Assembly (NCBI GenBank): GCA_964450065.1
Contig: CAYVGR010000001.1
Location: 1-54,483, forward strand
Reading direction: 5' to 3'
From: an uncultured Prevotella sp.
Lineage (GTDB): Bacteria; Bacteroidota; Bacteroidia; Bacteroidales; Bacteroidaceae
Length of the DNA: 54,483 nucleotides
Shown piece after piece: positions 1 to 54,483 of the stretch. The notes below the pieces were generated by a model. The model did not search any database. It saw only the letters and a list, made by a program, of their open reading frames with translations, and was not told the DNA's origin. How positions within the stretch are numbered: position 1 is the stretch's first letter; each line of letters starts with the position of its first letter. The position numbers were made by a program, and so were the translations under genes.

Positions 1-54
1 TCTAATAGCGAACGACTTAGTATCGGTTCAAGCATTAGACAATAGAATAGGTAT
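1..54 (+). CDS. Major capsid protein (gp23-like), end of exon 1 (5' part outside window)
   Basis: Frame from nt 2 reads LIANDLVSVQALDNRIG, resembling the gp23-family 'LIAxxLVSVQPMxxxxG' motif; ends ...GGT AT| at a U.G splice site. Confidence 0.85.
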
Positions 55-1106
55 AAAAAATTGTACCGCTTATTAGAAATAATAAGGCAATAACTTCGTG
101 AATTCAGGGAAACTCTCAGAATATTATAGTAACTGAGACAATCCTGAGCTATAAAGGGAAAAATATATGAAAGAGAATATAGATTACGTAAAATGTCCAA
201 TATGTGGAAAAGAATATAAATTATTATCAACTCATTTAAAAGCGCATAATTTAACAGTAACTGAATTTAAGATAAAGTATCCAAAACAGTTACTTATAAG
301 TGAAAAAGAAAAAAAACTTAGATCAGATAAATTCAAGATTAAGAATAAAGATAAATCATTTAGAGCTAAGAATTTAAAAGGAATAAGAAGCAGCAGTAAG
401 CATAAAGAAGCAGCAGGAAATACTCTTAGAAAGTTAAATAAGAATATGCCAATAGAAATGAGAAATAAACAAATAGAATCAGTTATAAGATCCAATAAAA
501 GCAAGGCGAGAAGAGAACTAGCTAGAGATAATGGATTGAGAAGATTCAAGGAAGATCCAGAAAAGTTCTTAAATAATATGAATAGCGGAGGAATCAGCAA
601 AAGAGAAACATATGTATTTAAGAATGGGGAAGCAAAGAAACTTAGATCAAATCTAGAAACTAGAATTATAACAGAATTAGATAAAAGACAAATAATATTC
701 ACATATGAAACATTACGTATACCTTATATATTTAAAGATATAGAAAGGACATATATTCCAGATATATACATAGAGCCAAATATAATAATAGAAATAAAAC
801 CAAAAAATCTTAGAGAGAGTAAGCAGGTTCAAGCAAAAAGAGAAGCTGCAGAAAAAGCAGGGTATAGATATTATTATGTAGGAGCATTATGGGAATTAGA
901 TAAAATACCTTTGTAGTGCAACGACTATCGAAATCAGAATTAATTTAGGAATAAATTAAGGGTAAGAGAGTAGAGTAGGACTCAAGCGAGTTCGAAGCGC
1001 GGAGCATCTTCATTAACTAGAACAGTTATTAAGATGATGAGATAGTCTGAACTTTACGGTGACGTAAAGAGAATAATCAACAAGCGGATTATTCGTAACA
1101 TAATTG
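55..1106 (+). mobile_element. Group I self-splicing intron in the major capsid gene
   Basis: P1: exon GGUAU(50-54) pairs with GUACC(63-67) with U54.G63 wobble; P-like AATTCAGGGAAAC (~101), Q-like AATCCTGAGC (~140), R-like GTGCAACGACTA (~916), S-like GAGATAGTCT (~1039); terminal G1106; splicing restores the frame (G-M-V-N-Y). Confidence 0.9.
167..916 (+). CDS. Intron-encoded putative homing endonuclease (N-terminal CxxC..HxxxH Zn finger, C-terminal PD-(D/E)XK nuclease)
   Basis: CPICG..HLKAH; RSNLE..FTYE..IPY..YIPDIY..IIEIKP (TnsA-N/T7 endo I-like); lies between the Q and R elements. Confidence 0.8.
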   Translation: MKENIDYVKCPICGKEYKLLSTHLKAHNLTVTEFKIKYPKQLLISEKEKKLRSDKFKIKNKDKSFRAKNLKGIRSSSKHKEAAGNTLRKLNKNMPIEMRNKQIESVIRSNKSKARRELARDNGLRRFKEDPEKFLNNMNSGGISKRETYVFKNGEAKKLRSNLETRIITELDKRQIIFTYETLRIPYIFKDIERTYIPDIYIEPNIIIEIKPKNLRESKQVQAKREAAEKAGYRYYYVGALWELDKIPL

Positions 1107-2187
1107 GGTAAACTATATAGAATACATCTATGGAAATACTAAAGGTTCAACTCAAGGTGGAACAACATTCGCATCTACACTAAACTTACATGCAGTAGAT
1201 AAAGACTTCACATCAAGATTAGTTAAGAGTGAAGCACACGTAGCAAGCGGAGCTATAACAAAAGTAACATTAGACTGGAAACCAGTTTTACCTAATACTT
1301 TAAAATTAACTAAAACAACAGGCGGCGTAGTTACATTATTTGAAGAAAGAAATGGAATGTTATTCAACTTAACTACAGACTTAGCAGTAGCTAACTCCAT
1401 AGTTGACTTTGGAACAGGTGAAGTTACTTTTGGAGACTTGCAAATAGTTGCAAGCGATATTTTAGATTTCTCATATCAGTACAATAACGAATTTATTGCA
1501 CCGCATGATATACCAGAAATACAATTAAAACTAACATCAATTCCATTAGAAGCTAAAGCAAGAAGATTAAAAGCTTACTTCGCATTTGAAGCAAACTACG
1601 AGCTACAAAAAGAATATGGACAAGATGCACAACAATTACTAAACGCAACAGCAGCTGGTGAAATAATGAGAGAAATAGACGCTGAAATATGCTTTGACTT
1701 ATATAACGGCGCAGCAGCAGGTCCTGAATTAGTGTTCTCAAGAACATTACCAGTAGGGGTATCATTAATTGATCACTATGACTCATTCGCAGTTAAACTA
1801 GAAGAAGGATCAGCTCAAATTAACCAAGCAACAAGAAAAGTATCAGCTAACTTCGCAATATTAGGAACACAAGCAGCAGTAATTGCAAGATCAGTAAGAT
1901 CATTTGTACCAAGCGGCGTTAAAGCAGCTATAGGACCATACTTCTTAGGTACAATAGGAAATATAAGATTATACGTACAACCAGAATTCGATGTAGACGC
2001 ATTTGTATTAGGTTACAAAGGTGATAGCTTATTCGACGCAGGATATGTATACGCACCATATATGCCAATTATGACAACAGATATGGTTCAACTAGAAGAC
2101 ATGGGTGGAAGAAAAGGTTGGGCAACAATGTATGCAACAGCACTTCTAAACAACAGAATGTATGCTAGAGGAAGAGTTACAGCTTAG
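1107..2187 (+). CDS. Major capsid protein (gp23-like), exon 2
   Basis: Open from 1108 (VNYIEYIYG); AKARRLKA, EIMREIDAEI, GYKG..FDAGYVYAPYMP are gp23-family hallmarks; the track's start at 1357 is internal. Confidence 0.93.
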
Positions 2188-2209
2188 TAAGTAATCAGGT
2201 ATATACTAT

Positions 2210-3835
2210 ATGATGAAATATAGTTATGATGAAATATACGAGTTGTATATAAACCAAAATTTAACAGTTCGAGAAACCGAACAGAAGCTGAATATAGGAA
2301 AAGGGTCATTAGCATCATATTTAAGAAAGTATGATATTAAGAAACCCTCTTCCTTGATAGCTTTAAATAGACAAAAATCAGTTAGACAGAAGTACGGTGT
2401 AGATAATGTCTTTAAATTAGATACCGTACAAGATAAAATTAAAGCAACAACTTTAGAAAAATATGGAACGGAACATGCGATGCAATCCGAAGAAGTAAAA
2501 TCTAAACATAAAGAAATAATTCAACAAAGATATGGCGTAGATAACGTATTTAAATTACAATCTATCAGAGATAAAGCAAAAGAAACAATGCTAGATAAAT
2601 ATGCAGTAGAACATTCGATGCAATCTGATATATTACGCAGTAAAGTATTTAAAACAAATAAATCAAGATATGGGAATAAATCTTATTTAGGCTCGAAAGA
2701 AAATAGAGAACTATTAAAGACTAGAACAATTAGAGATAAAATAGAGCGCACAAATAAGAAAAGATATGGACATAAACATTATTTTAAAACTAAGCATTAT
2801 AAAGATATATTAACTAAAAGACATGGAACTTATAAGATCGGAAGATTAAAAATAGATGCAGAGATTAGAGATATCATCCATAACAAAGATAACTTAATCA
2901 AATGGATAAATGAGCAAGAGTTTAAAACTGTTAATTATTTAGCTAATAAATTAAGTTATGATAGAAATGCTTTATTAAATAAATGCAAAGAGTATAATAT
3001 TGAATATTTATTAGATTTTACAAAATCAACAGCGGAACAAGAGATCCGAGAGTATATAGAAAGTAAGGGCTTTAAAACAATATCAACAAGAACTATATTA
3101 GATGGAAAAGAGATAGACATATATATTCCAGACCTTAAATTAGGAATAGAATATAATGGAACTTATTGGCATCAAGTAGATTTTGTAGGTAAGAAGTACC
3201 ATCAAGAAAAATCGATACTTGCAGAAGAAAAAGGGATACAATTATACCATATATTTGAGTATGATTGAACAAATAGTGATAAGAAAGAAAGGATATTAAA
3301 TCAATTAAATAATTTATTGCATATAAATGATAGAAGAATATACGCAAGGCAATGTCAAGTAAAAGAGATAGGGTCAGAAGTATATGAGTTCTTAGATAAT
3401 AATCATATGCAAGGAAGAGATAGGTCAAGCGTAAAACTAGGTCTATATTATAAAGAAGAATTAGTATCAGTGATGACTTTCACTAAACCACGTTTCAATA
3501 AGAAATATGAATGGGAATTAAGTAGATTTGCAACAAAATCAAATATGAATGTTATAGGTGGAGCAAGTAAGCTATTTAAATATTTCATAAGACATAATAA
3601 AGGAAGTATAATAAGTTATTCAGATATAGCTAGAACTTCTGGAAAAGTATATGAAATATTAGGCTTTAAACAAACGCATATAACAACTCCTAATTATGTA
3701 TGGGTAAAGAACTCAGAAGTATTAAGTAGGTATCAAACACAGATGAGACAAGAAAAAGAAACAATGAGCGATAGAGGTTATATCCAAATATTCGATGCAG
3801 GAAATAAAGCATGAGAATATAGAACAGGAGAATAA
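2210..3835 (+). CDS. Free-standing Hef-like/Vsr-type putative homing endonuclease (code 4)
   Basis: YGVDNVF repeats, DIYIPDLKLGIEYNGTYWH, HIFEYD[W=TGA], ARQCQVKEI..FLDNNHMQG..WELSRFA..GGASKLF; joins two track ORFs across TGA 3266 and 3812. Confidence 0.8.
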
Positions 3836-3838
3836 AAC

Positions 3839-4063
3839 ATGGCACAAATTAATGTATCAGCAGTACCAGCAATAGTAACAATTAAAAACGAGTCAACAGA
3901 AACAAGATCAGTTCAGTTATACAGAGTAAACACTCAAGTAGCTATACCAGCAGGAGATGAATTAGTCTTACAAGTAAATAGCTCAAACGAGTTATTATTC
4001 TGGGTAGCAAAAGGAACAGAACATTTAACAGTTACTTTTGAAGCTGTTGAAGAAACAGAGTAG
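3839..4063 (+). CDS. Small beta-rich virion protein, possible head decoration protein
   Basis: AGGAG RBS; position after capsid gene; similar to the N-terminus of the next ORF. Confidence 0.5.
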   Translation: MAQINVSAVPAIVTIKNESTETRSVQLYRVNTQVAIPAGDELVLQVNSSNELLFWVAKGTEHLTVTFEAVEETE

Positions 4064-4107
4064 TCTATTATAAATAGGAAGCTATAGAGCAAAAATTTTA
4101 AACAAGT

Positions 4108-4200
4108 TATCAATAGCAGCAAGTTAAAATTCCTACCCTCCCTATGGTCTTGCTGCTTTGATATTAAATAAAGGGTAGGTAAAAACAGAATACAAGGGAG
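4108..4200 (+). ncRNA. Putative pseudoknotted cis-regulatory RNA
   Basis: Stem 4108-4123/4149-4163; loop CCTACCCT(4132-4139) complementary to AGGGTAGG(4172-4179); CTCCCT(4138-4143) complementary to RBS AGGGAG(4195-4200). Confidence 0.55.
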
Positions 4201-4211
4201 AACATTATAGA

Positions 4212-4637
4212 ATGTTAGCAGTAATAAAAGCATTAAAAGAAAATAAAATACAGATACATACAGGTGAAGAAGTACAGCTTGGAGTAAAAGATCAATTAAT
4301 AATAGGAATAGATTCATACTTAACACATTTCTATCTACAGAAACAATCTGACTCAATTCAAGTATCTTTTGAACCTGTTTTTTATCTAAACAAGTTACAA
4401 GATAAAAAAGTAACAACACAATCGGTTAAAGAAGTATTAACAGAAGAGGTTAAAACAGAAGAACCTAAAGAAGATACTATAGAGTTAGAGCAAGAAACTC
4501 AGAATATCGAAGAAAAAGAAGAGCAGAAAGCAGAAAAAGTAGAAAAACCACAACCGAAAAAAATAGAACCAAAAGAAAAACAAGAGAAGACAGAACCAAA
4601 AGAAAAACAGGAAAAAACAGATAGCAAGAAAGAGTAG
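4212..4637 (+). CDS. Paralog of 3839-4063 with a Glu/Lys-rich tail
   Basis: D-x-L..S..V-x-F-E pattern shared with upstream ORF; low-complexity C-terminus. Confidence 0.55.
   Translation: MLAVIKALKENKIQIHTGEEVQLGVKDQLIIGIDSYLTHFYLQKQSDSIQVSFEPVFYLNKLQDKKVTTQSVKEVLTEEVKTEEPKEDTIELEQETQNIEEKEEQKAEKVEKPQPKKIEPKEKQEKTEPKEKQEKTDSKKE
4566..4619 (+). repeat. 27-bp tandem duplication (EPKEKQEKT x2)
   Basis: gaaccaaaagaaaaacaagagaagaca / gaaccaaaagaaaaacaggaaaaaaca. Confidence 0.9.
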
Positions 4638-4661
4638 AAGTACACATCAGGTAGGTGAAGA

Positions 4662-5342
4662 ATGCGTATAGAAGAGTACAAAGAAGAGATATTATCTAAA
4701 CTTGGTGGAGATGTAGTAGAAGTTGAACTTGAAGAGGTAGGCGGTATCGAGAAACAGATTAATGCTGCTTTAAGAGAAACAGGTAGATATATAAATTTAG
4801 TACGATACGCAACATTACCTTATCACAAAGTAATAGATTTAAGCGATGTGGGTGTATCAGCAGTAACTTCCGTGATGCGAACTCAGGAACAAAACACAAC
4901 TACAGGAAATTTAGATCCAATCTATTTAGCAGCTACTTCATACAAAGGTGGATATAGAGATATGTCTGACTATAGATCGTATTTAAGAATGAGACAAATA
5001 AGAAATACATTACAAACAGATCTACAGTATGTATGGGATGCGAACACTAAAAAATTATATATAAATGCTGTTTTTCCACAACCTACGATGATAACTATAG
5101 GATATGTACCGCACTTCACGGACGTATCAGAAATATCAGATCCATACTGGACTGATATTATAATGAGATTATCATTAGCATTAACTAAAGAGGCATTAGG
5201 AAGAATAAGAGGTAAATATAAACTAAATAATGCATTATATGATATAGATTCAGATCAATTATTACAAGAAGCACAGCAAGAATTAACAACTTTAAGAGAG
5301 TACTTGCAACGAAACGCTAATCTTGTATTACCGATAGATTAA
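4662..5342 (+). CDS. Neck/head-tail adaptor protein (T4 gp13-like)
   Basis: ILSKLGG..VEVEL..QI..AL start and LALTKEALGRIRGKY..QLLQEAQQEL end resemble gp13-like proteins; synteny. Confidence 0.7.
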   Translation: MRIEEYKEEILSKLGGDVVEVELEEVGGIEKQINAALRETGRYINLVRYATLPYHKVIDLSDVGVSAVTSVMRTQEQNTTTGNLDPIYLAATSYKGGYRDMSDYRSYLRMRQIRNTLQTDLQYVWDANTKKLYINAVFPQPTMITIGYVPHFTDVSEISDPYWTDIIMRLSLALTKEALGRIRGKYKLNNALYDIDSDQLLQEAQQELTTLREYLQRNANLVLPID

Positions 5343-5361
5343 AATAGAGGAGAAATTAATT

Positions 5362-7041
5362 ATGCACAAACCACAAGACAATAATAGTCTAATGAACTTT
5401 TTGAAAGAGTCTAGAGCTCTTAAAGAAGCAGAATACGAAGTAGTGGACGATGAATTGGTGACTATAACAGAGCCTGTAGAGGATGGAGAAGAGTTAGAAG
5501 CTCACCCAGGTGAAGAAATAGAGCCAATTATAGATCCCGAATTAGGATTAGACAGCGATATAGATGAAGAAGAAGTTAAAAATAAATCATATATAGGAAA
5601 GAAAGTATCAGTATGTGAGGTATGCGGCACAGTGTTCTTCGCAGATACAGATAACGTGGAAGAACTAGAATGTCCAGTATGCTACACTTCAGGGGATGAT
5701 CTAACAATAGTTGGAGTTGTTAAACCAGCAGATGAAGAAACAGATGAAGACGAAGAAGAAATGACAGATGATGACTTCGGACCTGACATAGATGAATTAG
5801 ACTCACCTGAAATAACAGATACAGAAGACATAGACGTAGAACTAGAAGATGAACTATTAGAAGAAAATAAAAAAAGAAGAGTAAGCGGTAGAAGAAATAG
5901 AAGATTATCAGAAATGTCTAACATGGAAAAACTAAAGAGAGCTTATCCAGAGTTAAATATCTCAAATCTACCAGAAGGGCGTAAAAAAAAAGTAAAAAAT
6001 AGAAAAATGCTTGAGCAGAGACAGTATAGAGAATATACATATCCATATCAAGTAGAATCACATGATTACTGAGAAGACGAACCAGATAATGTTATATGGG
6101 ATGATCCTACGCATGCAGATGACAACTATTATGGTTGGAAATTAATAACAAGCGAGGCATTAGTTACTCAAAATTATGATGAAGATGCAGGCAAGTATTA
6201 TGAGGTAAGTTGAGCAGGCGCAGATGATTATTATGAAGTAAGTACTTTAAAAGAAGCTAAAGAGTTAGTGAGAAAGTATTATGAGGCCTATGAAGATCTA
6301 TATAGAAATTTTAAATGGATAAAAGCAACACCATCTTTAACTACTGAAAGCAATAAAAGAAGAGTAAGCGGTAGAAAAAATATTTTAGAATCAGATGAAA
6401 ATGAAGAATTAGATTGGCATTGAGATTGAGAAGAACATCCGTTACAAGACTTACATAATGAAGCTATGGACAGATTAGATATATGACCAGAGCCTTCTAT
6501 ACAAGGAGATCAGGGAGGAATGGCTTATTATACAAATAAAGGAGATGATACCTTTGCTTGATTTGATTATCAAGATGAAGTCCAATTTATGAACGATCTA
6601 ACAGATTCATATACAGATATAGAAAGTAATAGAGAAGAAATAATTCAAGAGATAATCCAGTTTATAGTAAGCAAAAAAGATGATCTATATGAAAGTAGAA
6701 TTAACCGAAAAAGAAGAGTAAGAGGCAGAAGAAATGGTAGATCATCAGAAATGTCTAACATGGAAAAACTACAGAGAGCTTATCCAGATTATGATCTTCT
6801 AAACAAAGTACATGAAAACCAAGAATCGGATCAAGGTAGAATCGATACAGCACAACTATCTAAAGAAGCTAAGAAAGTTATTGAAGATTCAATATGAGAC
6901 TCATATGAATATGGGACAGGACCACATGAGGACGATATTTATTACATATTAGACGAATTAGATGAGCTAGGAATACCTTACAAAGTTGATCAAGTTAAGA
7001 AATATTGGCAAGAGTTCTACGATAGTAATGAATATAGATAA
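5362..7041 (+). CDS. 559-aa acidic modular protein with Zn ribbon and repeated basic linkers (code 4); possible processed internal head protein
   Basis: Open through 7 TGA codons to TAA 7039; CEVCG..CPVC; three KRRV(S/R)GR linkers. Confidence 0.7.
5869..6789 (+). repeat. Dispersed ~80-bp intragenic direct repeats (copies ~5869-5950 and ~6708-6789, partial copy ~6353-6380)
   Basis: aaaaagaagagtaag..gg.agaagaaat...agat.atcagaaatgtctaacatggaaaaacta.agagagcttatccaga. Confidence 0.9.
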
Positions 7042-7065
7042 TAGTTTAGGAGGATCACAACTGCA

Positions 7066-7524
7066 ATGAAAAGAACATATAGACAAATCCGATTAGATAG
7101 GATTAAGAGACTAAAAGAGCAAAAAGAGAGGAGCCTAGACTTGGAGATAAATGAAAAACTACTAGATATAATGATAAGTAAATTCTTGCATGAGAATTAT
7201 AAAAATGTTAAAAGATTTAAACTGGACTCATGTACATTAACAAGAGAATCTAAACTAAAACTAGAAGGTACTATTAAATTCAAATCAGGTAATTCTAGAG
7301 TAATAAGTTTCTTAACAGATTCGGTAGATCTTAAAAATAAAAAAATTGAAGTGAGAGCGATATCGGAAGCATTTACAAACTCCAAAGCGTTTAAGTTCAC
7401 ATTTAGAATAAAAGAAAATATGATAAGACCAGAAAAGATGGTATATTACTACACTACAAGATATAAAGGAACACCTTATCAGGTAGAGGGATCAGTATAT
7501 GCTGATAGAAAGCCAATTAGATAG
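7066..7524 (+). CDS. Hypothetical protein (head module)
   Basis: AGGAGG RBS, clean ORF. Confidence 0.6.
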   Translation: MKRTYRQIRLDRIKRLKEQKERSLDLEINEKLLDIMISKFLHENYKNVKRFKLDSCTLTRESKLKLEGTIKFKSGNSRVISFLTDSVDLKNKKIEVRAISEAFTNSKAFKFTFRIKENMIRPEKMVYYYTTRYKGTPYQVEGSVYADRKPIR

Positions 7525-7549
7525 AAATAATTAAAAGAGGGGGATACTA

Positions 7550-8269
7550 ATGCATAATATATTATTAGAGTTGAAAAGAAATGAGTTAGTATCTCAATCT
7601 AGATCTAATATAAGATTTAAAAAGAGATTAAAATCTAGGATACCATCTAATAGTAGAACATATAATAGATTAGATATGAACAAATTGTTCAAAGAAGATA
7701 TTCTAGAAGTATATGTAGAAGTAATAGGTGAAACAGATACATATGAAGTAGGGATATCTTTCAGCGGCGTTATAGGGGAACTGAAAAGAGAAGCTAAAAA
7801 GCAGGGAAAACTAGATCTAAGAACAGTAATAAGAGCAGTAATAAGAGCATTTAGCTCAGAGGATATATATACTAAATGTTCATGCCCTGATTTTAAATAT
7901 AGGTTTGCATATTGATCTACAATAGATAAATATATCCTAGGGGATCCTGAAATGAGGCCCGCGGAGATAACAAACCCAGAAGGTAATTTAGGCTCTACAT
8001 GTAAGCATGGATTATTAGTATTGAATAACCAGGTATGGGTATTGAAAGTGGGGTCAGTAATAAATAATTATATAAGATATATGAGATTAAGAAATAGAGA
8101 TCTATATGATAAGATAATACAACCAGCTTTATTCGATGATGAGCAGGATGATATAGAAAGTATAATTGGTATAGAAGATAGACAAATCAGCATGGATATA
8201 GAAGAACCAGAAGCTGAACCAGAAGAAGAAGACATTGAAGAGGAAGATATAGAAGATGATACAATCTAA
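7550..8269 (+). CDS. SWIM-type Zn-finger protein (code 4)
   Basis: CSCPDF..Y[W=TGA]..CKH; the metal-ligand set spans TGA 7913. Confidence 0.75.
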
Positions 8270-8756
8270 TAATCCTATACTTCAGTTAGAATATTCTAAT
8301 ATGTACGATAAGTATCAAATATCAATTATAAAAAAAGCATATGAAGAAAAATTAGATTATACTAAATTACTTAACCCATTATATGATCTAGCACAAATGA
8401 ATGAGATATATCTAGGATTAAAGAAAAAACTAAAAGTATACAAATATGCAAATATAGACTTAAACTTCAAGCAAATGGAACAGATAAGAAAAGGCTTGGA
8501 AAAAAATAATGATATACTAAAATATATTACTACGAAACAAGACGCAAGAGAAATGCAACAAGTTAGACTGGCTATGGAACAGGGAATAGATCCAAAAAAT
8601 CTAAGAATAATAGCTAACCCAAAATACAATTTTAGACAAATGCAAGAAATTAGGAAAGGTATAGAAATGGGAATAGATATAACAACATACTTAGATCCTA
8701 AACTAACATATCAGCAAATGCAGAGAATACGTATAGATAAATCAAGACACATATAA
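8256..8756 (+). CDS. Helical repeat protein (QMxxIRxG(L/I)ExxxD repeats)
   Basis: About five ~25-aa repeats visible. Confidence 0.65.
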   Translation: MIQSNNPILQLEYSNMYDKYQISIIKKAYEEKLDYTKLLNPLYDLAQMNEIYLGLKKKLKVYKYANIDLNFKQMEQIRKGLEKNNDILKYITTKQDAREMQQVRLAMEQGIDPKNLRIIANPKYNFRQMQEIRKGIEMGIDITTYLDPKLTYQQMQRIRIDKSRHI

Positions 8757-8771
8757 AAATAGGAGAGTTTA

Positions 8772-9260
8772 ATGGGGTTATTAATAAGAGGAAAAGATAA
8801 TTTACATAAAAAATTCTTCAAAGAGATGGCAAAACTACTAGGTATAGAGGTCAAATATAGATATTTTATAGATAATTCAAAACATTATACTATACATGCA
8901 GAACAGCGAGGTAAATTATCCGAACCGGTGGATATAGACATAATATTTCAAGAATATCCAGATCAAAAAACATTAAGGCAACATGGATGATTCTCTGAGA
9001 ATCCGGACGATAAAGCATATGTAGCTCAAGTACCTTCAGATTTAATAGGATTACAAAGAGGATGTTATATAGACATACCATATGGAGCAAAGAAGGATAC
9101 CTATAGAACTTTTAGAATAACAGATATATCTTCTATAATAGTTCACCCAGAAAGCTATTATGTTCGATTAGCGCCAGAGTTTGATACTATAGTACATGAA
9201 GTAGATCACAATTATAGTGATACATCGTTTAACTTTATAGATTTCACAGAAGAGGATTAA
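8772..9260 (+). CDS. Head closure/neck protein (gp14-like, tentative) (code 4)
   Basis: FFKEMAKLLGIEVKY start; open across TGA 8988 to TAA 9258; synteny. Confidence 0.5.
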
Positions 9261-9261
9261 A

Positions 9262-10086
9262 ATGACTGAGAACATATTTCACAAATTAGCTAAGAAAATA
9301 AAAACAGATACAAGTACTTTAGATCAACGCAGATCCCAAAGAAAAGATCAAAGAAACATAAATAGCATGTTACAAGATTTAAAAGAACATGGGTATGATG
9401 ACAACGCATTAAAGATAATAAGAGCTTATTTACATTTAGCAAGGACTACAAGTGGTGCAAAAGGCGCTGCGTGAGTAGGGCCTGAAACAAACTCATTATA
9501 CCAAACACTGATAAATAATAAAATATACAATAATAGTGAATTAGCGTTCATAAGTAAGGCATCGACTTCTAATAGAATAGATTTTAAAGATCTACAACTA
9601 CTATCAGGACTAGAAAATGAACAGCAAATGAGGTACGTATATTATGCGATAATTAAAAGAATACCTATAGATATACTATATGATAATGATGAGCCATTAT
9701 CTGAAGAAGATATGATAAAAGCCATTGAGGATCACGTATCTAAAAATAAAACCAATATATCAGGCAGACCTGAGAATGTAAAGATTCTAAGAAAAGCACA
9801 GCAGCAAGGATATAAGATACAGGGAATAAAAGATTTAGTAGATGATATAAGTTCAGAAGCTTTAGCTGATGTATTATACAGTCAAGCAATTGGATTAGGA
9901 ACAGATAATACAGATACTTTAATTCAATTAATAAGGCAAAATATATCAGATAGAAGCGTAAGAGATAAAAGAAAGGAATTTGAAGAAGAAAAATATAAAC
10001 AATCAACAGATACACCGGATCTAGAAACACTTTTAAATACGAGCATAAACGATATAGAAGAAGAATCAAAAAGAAATAGAGAGTAA
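9262..10086 (+). CDS. Hypothetical protein (code 4)
   Basis: Two track ORFs join in frame across TGA 9472. Confidence 0.65.
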
Positions 10087-10088
10087 TC

Positions 10089-10517
10089 ATGCTAATAAGA
10101 ATATATTTGAAAGATGATTATAACAAAGAAGATTTTGTAAAATTCGTAATATATAGAATAAAAAAAAGAATTATAGACAACTTTAAAAAGTTAAATTATG
10201 ATGTAATTATAAAAAAAATAAACGATAGTAATTTATTAAAACTTGAAGATAAGAGAGAAATAAGTGCAGTAGATATATTTAATCAAGCTTTAAAAAATAT
10301 AATTTATAAACAAGTAGATGCACATAACTGATTGATAGAGATAGATCCAAATAAAATGTATAGAGATACTCATATAAAACTAATTAATATAATTAAATTA
10401 TTTGAGTATGGAACAAGTACTTTTAAACCAGTATTATTGATAAGGGAATCATTTAAGTATAACGAAGAGAGAATACACTTAATATATAAAATGTATCAAA
10501 GCATAATAGGAGAGTAA
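10089..10517 (+). CDS. Putative tail completion protein (code 4)
   Basis: Joined across TGA 10329; 'LFEYGT..KP..LIRES' resembles HK97 gp10/P2 gpS-type motif. Confidence 0.5.
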
Positions 10518-11104
10518 TGTCAATTTATTTATATGATAAATCCGTAGTGGATGTAATGCGAACATGAAATAGGGATAATATAATATCAATAACATCTACA
10601 GATGTATTATTTCCATTCAGAGCAGATGCTAGCGGAACAGATAGGGTAACATTACCCGCTATATCTATGAGTAGGCTAGGGGTAGAATTATTAGCTAATT
10701 CTAAAAGACCGATGAATGCGGATGGTTATGCGTATAGAGTGGAGTCTGATAGGACGGGAAAACTAAGAAGCGTACCAATAAGAATAAGATGGCAGTTAGA
10801 TATATATACAAAAAATAGGCAAGAGAATGATAATTTAGTAAGGGAGATAATATTAAAATTAATAGCACAACCTACATTTGAAATTCCAATACCTTATAAC
10901 AATGCAGATATATCGCATAAGTTTAATGTGCACATAGCTCCAGATATAGTAGATAACTCTCAAATCCCAGAACATTTAGAAGTAGGGGAATACTTTAGAA
11001 GTACATTAGAGATATATACAGATGATGCTTATTTATTCAATTATGTGATTAGGGATAATACAGGATTAGAGATAGAGATTAAATTAGACCAGGAGAATAA
11101 TTAA
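10517..11104 (+). CDS. Tail terminator/sheath stabiliser (gp15-like) (code 4)
   Basis: TAATG-coupled start; LPAISMSR..VPIRIRWQLDIYTK..D.LV.EI; directly upstream of sheath. Confidence 0.65.
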
Positions 11105-12654
11105 TGTCAAAAATAACAATAGTCGAACAAGACTTAACAGGTTTAAATGCTATAACTAATACAGAGCATATAGTTTACGTACCAGGCTATAGTGAGAAAG
11201 GACCTATCAACGAACCGACTTTAGTAAGGAGCATAGCAGATTTTACAGCATTATTTGGATCAAAGCCTTTTAAATTCAAAAACGGTGAACTTGAAAAATC
11301 TTGAATTTATGCGTCAGAACTAATAAGAGCAGGTCTACCTGTACTGTATGAAAGAGTATATGATACCGCTAAAGATGTAAATAACAAAGCAAAATACAAA
11401 ATAGAAATAGATGGATCATTAGAAGATTATTTTATAGTTGAAGCTAAATACGTAGGATCGTATGGTTTAGAGTATAAAATAAGTATTACATCAACAGGAA
11501 GCAATGCAGCAGGAAATCCAACTTATGATGTTACTATAAATAATCGAGTGTATACAAATATAACATTTAATAAGAATGGAGAAAATTATCTAGGAGATCT
11601 ACTTCGCGGAGATCCAGACGTAGATTTTATAGAGAATATAACTACAGAAGAATTCAACTGGGGTAACGTACAAGTAGCATCTGCTACAAATGCAAAATTT
11701 ACAGCTAATAATCCGACATCGATAGATATGGATAAAGAATTAGATATAATTAATCTATTAAATGGAATAGATTCACCAATAACTAAATTAACAGATAAGT
11801 CATTATATGATGTTAAATTTATAACATCAGGTGGATATCCAAATATAGGAGAGTATCCTAATAGTCCAAATCCAATAGATGTAAGTAGTATAGGATTAAG
11901 GATAAGAGATGTGGCATCTCAAAGAGGAGACGCTTTGGGATTAATAGATATGGTAAAAGGTACACCAAAGACAATGTATAAAAGCACAGTTGCGAGTAAA
12001 CTAGTACCTTCCTTTATAGGCGACATAGATAAGAATAGCTATGTAACTATGATAGCACCACATATTAAAGTACATACAGGTATAACAAATACGGAAGAAT
12101 GGATGCCAGGATCATTTGCATATCTAATGAGTTTAGGTAACTCAGTTGTATCTAATCCAATATGGTTTGCAGTAGCAGGAGCAGTTAGAGGAAGGGTAAG
12201 TAATGTAGTAGAAACTGAATTTGAAGTAGATAGTAGTACATTAAATACTTGACAATTCACGGACCAATGCATCAACCCAATTAGAAACACAAAAGCATAT
12301 GGATATATAATAGATGGTAATAGAACATTAAACGTTAACCTAGACAAAGATAATGTGAAGAGCTTAGCATTTACAAATATTAGAATAATTGCAAATGAGA
12401 TTAAGAAAATAGTAGATATGGAAGCGAATAGATTAGCTTATGAAACAAACGATATAATATTATGGAAAAACTTCCAATCCAAAGTAGAAGCAAGACTAGA
12501 AGAAATGCAAACAGGAAGAGGGATAGAAGGATATAAATTAACGAGATTAGAATCTCCAAGAAGAGGATTAGTAAGAGGCTCGATTAAAGTGCTTCCAAAT
12601 GAAGCAGTAGAATCATTTGAAATATTCTTTTCATTAGAAGATCAATTAAGTTAA
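11104..12654 (+). CDS. Contractile tail sheath protein (gp18-like) (code 4)
   Basis: ITIVEQDLT..GYSEKGPINEPTLV..F..LFG; PIWFAVAGAVRG; INPI..G.RTL..NIR; joins three track ORFs. Confidence 0.92.
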
Positions 12655-12667
12655 CAAGGAGAGTAAT

Positions 12668-13249
12668 ATGAATTTATCAAACATGACACCAGGAACATAC
12701 CATATAGCAAATAATCCACATTTATTTGAACCACAAAGAAATAATAACTTTGAATTACATATAATGGGATTAGATACTATAGCTACACAAGATAGCACAG
12801 CTATAGATAGCGATACGAATGTAGTACATAAAGCTAATGATATAATAAGATTATCAGTACTAAGTGATTCAGTGCCGTCATTCTCACAGAATGTTATCGG
12901 AATTAGGTATGGTAACAACGAAGTCAAGTTCGCAGGAGTACCTACTTTCTCAGAAAAGAGTTTAGTAATTAATGATTATATCGGATTAAAATCTAAAGAA
13001 GCTATGCTAGCTTGACAGAAACAATCATATGATGTTAGAACACAGAAAGTAGGATTAGCATCAGACTATAAGAAAGTGGGATACTTATTTGAGTATTCAC
13101 CTAACTATGAAGTAGTGAGATCATGAAAAATAGTAGGACTGTGAATAAGTGATTTAACTTTCTCAGATAACGATTTTGGATCAAGTGATAATAAAACAAT
13201 AAATGCAACATTACCATATGATTATGCATATTTAGAAACAGAAAACTAA
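12668..13249 (+). CDS. Tail tube protein (gp19-like) (code 4)
   Basis: FEPQRNNNF..KFAG..A[W]..DYKK..RS[W]KIVGL[W]I; three TGA at tube-family Trp positions. Confidence 0.85.
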
Positions 13250-13275
13250 TAAAGATAGAAAAAGGGAGAAAATAA

Positions 13276-14022
13276 ATGACAGCAGTTATACAAGAATATA
13301 TTAAATTACCATCTCTTGGAAAATTATATATTCCAGAGATAGATCCAAATATAACAATTAGAGCAGCAAAGACTTCAGAAGAGAAAAAAAGACTAAGCTA
13401 TGCAAATAATATGACTTATAAAATCTTATCAGAGATTATAGATGCATGTATATTAACAGATCTTAAAATGAGTTCTTATGATATGGCTATAGGAGATTTT
13501 CAATACTTATTATATAAATATAGAACAGTATCATATGGAAATATTTATCCAGTACAGACTATAAGTCCATTTACAGGTAAGCCAGTAGCAGTAGATGTAG
13601 ATCTAGATGATCTAGAAATATATGAATATGGCGATGGATTTGAAGAACAGTTAACAGTGAACTTACCTATGAGTAAAGATATAGTTACTTTAAGGATGTT
13701 AACACCAAGAGCTTTAGATGATATATCGGTTAGGGAAGCAGAGATACTTAAAAAGAATCCAAACGCTTTAAAACCGAGTTTTGATTTGACTTTAAAACAT
13801 TTAATAAAAACAGTAAATGGTCAAGAGTTGAATCCAGCGCAATTGGAGAAATATATTAAAGAGCTATATGTGAGAGATGCAAATATAATTTTAGATACAC
13901 ATGATAATATAAAATTAGGGATAAATCAAGAAGTAATAGCAACATGTCCAGATACAGGACAGATGTTTGAATTCAATATGCCCATCACTGGGGAGTTTCT
14001 TAGACCCAACTCATACAGATAA
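13276..14022 (+). CDS. Baseplate hub/tail assembly chaperone (gp26-like)
   Basis: IKLPSLG..R..EEK..D..YLL...R..SYG..CPDTG..EFL; between tube and tape measure. Confidence 0.7.
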   Translation: MTAVIQEYIKLPSLGKLYIPEIDPNITIRAAKTSEEKKRLSYANNMTYKILSEIIDACILTDLKMSSYDMAIGDFQYLLYKYRTVSYGNIYPVQTISPFTGKPVAVDVDLDDLEIYEYGDGFEEQLTVNLPMSKDIVTLRMLTPRALDDISVREAEILKKNPNALKPSFDLTLKHLIKTVNGQELNPAQLEKYIKELYVRDANIILDTHDNIKLGINQEVIATCPDTGQMFEFNMPITGEFLRPNSYR

Positions 14023-14224
14023 TGGAGACTTATACGCTCCATTACGCTTTGAAGCTATAGTTAGAGAGCAGTACGAGTTGACGAGAAATTTAAATACATC
14101 GTACAAAGAAATAGATGAGATAACTCCCCGAGAAAGGCAATTGCTAAAGAAATTCTTAGACCAGGAGACGGAAGCAATTAGAGAAGAGCATAAAAAAATA
14201 TTAAAAGGAAGAAAAGATGGCTAG
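13967..14224 (+). CDS. gp51-like chaperone domain, possibly made by +1 frameshift from the upstream ORF
   Basis: YKEIDEITPRER motif; only a TTG start without clear RBS inside the upstream gene. Confidence 0.55.
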   Translation: MNSICPSLGSFLDPTHTDNGDLYAPLRFEAIVREQYELTRNLNTSYKEIDEITPRERQLLKKFLDQETEAIREEHKKILKGRKDG

Positions 14225-15887
14225 AAGAGCGGACTCAAATAGAAATACTAATTTAAGAAACTCTATTAACGAAGAAAGTAATGCTAGCCTTTCCTATGCT
14301 AGCTTACAGGATTTTGAACGAAGATTAAAAGATAGAGAAAGAATAGAAAGAAAGTATAGAAAAAGAATAGAAGATTTTACCGAGAAAGAAAAAGAAGAAG
14401 TTCTAAAGCGATATAGTAAAAAAGTAGAATCAGAATTTACCTATCAAGCTAAGAAATTCACAAAAAACATAGCAAGTGGATTATTGCAAGCTATGGGAAA
14501 TACAGTAGACATAGCTACAGATGGAGTCAGAAAATATTTAAGTACTTATCAAACTGGTTTTACTAATATAACAACAAGACTTATAGGATCTGGGAAAGAT
14601 TATAATAATATACTTAAATCGATACAGCAGACTTTAGGTGGTACAAGAGCTACAAGCGTTTCTCAAGTATTGACGAACCTAAATAAACTAGTATCTCAAG
14701 GTATATCTTATAATGTAGAGCAAAGATCCTTTTTATCTTCTATATCAGAGAAGATTGCAGCAACATTTGATGCAGCAAATGGTACATTAACAAGATTAAT
14801 AAGATTAAATAGGACGGATATGACTGGAGCTTATTTAGGAATGGAATCAGCATTGACCAAGTTCTTTAATACTCACTTTAGTGATACTAGTTTCCTAGCA
14901 TCAGGATTAAGCGAACAAGTGAGTAATTTAATCTACTCAGCAACAGCTCAACTAGGAGCTCAAGAAGGGGCAGCTTTAGAATATCAAATTCAAAAATATT
15001 TAGGATCATTCTACGCATCAGGAGTATCTGAGAGCACTATAACTAATATAGCAAGTGCCTTAGGAGCTTTAGGATCAGGAGATCTAACAGGATTAACAAG
15101 CAACGCACCTATGATGACGTTATTGACAACAGGTGCTAAGAATGCAGGACAAAGCTTATCAGATATACTAATCGGAGGATTAACAAGTGATTCTGTATCT
15201 CAGATAATGCAAGGGATATATACCCAGGCTATGCAGATAGGTAGAAGTGGCGATAACGTATCGCAGCAACAATTAGCAAGCATGTTTGGAATGAACATAA
15301 CAGATTTAAAAGCTATATCTAACTTATCAGATACTCAGTTACAAAATATGAATAGAGCTAATATGACATATGGAAATATGTTAGATGAATTAACTTTAGA
15401 GCTAGGCAACGTTAGATCAAGAACATCTCAAGTAGAGATGATAGAGAATATCTTAGATAATGTATTAGGTCGAGCAGGTCACTCTATAGCAAGTAATCCA
15501 GAAACATTATTAACTTATCAGATTTTAGACAAATTAGGATCAATAAATATATTTGGAACAGATGTTGTAGGAGTAGGAAAGAATGCTATTTTAGGAATGG
15601 GCTTACTTTCAAATATTCCAGAGATGATAGGAATGCTAAGAGATGATGGTTTTGGACAAGCAGCATATGTAACTGGTGACGATACATCTATGACTATGAA
15701 CACCATAATGTCACAATCAGCAAGTGAATTAGAAATAGTAGCTAATCATACAGCACAGACTAATACGCATCTTCAAGACATATTAGAAGAAGTAAGGAAA
15801 GGTAATCAACAATCAGATCAAGCGACATCATCAAGTTCAGATAATTTAACTGGTATAACTATGAATTCAGCTTACGAGGAAGGATAG
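14217..15887 (+). CDS. Tape measure protein
   Basis: Ala/Gly/Ser/Leu-rich helical 556 aa; follows chaperones. Confidence 0.8.
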   Translation: MARRADSNRNTNLRNSINEESNASLSYASLQDFERRLKDRERIERKYRKRIEDFTEKEKEEVLKRYSKKVESEFTYQAKKFTKNIASGLLQAMGNTVDIATDGVRKYLSTYQTGFTNITTRLIGSGKDYNNILKSIQQTLGGTRATSVSQVLTNLNKLVSQGISYNVEQRSFLSSISEKIAATFDAANGTLTRLIRLNRTDMTGAYLGMESALTKFFNTHFSDTSFLASGLSEQVSNLIYSATAQLGAQEGAALEYQIQKYLGSFYASGVSESTITNIASALGALGSGDLTGLTSNAPMMTLLTTGAKNAGQSLSDILIGGLTSDSVSQIMQGIYTQAMQIGRSGDNVSQQQLASMFGMNITDLKAISNLSDTQLQNMNRANMTYGNMLDELTLELGNVRSRTSQVEMIENILDNVLGRAGHSIASNPETLLTYQILDKLGSINIFGTDVVGVGKNAILGMGLLSNIPEMIGMLRDDGFGQAAYVTGDDTSMTMNTIMSQSASELEIVANHTAQTNTHLQDILEEVRKGNQQSDQATSSSSDNLTGITMNSAYEEG

Positions 15888-15891
15888 GTAA

Positions 15892-16908
15892 ATGAAAATA
15901 AAGTTAAATGATAATAACATATATACAGATTATATAAAAACGATACTACAGGATAATAATCTATATAACTATACAAGCGATCTATATGATCACTCTACAC
16001 ACCTGTCTTTAGTTAAATATCTAAATCACTTAAAACAGGAAAAAAATATAGACTTATTTGATTTGATTAATTTAGCAGATAATAATTATTTAAATAAGTA
16101 CAAGATAGAACAAGTTTTAGTACCGGAAGAAGAGCTAACCGAAACAGAAGAAGAACCAGAAGAAGAATCAACCGAAACAGAAACAGAAGAAGAATCAGAA
16201 GAAGAACCTGAACCTAAACCATATTCTCTAAAATATAGGATGAGAAGATTAAAAAAAGAAGATAAACTATTTAAGATATATAAAATACCGGTAAGTTGAG
16301 ATATAGGCGAATTGTATAACACAGCAACTTTTACAATAAAGTTAGATTCATTAAAACAGCCTGTCATTGTAGCAGGCGTAGGTTACAAAAACAATAAGAT
16401 AATAAATAATAAAATATATAATCCGACTACTTACTATAATAAACAATTAACCGATAGTATAACAATAGAATTTGAAATAAAGAGAGAAGATGAAGATGGG
16501 AATAGATTAAATGCTGAAATATTAGATAACTTCTATCTAATAGTGAGTACAGCTAAAGATGTAAAAGATATAGTAGTAACCAAAGGACAGGTAGAGATAG
16601 ATGCCTTTAAGTTTATATCGGATACAAATAATCCCATATTGTGTGATAGCAAATTAATAGAATATATGACTAATATGATAATTCACGAAGGCAGTGATAT
16701 AGAGGATATAATATACTTTCAAAAAATACTAAGTAGCCCAGAGTTCAGGATAAAATTTAACATGGGATTAGAGAATTATAATCCAGGTGAATATGATGAC
16801 ATAATGATTTCATTTATAAGCGACTTTCAAGAAAAGTATGTTAAGACATCATATAGAAAAGGATATATAGATAAGGAAACAGAGAGAGAAATAAGAAGTA
16901 TAGAATAG
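15892..16908 (+). CDS. Hypothetical tail/baseplate protein with acidic linker (code 4)
   Basis: Joined across TGA 16297. Confidence 0.65.
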
Positions 16909-16920
16909 GAGGCAGATGTA

Positions 16921-17490
16921 TTGAACTTAATAGAGAATTATATATACTTTTACCATTTAGATAAAGTATGCATATTGCCACTATATCCAGAATCGGTAAG
17001 TGAGTCAATATCAGCTAATTTCAACACTACCTCAATCTTAGGTAGATCAGCTCCCCTATTCACATATGCAAATTCAGGACCTAGAACCCAGACTATAAGT
17101 ATAGATTTACATAGAGAAATGCTATATGGAGTAAATATAACTAACTCAACATTTATAGAGAATATTAATACAGACACAGTTATAGAAGAGCTTATAAAAA
17201 CAATGCAAGCTGCAGTTTTACCTAAATATACAAATATAACCAAAACGATAAATCCTCCGATAGTAGCAATGAGGCTAGGAGATGAGTTATTTATAAAAGG
17301 TATAATTAGAAACGTATCAACAACTTTTAGAAAACCTATAGTAAATAACAAATATCAATTATGCACTATAAGCTTCACAATAGAGGAGTTCGAACCATAT
17401 GATGCGGAAGCAGTTAAGACTATTGGATTTTACAGAGGGTTTGATAGAAGAATAGAATCAGATCATACAAGGAGATATAATCAATTATGA
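16921..17490 (+). CDS. Tail tube initiator-like baseplate protein
   Basis: PESVSES.SANF..ILGRSAP..Y..SGPR..PP. Confidence 0.65.
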   Translation: MNLIENYIYFYHLDKVCILPLYPESVSESISANFNTTSILGRSAPLFTYANSGPRTQTISIDLHREMLYGVNITNSTFIENINTDTVIEELIKTMQAAVLPKYTNITKTINPPIVAMRLGDELFIKGIIRNVSTTFRKPIVNNKYQLCTISFTIEEFEPYDAEAVKTIGFYRGFDRRIESDHTRRYNQL

Positions 17491-17801
17491 TAAGATATGA
17501 TACAAATCTCAAAACATACAACTACCTATCTAGATATCAAAACCAAAGAACCTTATACAATAATAAAGATAAAAAAAGATACTATGAAACATATACACCA
17601 TTAAGCAAAAAAATAGACAGGTACATAATACATAAGGTAGATGAAATGGATAACCTAGATAAGTTATCTCTAAAGTATTATGGCACTCCATTATATTGGT
17701 GAATAATAGCGGATATAAATAACATAGAAGATGTATTTAATCTACGTAAAGGACAAGAATTAATAGTACCTTATCTAAATGAGATAGCGATAGGAGAATA
17801 A
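17487..17801 (+). CDS. LysM-domain baseplate wedge protein (gp53-like) (code 4)
   Basis: DNLDKLSLKYYGTPLYW[W=TGA]IIADIN..GQELIVP. Confidence 0.85.
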
Positions 17802-17802
17802 A

Positions 17803-19074
17803 ATGAGAAATATAGTATCATCTATGAACAGGGTAGAGACCCCATTCATATCAGTCCAAATAGGAAAATATATATTAGGTGCTTTTACTAGGGAGATTGA
17901 TACATATTCACCTAGTCCTAGTAATCTATCACATACTAAAGTAAATATAGATTTCCCTAATTATGTGCAATCACTAAACGTACAAAAAGCCGCAAATGGG
18001 TTAGCTAATATATACACATTGAAACTAGTAAATGCAGTACAGCCTGGCACAGATCCGAATTTTATAGATAAACTATTATCTAGAGTGAGAAAAGGAAGAT
18101 CTATAATATTTAATTATGGAGATATGGCAGCTGTGGATTACGCCTATAAGCAAGAAGAAGCTATAATAACTAAAGTAGACGTAAGATTAAATATGACAGA
18201 AATAGAATACACTATAACAGCTTATAGTAATTCATTGAAGCAGAAAAAAACAAGGTTCACTTTTCCAGAAAGGTATAATATAAGACCAAGTGAATTAATA
18301 AAAGAAATTTTATATGATAGTAGATATAAATTAACTGATTTATTTTGAGGATTGAAAGACAGAGCAGTATTAGATACTCACAACTTAATACCAAACGATG
18401 ATGCTGTAGTTTCACTAGAAGCTCGAGAAAATATATCAGCTTTGGAATATATAATATATCTAGTAAATAATATGAGATGGATAAACAATATAGGACCCAA
18501 TAAAACAAGTGTATATAAGATAGCTATAATAGATACTATTGGAGATACTATAAGAGGTCCATATTTTAGAATAAGCAGGGTACAGACTTCGGATGAAAAT
18601 GTAGAATCTAATACAATGCAGTATCTGGATATGGATATAGGATATCCAAGTCAAAGTAATATAATATCATTTAACGTAAACGACGATACAGGGTATTCCA
18701 TATTATATGATTATAATGAAGAAGTTAAAAAAGATTCAGTTATAAGCTATATAGATGATAATGGAGAAATAGTAACAGAAAGATCGAATACTGTACTTAG
18801 CAAAGAAGTAGCAAGAAGAATCCATGAGTCAGATAGAACGTGATGAGCTAATATGACAAATTATCCTATTAAAGCTACATTGGTTGTAAAAGGTCTTTTA
18901 AGAAATATAGAATTATTATCTAAAGTAAAGATAAATGTTCTATTTTATGGACAGAAGCATCATTATTCTGGTATATATATGGTTAATAAAGTTAGCGATA
19001 GTATAAGTGAAAATGGGTTTAGATCAAGTTTAGAATTAATTAGAATAAAAGGGATATCATATGAGATTAACTAA
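17803..19074 (+). CDS. Baseplate hub protein (gp27/gpD-like) (code 4)
   Basis: Joined across TGA 18346 and TGATGA 18841-18846; C-terminal SGIYMVNKVSDSI..GFRSSLELIR. Confidence 0.75.
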
Positions 19075-19438
19075 AGGTATAATAGTATCTAAAGAAGGTA
19101 ATTTATATAGAACAAGAATACCATTACTGCATGGAATTAAAAACCAAGCAAATAGTACAGATGATCAATATTTACCATTAGTGCCTTATTCCACTGTATT
19201 AAATATAGAGAACACATTGAATGAAGGAGATATAGTGTACATATCATTTGAAGAAGACATGACAGATAAACCAGTTATACTAGGCCAGCTAAAGAAGCAA
19301 AATAGCAGGACTGATAGTAAGGGTAAGTTTAATAGTATAATAGCAGAAGGGTATGCTAGATTACCTGAAGATACTATAATAGGAAGTATAACATATAGCG
19401 ATTTATTAAAAATGAAAGAGTTTATAGACAAATTATAG
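19061..19438 (+). CDS. Baseplate spike, OB-fold (gp5-N/gpV-like), no lysozyme domain
   Basis: GIIV..YRTRIP..GDIVYISFE..KPVILG. Confidence 0.75.
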   Translation: MRLTKGIIVSKEGNLYRTRIPLLHGIKNQANSTDDQYLPLVPYSTVLNIENTLNEGDIVYISFEEDMTDKPVILGQLKKQNSRTDSKGKFNSIIAEGYARLPEDTIIGSITYSDLLKMKEFIDKL

Positions 19439-19446
19439 GACAATAT

Positions 19447-19824
19447 ATGGCTAAATCATTTACACATCCAAATATGATAAGTAATAGAACAGGTATGTTC
19501 AAAGAAAGCACACATAAAGAATTAGTAATGCAGAATATAAAATTATTACTAAATACTTCAAAAGGAGAATTTTTTGGAGATCCTTTCTTTGGCACTTCGA
19601 TAAGGAAGTTATTATTCAATCCTAATGATTTCGTAATAAAGGATCTAGTTATAGATGATATAGCATCCGCAATAGCTCAATACGTTAAAGAGGTAACAGT
19701 TAATAGATCAGACATAAGAATAGAGCAAGATAAGAGAGGTGTAATTAATATAAAATTTCCAGTCTATTACAATATAGATGGAACAAATAATATATTAAGC
19801 ATATCCATAGTGAATGAGGGATAA
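19447..19824 (+). CDS. Baseplate wedge/sheath initiator (gp25/gpW-like)
   Basis: QNIKLLLNTSKGE..DPFFGTSIRKLLFNP. Confidence 0.88.
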   Translation: MAKSFTHPNMISNRTGMFKESTHKELVMQNIKLLLNTSKGEFFGDPFFGTSIRKLLFNPNDFVIKDLVIDDIASAIAQYVKEVTVNRSDIRIEQDKRGVINIKFPVYYNIDGTNNILSISIVNEG

Positions 19825-19826
19825 AT

Positions 19827-22800
19827 ATGACAATAGATAACAACAAATCATATACTAATAAAGACATGGTAGCTATATATGATGAGTTACTAACAGTGAT
19901 TTCATCATTAACAGATAAGTGGAATCCATCTAACGAGGCAGACCCAGGAGTAGTCTTAACGAAACTTATGTCAATATTAGGAGATAAACTTAATTATAAC
20001 ATAGATAAAAATATACTAGAATTATTCCCAGCTACTGTTACTCAAAATAAGAACGCTAGGCAGATTTTTAATCTAATAGGATATAAAATGAAATGGTACC
20101 AATCCGCTTCTTCTATAATAGGATTAAAGTTAAATAGTAGTCCAATAGATGATGTAGTAGTTCCTGCCTTTACTACATTAACAAGTGTAAATGGTACAGC
20201 TAGATATGTAACTCAAAAAGACGTAACATTGTATAAAGATGTAATAGGCGAATATCCTATAGTAGATGTGCCGGTAATAGAGGGCGATTTAATTACTTTA
20301 GATAGAGTAGACTTAACACAATTAGATAGGGAAAATAAATTACATTTAAGTGATTTAAGTATATCTGAGAACAGTATAGATATTAGAGATTATGGAGCTA
20401 AAGTAAGCGATTGAATACAAGTAGATGATATAACATCTTATCCTTTAGGCACTAAGTGTTATGAATTTACAGTAGATGATAAAGAAACAAGTTGTTACCT
20501 AAGATTCCCATCAGATATAAATACATTATCTAGTGAAATAACAATTAGGTATACAATATCTTCAGGCGAAGATGGTAATATCCCAGCTAATACGTTAACA
20601 AGATTTGGGGACCATGTAGTAGTGTCTGGAACTAATGTAGAAGCACATATAGATATTATACAACCTAATGCAATAAATAATGGAGCTTATCCAGAGGATA
20701 TCAATACAGCTTATAAGCAATCAAGGCATTATATCAATACTTTTGATACATTGATCACAAAAGAAGATTATTACAATTTTATAAAGAGAGCTAAGATAGG
20801 AAGTGAGCATATAGTATCTAACGTTGTAGTTGCAGATAGGACAGATGATTTAAATAATTCTTTAGAAATGATAATACTAGATGGGGAATTAGAGAGGACA
20901 GCTCATTGATACTCTAGCAGTGATACAGGTACCGAAACAAATAATAAATTAACACCATTTGATATAGTGCTATACTTATTGCGAAACGGGAACACATACA
21001 AAGAATCATTTAAACTAGAATTAGCAGATGCTATAATATTTCAATTAGAGCAGTATTTAGGTAACGCTAAAGCTATTAATCTAAATCTACGCTTACCAGA
21101 AGCAGTTAATGATGAAACACCTTTATTGTTCAAAGCTAAATATGAAGTGAAAGGAAGTTTAATAACAAATAAAAAAGTAACGGAATCAGAAGCTGAGGAG
21201 ATACAGCAGAACGTTATAAATGGGATACAGCGAACCTATTCATCTCTAAATGTAAATTTTGGAGAGCGAATTGATTATGGGCAACTAGTAGAGAATATAC
21301 AATCATTCGATAGTAGAATAAAGCATGCAGTTATAGATCCAGTTAAATATGACATAGTTAAAATAACTAGAGATAACACAGAAAAAGAATTAACGGATGA
21401 TGATAAGATAGATCTGCTAGCGAAAATGATAGCTAGGGGAAACATACAGTATTATGAGTTTGAAAGAGATTTACTACATAAGCTAAATAACGTAGAAGAA
21501 GATTATTTAGATGATATACAATCTATACAACCTTTATTAGATATAAATTTAGAACAAGATAAAAAATATACTATTAAAAGTAACGAAGTTGTAACATTAA
21601 CAGCACCAAGAATAAGCGAATCGCGAGTATGATCAACAGCAACAATTCAATTTGAAGCTACTGAATCTGGAAAAACAATCCCAGCAGATACTTTATATAA
21701 GATCGAAGATGATGAAAAAATAATTATTTCATATAAAAACCAGCAAGGTGAATATGATTATGAAGAAATAGAAAGTGGTAAATTGGTTAAGAGCTCTATA
21801 GAGATTAAACAAGATGTAGATAATGAAATAAACCATGAAAACCGTTTTACATTGTATAATAAAGATACAAGAACATTGAATGTAGGGACAAGATATTATA
21901 CTAATTTTGTAAAAAAAATAACGCCTGGAGATCATATTAGATTAAACTTTAATGAGACATTTGCTTACTTCGACTCAAATAACGAAAGGATAGTATGCCC
22001 ACCTTATTCTAAAATAAAGAATATATCTGAAACAGATATAACAATAGGAGTTTATAATAATGGTACTACTATACCTAATCAAATAGAACTATCTTTAGAT
22101 AAGAAACTAGAGTTAGAGATATATAGCAGTATACAAGCAACTGAAAACTATGACATAAAGCTATTAACTGGTAGTGAAATATCTATAAAATCAGATGAAT
22201 ATACTTCACTAGATGGTAAAACAATACAACTAGTAGATACTCAAGGCAAGGCAAAAGAGTATAGTATAACAGAACTAGAGGATGATTATGAAATTATATC
22301 TAGGTTAGATATGTTTTCATATGCTAACGAAAGTATAAGACTAGTAGAAGAAATAGAGATAGATGAAAATGAAAACGAAAAAGTTATTAAGCAACATAAA
22401 GTAAAGGTAGAAACAGATTCAGAAACTAAAGTAATAGAACCAAGCGCAACAGTTTCGCATATAGCTATAAATAAAGACGTAGCTTTAATTGGCGGAGCTC
22501 CTATTACATATAGGACAATTGCAACAAGCTCAGAAGGACCGATTAATAGAGGTCTAGATGATATAAAGATAATATCATTTAAAGAACATAAGATAGAAAC
22601 CAATGAAGATGATGAGCTTATTCAAAATGGGACAGAGGTAGTTGGAGTTAAGTACTTTAGTACTACAAATAGGTTCCAAGTAGGTAATACATATGAGGAA
22701 GGGGCAACCCCAGCATCTTCGAAGATAAGTTTATCATATAACTTTAAAGAGGATGAAAAATATTTATTAACTATAGGGTTTGATTTAAAAAGATCAACCG

Positions 22801-23282
22801 ATCCATATACTGGTACAGAAGTTAAAATATACACAATGACTAACGACACACCTGATACCCCCCTATTAAGAGATATTAACATAGGTCCTGGAAATAAGAA
22901 CAATTTAAACAAAACATATATACTAGAAATAGAAGGAGCAACTAATAAAAATAAGGTAATTATAGAAATAGAAAATCAGTACCATACATTAGATATAATT
23001 GTAAAACAAGAAATAGATAAAATAACAGGTACTAATAAATATATACAAAAAGAAGGATTTACATCTCAAGTAGAGGAAAGATTAGAGAGATATTCTACCC
23101 TGATAGGACATGATTTTAATTATGGACATAAAGTAAACTCATTGCAGAGGGTAGATAATGCTTTAGACTCAGAATCCTGATGAGATATTAACCATCTATA
23201 TAATAAGTATGTAATACCTGAATATGTGTACCCAGAGCAAGGATATGATATAGTAGTAAATAAATATAGTATAGAGGAGTAA
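19827..23282 (+). CDS. Large baseplate wedge protein (gp6/gpJ-like, 1151 aa) (code 4)
   Basis: YTNKD..DPG..L..LGDKLNYNID..GYK; SGEDGN; LITKEDY; four track ORFs join across TGAs. Confidence 0.85.
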
Positions 23283-23284
23283 TT

Positions 23285-23965
23285 ATGATAAAAATAGAAA
23301 AATTATTACCTGATATATACTATAAAGAAAGTAGAGATTTTAAATTATTCTCAAAGCTATTAGAGATAGTTGTTAATTCAAGCGATCTGAATATTAAAAA
23401 TATGGTAAATATATTAAATCCAGAATTAACTAAAGATTCATTTCTGGATATATTAGCTACAGCTTTAAACTATAAACCTAAGAATAACTTTTCAAATGAT
23501 GAGTTAAGGATAATATTAAATAATTATTTATATCTAATTAGACATAGAGGCAGCAAAGAAGGCATACAGCATGCTATATCATTAGCTCTAAGACTAAATG
23601 ACTCTATAGGTGAATATACTTTAAATATAACAAACTTTCCAGAAGATTTTACAGATAGAGATTATTCTAGATCTTATATTATTACAGTTTTAGTATCAGA
23701 AGAAGTAAATATAAATTACCTAAGAGAGTTTCTAGAGATCGTAAAACCAGTAGGGTACACTTTCCAGATAGAATTAGACGCATCATCGAGAGATCACTTC
23801 AGTACTATTCAGCCAACAGTGCAAATCATAAAACAAGATAAGCATAAGATAGATTCTGCAGAACATATATATGATTTAGGATATGTACCAAGCTCAGATG
23901 AATATGGTGATTACATAGAAATAGGAAGAGAAGAAATTCAAGGAGATCTAGAACAAGATGAGTAA
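23285..23965 (+). CDS. Baseplate protein (gp7/P2 gpI-like)
   Basis: LLP..Y..FLDILA..RHRGSKEGI..VKPVG. Confidence 0.7.
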   Translation: MIKIEKLLPDIYYKESRDFKLFSKLLEIVVNSSDLNIKNMVNILNPELTKDSFLDILATALNYKPKNNFSNDELRIILNNYLYLIRHRGSKEGIQHAISLALRLNDSIGEYTLNITNFPEDFTDRDYSRSYIITVLVSEEVNINYLREFLEIVKPVGYTFQIELDASSRDHFSTIQPTVQIIKQDKHKIDSAEHIYDLGYVPSSDEYGDYIEIGREEIQGDLEQDE

Positions 23966-24521
23966 AAAAATAAAAAATAAAAACACTCAAGCTAATATAA
24001 GAAATAATTCTACAGATATAATAGCTAACGTCACTATAGAGAAGATAGGAAAATACAAAAGTAAACCAATTAAAGTTAGAAACAATGTAACAATGAACTT
24101 TTTGACCGGTTTAGCTAGATTTGCTAGAGGTGATTTTAGATCAGAAGTGAATTTAAGTAATAATTACTTACCTATGTATTTAGGAGTAGGTAAAGGTAAA
24201 TGGGAAATAGGTAATGAACCTATAGCTAAATGGAAAACGTTAAAAGAAGAGATCGATAGACAGTGGAGATATGAAGCAAGTCCGAACACTATAAGTATAG
24301 ATACGGGAGATGACACGGCTATCACTTTAGCTATTATGTCTTATATTCCATCTCAGAGTATAGTTGGCGAAGAGATAAAAGAACTAGGATTATTTAGTAG
24401 TAGGAACTTTGGAACTGATACATTATTAGCTAGAGTAGAACTAGAGGATAGTATAGTATTAAGTGTAGGGGAGTCCTTACAAGTAGATTGACAGATAAAA
24501 TTTGGAAACGCAACGGAGTAA
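23958..24521 (+). CDS. Baseplate/tail-fibre attachment protein (code 4)
   Basis: YLGVGKG..IKELGLF..LLAR..LQVD[W]QIKF. Confidence 0.6.
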
Positions 24522-24527
24522 TAAAAT

Positions 24528-25184
24528 ATGAATTATAACAGCGGTAATATAATAATATATCCAGCATCAAAAAGAAATAAAGAAAATTATCCACATTCTA
24601 GGATTAGCACTGAGAGGACTATAACATCAAATATTAGATCTTTAGTATCAAGAAGCTTTATAGTAGATGGATTAGAAGCTACATTATCCAGTGGTATAAT
24701 TACGATATCACAAGGATCATTTATACTAGGTGGATATAATGTAACTACATCAGAGACCATTGACTATGAAATAAAAAACAATGACGTAGGCAAGTACTTA
24801 TCCCTATCATTGAAAGTTAGGTTAAGCGGTAATGGAAATGATGAATTAGTGGGATATGATTCAGATACATCAGGACTTGATTCAACTAATGGGAAGTTTT
24901 TAGGATTAAAAATAAAATTATTAGATGACCTAGACCAAATAGTAGAAGAAGATAAAACAAATCCGCAAGCTACCTATATAGAATATTCTATACCAATTGT
25001 TAAAATAACCGATAGTGGTATAGAGCAGCTAGAATATACAGATAGTAAAAGATTATATGAGATGAGATATGATGCAGACGATGTATATATTAATAATAGC
25101 TTTAATCACCAACCAACTAGCACGGAGCAATCATTATCAGAGTATTTAAGAAAGTATATGTTTATAGATGATGGAGAAGCATAG
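24528..25184 (+). CDS. Putative baseplate/receptor-binding accessory protein
   Basis: GLE..ITISQGSFILGGY pattern typical of fibre N-termini; last gene of the structural operon. Confidence 0.45.
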   Translation: MNYNSGNIIIYPASKRNKENYPHSRISTERTITSNIRSLVSRSFIVDGLEATLSSGIITISQGSFILGGYNVTTSETIDYEIKNNDVGKYLSLSLKVRLSGNGNDELVGYDSDTSGLDSTNGKFLGLKIKLLDDLDQIVEEDKTNPQATYIEYSIPIVKITDSGIEQLEYTDSKRLYEMRYDADDVYINNSFNHQPTSTEQSLSEYLRKYMFIDDGEA

Positions 25185-25224
25185 AATGGTAAAATTAAAT
25201 TATATATAAATAACATATAAACTT

Positions 25225-25259
25225 AAACCTAGGTAATTAATATATTAACCTAGGTTTTT
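25225..25259 (+). terminator. Intrinsic terminator ending the structural operon
   Basis: AAACCTAGGT..ACCTAGGTTT hairpin followed by T tract. Confidence 0.75.
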
Positions 25260-25307
25260 ACCTGTCTAGAACTATTTTAAAAAAATTAGAGAAAACATTG
25301 AATTTAG

Positions 25308-25336
25308 TTGATTAAAATATTTAAATATACTATAAT
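25308..25336 (+). promoter_or_regulatory. Sigma-A/70-type early promoter
   Basis: TTGATT-17 bp-TATAAT; near-identical copy at 30468. Confidence 0.85.
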
Positions 25337-25366
25337 TAATTATAATAAATAAGAGGGAGGATTAAA

Positions 25367-25672
25367 ATGAAAAAAATAATAATAAACAATGTTTATAAAG
25401 ATATTAATATAAACATTAATCTTTACTACAATGATTATGTAGTAAGTGACGATGACACAAAGTTCTATGGTACGACATATGCCAGAACTTATACCAACTT
25501 TGTCAGCGCTAAAAGCGCAAGACAAAACTTTGGTAAAATATTAGACTTTTACGGGATAAGCCACAACCCGTTAAAGTTTAATGAAAACTACAAGTATAGG
25601 TTACAGGTTATGCATTTAACCTTTAACCAATATTATTATGTTGTTGATAAAAAAGAAATTAAAGGAGGATAG
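25367..25672 (+). CDS. Hypothetical early protein
   Basis: GGGAGG RBS directly after promoter. Confidence 0.65.
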   Translation: MKKIIINNVYKDINININLYYNDYVVSDDDTKFYGTTYARTYTNFVSAKSARQNFGKILDFYGISHNPLKFNENYKYRLQVMHLTFNQYYYVVDKKEIKGG

Positions 25673-25674
25673 AT

Positions 25675-26181
25675 ATGATAAGGCGACGTAAAATTAAGAG
25701 TCTAAAAGAAAGCTTATATAAGAAAGATTTACAAATTAGATTATTACAACGTAAGGTAGAAGAATTAGATAATGCTTTAAAATACGATAAATTTGGATGC
25801 TATTCAAATTACATGTTCGACACTACATTAAATAACTATTTTAGATCAGTGGAAAACTTATCGAAAGATTATAAAGGAATAATATATATAGATGTAAATA
25901 ATCTAAAGATAGTAAATGACACAGAAGGACACTTAGCAGGGAATAGATTACTTTCATCTATTGTAGATACATTAAGAGAAGCATTTGAAAATGTATTTAG
26001 AATAGGTGGAGATGAGTTCTTAATACTAGTTAAGCATGAAGAGAGCATACCTAAAAGAATGAGACTAGATAAAAGATTTAGTTATGGATATGCTAAATTT
26101 ACTAAGAGCGAGATAGATAAAGAAATTAACTGGTTTATAAATAAATCAGAACAAGCGATGTATAAAAGAAAAAATAAATAA
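25675..26181 (+). CDS. GGDEF-domain (diguanylate cyclase-like) protein
   Basis: IYIDVNNLKIVNDTEGHLAGN..FRIGGDEF..SYG..AMY..K; N-terminal coiled coil. Confidence 0.92.
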   Translation: MIRRRKIKSLKESLYKKDLQIRLLQRKVEELDNALKYDKFGCYSNYMFDTTLNNYFRSVENLSKDYKGIIYIDVNNLKIVNDTEGHLAGNRLLSSIVDTLREAFENVFRIGGDEFLILVKHEESIPKRMRLDKRFSYGYAKFTKSEIDKEINWFINKSEQAMYKRKNK

Positions 26182-26201
26182 CATCTAAGGAGAATTTTTC
26201 T

Positions 26202-26345
26202 ATGACAAATAAAGAAATGGAACAATTAATTAATTTTTATAAGGATTGCAAAGGCTTAAGTAGGGAAACAAAAAAATACATGATACAAGACCTACAGAAT
26301 AAAATCGAAAAAAAGCAAGAGGTAGAAGCAGGAAGAACTATGTAA
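26202..26345 (+). CDS. Small hypothetical protein (47 aa)
   Basis: AAGGAG RBS; fills gap between genes. Confidence 0.55.
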   Translation: MTNKEMEQLINFYKDCKGLSRETKKYMIQDLQNKIEKKQEVEAGRTM

Positions 26346-26362
26346 ATAAAAGGAGAGAGAGA

Positions 26363-26704
26363 ATGAAAAGAGATATAATGTACGGTGTGGAGATGTATGA
26401 TAGAATATCAGATGAAACATTTGTATACGCATATAAGAAAGAGAGGAAAAAATTATTAGAAAAGAAAATAGATATATATAAAAGTAATCTCGCTAAATTG
26501 CCAGATATTACAAAAAGATTAAACGCAAAACAGAGAGAAGACTTTAGTAAAAATCAAATAGAGATACATTACGTATTTGAGCATTGTAAACATGTTATAA
26601 GAAATGTTAAGACTATACTAACGGATCGAGATCAAAGAAGATACATAGAGGGCTCGAATGGAGAAAAGATTATACTACTAGACAGACTATGGAGTGGTTT
26701 TTAA
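26363..26704 (+). CDS. Hypothetical protein
   Basis: AAGGAG RBS, ORF. Confidence 0.6.
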   Translation: MKRDIMYGVEMYDRISDETFVYAYKKERKKLLEKKIDIYKSNLAKLPDITKRLNAKQREDFSKNQIEIHYVFEHCKHVIRNVKTILTDRDQRRYIEGSNGEKIILLDRLWSGF

Positions 26705-26707
26705 ACT

Positions 26708-27040
26708 ATGAAAGTCAAAAGATTGCGTAAGCATAGTAAGGCTATTCGATTATTAGAAAATGAACAACAATTAAAAGCATTTATAGATAGTTTATTAAGT
26801 AGTAGGAAAAATATAAAGTATAGCTATAGTCTAAGTAAGTCTACTAGAAGCATATATATAACATTTAAATTAAATGATAGTTCAGTTTCATTAAGATTAA
26901 GTGATCACAACTCCAATAAAAATATAAGATATCTGTACATAGGAAGTACAACAAAGGTATATACTATAGAAAGACAAATAATAAAAATATTAGATCAATT
27001 AGAAGTAAAAGACGTTATAACAACATTAGGGAGGATATAA
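26708..27040 (+). CDS. Hypothetical protein with S..S.Y..RLSDH motif
   Basis: SKSTRSIYI..SLRLSDH, a pattern seen in small phage proteins. Confidence 0.55.
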   Translation: MKVKRLRKHSKAIRLLENEQQLKAFIDSLLSSRKNIKYSYSLSKSTRSIYITFKLNDSSVSLRLSDHNSNKNIRYLYIGSTTKVYTIERQIIKILDQLEVKDVITTLGRI

Positions 27041-27042
27041 AA

Positions 27043-27189
27043 TTGAATAACATTATAGAGTATTTAAAACAAAAGCAGAATAATAGAATTGGAGAAATAG
27101 AAAATAAATTATATAAAGAACTAATAAATTTAAGACAACCGATAGAATCTCCAGGTATATTAAACGAACAATCAGGAGGGAAGGAATAA
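27043..27189 (+). CDS. Small hypothetical protein
   Basis: TTG start after GGAGG; TAATG coupling to next gene. Confidence 0.45.
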   Translation: MNNIIEYLKQKQNNRIGEIENKLYKELINLRQPIESPGILNEQSGGKE

Positions 27190-27512
27190 TGGCTTACACA
27201 GCAGAAGAAAGAGAGACAACTATTGTATATGGGGATTTAGACACCGTTGCAACAGTTTACACTTGTAATAGGGTACTAATGAATAAACTAGCTAAATTAG
27301 AAGAAGAGCATCCAGAAGACTTTAATAAAATAGATGAAGTAGAAGGAAGCTCAGTTACTTATGAGGTGTCAAAAAACCTAATAACTATCAGAGCTCCAAG
27401 AAGAGCAAATAAAGTTAAATTAACACCAGAACAAAAAGAAGCAAGAAGACAAGCATTTATTGAAAGAATGGCGAAAGCAAGGGAGGCAAGAAAAAATGGC
27501 AACAAAAATTAA
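27189..27512 (+). CDS. Hypothetical protein of a type common in Firmicutes phages
   Basis: EERETTI..VYTC..KL..LTPEQKEARR. Confidence 0.6.
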   Translation: MAYTAEERETTIVYGDLDTVATVYTCNRVLMNKLAKLEEEHPEDFNKIDEVEGSSVTYEVSKNLITIRAPRRANKVKLTPEQKEARRQAFIERMAKAREARKNGNKN

Positions 27513-27768
27513 AGGAGCATGATTGAATGATGCTCAATGTCCAATATGTCAGAAAAACTACACATTAGAAGAAATATTTATACCTAAACCTTTTTTTGAA
27601 GGCGATAGGGAAGAAATTTATGAATGTGAAGAATGTGCAACATTATTAAAGATAGATGTAAGCTTAAAATTAAGAGCAACCCCTATTGGAGAATTAAGGG
27701 AAGATGAAACAGAAATAATATTAGATGAAGAACTAGTAGAGCCTGAAATAGAGCTCGAAGAAGAATAA
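27496..27768 (+). CDS. Zn-ribbon protein with acidic tail (code 4)
   Basis: GGGAGG RBS then MATKIKGA[W]LNDAQCPIC..CEEC. Confidence 0.6.
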
Positions 27769-27795
27769 AATAACCGAAATTGGGAGGAATAAAAA

Positions 27796-28044
27796 ATGGA
27801 TATTTTAGCAATAGTAACAACAATTTTATTAGTAGTGTTTTTAATACTGTATATAGTTAAATTAAAGGTAGATAATAAAGAACTAAAAAATGAATTAGAG
27901 ATCTATGGAAGCGTTATAGAAAATAGAAATAGAGAAAGAGATCTAAGAAGAGCAAAGAAGACAGCATATCAAAGAGAATATAGAGCAAGAAAGAAAAGAG
28001 AAGCAGAAGCATTATTAGAGAACAATAAAAACATAGATGTGTAG
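27796..28044 (+). CDS. Membrane-anchored coiled-coil protein
   Basis: N-terminal hydrophobic helix, basic helical C-terminus. Confidence 0.6.
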   Translation: MDILAIVTTILLVVFLILYIVKLKVDNKELKNELEIYGSVIENRNRERDLRRAKKTAYQREYRARKKREAEALLENNKNIDV

Positions 28045-28053
28045 AGTAAAGGT

Positions 28054-28356
28054 ATGAATAAAAATATAAAATTTGAAGAACTGCTAGAAAAGCAATACGT
28101 GATAGAAAGAGTACCTGAATTAGATACATATGGAACAGGTGGAGCAGGACTTCTGGTGAGAGCCGGTATCAGAGTATATAGTAGAGAGAAAAGCTATTTT
28201 AAAGATTACCAAATTAAATTTAGCTGGGCCGGTTATGGCAACTGCACTCAAGAATTAAGACATTATAATAATGAATATCTGGATCACCATATTGAGTACT
28301 TCGAAGAAGTCAATAAATGGTTAGATAGATATAATTTAATACCTGTGAAGATTTAA
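28054..28356 (+). CDS. Hypothetical protein
   Basis: ORF with RBS. Confidence 0.55.
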   Translation: MNKNIKFEELLEKQYVIERVPELDTYGTGGAGLLVRAGIRVYSREKSYFKDYQIKFSWAGYGNCTQELRHYNNEYLDHHIEYFEEVNKWLDRYNLIPVKI

Positions 28357-28419
28357 ATTAAGATAAATAAAAATATAGAATAAGATCAAATAGATCTAAC
28401 ATAAAAATGGGAGATAACT

Positions 28420-28755
28420 ATGAAAGAAGAAAAATATGGAGTAGGATACCCAATAATAGATTGGCTATCTTATCGATACAAACTTAATCTAGTAGATTCA
28501 AACAGACCTAATCCTAGAGAAAATGAGAGAAAAGGAAATATAAAACTTAAAGGCAAAAAAATCCTTAAGAATAAAAAAGTAACTATTCTAGTTCAAAAAA
28601 ATGCCTATGGAAAAGATATGCGATATATCTCAAGAAATACAGATAGTACCTATGATTTAGAAAAAGGTGTGATGATGGCATTATTATTAAGTGAAGGATA
28701 TACGTATAAAGATATAAAACAACTTATTGATAGATCCAAAGACATCCCAGGATAA
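28420..28755 (+). CDS. Hypothetical phage protein
   Basis: D..YDLEKGVMMAL motif. Confidence 0.55.
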   Translation: MKEEKYGVGYPIIDWLSYRYKLNLVDSNRPNPRENERKGNIKLKGKKILKNKKVTILVQKNAYGKDMRYISRNTDSTYDLEKGVMMALLLSEGYTYKDIKQLIDRSKDIPG

Positions 28756-28767
28756 AGAGGTTAATAT

Positions 28768-30450
28768 ATGTATGAAATAATAGAAAGAGATACTATAAAG
28801 TTACCAGGTATAACTTCTTTATTCATCAATATTCCTTATAATAATGAATTATTGAAAAAATTAAAAACAATAAGTAGGACAAAATATTATCATAAAGATA
28901 GTAAGGAATGAGAGTTTCCATTAATTAATTTTAAGGAAATCTTTTTCCTATTAAAAGAACATGGAAATGTAAAAGTAAGTTTAAAAGATATTAATATAGA
29001 TTATGATATTAGTATTCCAGAAGATTACGACTTTATATACGAGCCTATGCCACATCAATACGAGGGCATAATGAGAGGATTAAACGATAAGGGATGAATA
29101 TTAGGAGATGATCCAGGACTAGGAAAAACATTCCAAATAATACATATAGCTGGAATACTAAAAAAGTTAGGATTAATCAAACAAGCTCTTATAATATGCG
29201 GCACAGCATCTATTAAATGAAACTGGATAAAAGATATCGAGAAGCATTCTAATGAAAAAGGTATAGTATTAGGCACGCGCTATAGGAAGAACGGTAAGAG
29301 AATAAATGGTACTATACAAGATAGGATAGATGATCTATCTAACACTGAGCCTTTATTTCTCGTAACGAATATAGAGACGCTTCGCGATGATAGATTCATA
29401 GAAGCAGTAAAGAAAAACACAAATATTAATTTATGTGCTATAGATGAAGCCCACAAAGCTAATAATCATAAGAGCTCAAAGCAAGGTAGAAATTTACAAA
29501 AATTAGATCATTTCGAATATAAAATACCAGTTACAGGTACTTTAATTATAAACAACCCATTGGATCCATATGCTATGCTAAAATGATCAGGAAATGAGAA
29601 AAGCAATTATTCAACTTTTACAAACTTCTATACTAAATGATTAGGTAGGAATTATTTTGGAATACCAGAATTTGAATATAGGAACTTAAACGTATTACAG
29701 GATCAATTAAGCAGAGTTATGCTTAAAAGGAATAAAGATATATTAGGGCTTCCACCTAAGATATATTCAGAAGAAATAGTAGAAATGGGAGAAGATCAGC
29801 AAAAACTTTATGAGGACATAAGATCTGGAATAATAGATAATTTTGAATTTAATTTTGAAGAATTATCTGCTCAAGCAATAATAACAAGATTGAGGCAGAT
29901 AACTTCTTTCCCAGGAAATATTACAGATAAAAAAATACCATCAGCTAAAGTAGATAGAGCAGTAGAGTGGGTAGAGTGGATAACCGCCCAGAAAGATAAA
30001 GCTATAATATTTACTAATTTTAGAGCAACTGCTTTTGAGTTAGAGGAAAGGTTAAAGAAATTTAATCCAGTTTTAATGCTAGGTGGTATATCTGATGAGG
30101 AAGCTGAGAATAATAAAGATAAGTTCATGACAGATGATACATGCTCAGTAATAATAGGAACTCCAGATAAACTAGGGGTTAGTCATACCTTAACAGCCGC
30201 TAGGTATGTGTTCTGAATAGATGAGCCTTGAACAAAAGCAGAGATGGAACAAGGATCAGATAGAGCGCATAGGATAGGTACTAAAGATACTGTTTTCGTT
30301 ATATCATTTATAACGAAAGATACGATAGATGAAAGAGTTCATGATATCATAGAACAGAAAGCAATGTATTCGGATGTATTGATAGATGGCAAGGAAGTAC
30401 CTAATTCACCAAAAGGAAAAGATATGCTAAAATACTTATTAAATTATTAA
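28768..30450 (+). CDS. SNF2-family helicase (code 4)
   Basis: GDDPGLGKT, DEAH, TGT..N, RLRQ, DEP[W]..QGSDRAHRIG; 7 in-frame TGA. Confidence 0.92.
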
Positions 30451-30467
30451 AAAACCATAGGAATCAG

Positions 30468-30496
30468 TTGATTAAAAATGTTAGAAATACTATAAT
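30468..30496 (+). promoter_or_regulatory. Sigma-A/70-type early promoter (second copy)
   Basis: AGTTGATTAAAA..ATACTATAAT with 17-bp spacer. Confidence 0.85.
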
Positions 30497-30533
30497 ATAA
30501 TATATAAAAGATCTAAAAAAAGGTAGGTATAAT

Positions 30534-31190
30534 ATGTTAAAAAATTCACTAGAGGTATTTAATTCAATTAGGGAAGATAGATTTAAAGGACAGAGTTTAA
30601 CTGATATAGCTAAACATTATAAAACAACAGAAGACTCAAAAGAGAGGGAGAGTTGCATTGCTGAGATAGTAGTAAGAATGTCGCCAGTTATTAATAATGC
30701 TATTTATAAATACCCAATATTAGAATCAGACTCAATAGTAAGTGGATCATTAACAGCTTTAATGTATGCTCTTAAAAAGTATGATGTAGAATCAAATAAA
30801 AGATTTGAGATGTTCTATAGAGGAACATTGCATTCTACATATATGAGATTATTAAAAGAAACTACATATCAGAAAAACAAGGCAATGTATAATTACATAT
30901 CTACAGATTACATGAGAGAAGAACATGGTATAGAGTATAGTGATGTATCAGAGTTTAATGATAATATAACTTTAGATAGGCTGATAAATGCTCCCTATGT
31001 AGATAGGTTCGATAATATAGAGAGAGATATGTACGAAAAGTATCTATCTGGAGAGATAAAATCTATACAGGGATATGTAGATTCAAAGAAAGACATAGGA
31101 GAGATAATTACATATGCTCAAGCTTATAAAGCTTTTAAAAATCTAAGAGATAAAATAGATATAGACTATGTAAAATCACCACATTTATAG
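30534..31190 (+). CDS. Phage sigma-70-like factor
   Basis: Region-2-like D..S..L.ALMYALKKYD....RF..F; C-terminal HTH-like segment. Confidence 0.6.
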   Translation: MLKNSLEVFNSIREDRFKGQSLTDIAKHYKTTEDSKERESCIAEIVVRMSPVINNAIYKYPILESDSIVSGSLTALMYALKKYDVESNKRFEMFYRGTLHSTYMRLLKETTYQKNKAMYNYISTDYMREEHGIEYSDVSEFNDNITLDRLINAPYVDRFDNIERDMYEKYLSGEIKSIQGYVDSKKDIGEIITYAQAYKAFKNLRDKIDIDYVKSPHL

Positions 31191-31249
31191 GGAAAAAGAA
31201 TATACAATCATGGATGATATTTTAGTTAAATAACGTACTAGGAACTGTA

Positions 31250-31263
31250 CATGGACGTCCATG
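31250..31263. repeat. Perfect 14-bp palindrome CATGGACGTCCATG in an AT-rich intergenic region
   Basis: Seen directly; followed by CTTTTT; upstream of replication initiator. Confidence 0.8.
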
Positions 31264-31375
31264 CTTTTTACAATGTGTTATATTATATATATTAACTATC
31301 TAAATTATTAAGATATTATATTAAATAACTACTTATAAATAAGGTATATAGAGATAAATAAACGAGGTAGGAACA

Positions 31376-32131
31376 ATGATAGAATTATTATCACAGGAAA
31401 ATAATATATCATACAATGTGAGAGTAGCGGATATATTTGGATTGAACTCAGCGGTACTAATAAGCATTTTAATTACAGAGCATCATAGAGTGAAGCTTTC
31501 AGGAAAAGAGAGACAAGATAAATATATATCACTAAGTAGGGATGATATATTTGATAAGATGTTTATAGATGACAGTAAGCAGATAGAAATTGAGGATAAT
31601 TTAATAAGCTGTAATATACTACATAGGAAAGATTTTAGAAATAATGATAGGAAAAAATACTACTACCTAGATATAGATATGTTAAGTAAAGTATTATCCA
31701 TAGAAGATGGAAGTAAGAGAGAAGAGTTCTTTAAAAAATCTAATACTAAAATAGTAAGTAAAGAGAAACCGATGTCTAAAAGACAAGCAATGATATTGAA
31801 CATTAAGAAAGGATTACAGTCAGAAGTAGATAAAGAGTTATACCCTTATGTATGTGAGTGGGTAGATGAGGTCTGGGGTAAAGGAAAATATTTATCTAAG
31901 AGAGGGGTACTAATAAACTTGGAAGAAATATCAAGATTTGATAAAAGAGTGCAGATAGAAATACTTCAAACTTTAGCGAAGAAAGCTTGGACGGATAATA
32001 AATATGCTTTAGAATATATGAACAAGTTTGGAAATAAGCTGGTAATGAATAATAGCACAAGAGAAACAGCTGATGTCGAACAAGTTAAAGAGAAAATAAA
32101 TAAAGGTGTTGAAGGAGTTGATTACTTTTAA
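31376..32131 (+). CDS. Replication initiator (N-terminal winged helix)
   Basis: YNVRVADIFGLNSAVLISIL..YYYLD; precedes loader and helicase. Confidence 0.65.
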   Translation: MIELLSQENNISYNVRVADIFGLNSAVLISILITEHHRVKLSGKERQDKYISLSRDDIFDKMFIDDSKQIEIEDNLISCNILHRKDFRNNDRKKYYYLDIDMLSKVLSIEDGSKREEFFKKSNTKIVSKEKPMSKRQAMILNIKKGLQSEVDKELYPYVCEWVDEVWGKGKYLSKRGVLINLEEISRFDKRVQIEILQTLAKKAWTDNKYALEYMNKFGNKLVMNNSTRETADVEQVKEKINKGVEGVDYF

Positions 32132-32769
32132 TGGAGATAACACAATATCATTTAGAGAAAATTAAAGAAGTTAAAATGAACTTCTTAAAAGATAATTCAA
32201 TGTTAACGCCAAAGCAAATGGAAGAAGTTAAATTAGTGCCAGATGAGATAGATAGAGACGCATTTGTAACTTTAAAGAAAATTCAAGATAATATAAAAGA
32301 ATTTGCAGATCTAGGAAGAAATCTATTAATAAAATCAAGTATAACTGGTAATGGCAAAACAGCTTGATCAATAAAACTTATGTTAGCTTACTTTGAAGAA
32401 ATATGATTAGAGACGGATTTTGAACCAAAAGCTTTCTTTCTACATGTTCCAACAATGTTTAATAAATTGAGAGAGAATATATCAGAAAGAAATGAATACA
32501 CTGCTTTTGTAAGAGAGAATATAGAGAAAGCAGATATTATAGTTTGAGATGAAATAGGAGTTAAAGATTTAAGTGCTTTTGAATCATATAACTTCTTAAG
32601 CTATATCGATAGAAGAATAAATTTAGGTAAAGCTAATATATTTACAACAAACTTAGAAGAGGAACAATTACTACAAGGTTTAGGAGATAGATTATATAGT
32701 CGTATAGTTGAAAATTCTAAAATAATAGAACTAAAAGGACCAGATAAGAGAAGGATAAATAAATGATAG
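32131..32769 (+). CDS. DnaC/IstB-like helicase loader ATPase (code 4)
   Basis: TGNGKT, IIV[W]DEIG, IFTTNL, GDRLYSRI, GPDKR; mostly missing from the ORF track. Confidence 0.88.
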
Positions 32770-34070
32770 ACTACCAAATCATTAATTATATTTTAGAAAC
32801 TAAAGATCTAAAATATTGAATAGATAACAATATAACCACTGATTTCTTTACGGACGATAAAGAAGATTATAGAAACTATAAAAAACAATTTGGTTTTATA
32901 TTAGAGCATTATAATGAATATTCAATAGTTCCAGATAGATCAACATTTATAGATAATTTTCCAGGGTTTGAGTTTTTAGAGATAGCTGAAGCTAAGGAAT
33001 ATCTAAAAGAAAAACTAATAGAGAAGTACACATATGATACTATCGCTCCTATTATCAACGAGGGTAATAGGATTATTATTGAGGAAGATAGTAGAAAAGG
33101 TATTAATTACTTACTGGATCAATTATCAAGTATTAAAGCAGTGCAAGAAAAGACTAAGCCTTTAAACTTGTTTGAGACTGGAAAAGAAAGATTTGAGGAA
33201 TTTAAAGAGAAAGTAAGTAATCCTATGAAAGGGTATATCACTACTGGATTTAAAGAACTAGATGATATATTCGGTGGATGGGATAGAAAGGAAGAATTTG
33301 CATTAATAGCAGCGAGAACCAATCATGGAAAGTCCTGGTGAATACTATATTTTATGACTCAAGCAGCCTTAACAGGATTGAGAGTAGGTATGTATAGTGG
33401 GGAAATGAGCACAAGTAAAGTAGGGTATAGGATGGATACGTACTTATCTAATATATCTAACTATAAACTAAATCATGGAAGTGCAGATATCCTAAATGAG
33501 TATGAAGAATTTACAAATAAGTTATCAGAACAAGAACATACATTATATATAAGTAGACCAAATGATTTTGGCGGCTCACCTACAGTAGATGATTTAAAAA
33601 GATTCGCAATAGATTATAAATTAGATATATTAGGAATAGACCAAGTATCCTTATTAAGGGATAAAAGAAATGGTAGAACAACTTCAGAAAGAATAACAAA
33701 CATATCTATAGATTTAATCAACTTGCAGAATGAATTAAGTATCCCGATTATAGCTGTTTCTCAATTGAATAGAGGAGCTGTAGAAGAAGGAGCAAGATTA
33801 GAAAATATAGCTATGTCAGACAGATTAGGTCAGGATGCTACCACAGTATGGTTTATAGAACAAAAGAAAACAGGAACTACGATTAGTTTAGAGAAAGCAA
33901 GAAGTGCAAAAGTTGGATCTAAAATAACATATTCTTGAGATATAGATAAAGGTAAATTCTTATACATTCCAACATCTACAGATGCATTAGAGAACAAAGT
34001 GATTGACCAAATTAGAAAATCGGAAAGAAGAAAAGAAGTAGATAGAGATAAAAAAGAGGATATATTCTAA
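32763..34070 (+). CDS. dnaB: DnaB-like replicative helicase (code 4)
   Basis: TTGFKELD..AARTNHGKSW, YSGEM, IDQ, VSQLNR, SDRLGQDA. Confidence 0.9.
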
Positions 34071-35050
34071 TGAATCAATTAAGAGTAAGAGATCGGGTAA
34101 TTAACACATCTGTAGAGAATATAGTAAATAGATCTAAAATAGAAGCAGCATCTATAGGAATAAATAAATTAAAACATATACGAGAAATAAGAGACTCTCT
34201 TCAAGTCACATGTCCTTTCCATAAAAATGGGCAAGAAAGAAAACCATCCTGTGGAATAGTATTAAAAGATACTACAAATAGTAGAGGAGAAAAAGTACCA
34301 GTAGGTACTTTTCACTGCTTTGCTTGCGGAATGAAAGGGCCATTAAGTAGATTTATATCAGGAGTCTTTAATGCTGAGACGGATGAGTTTGGAGAGAAAT
34401 GAATATTAGATAACTTCGACTCAGATGAATTTAAAAATACTAGAAATTTATTAAACTTACCATTGAGTACTAAAACAGAGACAGATAAAATAGAATATGT
34501 AACAGAGAGCGAATTAGCTAAGTACAGGTATTATCATCCATATATGTATGAAAGAAAACTAACCAATGAAATAATAGAGAAGTTCGATATAGGGTATGAT
34601 AAGGATACCGATTGTATAACATTCCCAGTTTATGATGAATTCGGAAGATGTGTATTTGTAGCAAGGAGATCAGTCAAAACTAAATACTTTAATTATCCAT
34701 CAGGTAGTAAAAAGCCTATTTATGGATTAGAAAAGATAGATAAAGACACAAATGCGGTATTAGTAGTAGAGTCATTTCTAAATGCATTAACAAGTTGAAT
34801 ATATGGGCAGCCCGCTGTAGCATTGATGGGTTTAGGTTCCGAAGATCAATATAATATTTTAAGACAAAGCAGCATAAAGAAATTTATATTAGCTTTCGAT
34901 GGAGATGAGCAAGGAGATAAAGGAAGAGAAGATTTTATAAAAGCTCTAAAACCATATAAGTTAATTAGCTATGTACGGGTACCAAGAGGTAAAGATATAA
35001 ATGATCTAACAAAAGAAGAATTTGATTCATTGCAGGAGTACTGAACTTAA
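34070..35050 (+). CDS. dnaG: DNA primase (CHC2 Zn finger + TOPRIM) (code 4)
   Basis: CPFH..E..PS..HCFAC; VVESFLNAL; AFDGDEQG; KDIND. Confidence 0.9.
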
Positions 35051-35144
35051 AATTAGAAGGTATATAAAATGTAAGACAATCCCTAAATAAGTTTTACACA
35101 TAAAAAACATAAAAAAAATAATAAAAGAAGGAGACCATAAAAAT

Positions 35145-35885
35145 ATGGCAAAAGAAGTTAAACCATTATCATGGGCAGAATTAAAGAAAATAGCAGAAAA
35201 TAGACAAGCAGGTGGAGGTACAGCATTCTTTGCGTTAAAAAATGACGGAGATAAAGCATTCGTTAGATTAATGCATGAGAATGTAGACAGTATCGAGGGA
35301 TTCTTCACACACTTGGTACAAGAAACTGGAAAGCAGTACAAAACAAGAGTAGCGTGCTTAAAGCATAATGGAAGCAATGGCTCATGTCCATTATGTGATT
35401 CAGGAGATAGACCAAGAGTAAGAATTTATCTACATATGCTAGAATATGAACTAGATGAGAACGGTAACTGGAAAACAGATGAGGCTGGGAATATTGTAGG
35501 TACACCAAAAGTATTCGATAGAGGAGATCAATTCACAAGCAAGATAGAGACAATTGCATCTAGAACACCTGTATTACATTCTAAGGTATTTGAGATCATT
35601 AGAACAGGAGCACGAGGAAGCACATCTACTGATTACAATTTCTGGCCAACAGATTATACTGCAGAAGAGCTACCATACACAGATGAGGATCTGAAATGGG
35701 AATCAGCTTATGGAACAATGTTAAAAGTTATGACAGCAGAAGAGCTAGAAGGATTAAATAATAAGCCAGCAGTAACGAAAAGAGAAATATCAGCAGGACC
35801 ATCAGCACCAGCAGCAGGGCCAGCAACACCTAGATCATTTGGATCAGCACCAGCAGGGTTCACTGCACCACCAAGACGTATTTAA
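35145..35885 (+). CDS. Single-stranded DNA-binding protein (gp32-like)
   Basis: FFALKNDGD..VR..H..C..CPLC..RTG..T.Y; position in replisome cluster. Confidence 0.75.
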   Translation: MAKEVKPLSWAELKKIAENRQAGGGTAFFALKNDGDKAFVRLMHENVDSIEGFFTHLVQETGKQYKTRVACLKHNGSNGSCPLCDSGDRPRVRIYLHMLEYELDENGNWKTDEAGNIVGTPKVFDRGDQFTSKIETIASRTPVLHSKVFEIIRTGARGSTSTDYNFWPTDYTAEELPYTDEDLKWESAYGTMLKVMTAEELEGLNNKPAVTKREISAGPSAPAAGPATPRSFGSAPAGFTAPPRRI

Positions 35886-35904
35886 TAGATAGGAGATAAT
35901 TTAA

Positions 35905-38280
35905 ATGAGTAAAAAATCTTTAATAGGATTACCTACAAGAAGGAACACAGAAGCATTAAAAATTAATGCATTATCTGCGACTAAAAAAAGAAAATCATTT
36001 AAATCAAATTCCATTCTAGATAAAATAAACGAAATATCTACAACAGTGCGTGCTTATTTAGGGAAGTACGCAAAAGATATTGAAGTTATACGAGATATAG
36101 ATACTTTTAATAAATATATAGACAAAGCTATAGAAAAAGGATATCTAGCGATAGATACCGAAACAGATGGGTTAGATGTAATTAATGATAAGATAGTAGG
36201 ATTATGCTTTTATGTTCCTGGACATAAGGCAGCTTATGTACCAGTAAGACATAAGAGTTATATAACAGGGACATATTTACCTAATCAGTTAAGTATTACG
36301 AATATAAAACCAGGATTAGATAGAATAAAAGAAAACAAAGTTAAAATAGTATACCATCACGGTAAATTTGATATGCGAGTAATATATAATAACTTTAAAG
36401 TAAAGTTAGGATGTTATTGAGATACTATGATCGGAGCAAAGATTATAAATCAGAACGAATCTGCTGCTTTAAAATTTCAACATGCTAAGTATGTAAACGA
36501 TGCGGAAAAAGAGTACGACTTTGGAACATTATTTAGAGGAATAGATTATAAATTAGTACCGATTGAAGTAGCAGCACTGTACGCAGCTTCAGATCCATTG
36601 ATAACATGGGAATTGCATGAACACCAAAAAAAGGTATTCAATCAACCTGGTAATGAGAATATGTATAAACTATTCAGAGATATAGAAACACCTTTAGTAG
36701 AAGTAGTAACAGATATGGAGAATACTGGGATTAGGTTTGATTTCGAATTAGCAGAAAGATTATCTAACAAGTATCATAAATTATTAGATAAAGCAGAAAA
36801 AGCAGTATATGCAGAAATTGATAAATATTCAGATCAGATAAGAACTTATAAAATAATGAATCCAGACCATAAACTATCAGATCCAATATTATTATCATCA
36901 CCAGCTCAATTAGCAACATTATTTTATGACATATTAAAATTAGAGTCACCAGATAGTAGAAAACCAAGAGGAACCGGCGAGGATATAATCAAAGGATTAA
37001 ACCTACCGATGGCATCAGCATTATTAGAGTATAGGGGAATACAGAAACTATTAACTACTTATATAGACAAGTTACCTAACTCAGCTAATAAAGCTACAGG
37101 AAGAATCCATGCATCATTTAATCAAGTGGGAGCAGATACTGGAAGATTTAGTAGCAGTGATCCTAATTTACAGAACATACCTTCTTATAATAAAGAAATA
37201 AGACTATTATTTAGAGCAAGTGAGGGACATAAATTAGTAGCATCTGACTTCTCTCAACAGGAACCTAGAGTATTAGCACATTTCAGTGGAGATGAGCATA
37301 TGATAGATGCATATAATAAAGGACAGGATTTATATGCAACAGTAGCTTCTAGAATATATGGTAGACCATATAATGAATGCTTAGCTAGATATCCAGATGG
37401 GTCACCAAATCCAGAAGGAGCGAGATTAAGAGAGAATACAAAATCTATTGTATTAGGACTAATGTATGGAAGAGGACCTAGATCTATAGCAGAGCAGACT
37501 GGCCAGACGTTAGAAGAAGCACAGCAAACAATTAATACATTCTATCAAGGATTTCCTAAAGTGAGGCAGTGGATGGATGATACAGTCACATTTGCAAAAA
37601 AATATGGATACGCTGAAACATTATGGGGAAGAAGAAGATACATACCAGACATTCAGTTAAAGAAATATGAGCTTACTTTAGAATCAGGTAATAGACCAGT
37701 TAATTTTAATCCTTTATTTGGATTTGAAACAGTTAAAGATGATAGTCAAGAGAAGTTAGAGTACTTTGAAACAGCTTTAAATAACGCGAGATACTTCAAC
37801 GATAGGATCAGATTGAAACAAGAAGCAGAAAATAATGGTATAAAAGTAAAAGACAATAATGGGTTTATAGCAGAGGGAGAAAGACAAGCAGTTAATAGTA
37901 GGATACAAGGAAGCTCTGCAGATATGTCAAAAAGAGCTATGTTACTAATAGCTAAAGATGAAAGAATGAAAGAAATGGGATTCAGATTACTTTTAGCTGT
38001 ACATGATGAGTTAATTGGAGAAGTCCCAGAAGAGCATGCAGAAGAAGCAGCTCAAAGGTTAAGTGATCTAATGATAGAGTCAGCTTTACCAGAATGCTCT
38101 GTAGCAATGAAGTGTGATGCAGAGATAACAAGATGTTGGTATGAAGGCGATTATATCAACTATATAAGAGACGAATATAAGAAGAGTAATGATATAGAAG
38201 AAGTTATTTATAATCACGAAGAAATAGACAGAGAAATAATAATAGATATACTTCAAAATAATAGAAATACTTTATTTTAA
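35905..38280 (+). CDS. polA: Family A DNA polymerase with 3'-5' exonuclease (code 4)
   Basis: DTETDGL, KFD, Y[W]DTMI, TGRFSSSDPNLQNIP, DFSQQEPR, KSIVLGLMYG, IQGSSAD, VHDEL. Confidence 0.95.
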
Positions 38281-38283
38281 AAA

Positions 38284-38320
38284 TATAGAGTTTAGTAGAT
38301 AACCTCTATAAAAAAACTAC
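38284..38320 (+). promoter_or_regulatory. preQ1 class I riboswitch aptamer
   Basis: P1 TATAGAG/CTCTATA, loop UUUAGUAGAUAAC, A-tract, then CUAC pairing with loop GUAG; same architecture as the B. subtilis queC aptamer; upstream of yhhQ. Confidence 0.8.
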
Positions 38321-38352
38321 TTAAGTATATATTTAGCTATCGAATATATACA

Positions 38353-38398
38353 GCGGAGTTCGATCTCGAAATCCTCCGCAAATAAAAAAAATAAGGAG
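38353..38398 (+). promoter_or_regulatory. Second preQ1-I-like aptamer overlapping the yhhQ RBS
   Basis: P1 GCGGAG/CTCCGC, loop UUCG..AUC, A-tract ending in UAAGGAG. Confidence 0.55.
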
Positions 38399-38405
38399 AA
38401 TTTAC

Positions 38406-39215
38406 ATGGGTAAATTAAAAAACTTTCTGAAAAGAAAAATAGAAGAGAAAAAATTATCTCTTTCACAATTAACAACAGCTAGCATATTATTAGGTATGGT
38501 AGCAATATATATTACAAGCGTAATATTATATAATATTTTCGAATACAAGTTTTTCGAATTCACAACATTGGGATGGAGTATATTAGGTAATCCAATAATA
38601 ATAGGAATGGGAGCAGGGACACTAATATCTTGGATATCCTTCTTATTAATGGACGTTATTACGGAAGTATGGGGGAAGAAAAAAGCAATTAGCATATTTA
38701 CAATGGCGATGATTATTAGTGTAGTAACATCATTATTTGGATTGATAATAGTTAACGTGGGAACAGATTCTTACGGAAGTGCTATTGAGCTTATTTTCGG
38801 CACGCATATAAGAGTAACCTTAGCTTCAGCTTTTGCTTTTTGGGTAGGTAACTACGTAAATGCAGTAATAATGCACGTGATGAAAGTAAGAGCAGAAGAT
38901 CAGGGCGAAGGGTATAATGGAAAATTATTCGCACTAAGAGCTACAACATCAACATTATTTGGACAGTTTGTAGACAACGCACTATTCCAGATTTTAGGCT
39001 TAGCACCTTTTGGGGTAGGGTATATGTTAGCATCACCTTTTGGGTGGACATGGGGAATGGTATTTGGATCAATTATAGTAGGAACAATATTAGAGTTTTT
39101 GTTAGAAGCTGTATTAGTTCCACTAGTGACTATACCTTTATCTAATGTATTGAAAAGAAAGAAAGAAAAAGAAGATAATGATAACTTCTTACAACCGCAA
39201 ATAGAAACTGAATAA
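38406..39215 (+). CDS. yhhQ: Queuosine precursor transporter (YhhQ/VUT family)
   Basis: FLLMDVITEVWGKKKA, R..LAS..AF..G..N, R...ST..GQ.VD..LF; multiple TM helices. Confidence 0.9.
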   Translation: MGKLKNFLKRKIEEKKLSLSQLTTASILLGMVAIYITSVILYNIFEYKFFEFTTLGWSILGNPIIIGMGAGTLISWISFLLMDVITEVWGKKKAISIFTMAMIISVVTSLFGLIIVNVGTDSYGSAIELIFGTHIRVTLASAFAFWVGNYVNAVIMHVMKVRAEDQGEGYNGKLFALRATTSTLFGQFVDNALFQILGLAPFGVGYMLASPFGWTWGMVFGSIIVGTILEFLLEAVLVPLVTIPLSNVLKRKKEKEDNDNFLQPQIETE

Positions 39216-39229
39216 GAGAGAAAAAGATA

Positions 39230-39874
39230 ATGAAAATATTAATAACAGGAACAAGCTTAGGTATAGGCAAAGGTATAGCAGATAAATTTCTAGAGCAGGG
39301 ACATAAAGTATACGGAATTGATAGATTAGATAGCACTATCGATAACGATAATTATGTACATATCAAACAAGATATAAGATCTAAAGATTTACCGGAGTTA
39401 CCAGATATAGATATACTTATAAACAATGCAGGAACTCAAAACGAAGATGATATAGATATCAACTTAAGAGGAACTATAAATATAACAGAGAAATATGGAA
39501 TACATTCCAATATAAAATCAATTTTATTTATAGCTTCAGCTTCAGCTCAAACAGGAGCAGAGTTTCCAGAATATGCAGCAAGTAAAGGCGGAATGGTTGC
39601 TTATATGAAAAATGTAGCATTAAGAATAGCGGAATATGGAGCTACATCTAATAGCTTATCTCCAGGTGGGGTAACTACAGATTTAAATAAACATATTATC
39701 GAAACACCTGAATTGTGGGAATCAGTTATGTCAGAAACATTACTACCTAAATGGGCGAATGTAGAAGAGATAGCAGAATGGGCATATTTTACAACCGTTA
39801 TTAATAAATCAATGACTGCTCAAGATATTCTTATAGATAATGGAGAAGCAGCCAAATCTAATTTTATTTGGTAA
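39230..39874 (+). CDS. Short-chain dehydrogenase/reductase
   Basis: TGTSLGIG, NNAG, S..YAASK, SPGGV.T. Confidence 0.92.
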   Translation: MKILITGTSLGIGKGIADKFLEQGHKVYGIDRLDSTIDNDNYVHIKQDIRSKDLPELPDIDILINNAGTQNEDDIDINLRGTINITEKYGIHSNIKSILFIASASAQTGAEFPEYAASKGGMVAYMKNVALRIAEYGATSNSLSPGGVTTDLNKHIIETPELWESVMSETLLPKWANVEEIAEWAYFTTVINKSMTAQDILIDNGEAAKSNFIW

Positions 39875-39880
39875 TGGTAG

Positions 39881-39907
39881 AGGGCAGAGATAAGATCTCT
39901 GTCTTTT
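39881..39907 (+). terminator. Intrinsic terminator-like hairpin after SDR
   Basis: AGGGCAGAGA-TAAGA-TCTCTGTCTTTT. Confidence 0.6.
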
Positions 39908-39934
39908 ACTTAATAAAGAACAAAGGAGAAATAA

Positions 39935-40165
39935 ATGTTACCGTACTTAGGATATATAGCATCAGTAGTAGTTTTAATATCATTTATACTAAAGGACATT
40001 ATATGGATTAGAGCAGTTAATTTTATAGGCTGCGTATTATTTGTATTATATGGTATTTTCTTTTTAGGGGATATGGCTACAGTTTTCCTGAATTCCAGTG
40101 TTGGGATTATTCAGGTATATTATATAGCAACAATTTTAAACAAAAAACAAAATAAAGAGGAATAG
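39935..40165 (+). CDS. Small 3-TM membrane protein (YgjV-like)
   Basis: GYIASVVVLISF.LK....IR.VN.IG..LF..YG. Confidence 0.7.
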   Translation: MLPYLGYIASVVVLISFILKDIIWIRAVNFIGCVLFVLYGIFFLGDMATVFLNSSVGIIQVYYIATILNKKQNKEE

Positions 40166-40618
40166 ATGTATAAGATAGAATTTGCAAAAGAAAGCGATTT
40201 CGATAAAATATATGCTTTATTTGGAAAGAATACAGACCTACTAGGACGACCATTTCCTGCTGCTATTAGAGAAGCTCTAAAATTAAATAAAGTTTTAATA
40301 GTACGTGGAGAAGAGCAAGACTCTTGCTTCGGCTTCTGTAATTTTAATGTACTTAAAAGAGAGTTTAGGACGACAGTATATGAGATAGCAGTAGATGAAG
40401 CAGCTAGAGGGCATGGACTAGGGCGTAGAATGATTGAATTCTTAGAGGAAAAATATAAGAGACCTATTCAAGCTAAATGCGTTAAAGGCTCACCTGCTGA
40501 GCTCTTTTGGGAGAGAGTGGCAGAGTTAATAAAATATGAAAAAGGCAAGAAAAGAGAACTATCAGTTTTCTTAACAAAGAAGTATAGAAAAGAGATAAAG
40601 AAAAGGAGTTTGATATAA
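40166..40618 (+). CDS. GNAT acetyltransferase
   Basis: IAVDEAARGHGLGRRM acetyl-CoA-binding motif; A..FW. Confidence 0.88.
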   Translation: MYKIEFAKESDFDKIYALFGKNTDLLGRPFPAAIREALKLNKVLIVRGEEQDSCFGFCNFNVLKREFRTTVYEIAVDEAARGHGLGRRMIEFLEEKYKRPIQAKCVKGSPAELFWERVAELIKYEKGKKRELSVFLTKKYRKEIKKRSLI

Positions 40619-41544
40619 TGATAGATTTATATTTTGCAGGATCTGGAACTAAGGAAGCAGCAGATAGAATTAGGGAAAGAAATTGCAATCAATTATTAAG
40701 TCAGCTGAATGAGCGTAAAAAAGTATTAGAATGGGTTCAATATTTAAAAGATAACCCACAATGTACAAGTAAATTATTTATAGATTCAGGAGCATTCTCA
40801 GCACATACAAAAGGAAAAGAAGTAGACGTAGATGAATATATAGAGCTTTTAAATGAGATAGATGAACAAGTATATATATTTGCTCAAGTTGATAAGATAC
40901 CAGGGGAGTTTGGAAAACCAAAAACAAGAGAGCAATTAGAAGATGCTCCGAGAGAGTCATGGGAAAATTACTTATATATGAAAGATAGGGTAAAATCAAG
41001 AGATAAATTGTTACCAGTATTCCACCAAGGGGAAGATTTCAAGTGGTTAGAGAATATGCTAGAGTATAGACATGAGGATGGATCACCTATATGGTATATA
41101 GGAATTTCACCAGCTAATGATGTATCAACAACCATGAAAGCAAAATGGCTACAGAAAGTTTTCAGGACAATTAAATATTCAAGCAACCCAGGAGTAAAAA
41201 CACATTCCTTTGGAATGACATCATTACACTTATTAGAAACATTCCCATTCACTTCAGCAGACTCAACAAGTTGGATATTAACTGGAGCAAATGGAAGTAT
41301 TATGACTAAATATGGAACAGTAACTGTTTCAGATAGGCAATTACAAAGACCTGAGCATATATATAATAAATCAACTCAATTACAGAATGTGATTAGAGAC
41401 GCAGTGCTAGAAACAGGATATGATTTAGACGATCTAGTTAAAGATGGAAATAAGAGAACTCTATATCATGTAGATTATTTAAAAGACTGGTGTGATTCTT
41501 ACCAATTTAAAGGATTAAATACATATAAAAAATCATTAATATAA
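40618..41544 (+). CDS. TGT-fold base-exchange enzyme (DpdA-like candidate)
   Basis: LYFAG, FIDSGAFS, D.IPG, LPVFHQGE, HSFG, SADSTSW. Confidence 0.75.
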   Translation: MIDLYFAGSGTKEAADRIRERNCNQLLSQLNERKKVLEWVQYLKDNPQCTSKLFIDSGAFSAHTKGKEVDVDEYIELLNEIDEQVYIFAQVDKIPGEFGKPKTREQLEDAPRESWENYLYMKDRVKSRDKLLPVFHQGEDFKWLENMLEYRHEDGSPIWYIGISPANDVSTTMKAKWLQKVFRTIKYSSNPGVKTHSFGMTSLHLLETFPFTSADSTSWILTGANGSIMTKYGTVTVSDRQLQRPEHIYNKSTQLQNVIRDAVLETGYDLDDLVKDGNKRTLYHVDYLKDWCDSYQFKGLNTYKKSLI

Positions 41545-41557
41545 AGGAAGATAAAAT

Positions 41558-42754
41558 ATGAAAGTAATATTAAATACAGATAAATTTAAAAATCTTACAG
41601 GAAGGGTAGTAAAAGGGGCAGGTAATCAAAACGATGCTTTAATTACATCATCTGTAACAGTGGAAGTAAAAGATAAAACATTATCATTAATGACAACTGC
41701 AGGTAATCATACAATGAAAGTATGGTTAAATGATGCAACAAAAGAAGAAGTAAATTTCGCAACAAGTTTGAATGCGGATAAATTAACAAGATTGACAAGA
41801 TTAACAACAGTAGATAAGATTACATTATTTAGCAAAGATGAGGATATTATATTCGAAGGAAATGGGGTATATACATTAGCACAACTATTAGATGAGGAAG
41901 GAAACTTAGCTAGAGTACCAGAATTAGAATATGATGAAGATACATTAGAATTAGAGTTAACTGTACCTACAAAGATATTGAAAAAAGCCCTAAACTTTAA
42001 TAAATTAAGTGTAGGATTAAACGTAGATGTAGCAAGTTATGGATCAGCATATTACCTTACCAATGAGCATGTATTGACATATGATGATGTCACATCCGTT
42101 ATGACAAAAGGTAAAATGACAGATAAACCATTTAAGTTGTTGATTAATTCAGAGGTTATGGATCTTATCGAAAACATACAATCAGAGAACACAAAGATTA
42201 AAGTATATAAGAATGTAGTTAAATTTATCGGAGATGATATTGAACTAACAGCTTTGGTTAATGATAGAGTTAGCTTATTCCCAGAGGAAGCATTATTAAA
42301 TACATATTCAAGTGATTACGATTATTTATTTACAGTAAGTAGATCAGATATATTAGAAGCATTAGATAGGTTATCGATATTCTTAGAAATTGGTGAAAAG
42401 AATAAAATTACAATGATATTCAATGATGATCAATTATTACTAAGCTCTAATAGTAAGACAGGGAATGAGATGCTATACTCTAAAGAAGTAATAGCTTCCG
42501 AAAACCCATATATACAAGCAGTAGATTTACTAGACTTAAAAAGACATATCACATCACACTCAGGTGAGACTATTAAACTAAGATATGGTAATGATAGAGG
42601 GTTATTAATAGAGAATAATGAAGTTACTCATCTATTACCTTACTACGATTCAGAGGAAGATGAAGAAGATATAAATATTGATATAGAAGAAAGAGAAGAA
42701 AGCACCTTACCAGAAGAGTATATGGAAGATACTATTCCATTTGAAATTAATTAA
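41558..42754 (+). CDS. dnaN: DNA sliding clamp (DnaN/beta-like) with acidic tail
   Basis: Three-domain beta-clamp pattern: MKVILN..VEVKDKTLSL.T; FTVSRSDILEALDRLS; HLLP. Confidence 0.8.
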   Translation: MKVILNTDKFKNLTGRVVKGAGNQNDALITSSVTVEVKDKTLSLMTTAGNHTMKVWLNDATKEEVNFATSLNADKLTRLTRLTTVDKITLFSKDEDIIFEGNGVYTLAQLLDEEGNLARVPELEYDEDTLELELTVPTKILKKALNFNKLSVGLNVDVASYGSAYYLTNEHVLTYDDVTSVMTKGKMTDKPFKLLINSEVMDLIENIQSENTKIKVYKNVVKFIGDDIELTALVNDRVSLFPEEALLNTYSSDYDYLFTVSRSDILEALDRLSIFLEIGEKNKITMIFNDDQLLLSSNSKTGNEMLYSKEVIASENPYIQAVDLLDLKRHITSHSGETIKLRYGNDRGLLIENNEVTHLLPYYDSEEDEEDINIDIEEREESTLPEEYMEDTIPFEIN

Positions 42755-43248
42755 TGTCAAATAAAGTAGAGAAGAAAAAAAGAGATAATTTAGGAAAAAG
42801 ATTCGAAATTAGGTTCTTAAAAGATTTTTCCAAGATAGAAAATATATCAATAGATAGATTAAAAGACCCGATGGGTATGTATCGAAATGTTAAGAATATA
42901 TGTGACTTTATAGCATATAAGTATCCGTATATATATTACATAGAGACGAAATCAAAGAAAGGGAATACATACCCTCTCTCTTCTCTAACTCAATACGATG
43001 ATCTAATAGAGAAGAAAGGAATAAAAGGAATAGCTAAAGTAGTTATAATCTGATTTAGGGATCATGATAAAGTAGTAGCTATACCAATAGAAGAAATAGA
43101 AAGGTTAAAAGAGTTAGATTATAAATCAATAAATGTTAAAATGATTGGAAAAGAAGAATATAATATAATAGAGATACCGATTCAAATGAAGAGGGATCTA
43201 CCTTATGGGGATTATAATATTATAATAGAAAATAAAAAATTATTTTAG
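42754..43248 (+). CDS. RecU-like Holliday junction resolvase (code 4)
   Basis: GKRFE..CDF..YIETKS..QY..L..II[W]F..KSI. Confidence 0.7.
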
Positions 43249-43263
43249 ATAGGAAAATAAACA

Positions 43264-43815
43264 ATGCGAGAATTCGAAGAAGATAAAATTAAAGCAGCGC
43301 TACAGGCAGTGAATACAAATAGCACTTATGTAGAGAATATAGTAAATGATCTAGTTAAGAAATACACTTCAGAATTAGATGAGGTATTAGATAATATAAA
43401 GATTATATTACAGGATGCAGATAATCCACCAACTAATGCGGAATTAGATAGTATGGCTCTCAGAATACCTGTAGTATTATATTTCATGACAGATGCTCAA
43501 GAACTAGTAGGGATATATGAAGATGTATCTAAAGCTATTAAAGACGACGCGTATTACAATGTACATATGCAAGCAACTGGCACAATGGCTGAGAAGCAAA
43601 CACAAGCTCAATTAGCAGTCATGTATGAAACAATCTTAAACAATACATACTCTAGGGTATACAAAATTATACAGCAAAAAACAAAAGCAGGGTATGAATT
43701 ATTAGCATCTATAAAGAGAGTAATGTATAATAGGTCTAATGATGCTAATTTATCAAATAATAGTTTTGCAAATAGAATAACACCTACATACAGTAGAGGA
43801 GAAATAGATGAGTAA
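43264..43815 (+). CDS. Helical protein, possible recombination mediator (UvsY-like)
   Basis: All-helical; overlaps recA start; function inferred from synteny only. Confidence 0.35.
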   Translation: MREFEEDKIKAALQAVNTNSTYVENIVNDLVKKYTSELDEVLDNIKIILQDADNPPTNAELDSMALRIPVVLYFMTDAQELVGIYEDVSKAIKDDAYYNVHMQATGTMAEKQTQAQLAVMYETILNNTYSRVYKIIQQKTKAGYELLASIKRVMYNRSNDANLSNNSFANRITPTYSRGEIDE

Positions 43816-44938
43816 TTTAGATGTATTATTTAGAAATTTAAATAAGAAATATGGCGACGGGACAGCAGTGCTTGGACCAGTAGAAAGGCAATATAGTAGG
43901 ATCCCGTTTTCAAGCCCAAGAGCTAATTATATGCTTTATGGGGGAATACCTACAGGGAGGTTAATAGAACTATCAGGGCCAGAAAGTTCAGGTAAAACAA
44001 CCACAATGCTAGACTTGATAGCTAATTACCAGAGAATGCCTGAAGCAAGAGAAGTAGTAATATTTGATAACGAGCAAACATTCGATTACGAGTACGCAGC
44101 AAGGCTCGGCGTCAATGTAAAGAAAATACGAGTGATAAGTCCAGATGCTATATCGGCTGAAGCAGCTTTTGATATACTACTAGACCTGTTAAAAACTGGA
44201 GAAGTAGGATTATTAGGAATAGATAGTATAGCTACATTAGTACCGCAACAGATAGTAGACGAATCATCAGAAAAATACCAAATGGGCGGTATAGCTAAAT
44301 CATTAACAACTTTTGTAAATAAAGCAATCCCATATATGAAAAAATTTGATACAACTATAATTGCTATTAACCAAGTAAGGGATGATATGGCAAATATGTA
44401 CAATCAATTTACAACTCCAGGTGGAAGAGCATTCAAGCATGCATGTTCGGTTAGAATACTATGCAGCATGGGTAGATTCATAGATGAGAATGGTAACCCT
44501 GCAACTAGGTCATTAGCTAATCCTATAGGACATTTTGTACAATTAAGAGTATTGAAATCAAAAATATCTAGACCAGATAGGAAATTAGGATATTACACCC
44601 TAAACTACATAACAGGAATAGATTATTTAGGTGATACGATAGATACAGCAATCGAGTTTGGATTTATAAGACAACGAGGAGCTTGGTTTGATATAGTTGA
44701 CCCTAAAACAGGAGAAGCAGTAATAACAAAAGATGGCGAAGTCTTAAAATTCCAAGGCAGAAAAAGATTACAAGAATATTATGAGCAGAATAAAAAAGAA
44801 TTTCAGAAATTACATAAAAAGGTAAACGAAGAAATAGTAAAAACAGAAAAAGCAGAAGACTTATTAACACCAGAAGAGTTTGATGATGACAACGAAGAAG
44901 AAACAGCAATAGAGGCAGGAGAGCAAGCAAATGAATAG
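43808..44938 (+). CDS. recA: RecA/UvsX recombinase
   Basis: GGIPTGRLIELSGPESSGKTT, IDSIATLVP, INQVRD, TPGGRAFKH, GAWF. Confidence 0.95.
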   Translation: MSNLDVLFRNLNKKYGDGTAVLGPVERQYSRIPFSSPRANYMLYGGIPTGRLIELSGPESSGKTTTMLDLIANYQRMPEAREVVIFDNEQTFDYEYAARLGVNVKKIRVISPDAISAEAAFDILLDLLKTGEVGLLGIDSIATLVPQQIVDESSEKYQMGGIAKSLTTFVNKAIPYMKKFDTTIIAINQVRDDMANMYNQFTTPGGRAFKHACSVRILCSMGRFIDENGNPATRSLANPIGHFVQLRVLKSKISRPDRKLGYYTLNYITGIDYLGDTIDTAIEFGFIRQRGAWFDIVDPKTGEAVITKDGEVLKFQGRKRLQEYYEQNKKEFQKLHKKVNEEIVKTEKAEDLLTPEEFDDDNEEETAIEAGEQANE

Positions 44939-45539
44939 AGATATAAAGCAAGAGTTCTTAGATATATATAATACTCATATAAAAAGAGACGGAAGCGAAT
45001 CACTACTTAAATGGTTAGAGGAGAGTGATTTCTTCACTGCTCCGGCTTCAGGAAGATATCATTTAGCGGAAGAGACTGGACTAGTCCAACATTCAATAAA
45101 TGTATATAAAAGATTTAGAGACTTATTAGTGACTGAGTATGGAGAAGATTATGTAGTAAATACAATATCAGAAGAGACAGTAGCTATTATCGGCTTACTG
45201 CATGATATATGCAAAGTAAATTTTTATACTAAAGGCACTCGAAACGTTAAAAACGAAGCAACAGGTCAATGGGAAAAAGTAGAAGTTTGGAATGTAGATG
45301 AAAAAATGGTTTACGGCCATGGGTCTAAATCAGTATATATATTGATGAGATTTATATACTTAACACATGAGGAAGCTACAGCTATTAGGTTTCATATGGG
45401 TGGATTTGAGTACCCTGGTACAACTTTCGTAGAACCTGGACTAACTAAAGTATATAACGAATTCCCATTAACTTTAATGATTCATCTAGCAGATATGCAA
45501 GCATGTTACTTAGATGAGGTATATAAAGGTGATAAATAA
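44931..45539 (+). CDS. HD-domain phosphohydrolase
   Basis: FFTAPAS..H..GL..HS, LLHDICK, GHGSKS, AIRFHMG, HLAD. Confidence 0.9.
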   Translation: MNRDIKQEFLDIYNTHIKRDGSESLLKWLEESDFFTAPASGRYHLAEETGLVQHSINVYKRFRDLLVTEYGEDYVVNTISEETVAIIGLLHDICKVNFYTKGTRNVKNEATGQWEKVEVWNVDEKMVYGHGSKSVYILMRFIYLTHEEATAIRFHMGGFEYPGTTFVEPGLTKVYNEFPLTLMIHLADMQACYLDEVYKGDK

Positions 45540-46026
45540 ATTAATATCAGATCAGATAGATAGTATTAGAGATATAGAAGTACAGACAAGTAAGGGTATA
45601 AAACCCTTAGGGGAAGTAATTAAAGCCGAAGGTGATATAGAGTTTATAGCAAGTAAGGATAAGTATATATTTGAGATAAACTATCTAGAGCCAGGTCAAG
45701 ATTACCTATTCAAGTTCAATCAAAGAAATGAAAATATCCCCTTATCTATTATGGGAGGCAGAGTAATAGAGAAAGGGGATAATTTTATTAAAGTGAATTT
45801 AAAAGGTTATTACATAGAAGAAAGTAAGCACTGTTTAAGAACATTAAAGAAGTTAGAAACAGATATAGAACATAAAATGAAAATGAATGAAGAAAGCTTA
45901 AAAGCCTTTAATATAGATAAAGAGATGGTAATTAAAACCAGCATAGCGGAGATCGCAAGCTTTTATGATACAATAAGGTACGAGGGCGATATATCAATAT
46001 ATGATATAGAAGAGGTGATAAAGTAA
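45514..46026 (+). CDS. Hypothetical protein
   Basis: ORF coupled to neighbours. Confidence 0.55.
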   Translation: MRYIKVINKLISDQIDSIRDIEVQTSKGIKPLGEVIKAEGDIEFIASKDKYIFEINYLEPGQDYLFKFNQRNENIPLSIMGGRVIEKGDNFIKVNLKGYYIEESKHCLRTLKKLETDIEHKMKMNEESLKAFNIDKEMVIKTSIAEIASFYDTIRYEGDISIYDIEEVIK

Positions 46027-46367
46027 TGAACATGCGAGCATATTCCGATAAGCAGGAGAAAGCAGTAGCAAGAGCTATCGGAGGTAGGCAGACAGCTAAT
46101 AGTGGTGCAACTCCATACCAAAAAGGAGATGTATTAACAGACCATGTATTAGTTGAATGTAAGACAGTTACTAAACCGCAGGGTTCAGTATCAATAAAAA
46201 AAGAATGATTAGAAAAGAATCGGAAAGAAGCATTTGCAACCGGTAGATATCATCACATGTTAGCATTTAATTTTGGACCTGGGGAGGAAAACTATTATAT
46301 AATAACAGAAGATGAAGCTTCAGGGTATATAGATTATATAGAGAAGTTAGAAAAAGGCGAAATATAG
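46026..46367 (+). CDS. Hjc-like PD-(D/E)XK resolvase/nuclease (code 4)
   Basis: QEKAVA..GG..NSGA..KGDV..VECKT..E[W]LEK..EA. Confidence 0.75.
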
Positions 46368-46376
46368 GAGAGATAA

Positions 46377-47399
46377 ATGTCAGTAAATTTAGCAGTTAAA
46401 TATAGACCAGAAACCATACATGAATTAGTAGAACAGGATGCAATTAAAAAAATACTAATACAGCAGGTAGAATTAGGGAGATATAAAAACTCATACTTAT
46501 TCACCGGTAGCGCTGGAACAGGGAAGACAACCCTAGCTAGAGCTTTTGCAAAAGCTATTAATAATAATTTAGGTAGACCAATAGAGAAAGACGTAGCTTC
46601 TAATAATAGTGTAGAAGATGTACGAAAGTTAATATCAGAATCTCAAATGAAAGCACTAACTGGAGAGTATAAAGTATATATATTAGATGAGTGTCACATG
46701 TATTCTACATCAGCATGGAATGCTATGTTAAAATTGCTAGAAGAGCCACCTGCAAAAACTATATTCATATTTTGTACAACAGATCCACAAAAGATACCCG
46801 GCACTATTTTAAGTAGGGTGCAAAGATTTGACTTCCAAAGAATAAGTACAAGAAATATAATTAAAAGATTGGAATACATAATACAGGAAGAAATTAAAAA
46901 AGGCAGCGAATACACTTTCACAGAAGATGCTTTAGAATTTATAGCAAAAACAGCAGAAGGTGGAATGAGAGATGCTATCACCATGTTAGAAAAATGCTTA
47001 AGTTATACAAAAGATATTAATCTAGATGTAGTTGTTAAAGTTATAGGATCAGCTAATTATGAAACAATGCTAGATTTAACCGAGTATTTATTTGAGAGGA
47101 AAGAAGTATACACCTTAGATCTTATTGATAGGTTATATAGAGAAGGCATAGATATAAAGTTATTCATTAAACAATACACAGAGTTCTTTTTAGATATATT
47201 AAAATATAAACTAACTTCTAGTTTTGATTTAATAAAAATACCGAGTACATTTAAAAATAGATTAGATAGCTTCACAGCATATGAAAGAGACTTTATATTC
47301 TATGTATTAGATAATCTAGTTAAGCTGAATACAACTATTAAATACGAGCAGAATCCAAAAGCAATGGTAGAGATGCAACTATTACTAATGAGTAAGTAG
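46377..47399 (+). CDS. dnaX: Clamp loader ATPase, DnaX gamma-like
   Basis: LAVKYRP, GTGKTT, DECHM, NAMLKLLEEPP, TILSRVQ, GGMRDA. Confidence 0.93.
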   Translation: MSVNLAVKYRPETIHELVEQDAIKKILIQQVELGRYKNSYLFTGSAGTGKTTLARAFAKAINNNLGRPIEKDVASNNSVEDVRKLISESQMKALTGEYKVYILDECHMYSTSAWNAMLKLLEEPPAKTIFIFCTTDPQKIPGTILSRVQRFDFQRISTRNIIKRLEYIIQEEIKKGSEYTFTEDALEFIAKTAEGGMRDAITMLEKCLSYTKDINLDVVVKVIGSANYETMLDLTEYLFERKEVYTLDLIDRLYREGIDIKLFIKQYTEFFLDILKYKLTSSFDLIKIPSTFKNRLDSFTAYERDFIFYVLDNLVKLNTTIKYEQNPKAMVEMQLLLMSK

Positions 47400-47401
47400 A
47401 T

Positions 47402-48232
47402 ATGATAGGACAAAAGCAGATAATAGAAAATATAAATAATTTAATACAGAATGATAAGTACCCAAAATTCACAATAATAATAGGAAGGGAAGGGTTTGGC
47501 AAAAAGACCTTAGCTAGATATATAGGTAAGAAGTTAAAATATGATGCATTATTTTTTGAAAATAAAATAGACGATATTAGATCAAGTATAGATATAGCTT
47601 TAAGGCATAATGGTAATCTATTATTCATATTTAAAGATGCTGAAGGAATGTCAATTCAAGCAAAAAATGCTTTATTAAAACTAGTTGAAGAACCACCAGC
47701 AAACATAAGAGTTATATTACTAAGCACCGCTAAAGAACATTTACTACCTACAATATTGAGTAGAGGGCATTTAATAGACCTATATTATTACACAAGAGAA
47801 GAATTATTAGAATATTGCGAAACTAAAAATATTCAAGGAGAGTATGCTTCCAAACTCTTAGAAGTATCAAACAGCCCTGGTGAAATAAATCAAGCTATAG
47901 ATAATAACATAGATGATATAATAGAATTATCTCATAAGATAGTAAATAATATCCATGTGGTTAGTTTACCTAACCTATTAAAAATAGTGAAAGATTTAAA
48001 ATATAAAGAAACAGACAAGGGACATGATTTTAATATATTCTTAAATAGTCTAAGGAACGCAGTAAAGAATTTTATAGTAAACAATAATCTGGACTATGAA
48101 AATACTTTTAGATATACTAAAATATTAGAATATATAGCAGAATCAAGTAACGCGTTAAATTATAAACAGTCAAATAAAAGGTATATAATAGATAAATTAT
48201 TTATAGATATATATACAATATGAGGCGGATAG
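47402..48232 (+). CDS. holB: Clamp loader delta-prime (HolB-like)
   Basis: MIGQ..G.EG.GKKT..NALLKLVEEPP..LLPTILSR; ends TGA GGC GGA TAG. Confidence 0.8.
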
Positions 48233-48236
48233 ATAG

Positions 48237-49151
48237 ATGGAATTATGAGATTTAAAAAATAATATAATTAATAAAACTATACCAAAACTTATTATAATGA
48301 CGGGAGAAGAGATAGGCTTAATAAGAGCTTATGTAGATGAAATATCACGATCTCTCAATGTTGAGCCAGCTTATGCAGATAGTGTAATTCAAGCAGTGAA
48401 TAACTCTAAGATGAAAAGTTTAGTAAGCAAGAAAGACAAATTAGTTATAATAAGGGACGATAAAGCATTCTCACAAGACCCTAATCTATGGCACCATTTA
48501 AAGAGATTAAGTATACATATAGTATTAATATATACAAGTATAGATAAAAGATCTAAATTTTACAAAACATTTAAACCATATATAGTATATTTCGATAAAA
48601 TGGATACAAGTATACTTAAGCAAGTTCTAAAAAGTAAAATAAATTTATCGGATAAAGCATTAGATTGATTAATAGAAGCAACAAATGGGGATTATAGTAG
48701 ATGTTTATTAGAGATAGATAAACTACTATTATTTGAAGAGCAGGATCATACGGATCTATTTAGAGAGTTTGTAAAGGAAGGAGTTATATATGCAGATATT
48801 CCAGATATAGTATTTGACTTTGCAAACGCGTTGTTAAATAGAAATGTAACACAGACATTTGCTTTAGCTGAGATATTGAAATTAGGAGTAGATCATATAT
48901 TACAAATATTGACAATATTATATAATAATTTTAGGAATGTATTATCGGTACAATTAAGTAATAAGCCGACAGAGAGTAGTACAGGATTAAAAGAAAAGCA
49001 GATTAGAGCTATACAATATAGGGTAGGAAAGTACTCAGATTACGAACTTATTCAGATAGTTAAATTTCTAGGAGAATTCGATCTAGACTTGAAAAGAGAA
49101 GGATTTGATTACGATATAGCTTTAGATTATATTATTAGTAAGGTGTTATAA
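48237..49151 (+). CDS. holA: Clamp loader delta (HolA-like) (code 4)
   Basis: GEE..LI; KSLV..KLVIIRD; DKRSKFYK; LEIDKL; IVFDF; joined across TGAs. Confidence 0.78.
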
Positions 49152-49274
49152 ATGAGGATAACATGCAAAATGTGCGGAAGGAAACTAACAAATATAGAAT
49201 CTAGATTACGGGGCTATGGGCCAGAATGCGCTAAAAAGATATATCGAAATTTAAAGAAAAGAAAGATAATATAA
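49152..49274 (+). CDS. Small Zn-finger protein (DUF6011-like)
   Basis: CKMCGRKLT..ES..RGYGPECA. Confidence 0.75.
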   Translation: MRITCKMCGRKLTNIESRLRGYGPECAKKIYRNLKKRKII

Positions 49275-49283
49275 GAGGAAGAG

Positions 49284-50330
49284 ATGGCGAAAATATTACT
49301 ATATACAGATCCACATTTCTGCTCCGCTACTTCAGTTATTAGGGGCAAGGGGGATAAGTATTCAATAAGAATAGAAAAAATATTAGATACTTTGAGATGG
49401 ATAGAAGAAGAAGGAAACAAAAGAGGAGTAGATGATATAATATGTCTAGGAGACTTTTTTGATTCACCTAACCTAAACGCAGAAGAAATAACAGCAATAA
49501 GCAGCATGGATTTAAGTAAACATAAATTTATAGTAGGAAATCATGATGCGGTTAGAGAGGATTTATCATTTAATTCTATTAACATATTTAATACATCAAA
49601 GATATATGATAAACCTGGTGTAGAGATATACGGAGACACTCAAATAGTAATGCTTCCATATACTTTAGATAGCGCTAGAAAAGAACTAAAAGATATATTA
49701 GATGAATTAGGTATAGACGATGATAAGAAAATAGTAATACTATCACATAATGATATTAAAAATGTACAGTATGGTAAAATAACATCGAGCTCAGGGTATG
49801 ATAAAGACGATATAATAGCTAATTCAGACCTATTTATAAATGGACATATCCATACAGGCGGCTGAGTTTTTGATACTATATTAAACTTAGGGTCTGTGAC
49901 TGGTGTGAATTTTAATAATAATGCATTTTATTGAAAACCTGTAATAGGTATATTAGATACAGAAACATTAGAAATAGAATTAGTAGAAAACCCACATGCA
50001 TTTTTATTTTATAAGTTATATTTCAAGGAAGTGGGAGAGCTAAAAGAATTTATTGATGGACTAGATAATAGTAAATATAATATATTGAATGCTAAAATGC
50101 CATATACAGAGGTACCAAACGCATCGGAAGTATTAAAACAAAGTAATCTTTATTATAGTAGAATAATAAGTGATTATTTAGTTGGAAATAAAAACAAAGA
50201 AGTAAAAGAAAGCGTAGAGCTTATAGATACATCCATGAACTATTACGATAGATTCAAAGAATTTGTAAAAATATCTTATGGAGAAAATGAGTTATTTTTA
50301 AATGAGATAGATAAAATAGCAGAGAGATAA
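49284..50330 (+). CDS. sbcD: SbcD/Mre11 (gp47-like) nuclease (code 4)
   Basis: DPH, LGDFFD, VGNHD, SH, GHIH, LGS. Confidence 0.88.
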
Positions 50331-50332
50331 AT

Positions 50333-52105
50333 ATGAATATACAGTTTAAAAGAGTTGAAGCAAGTAATTTTTTATCCTTAGGGCAAGTCCAATATGATAT
50401 AACTAATGCTGGTTTTGTATTAGTTAGAGGTGAAAACAAAAACCCGCAAGATAATGCTAGTTCTAATGGATCTGGTAAATCAAGCATATTTGAAGCACTT
50501 GTGTGAGCACTAACTGGAGAGACAATTAGAGGAACTAAAGAAATAGTACATAAGAAATCCATAGGTGGAACTTATGTTACAGTAGAGTTCACTGTAGATG
50601 CAGATGATTATAAGATCACAAGATATAGGGAACATGAAGTACATTCAAATACTCTATTAATAGAGGTTAATGGAGAAGATGTATCAGGAAAAGGCGTAAG
50701 AGATACCGAAAAAATACTTCAGGGATACTTACCGGATCTAAATGGAGAACTATTAGGGTCAGTTATAGTATTAGGACAAGGTTTACCACATAAGTTTTCA
50801 TCACTAAGTCCTGTACAGCGAAAAGATACTTTAGAGAGGTTAGCTAAATCAGATTTTATAATAGAAGATATTAAAAATAATTTAAAAGATAATATTAACA
50901 CATTAAAAAAAGCTAGACAAGATATAGAAAAATCAATCTATGGAAATGATAGAGAAATAAATTTAAATAACTCTATAATAGATGAACGAAATAAAGATAT
51001 CGAATCTAATAAATATACAAAAGAGCAAGTAGACAACCTTATAGAAAAAGACAGAAAAGATATATTAAGTAATCAAACTACAATAAGAGATATGGAAATA
51101 ACCCTAAAAGAGTTACTAGAGGAGAAGACATTAAAACAGCAAGAGCAAGTAGAAGTTGATAAAAACTATATGGAACAGAACCAAAATAACAATATGTTGA
51201 AATATGAAATAAATCAGATATTGAAACATATAAGAGAAGTGGAAGAAGCTCCAACCATATGTGGACAATGTAAACGACCTTTTGATGAATCACATAAACT
51301 TGATATAACCAAAGATAAAATAAAACTAGAGGAATTACAAACTAAACAAGTTCAATCAGAACTTGAGTTTAAAAGCGTGCTAGATCAAAAAAATGCTATA
51401 CAAACTGATATATATGTCATAGATAAAGAGATGCTAGATATAAACACTAAACTAAGCAATAGTAAAAATAAAATAAGAGATCTAGAGTTAAACATACAGT
51501 ACCTATCTCAAATACAGTTAAAGATAACAATGTGATTGCAGGATATAAAAAAAGCCAATGAAAGAATAACAGAACTTAATAAATCTAATATAGAACTGAA
51601 TACGAATCTAGAGAACATAAATCAAAGGTTAGATATATTAAATAAACTATATAACCTAGCAAATAAGGAATTCAGAGTATATTTATTAGAGAATATAGTA
51701 GAATATATACAAGTACAAGTAAAGAGATACAGTAAAGAGTTATTTAATACAACTTATGCTGATTTTAGATTAGATAAAAATAATATTTGGATAGGATATG
51801 ATAATAAACAATATGAGAGCTTATCAGGTGGGGAGAGGCAAAAAATAGATATAAGTATACAATTCGCTTTAAGAGATATGCTTATGACATTACTGAACTT
51901 CTCATGTAATTTATTAGTACTGGATGAATTATTTGATAACCTTGATGAGTTAGGAAGTGAGAGTTTAGTAGAATTATTAACAGATTTAAAAGATGTGGAC
52001 TCCGTATTTATAATAACGCATCATGCACATATACCAATACCATATGATAAAGAAATAATAATAAGTAAGAATGAGAAAGGCTTTTCAGAAATAATAAATA
52101 GGTAG
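50333..52105 (+). CDS. sbcC: SbcC/Rad50 (gp46-like) ATPase (code 4)
   Basis: NGSGKSS..ALV[W]AL, Zn hook CGQC, LSGGE, LDELFDNLD, ITH. Confidence 0.92.
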
Positions 52106-52109
52106 TAAT

Positions 52110-52811
52110 ATGACATTAAAAGAACTAGATGAAAAATACAAACATATGATAAGATCTGATAATATAAATGAAGAAGAGATGTATGATATAATATATAAGA
52201 TGGTATATAAAGTAGCAAGAAGGAATAGGCTATTCACTCAGTCTTATAATTATCCAGACTTCTCTACATATATGGCAGGATCTATGATGATTAGAGCTTT
52301 AGATAAAACAAAAACACCAGTTAAATCTATGCTAGGGTATATCAGTTTTGCCTGAAGAGGATTCTACCACGTATTTATAAATGAAGAGTTTCCACTAATG
52401 ATAGATACTAATATAATGCCAAACGGACCGCTACTAGCGGAAAGTTTAAGTGATATGGTGAGAGAAGAAGTAGTAAGTCAAGCAGAAGCAACAGATAGGG
52501 TAGAAGAGGTATCATACATACGATCAATACCTAAGATACTAGACAGCATATTAGATAAGAGTATATATTCGAACAGTTCGTATAGGCATTGAATGAAGCT
52601 TAAAGTATTATGAGATCTAGTAAATCCATATATAAAATTCAATATTAAACTACCACATCATATAGATCAATATTCTAGTATTATAAAAACAAAAATACAT
52701 GAAGAGATATATAATAATATACAAGAAATGATATCAGAACAGTCTTTCACTTATGATATGATAAGACGAGCAAATTATATAGGAAATGTAGACGGAGGAG
52801 AGAATGAGTAA
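52110..52811 (+). CDS. Possible late sigma factor (T4 gp55-like) (code 4)
   Basis: Joined across three TGAs; weak resemblance (IYKMVYKVAR..F..Y..D..K..GYI) and location beside gp46/47-like genes. Confidence 0.4.
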
Positions 52812-53187
52812 ATACATAGATATAGAGAAATTAAATGAATCAGATATATTCTCAACCTCCTTATTTATTTTATATAGGATATCTAAAATTCCAGAATATT
52901 CATTGATAAGTGAATTACCTTATTTATTAGATGAGGATAATATGTTAAAGTTAATTACGTATTATGGCGGTAAGACAATTAAGATACCAACATTAGGAGA
53001 ATTTAAAGGAACTTTAAAGATACTACTCTTGTATCAAGGATATAAAGTAGAAGGAAAACCCTGGTTAGAATCATTAAGAGCAGCTGGGTATGATATAACC
53101 GAAGCAAGGCAAGCGGAAAAAGAGTTAAAGAAATTTCAAGATACGTTAAAGAAATATAATATAACTAGGAAGAACTTCTATGAGTAA
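52804..53187 (+). CDS. Mor/C-like transcription regulator
   Basis: LKLITYYGGKTIKIP motif. Confidence 0.55.
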   Translation: MSKYIDIEKLNESDIFSTSLFILYRISKIPEYSLISELPYLLDEDNMLKLITYYGGKTIKIPTLGEFKGTLKILLLYQGYKVEGKPWLESLRAAGYDITEARQAEKELKKFQDTLKKYNITRKNFYE

Positions 53188-53410
53188 ACTAATTAAACTA
53201 ATGCACAAAATAGAAGTATGGAAAAACATAGATAAAGATGAGCTACTGTTTGAAAATATAGAAAGAAAGTTACATAATAGTCTATTAAACTATAATAGGC
53301 GATTAAAAGAAAATTTAGATAGGGTAATAAACAACATGGTATTTATGGATGAGATAAAAACATTAAAGCATATAAATACTAAGATAATAAGACAGAAAAA
53401 AAGGAGATAG
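53180..53410 (+). CDS. Hypothetical protein
   Basis: Coupled ORF. Confidence 0.5.
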   Translation: MSKLIKLMHKIEVWKNIDKDELLFENIERKLHNSLLNYNRRLKENLDRVINNMVFMDEIKTLKHINTKIIRQKKRR

Positions 53411-53418
53411 AATAATTA

Positions 53419-53763
53419 ATGAAAATAGATAAAGACTTATATATTAAAGAAGTCGCAACATTAAGTGGACTATCGGAAGCTACCTTAAAAAAACTATATA
53501 GGATAAATATGCTAATATTATCCCATGAACTTAATGCTCAAGAACAGTTAGAAGAAGGCACTAAAAAATACGTTAATTTAGGAACATATGGACAGTTAGA
53601 GATAACAGAAATAAACAATCGATTAGTATATAGGTTTCACGCAAGTGCTGAATTCAATAAAGTGGTACGTCGATCTATTTTAGAAAAGCAAAATCTATTA
53701 ACGAATAGGCTAAGCGACAAATTAATTAAACATATAGAGAAAACTTACAGAGATATAATATAG
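53419..53763 (+). CDS. HU/IHF-like DNA-binding protein
   Basis: IKEVA..SGLS..VNLGTYGQLEI..RF.AS..F. Confidence 0.6.
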   Translation: MKIDKDLYIKEVATLSGLSEATLKKLYRINMLILSHELNAQEQLEEGTKKYVNLGTYGQLEITEINNRLVYRFHASAEFNKVVRRSILEKQNLLTNRLSDKLIKHIEKTYRDII

Positions 53764-53772
53764 GAGAGTTAA

Positions 53773-54255
53773 ATGGCGAAAGACAATAAAAAATTAGAAC
53801 TAACAAAAACAGATTCGTTAGAGTATCTAACTAGAAAAGTATTAGATTCTAAAAGTGATGTAGACGTTAAACGCTTTACCTCTCTGCTTCGAATAAGTCA
53901 AGCAAAAAAAGAATTAATAAGAGTAGTAAGACTGACGGAAGCATTAGATAGATTAGAGGAAGAACTATTTAAAAGATTAGAAGATTCCCCAGAAAGATTC
54001 CATACGGATGAATTAATGAACTTAACTAAAGTTATTCAATCTTCTATAGATAGGTCTAATAAGATAATTGATGATTTGCATGAGAATGAAACATTATTAT
54101 CGACTATATCGGTAACCAAAATAGCTGTTAAGCCGCCCAAATCAAGTACTTTTGATTTAAATGCTAGAGAGAGAATTAAGAACGCTGTTAGTGGTATTAT
54201 TAAATCATTAGAAGAGGAAGAAAGAATAATAATCGAAGTACCAGAAGAGGAATAA
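53773..54255 (+). CDS. Putative terminase small subunit
   Basis: Helical protein directly upstream of probable TerL; synteny only. Confidence 0.4.
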   Translation: MAKDNKKLELTKTDSLEYLTRKVLDSKSDVDVKRFTSLLRISQAKKELIRVVRLTEALDRLEEELFKRLEDSPERFHTDELMNLTKVIQSSIDRSNKIIDDLHENETLLSTISVTKIAVKPPKSSTFDLNARERIKNAVSGIIKSLEEEERIIIEVPEEE

Positions 54256-54256
54256 A

Positions 54257-54483
54257 ATGAAACTAAATGGAATAGATATAGATAAATTTTTAGACTCATT
54301 AAAAGATGAGAAAGAAAAAAAAGAAGTACTTAATATATTACAGGAATACGCTAAAGATGGAAAATCTAAAACATACGAAGAGATAATGTTAGAAGATTAT
54401 GAAGAAATCCCAGTAGATATTAGAACATTTATAACAGATCCATTATATCTAGGAAATTCATATGTAGACGAATCAGGAAAATG
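54257..54483 (+). CDS. Probable terminase large subunit, N-terminus (truncated by window end)
   Basis: YEEIPVDIRTFITDPLYLG resembles a TerL N-terminal motif; ATPase motifs lie outside the window. Confidence 0.6.
   Translation, partial: MKLNGIDIDKFLDSLKDEKEKKEVLNILQEYAKDGKSKTYEEIMLEDYEEIPVDIRTFITDPLYLGNSYVDESGK

Follow-up and report, generated by a model that had tools for sequence, protein, structure and literature searches.

Short terminal peptides of DNA-modifying enzymes as candidate charge-swapped ligands of a phage-encoded beta sliding clamp

The stretch of DNA analysed here (the window, 54,483 nucleotides, 30% GC) comes from a phage of the Dp-1/Flasso/phiCTP1 kind, which encodes its own beta clamp and clamp loader. 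TGA is read as tryptophan: open reading frame cover of the plus strand rises from 0.78 to 0.94 when TGA is taken as a sense codon, and tryptophan is the commonest residue of homologs at 14 of the 23 TGA columns with data. All genes described below lie on the plus strand. The family A DNA polymerase PolA (35905..38280; 791 amino acids, one TGA-encoded tryptophan; PF00476, PF01612) is followed by a Vut_1/YhhQ-family transporter (38406..39215; PF02592), likely an importer of the 7-deazaguanine precursor, a short-chain dehydrogenase (SDR; 39230..39874; PF00106) and a small membrane protein (39935..40165), recognized from its sequence with a weak Pfam match only. Then come a GNAT acetyltransferase (40166..40618; PF00583), the 7-deazaguanine DNA transglycosylase DpdA1 (40618..41544) and the DnaN beta sliding clamp (41558..42754). 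The clamp loader is encoded downstream by DnaX (gamma/tau; 46377..47399; Pfam, PHROG 5846), HolB (delta-prime; 47402..48232; PF13177) and HolA (delta; 48237..49151; PF21694).

DpdA1 is homologous over its full length to Dp-1 gp7 (49% identity, 100% of length) and shares 50% identity with the Flasso protein and 32% with that of 9g (76% of length). Top matches in a structure search were TGT proteins, in agreement with its TGT barrel. Residues D56, D92, H196 and D215, invariant in 106 homologs, are candidates for the catalytic acidic residues and for the histidine absent from DpdA2. In Dp-1 DNA, dPreQ1 is found at about 1.7% of guanines (DpdA1 literature: PMC6884629, 10.1101/2023.04.13.536721).

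Four of these proteins carry a similar short peptide, and all four strings lie exactly where the original prediction had placed them. PolA starts with MSKKSLI at 35905, its KKSLI (residues 3-7, 35911-35925) preceding the exonuclease domain, which starts near residue 60. GNAT ends in IKKRSLI (KRSLI at 40601-40615) and DpdA1 in TYKKSLI (KKSLI at 41527-41541); both are true C-termini, because both stop codons are TAA. The KMKSLV of HolA (48408-48425) corresponds to residues 58-63 only with TGA as tryptophan (start at 48237). K-x-S-L-[IV] occurs four times in the 68 genes of the window against 1.2 expected, and three times at termini against 0.048 expected, which none of 20,000 resamplings reached; the odds are overstated, because the motif was picked after being seen, and the real test is its conservation in orthologs. 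Codons of the three terminal copies differ. The AGGAG ribosome-binding site of dpdA falls on the Arg-Ser codons of GNAT, and this overlap may fix the two residues. A second motif-like peptide of PolA, RNTLF on a C-terminal extension (38263..38277), is present in 1 of 48 distinct PolA ends; it is weak and may be due to chance.

Conservation in orthologs, proposed beforehand as a check, was found, in a form broader than the private K-x-S-L-I/V that had been claimed. The family-wide motif is [K/R/Q]-x-x-L-[F/I/W] or, in its basic form, [KR]xxL[FIW], and Ser and Ile do not belong to its conserved part. Leu stands at position 307 in 105 of the 106 DpdA homologs and Met in one, and position 308 is always hydrophobic (F74/I18/W10/L4). 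The first motif position, 304, is K57/R14/Q13 with 22 others, the second is mostly K45, N23 or R10, and Ser occupies position 306 in only 34. The linker preceding the motif varies among homologs; residues 294-308 of DpdA1 are predicted to form a coil outside the predicted fold (pLDDT 65 in the last block). The tail stands at the end of 54 of 73 distinct DpdA ends and of none of 203 distinct ends of precursor enzymes and transporters, the background being 70/2352 for other phage ORF ends and 13/1393 for cellular ORFs. Loci of 31-48% GC, and one of 61%, retain it, and the four DpdA-QueF fusions examined have it internally, directly after the DpdA domain. DpdA of phiSM and of Bipper are without such a tail; phiSM, an unrelated phage with a host-like Asn clamp, has a gp53 that ends in canonical QVNLF.

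The tail is also found in related phages on proteins of unrelated folds: N6/N4, C5, Dam and class I SAM methyltransferases, PAPS reductase, DUF5591, DUF6884, radical SAM, GT2, CxxCxxCC (DpdM-like) and ligase-N-like proteins. GNAT carries it in 4 of 6 distinct ends in the loci; three of four non-self matches end in IKRSLI and the fourth in KKKLINLGE, and some relatives have in the slot of GNAT the CxxCxxCC protein with the same tail. Among the remaining neighbours of dpdA, the transporter shows it in 0/36 homolog ends, the small membrane protein in 0/5 and the dehydrogenase in 0/8 by the strict Leu-type pattern, with a conserved NFIW/NFVW end that fits a looser pattern (5/5). No published description of such tails was found. 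A second C-terminal tag in the same phages, acidic-[VI]-F, is common to SSB and DnaB.

In 33 distinct complete PolA N-termini an early hydrophobic pair recurs, often L-F, L-L or L-I. Most orthologs show just this pair, and only some also have a basic or Gln residue three positions ahead of Leu; phages whose DpdA motif begins with Gln have Gln in PolA as well. Dp-1 has AQKGLF, L204 AQKSLF and L221 SQKSLF. As to HolA, its string is present as claimed, but not in the K-x-S-L-I/V register: the five residues in register are M-K-S-L-V, and the first Lys of KMKSLV is displaced outward by one residue. This register resembles Q69-A-M-S-L-F of E. coli delta, and the core common to all copies is [KR]-S-L-[IV]. 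A profile of 34 phage HolA sequences matches delta 3zh9 (E 4.7e-17), its columns 62-63 aligning to the F-M pair of 3zh9; they are hydrophobic in about 30 of 34 sequences (column 62, F13/L10/I5/M4; column 63, I9/F8/V6/L6). HolA thus combines homology to delta with a hydrophobic plug at the position of Leu73-Phe74.

DnaN has the three-domain beta-clamp fold (pLDDT 89; Foldseek TM 0.78-0.80 to E. coli beta), and a profile search matched 22 PDB sequences, all of them clamps (E 4e-21 to 4tr6). Only the proline is kept among E. coli pocket residues R152, H175, N320, Y323, P363 and R365, which correspond to V158, V178, D323, D326, P361 and Y363 in the window. Asp323 (codon at 42524) replaces Asn320; the pocket also has Asp157, and an acidic tail runs from Asp364 (42647). 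When pocket columns of 38 phage and 53 cellular clamps were compared, the N320 position was Asp in 30/38 of the former and Asn in 47/53 of the latter, R152 was retained in 4/38 versus 50/53, and position 151 was acidic in 30/38 phage clamps. The six residues starting at position 364 carry a net charge of -2.0 in phage and +0.65 in cellular clamps. Asp at the N320 position occurs also in 3/32 Bacillota clamps. N320 is listed in the Gln subsite in the review PMC11139829, where the bacterial pocket surface is described as positive and the motif flanks as negative. Judged from these residues, the phage clamp has acidic character at pocket sites that are neutral or basic in bacterial clamps.

DnaN (residues 1-372) was modelled in complex with DpdA 274-308, together with three controls. 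The score was 0.64 and that of the best control 0.00, a result that may be due to likeness to the many solved clamp-peptide complexes; approximately 116 of the 157 solved pairs and 2 of the 215 mismatched ones reach the score mark, as counted from our own alignments. Model runs share at least 60% of contacts, with a partner pLDDT of 52-54. Only DpdA residues 302-308 dock, and they do so in the canonical clamp pocket, at the equivalents of E. coli T172-L177, P242, V247, N320 and V361-L366. Lys304 is placed beside Asp323 and touches clamp residues 323 and 361-363. The model agrees with the proposed docking of the DpdA peptide on DnaN. Together with ortholog conservation and confinement to DNA-acting enzymes, it favours a motif of the clamp-binding type, as had been suggested; the suggested match between its basic variant and the phage's own DnaN agrees computationally with the Asn320-to-Asp exchange and the acidic clamp tail.

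We consider it probable that the K-K/R-S-L-I peptides are clamp-binding motifs in a charge-swapped form, directed at the beta clamp of the phage itself, with which they would form a charge-swapped pair. Leu-Ile of the peptide would plug hydrophobic subsite I, and Lys, in the canonical place of Gln, would sit in subsite II, facing Asp323 and the acidic clamp tail. DnaX, HolB and HolA would load the clamp through the Leu62-Val63 plug of HolA, and PolA would stay attached to it through the N-terminal copy. DpdA1 and GNAT would use clamps at or behind the fork, guanine being swapped for imported 7-deazaguanine. The GNAT fold, its position just upstream of dpdA and the common tail suggest that GNAT could acylate this inserted base on DNA; acetylation, as originally proposed, is likewise a reading of gene context. 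Such a substrate, the preference over the host clamp and the coupling to replication are what we infer. Modification restricted to newly made phage DNA, as originally envisaged, has a counter-example in 9g DpdA, which modified about 18% of E. coli plasmid guanines without its phage clamp (PMC6884629). Only tentatively, and with more doubt than confidence, do we extend the picture to an orthogonal clamp code, in which the clamp and all its clients would be charge-swapped (Gln/Asn to Lys/Asp, basic to acidic rim), host partners shut out and host forks ignored by the modifiers, DpdA and GNAT would write a new acyl-preQ1 mark during copying, and the code would have flipped more than once in the family.

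It is rather unlikely, in our judgement, that the peptides bind phage and host clamps alike through Leu-Phe/Ile, with the basic residues being lineage drift or a help in DNA binding. According to PMC11139829, Leu-Phe suffices for binding to the bacterial pocket and Gln is dispensable, so that the phage peptides may also bind the host clamp. The variable first position of DpdA points the same way, as do DpdA of 9g, CAjan, Iggy, RHEph05 and PSASB_03, which end in x-x-x-L-F without a basic residue there. Against it, several pocket positions shifted together towards acidic, and the host-type Q-x-x-[LM]-F is absent from 187 ORFs of four phage contigs. Covariation speaks on both sides. Of the Asn clamps 8/11, and of the Asp clamps 0/34, are paired with a DpdA motif that has Gln at position 1; this pattern depends on only 2-3 independent switches and is not significant once kinship is corrected for (independent-pairs sign test, p 0.5-1). 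All Gln switches lie on Asn branches, and one sister pair, L008 (Asn, QRSLI) and L124 (Asp, RRSLI), is nested among Asp clamps. Exceptions are R or T motifs with 3/11 Asn clamps, non-basic residues with 6/34 Asp clamps, and the partner enzyme of L008, which retains KKKLF beside its Asn clamp; in a scan of 1409 tests two clade-marker columns outrank position 323.

Docking on a hub of the phage other than the clamp (polymerase, SSB, helicase or packaging motor), by which modification would be tied to a different step, appears improbable. The tag on SSB and DnaB shows that other hubs exist, and Cui et al. describe insertion by DpdA as taking place after replication (10.1101/2023.04.13.536721). 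Yet the motif sits at the known clamp-plug site of HolA and on PolA itself, the model puts the tail in the clamp pocket, and dpdA is found near the clamp gene: within the same 20-kb locus in 106/132 dpdA loci, many of the remaining loci being short, and in 7/8 cultured non-Firmicutes phages examined. An incidental similarity, arising from Lys-rich AT-biased termini, ribosome-binding-site overlap or the folding needs of each enzyme, is more improbable still and already largely refuted by conservation. In its favour, a GC content of 30% makes Lys, Leu and Ile common, the Shine-Dalgarno sequence of dpdA overlaps the copy in GNAT, and the motif was defined post hoc. The differing codons, the persistence of the tail across GC contents and inside fusions, its absence from neighbouring non-DNA enzymes and its place outside the predicted DpdA fold all argue against it.

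Clamp binding by charge-swapped tails would provide a mechanism by which modifying enzymes reach enough of the phage genome soon enough while sparing the chromosome of the host. DpdA3 and DpdA4 failed in E. coli (Cui 2023, 10.1101/2023.04.13.536721), and clamp dependence may bear on this failure. If true, a beta-clamp code that occurs naturally without Gln and with reversed charge would broaden a motif regarded as almost universal among bacteria, and replisome engineering would gain an orthogonal pair of clamp and peptide. The tail could also flag DNA-acting phage proteins of obscure role, such as this GNAT and the DUF6884, PAPS-reductase and radical-SAM proteins.

The bacterial beta-clamp motif is QL[SD]LF, or Q-phi-x-[LM]-[FL], in Pol II, Pol III alpha, Pol IV, Pol V, Hda and MutL, and AMSLF in delta, which PMC11139829 names as the sole known natural ligand without Gln. 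The phage peptides resemble it in five-residue spacing, Leu at position 4, Phe or Ile at position 5, the same predicted pocket, and location on flexible termini or an exposed delta loop (DpdA coil, PolA N-terminus, HolA loop). They differ from it in position 1, Lys in PolA, GNAT and DpdA and Met in HolA, in position 2, Lys or Arg in the window instead of an aliphatic residue, and in basic rather than acidic flanks. Unlike bacterial clamps, phage clamps mostly have Asp for Asn320 and lack Arg152, do not conserve His175 and bear an acidic tail; unlike the bacterial clients, the proposed ones of the phage are DNA base-modifying enzymes. The clamp gp45 of T4/RB69 is likewise encoded by the phage and has a short terminal motif of its own on unrelated phage proteins, the C-terminal LDFL-type tails of gp43, gp33 and gp55 (PMC9690074); there, however, the clamp is trimeric and PCNA-like, the motif is different, and the clients named are polymerase and transcription factors, not base modifiers.

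A second enzyme acting on modified DNA has precedents. DpdM and DpdN methylate or formylate dPreQ1 (Cui 2023, 10.1101/2023.04.13.536721), and phage Mu Mom (PMC13219725) is a GNAT acting on DNA, but it uses Gly-tRNA and modifies adenine; GNAT beside dpdA would similarly decorate the inserted base. Literature titles and abstract openings gave no acetyl-dPreQ1 and no DpdA-linked GNAT, and the word 'clamp' is absent from the main texts of Hutinet 2019 (PMC6884629), Cui 2023 and the Mom paper.

The replication modules of Dp-1, MS1, Flasso and phiCTP1 have the same gene set as the window phage (PolA, DnaN, DnaX, HolB, HolA, RecU, RecA), and both states are represented in culture: Dp-1, MS1 and Flasso combine a Gln motif with an Asn clamp, phiCTP1 has an Asp clamp, and the window phage has a Lys motif with an Asp clamp. 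Dp-1, MS1 and Flasso synthesize their own precursor, whereas the window phage instead has the importer, SDR, GNAT and TGA as tryptophan. In eukaryotes, DNMT1 is recruited to PCNA by a PIP box in maintenance methylation. The phage enzymes would likewise be DNA-modifying enzymes held on a replication clamp by a short motif, differing in that the clamp is a phage beta clamp and the reaction a base exchange.

Four short peptides occur in the window at the positions given in the original prediction: KKSLI at the N-terminus of PolA and at the C-terminus of the TGT-fold enzyme, KRSLI at the C-terminus of the GNAT protein and KMKSLV in HolA. TAA directly follows both C-terminal copies. The predicted pattern K-x-S-L-I/V fits the PolA, GNAT and TGT-fold enzyme termini, but the HolA peptide is out of register. 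It has the layout of the Q-A-M-S-L-F peptide of delta, and when 34 phage HolA proteins are combined into a profile, positions 62-63 line up with the F-M pair in the delta structure 3zh9 (PDB). Terminal K-x-S-L-[IV] was seen three times in the window against 0.048 expected, an excess that chance does not explain, with the caveat that the motif was chosen post hoc. Because their codons differ, the three terminal copies converge as peptides, and the Arg-Ser codons of GNAT overlap the ribosome-binding site of dpdA. The terminal peptide feature is real. Two other ends, RNTLF at the C-terminus of PolA (1 of 48 orthologous ends) and NKKLF of RecU (1-2 of 39), were treated as probable chance occurrences.

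The peptides belong to a replication and modification block (32131 to 52105, + strand) encoding DnaC, DnaB, DnaG, SSB, PolA, a Vut_1 importer, an SDR, a small membrane protein, GNAT, the TGT-fold enzyme, DnaN, a RecU-like resolvase, RecA, DnaX, HolB, HolA and SbcD/SbcC-like proteins. The TGT-fold enzyme, with this fold by structure comparison, is DpdA1; it is 49% identical to gp7 of Streptococcus phage Dp-1 and 32% to DpdA of phage 9g. The phage window has 30% GC, and nearly all genes are on the + strand. TGA codes for Trp in both structural and replication genes (window 1-54483; contigs C110, C17 and C19 of the same bin): this reading raises ORF cover in the window from 0.78 to 0.94, and Trp is the most frequent homologous residue in 14 of the 23 window TGA columns with data. 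Genes of all other loci were read under table 11.

Median GC in the bin containing the contig is 0.467 against 0.30 in the window; the ORFs of the bin look Bacteroidales-like to us, and table 11 is the code of its dnaN. Since the bin looks Bacteroidales-like with GC 0.47 against 0.30, the phage is probably misbinned, and the GC gap together with the table-11 dnaN ruled out the bin's cellular clamp as the host clamp. C110 overlaps the start of the window by 54 identical bases, and C17 and C19, with a matching GC of 0.31, probably belong to the same phage. C19 carries 20 tRNAs and a tmRNA; two tRNAs with a TCA anticodon lie at 15138-15232 and 18317-18391. A tandem array of about ten paralogs (160-310 aa) with a common N-terminal segment resembling IxxNxWEEIY occupies C17:12687-20518 (bin G000), and another copy is present on C110. 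As an out-of-sample set, these three contigs gave one loose motif match without clear meaning and no further terminal K-x-S-L-[IV]; they hold few recognisable DNA-acting enzymes, and the null neither helps nor hurts the motif case much.

Homologs redefine the motif. In the 106 aligned among the 120 DpdA homologs listed, Leu307 is conserved in 105, position 308 holds Phe (74), Ile (18), Trp (10) or Leu (4), and position 304, the first of the motif, is Lys (57), Arg (14), Gln (13) or another residue (22). The predicted structure shows the DpdA tail as coil outside the TGT barrel. Three of the four non-self GNAT matches end in IKRSLI. PolA orthologs retain a hydrophobic pair near the start, and most lack a residue at motif position 1, since Met lies too near; PolA of Dp-1, Flasso and the loci L204 and L221 has the full Gln-form N-terminus. 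Across these DpdA, GNAT and PolA homologs Ser and Ile are lineage details, the strict K-x-S-L-I/V was abandoned, and the family motif is [K/R/Q]-x-x-L-[F/I/W].

The motif is confined to DNA-acting proteins. By family, the tail is found on 54 of 73 DpdA, 4 of 6 GNAT and 5 of 14 DpdM-like proteins (more if a longer trailing stretch is allowed), against 70 of 2352 other ORFs as background. It is present on 0-1 of 32-75 ends each of DnaX, HolB, HolA, RecA, DnaN and SSB, and on none of the 203 ends of QueC, QueD, QueE, QueF, FolE, Vut_1, SDR and the small membrane protein. In fetched loci it also ends unrelated proteins: N6/N4, C5, Dam and other SAM methyltransferases, PAPS reductase, DUF5591, DUF6884, radical SAM and GT2 proteins, a DpdM-like CxxCxxCC protein and a ligase-N-like protein; these were picked for annotation because of the tail, so that the by-family counts are the unbiased contrast. 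Endolysin-like, DnaJ-like and GIY-YIG carriers look like background. DpdA-QueF fusions of about 525-540 aa with C-terminal QueF occur in five loci (L089:989-2563, L208, L211, L212, L224), and the four examined retain the motif internally, between the two domains.

The stand-alone ligase-N-like (Nlig-Ia) protein of 120 aa (L068:5431-5802 and its cluster) has a [KR][KR]xLF end in 20 of 38 distinct ends, and that of MS1 (L266:8971-9342) carries the motif N-terminally instead, as MAQRTLF; no such gene was recognised within the window. A second C-terminal tag, acidic-[V/I]-F, is seen on window DnaB (KEDIF, end 34070), on the product of gene 31376-32131 (GVDYF) and on SSB in relatives (L002-L131). 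Window SSB lacks this end, and window DnaN carries an additional tail, acidic and disordered, that finishes in DTIPFEIN (end 42754) and resembles a bacterial SSB C-terminus. In phages 9g, PSASB_03, CAjan, Iggy and RHEph05 (L027, L268, L271-L273), dpdA lies at most three genes upstream of the phage clamp gene and DpdA ends in xxxLF (LQDLF, QMELF, VMELF, IQELF and EQRLF). Because of this proximity and these ends, a link between DpdA and the clamp seems to be a general trait of DpdA1.

Window DnaN has a beta-clamp fold (TM 0.78-0.80). In the review PMC11139829, subsite II (the Gln pocket) of the bacterial clamp is given as H175, N320, Y323, V344, M362, P363, M364 and R365, with positive pocket surroundings and negative motif flanks, and delta as the sole known ligand without Gln; Asn320 is part of the hydrogen-bond network of the Gln pocket, according to PMC6511837. 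We compared 38 phage clamps, sampled via loci found by DpdA and DnaX queries, with 53 cellular clamps, 32 from around a Lachnospiraceae genome and 21 from around the bin's phylum. The pocket is changed in the phage clamps. The N320 column (323 in window DnaN) is Asp in 30 of 38 phage clamps and Asn in 47 of 53 cellular ones, with Asp also in three Bacillota clamps; R152 is kept in 4 of 38 against 50 of 53; H175 is not conserved in the 38 and is kept in 43 of 53 cellular clamps; the net charge of residues after position 364 is -2.0 against +0.65. DnaN as a single query gave no relatives in viral_contigs, nor did alignment A1 give a usable pattern, and an Asn-type clamp as search seed gained one near-duplicate and nothing else. 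In larger phages (L137-L139, L146, L255, L258, L262, L263) DpdA tails are xKKLF or KKSLW and this column of the clamps is K, R, T, W or N, which suggests another pocket solution or misalignment.

Docking of the peptides in the clamp pocket, as originally predicted, was obtained as a model for the DpdA tail. The complex of DnaN 1-372 with DpdA 274-308 scored 0.64 against 0.00 for the best control; 116 of 157 solved pairs and 2 of 215 mismatched ones reach the mark used, counts that are a rough guide with our own alignments. The runs share at least 60% of contacts (partner pLDDT 52-54), and residues 302-308 alone dock. In the model, Leu307 and Ile308 contact 175-180, 246, 249 and 359-361, which the alignment assigns to subsite I, and Lys304 contacts 178, 323 and 361-363 of subsite II. 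Because many clamp-peptide complexes have been solved, the pass may reflect likeness to these rather than binding. On balance, we consider it likely that the peptides bind the phage clamp.

Whether clamp and motif vary together was judged at position 323, fixed from the alignment and the model before partners were tabulated. Both genes are present in 56 non-redundant loci, 45 of which enter the two-by-two table with Asn or Asp at this position; the other 11 (five DpdA-QueF fusions, one motif-less, five whose divergent clamps carry K, R, T or W) stand outside it. Gln at motif position 1 accompanies an Asn clamp in 8 of 11 cases and an Asp clamp in none of 34. Fisher's test (p 8e-7) was rejected as evidence, the rows being related. 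On trees the Gln state takes 2-3 changes, in the group with Dp-1, MS1 and Flasso, plus L008, whose sister L124 has an Asp clamp and an Arg motif; all changes to Gln go with Asn and none against. An independent-pairs test was not significant (p 0.5-1), being unable to reach significance with 2-3 Gln changes, and a crude rate estimate gives about 0.03 for an Asn switch on each of the two clamp-tree branches. Among 1409 column tests 323-Asn came third, alone in the top ten in covering all eight Gln cases. In the unrelated phage phiSM, with a host-like Asn clamp, gp53 ends in QVNLF and DpdA has no tail; the partner enzyme of L008 still has KKKLF. The Gln/Asn pairing thus has exceptions and amounts to a tendency rather than a rule, and we are rather doubtful of a full orthogonal clamp-motif code.

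We propose that the loader would open the clamp through HolA Leu62-Val63, that PolA would hold it by its N-terminus, and that DpdA1 and GNAT would use clamps located at the fork or behind it. The 7-deazaguanine precursor would be imported, because the four contigs of this incomplete phage genome have no QueC/D/E/F or FolE. The Vut_1, SDR and small membrane protein genes (38406-40165) lie between polA and dpdA; SDR occurs in 6 of 56 loci, always with Vut_1 and always without Que genes, a hint of a salvage reaction that may act on queuine. GNAT occupies the slot of the DpdM-like enzyme in relatives and shares its tail; from this, and by analogy with DpdM/DpdN (Cui 2023), our best guess is that GNAT would acylate dPreQ1 on DNA. 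Confinement of modification to new phage DNA is the weakest of the original predictions. In E. coli without a phage clamp, 9g DpdA with Gat-QueC modified 18 +/- 10% of plasmid guanines (PMC6884629); 9g DpdA, overexpressed in that assay, might use the host clamp by its LQDLF end.

Searches of the open-access literature, supplements aside, turned up no paper that describes phage DNA modification tethered to a clamp or a basic beta-clamp motif, and Hutinet 2019, Cui 2023 and the 2026 Mom paper do not use the word "clamp" in their main texts. The window phage has its replication module in common with Dp-1, MS1, Flasso and phiCTP1. The motif class and phage-encoded clamps are already known; what the window adds to them is the clamp side of a putative charge-swapped code.

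What the first reader, a model, noticed from the sequence alone, without database searches (positions are those of the whole stretch)
38284..41544. Salvage-fed 7-deazaguanine DNA-modification cassette: riboswitches, yhhQ, SDR, YgjV-like, GNAT, TGT-fold
Seen: five genes inserted between polA and dnaN, with a Q-precursor transporter at one end and a TGT-fold enzyme (DSGAFS, PVFH, HSFG, SADSTSW) translationally coupled to a GNAT at the other. No folE/queD/queE/queC/queF occurs in the window. Known: phage DpdA enzymes swap G in DNA for preQ0/preQ1 to resist restriction, and N-methyl and N-formyl dPreQ1 have been described. Inference: this phage imports the base rather than making it, and the GNAT acylates the preQ1 amine, giving an N-acetyl-dPreQ1-type base that I do not know to be described in DNA.
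Basis: partly seen in the sequence, partly recalled or inferred. Interest (0 to 1): 0.9.

Follow-up and report, generated by a model that had tools for sequence, protein, structure and literature searches.

The report
Phage salvage cassette for acetylated guanine
A phage carries five genes between its DNA polymerase and clamp genes that likely import a queuosine-type base from outside, likely convert it to the base preQ1, likely swap it for guanine in the phage DNA and probably cap it with an acetyl group, which would be a DNA base not yet measured.

Summary
The five ORFs, the motifs and the GNAT/dpdA overlap are there, and no preQ0 synthesis gene lies in this 54 kb, which is an incomplete, TGA-recoded phage contig. 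The TGT-like protein is 49% identical to the DpdA of phage Dp-1, whose DNA carries dPreQ1, and does not align to a tRNA Tgt. The GNAT sits directly before dpdA in 3 of 86 related loci, in the slot that a DpdM-like gene usually fills. Distant relatives are fused to DpdA4 (9 of 25 long hits). It shares a C-terminal basic-LF/LI tag with DNA-modifying enzymes. N-acylated dPreQ1 is the best reading (about 0.55); no chemistry was tested. yhhQ-SDR is a bacterial operon behind a preQ1-like motif (50 of 73 loci). In phages it alternates with QueL or QueF, so the SDR is a candidate queuine-to-preQ1 enzyme. The genome-profile support is weak (P 0.03; tgt co-occurrence uninformative). The two riboswitch-like hairpins fit a strict motif but fail Rfam's cut-off. 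The scan already noted the GNAT and SDR ideas, and a similar cassette, on other DNA. New variant of a known kind.

The parts
38284..38321 (+). preQ1-I-like hairpin 1: 7-bp stem, 13-nt loop ending in AC, A-rich tail; loop AGUAG can pair with CUACU at 38317-38321
   Evidence: no RF00522 hit
38325..38351 (+). AT-rich spacer hairpin (10-bp stem) between the two aptamer-like elements; role unknown
   Evidence: predicted fold
38353..38400 (+). preQ1-I-like hairpin 2: 6-bp stem, UUCG...AUC loop; loop UCUC can pair with GAGA (38396-38399) in the Shine-Dalgarno of yhhQ, a likely translational off-switch
   Evidence: RF00522 18.4 bits, E 0.15, below cut-off
38406..39215 (+). QPTR/YhhQ (Vut_1) queuosine-precursor transporter
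   Evidence: PF02592 E 2e-26; TIGR00697 52.6 bits against cut-off 50.95
39230..39874 (+). Classical SDR of an unnamed family coupled to yhhQ; NAD-type Asp31; Ser103/Tyr115/Lys119; candidate queuine-to-preQ1 salvage enzyme
39935..40165 (+). 76-aa membrane protein, YgjV-like through relatives; found in 9 of 86 other dpdA loci, always inside the deazaguanine cluster; likely a transport accessory
40166..40618 (+). GNAT acyltransferase (pI 9.6), candidate dPreQ1 N-acetyltransferase; stop overlaps the dpdA start
40598..40615 (+). C-terminal KKRSLI tag of the GNAT, shared in type with DpdA, DpdM-like proteins and DNA methylases of these phages; possible clamp-binding motif (resemblance recalled, binding untested)
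40618..41544 (+). Phage DpdA (Dp-1-like), predicted DNA guanine transglycosylase; ends in KKSLI (41527-41541)
35905..38280 (+). DNA polymerase A, left flank; one 791-aa gene when TGA is read as Trp
41558..42754 (+). DnaN-like sliding clamp, right flank

Best explanation
The cassette likely supplies preQ1 by salvage, likely inserts it in place of guanine in the phage DNA through its Dp-1-like DpdA, and probably acetylates the free aminomethyl group with the GNAT, which would give N-acetyl-dPreQ1 (+42 Da). Steps: (1) YhhQ, perhaps with the small membrane protein, imports a queuosine-family base, most likely queuine (family shown, substrate inferred). (2) The NAD-type SDR is predicted to oxidise a hydroxyl of queuine's cyclopentenediol, so that the amine is eliminated as preQ1, doing QueL's job without radical SAM chemistry (inferred, about 0.4). 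(3) The two preQ1-I-like hairpins would lower expression when preQ1 is plentiful (motif shown, binding inferred). (4) DpdA exchanges G for preQ1 after replication (about 0.8, from Dp-1). (5) The GNAT acylates the amine on the DNA, as DpdM methylates it and PaMx11 gp48 acetylates 5-aminomethyl-dU (about 0.6 for acylation, 0.5 for acetyl). The shared C-terminal tag may bring both enzymes to the phage clamp (about 0.4). The likely purpose is escape from restriction.
For: DpdA: 49% identity over the full length to Dp-1 gp7; Dp-1 DNA holds 3389 dPreQ1 per million nucleotides (PMC6884629). D56, D92, H196 and D215 are invariant in 15 of 15. No alignment to a bacterial tRNA Tgt. GNAT: directly upstream of dpdA in the window and in 3 of 86 other loci (L136, L137, L186). 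A CxxCxxCC DpdM-like gene flanks dpdA in 15 others (upstream in 14), never together with the GNAT. L108/L136 has the GNAT with folE-queDEC-queF, a complete route to preQ1; L137 and L186 have yhhQ. The GNAT was not seen in any locus with queCDE but no queF. Of the 25 profile hits of 195 aa or more, 9 are fused to DUF6610, which is DpdA4 (bioRxiv 2023.04.13.536721); 1 of the 20 scanned against PHROGs is fused to a phrog_887 domain. C-terminal tag: DpdA 80 of 94 ORFs, DpdM-like 13 of 15, GNAT 3 of 4, methylases 10 of 11; 0 of 40 QueC, 38 QueD, 38 QueE, 35 FolE, 13 QueF, 36 YhhQ, 12 SDR and 68 DnaN. Precedent: gp48 (PMC8989533). SDR: a yhhQ homolog lies beside it in 73 of 80 bacterial loci, with a preQ1-like motif upstream in 50 of those 73. 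Related phages carry QueL (E 4e-42 to PDB 6P78) plus QueT in the same slot (5 of 86). None of the 11 SDR phage loci has QueL or QueF. In 300 genomes of one class, SDR (19), QueL (24) and QueF (25) never co-occur; QueL was found in 0 of 50 SDR genomes. One SDR abuts queK-qrtT (L239). Asp31 is invariant in 90 of 90, and there is no conserved Cys.
Against: Nothing chemical was tested. Only 3 other GNAT loci were found (L109 is the L001 phage again), so exclusion from DpdM is not significant (about 0.7 overlaps expected). The fused relatives are distant (E 1e-15 to 4e-10), a level at which GNATs with no other Pfam domain also score; 12 of the 25 long hits show only GNAT domains. The tag pattern was written after seeing the ends; only 23 of 153 GNAT homologs carry it, and polA has it in 1 of 96 ORFs, fragments included. 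The window's nearest DpdAs (L138, L181, L211) sit with QueC or QueF-L rather than salvage genes, so its base specificity is not fixed by kinship. tgt in 50 of 50 SDR genomes is uninformative, since 295 of 300 controls have it. 232 of 300 genomes have none of SDR, QueL or QueF; exclusion gives P 0.03 pooled and 0.19/0.18 singly, ignoring kinship. 6 of 50 SDR genomes have a QueF hit, 3 of them strong. Both hairpins fail Rfam's cut-off and my own model. Pfam DpdA scores only E 0.013. The contig is incomplete.
Confidence: 0.55

Rival explanations
1. Ordinary dPreQ1 (or dPreQ0) cassette: DpdA inserts the salvaged base, and the GNAT is a passenger that acetylates a host or phage protein.
For: Phage GNATs that modify host proteins are common (PMC7824862 passages). 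Fold matches are generic amine and protein acetyltransferases at <=18% identity. Most related dpdA loci (83 of 86) lack the GNAT.
Against: Found only directly before dpdA in all 4 distinct loci; fused to DpdA4 in 9 of 25 long hits; carries the C-terminal tag of the DNA-modifying enzymes.
Confidence: 0.22
2. The GNAT acylates free preQ1 before insertion, or adds an acyl group other than acetyl (or acylates another base, as Mom does adenine).
For: GNAT fold does not fix the acyl donor. Mom-family GNATs acylate adenine (PMC7824862). DpdN is described as a preQ1 or dPreQ1 formylase. Two long hits are ParB fusions.
Against: The tag is absent from all small-molecule enzymes of these loci, and the protein is basic (pI 9.6), which favours DNA as substrate. 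The coupling is to dpdA and preQ1 sources.
Confidence: 0.13
3. The SDR is not a queuine-cleaving enzyme: it reduces preQ0 (a QueF analogue) or acts on another 7-substituted base. The DNA steps are unchanged.
For: yhhQ-queF pairs exist in the same slot (L007/L142) and in the bin's own C38. SDR is as exclusive of QueF as of QueL in the 300 genomes. E. coli-type YhhQ carries preQ0/preQ1 (PMC11625349).
Against: Invariant NAD-type Asp31 and no conserved Cys, whereas QueF is NADPH-dependent and uses a Cys thioimide (recalled). One SDR abuts queK, which releases queuine. 3 of 50 SDR genomes have a strong QueF hit.
Confidence: 0.25
4. The TGT-like protein modifies tRNA, and the cassette boosts host queuosine rather than modifying DNA.
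For: Record annotations say 'queuine tRNA-ribosyltransferase'; the yhhQ-SDR operon serves tRNA Q synthesis in bacteria.
Against: No alignment to bacterial Tgt (probability 0.2%); 49% identity to the Dp-1 protein; phage DpdAs cluster apart from TGTs (PMC6884629 section 9); position between polA and dnaN; no tRNA gene in the window.
Confidence: 0.05

Closest known systems
dPreQ1 cluster of Streptococcus phage Dp-1 (queF, queC, queD, queE, folE, queT, dpdA; NC_015274)
   Same: DpdA 49% identical; cluster just upstream of dnaN; includes a Q-precursor transporter.
   Different: No synthesis genes here; YhhQ instead of QueT; added SDR, small membrane protein, GNAT and two preQ1-like hairpins; TGA-recoded genome.
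DpdM (dPreQ1 N-methyltransferase, validated) and DpdN (predicted formyltransferase), bioRxiv 2023.04.13.536721
   Same: Tailoring of the preQ1 amine beside dpdA; DpdM-like genes fill the same slot in 14 of 86 relatives.
   Different: GNAT fold, unrelated to either; the product would be N-acetyl. 'acetyl' and 'GNAT' occur 0 times in that preprint's main text.
PaMx11 gp48, 5-aminomethyl-dU N-acetyltransferase (PMC8989533)
   Same: Phage GNAT that acetylates an aminomethyl group on a base within DNA, +42 Da.
   Different: Acts on a pyrimidine made from glycinyl-thymine; no sequence match to PaMx11 at E<=0.01 in the phage collection.
QueL queuine lyase of the indirect queuine salvage route (queK-ECF-queL; PDB 6P78)
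   Same: Proposed role of the SDR; same genetic setting: behind a preQ1-like motif, beside a transporter, in the same phage slot.
   Different: QueL is a radical SAM enzyme; this is an NAD-type SDR with no demonstrated activity.
preQ1-I riboswitch (RF00522)
   Same: Short stem closed by G-C, U...C loop, A-rich tail, possible pseudoknot with the Shine-Dalgarno, upstream of yhhQ.
   Different: Below the gathering score; two copies in tandem; in a phage. 'phage' occurs 0 times in the 2024 review PMC11625349.

Membership tests
Phage DpdA (Dp-1/9g type) | Full-length homology to DpdA of phages with measured 7-deazaguanine DNA | tested here: met
   49% to Dp-1 gp7; about 31% to coliphage '7-deazaguanosine inserting enzyme'
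Phage DpdA (Dp-1/9g type) | Conserved transglycosylase Asp/His motifs | tested here: met
   D56, D92, H136, H196, D215 invariant in 15 of 15; their catalytic roles are recalled, not tested
Phage DpdA (Dp-1/9g type) | Pfam PF23859 (DpdA) over its cut-off | tested here: inconclusive
   14.9 bits against 27; only 2 of 15 clade members hit at all, so the model seems not to cover this clade; the Dp-1 protein was not scanned
Phage DpdA (Dp-1/9g type) | TGT-type TIM-barrel fold | not tested
   Both folding jobs went to the SDR and the GNAT; no PDB sequence match
Phage DpdA (Dp-1/9g type) | 7-deazaguanine in phage DNA | not testable with these tools
   Needs LC-MS/MS
Bacterial tRNA-guanine transglycosylase (Tgt) | Sequence similarity to Tgt / TIGR00430 | tested here: not met
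   No NCBIfam hit; no TIGR00430 match in the assembly; profile against one Tgt, probability 0.2%
GNAT acyltransferases | GNAT profile, fold and acyl-CoA motif (R-G-x-G-x-G) | tested here: met
   PF00583 over cut-off; model pLDDT 93.4, TM about 0.75 to GNATs; R81 nearly invariant
DpdM / DpdN preQ1-amine tailoring enzymes | CxxxCxxCC metal motif (DpdM) or PurN-like formyltransferase (DpdN) | tested here: not met
   GNAT fold instead; no DpdM match in the window. It may work like them but is not a member
QPTR/YhhQ transporters | PF02592 and TIGR00697 over cut-off | tested here: met
QPTR/YhhQ transporters | Transported base (preQ0, preQ1, q or Q) | not testable with these tools
   Divergent: at most 37% identical to any fetched homolog
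QueL queuine lyase | Radical SAM protein homologous to PDB 6P78 | tested here: not met
   The SDR has a Rossmann fold; no QueL match in the window
QueF nitrile reductase | T-fold, PF14489, catalytic Cys | tested here: not met
   No PF14489 hit; the window SDR has no Cys and the family no conserved Cys
preQ1-I riboswitch (RF00522) | Rfam gathering score | tested here: not met
   18.4 bits against 39 for hairpin 2, no hit for hairpin 1; relatives' leaders also missed it in 20 of 20 loci scanned
preQ1-I riboswitch (RF00522) | P1 stem, U...C loop, A-rich tail, pseudoknot potential, upstream of a Q-precursor gene | tested here: met
   motif recalled and written after seeing the leader, then checked on 13 of 13 Rfam hits
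preQ1-I riboswitch (RF00522) | preQ1 binding and switching | not testable with these tools
   Needs in-line probing or ITC
Beta-clamp-binding motif | Binding of the C-terminal peptide to the clamp | tested here: inconclusive
   Complex prediction gave no answer; motif distribution only

The most novel reading that the evidence does not exclude
This phage runs a riboswitch-regulated route from dietary or microbial queuine to a new DNA base. An NAD-dependent SDR cleaves queuine to preQ1 by oxidation and elimination, a third preQ1-making chemistry beside QueF and QueL and present in about 6% of sampled Clostridia-class genomes. DpdA and the GNAT then ride the phage's own sliding clamp through a shared C-terminal tag to write N-acetyl-preQ1 into newly made DNA.
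Probability: 0.2. Interest if true: 0.88.

Novelty: new variant of a known kind. Interest (0 to 1): 0.66.

Why it matters
It makes two open items directly testable with small soluble proteins in E. coli. The first is a further 7-deazaguanine DNA base (N-acetyl-dPreQ1) with an enzyme that could label amine-bearing bases in DNA. The second is a missing queuine-salvage enzyme, in a large, unnamed SDR family of gut bacteria (7,843 of 8,000 scored candidates at E<=1e-30), which bears on competition for the micronutrient queuine. The tag that separates DNA-acting from small-molecule enzymes gives a way to predict other tailoring enzymes in the same slot. The kind of system (phage Dpd modification against restriction) is known.

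Tried and rejected
(1) tgt/queA co-occurrence (50 of 50 each) as evidence for the SDR: rejected, tgt is in 295 of 300 controls; no queA control was run. (2) TIGR04100, recalled as QueL: wrong; its hits sit by TatD or a TIGR04002-like gene and do not match 6P78. (3) Own covariance model R1 on the window: not significant. The covariation is partly circular, because the 38 sequences were chosen by the stem motif and by eye from 64 candidates. (4) GNAT with DnaN complex prediction: no answer, score 0.01; no evidence either way. (5) SDR single-protein scan of viral contigs found nothing, although tblastn shows it in 9 of 24 loci, so these pattern scans miss relatives. The same limit applies to the GNAT scans (2 viral loci; 1 metagenome locus). 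The 52-row GNAT alignment was too divergent to scan, so the context of most homologs is unknown. (6) DpdA tree: quick tree only, 58 rows; Dp-1 and several others were dropped by my motif filter. The GNAT needs 2 changes, but one origin is not excluded. (7) Restriction-site depletion: only GCGC 0.62 and CGCG 0.74 on small counts; uninformative. (8) No RNA holder listed. (9) Fold searches name no close solved relative of the SDR (<=29%) or the GNAT (<=18%). (10) TAG read-through rejected (coverage 0.89 against 0.96 for TGA). (11) The protein atlas did not complete. (12) Yuan 2019 (PMC6754566) and the 2024 review (PMC10966956) are not held.
Full report
What the window is. It is the whole contig C1 of a fragmented bin; at 30% GC against a median of 47% it is probably a phage contig binned with another organism. 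It holds baseplate-like and replication genes and begins inside the structural region, so it is incomplete. Many genes look broken under the standard code. Reading TGA as Trp raises long-ORF coverage from 0.83 to 0.96, and relatives have Trp at 101 of 130 aligned TGA positions. The five cassette genes use 19 TGG and no TGA, against 61 TGG and 62 TGA elsewhere (naive P 2e-6), but the neighbouring ssb, dnaN and recA genes also lack TGA. This fits recent acquisition or expression under the standard code; I cannot tell which. Recoded phages of standard-code hosts are known (bioRxiv 2021.08.26.457843; listing and start of abstract only).

Observation. All five ORFs, the named motifs and the one-base GNAT/dpdA overlap are present. 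No synthesis or other salvage gene matches the window. A contig of run X1 (possibly the source) spans the cassette unchanged, and a second study holds 93-99% alike pieces across two gene junctions.

The transglycosylase. It is 49% identical over its length to Dp-1 gp7 and 50% to a Bacillus phage Flasso protein that lies in a cluster with folE and queCDEF. Dp-1 DNA contains dPreQ1, and a dpdA deletion removes the modification in phage CAjan (PMC6884629, passages and section 9). It does not align to a bacterial Tgt. Pfam's DpdA model scores below cut-off and barely sees this clade; the fold was not modelled. Phages with dpdA and yhhQ but no synthesis genes are already described in that paper, so 'salvage-fed DpdA' alone is not new.

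The GNAT. I analysed 86 dpdA loci besides the window: 80 (the best of 419), 4 more, Dp-1 and Flasso. Many are near-copies and some are cut by contig ends. The GNAT occurs in 3 (L136, L137, L186), each time between polA and dpdA. A CxxCxxCC protein, DpdM-like by motif (PF03692; motif as in bioRxiv 2023.04.13.536721, passages), flanks dpdA in 15, never with the GNAT; numbers are too small for significance. L136 (=L108) pairs the GNAT with a full route to preQ1 including QueF. A profile search gave 801 hits at E<=0.001, of which 150 were listed. Of the 25 listed at 195 aa or more, 9 carry DUF6610 (DpdA4), 2 ParB and 1 a weak QueC-like region; of 20 scanned against PHROGs, 1 carries a phrog_887 domain. 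The other 12 show only GNAT domains, and these hits are distant. The model is a confident GNAT fold with no close solved relative. PaMx11 gp48 shows that a phage GNAT can acetylate an aminomethyl group on a DNA base (PMC8989533, passages).

A shared tag. GNAT (KKRSLI) and DpdA (KKSLI) end alike. A basic-L[F/I/W] ending is found on DpdA (80 of 94 ORFs), DpdM-like proteins (13 of 15), GNAT (3 of 4) and two methylase clusters (6 of 6, 4 of 5). It is found on none of the QueC, QueD, QueE, FolE, QueF, QueL, QueT, YhhQ, SDR, DnaN or ssb ORFs (first pass 8 of 408 background). This groups the GNAT with DNA-acting enzymes. It recalls clamp-binding motifs (QL[S/D]LF, from memory; one homolog ends QLSLFKEN), and these phages encode a clamp. 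The pattern is post hoc, only 23 of 153 GNAT homologs have it, and polA mostly lacks it. One paper search listed general clamp papers, and no title or abstract start among the 15 shown links DpdA to a clamp.

The SDR. Its best 80 of 264 bacterial relatives are 61-77% identical; 73 of 80 have a yhhQ homolog beside them with otherwise unrelated flanks, and 50 of those 73 have a preQ1-I-like motif upstream. In an unselected class sample 19 of 300 genomes carry it. I fetched the 17 not already seen: 15 show yhhQ adjacent, one has yhhQ with the SDR ORF missed by my caller, and one (L239) abuts queK and an ECF gene tail to tail. In phages the slot holds alternative preQ1 supplies: de novo synthesis, yhhQ plus queF, QueT plus QueL (5 loci; E 4e-42 to 6P78), or yhhQ plus SDR (11 loci, 7 with DpdM-like genes, whose substrate is the preQ1 amine). 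SDR, QueL (24 of 300) and QueF (25 of 300) never share a genome in the sample, and QueL was not found with this query in 50 SDR genomes. The statistics are weak (P 0.03 pooled); 232 of 300 have none of the three; the 50 include incomplete assemblies; and tgt co-occurrence proved uninformative. The invariant Asp31 points to NAD (rule recalled), favouring oxidation. Oxidising queuine's allylic hydroxyl would allow elimination of the amine, by analogy to NAD-dependent glycosidases; this chemistry is my inference.

The leader. Two hairpins fit a strict preQ1-I motif. They are the only hits in the window, against 0.275 expected per 54 kb, and 0 of 20,000 leader shuffles give two. The same motif recovers 13 of 13 RF00522 hits and marks yhhQ, queL or que-operon leaders in 7 of 86 related phage loci, with 11 further hits inside genes or elsewhere. 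Both can form a pseudoknot, the second with the Shine-Dalgarno. Rfam and my own model do not reach significance, so they are 'preQ1-like', not filed as members.

The small membrane protein clusters with YgjV-like proteins found in 9 of 86 loci, always among deazaguanine genes, with or without synthesis genes. A transport accessory role is a guess.

In print. Searches (acetyl or GNAT with preQ1, DpdA or deazaguanine; SDR with queuine salvage) listed nothing that describes N-acetyl-dPreQ1 or this SDR. Passages were read in PMC11130926 (0 hits for dehydrogenase or SDR; supplement head rows only), PMC11625349, PMC7824862 and bioRxiv 2026.10.19.760177; none makes these claims. The 2024 review and Yuan 2019 were not available, and I did not see the supplements of the 2023 preprint, whose gene tables may list such neighbours. 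Earlier notes of this scan reach the same two ideas on other DNA; they are not independent evidence.

Verdict. A real, coherent variant of the phage Dpd system with two candidate new enzymes. Confidence 0.55 for salvage plus amine acylation, about 0.4 for the queuine-cleaving SDR. Interest 0.66.

Noticed in passing
window 1-54483: The phage reads TGA as Trp (coverage 0.83 to 0.96; Trp in relatives at 101 of 130 sites), including in polA, helicase and primase; no tRNA gene in the contig. The cassette is TGA-free (19 TGG, 0 TGA). L181/L182 also gain coverage when TGA is read through.
   Followed up: partly
L160, L162, L165, L184 about 2614-4919; L163 1469-2816: Phages with QueL plus QueT plus dpdA, three of them behind a preQ1-like motif; four also carry an LPG_synthase_C (aminoacyl-transferase-like) gene (E 7e-8), a candidate for aminoacylated preQ1. 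It lacks the C-terminal tag.
   Followed up: partly
L145, L176, L177, L194, L196, L210, just after dpdA (about 5909-6760): A SAM-dependent methyltransferase with the C-terminal tag, in loci with folE-queD-queE but no queC (L210 is cut short): candidate for a methylated 7-carboxy-7-deazaguanine.
   Followed up: no
L150 5001-6578, L151 5001-6584 (also L157, L158, L179, L185): DpdA fused to a QueF-like C-terminal part (about 525 aa).
   Followed up: no
L138/L139 2494-5924; L019 5578-8933: The window's closest DpdAs (52-60%) sit with a small membrane gene, a short QueF-L-like gene, yhhQ behind a preQ1-like motif, a divergent QueC and sometimes a HAD gene; product unclear.
   Followed up: no
L026 1534-1570 (Bacillus phage Flasso): preQ1-I-like motif ahead of the que operon of a cultured phage that has a 50% identical DpdA; a practical test case.
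   Followed up: no
L173 6656-7201, L177 4263-4778: Unannotated proteins of about 170-180 aa with the C-terminal tag inside dpdA loci; candidate DNA-acting partners.
   Followed up: no
G000 contig C38 12004-13153: The bin's main organism has its own yhhQ-queF pair, but no tgt was found in this 80% complete bin.
   Followed up: partly
class sample of 300 genomes: Tgt scores against TIGR00430 look bimodal (about 1e-150 and 1e-172); most SDR carriers are in the lower group. Possibly two Tgt subtypes; not analysed.
   Followed up: no
window 38280 and 43248 (gene ends): The window's polA (NRNTLF) and, under TGA=Trp, its RecU-like gene (ENKKLF) also end in the basic-LF tag.
   Followed up: no
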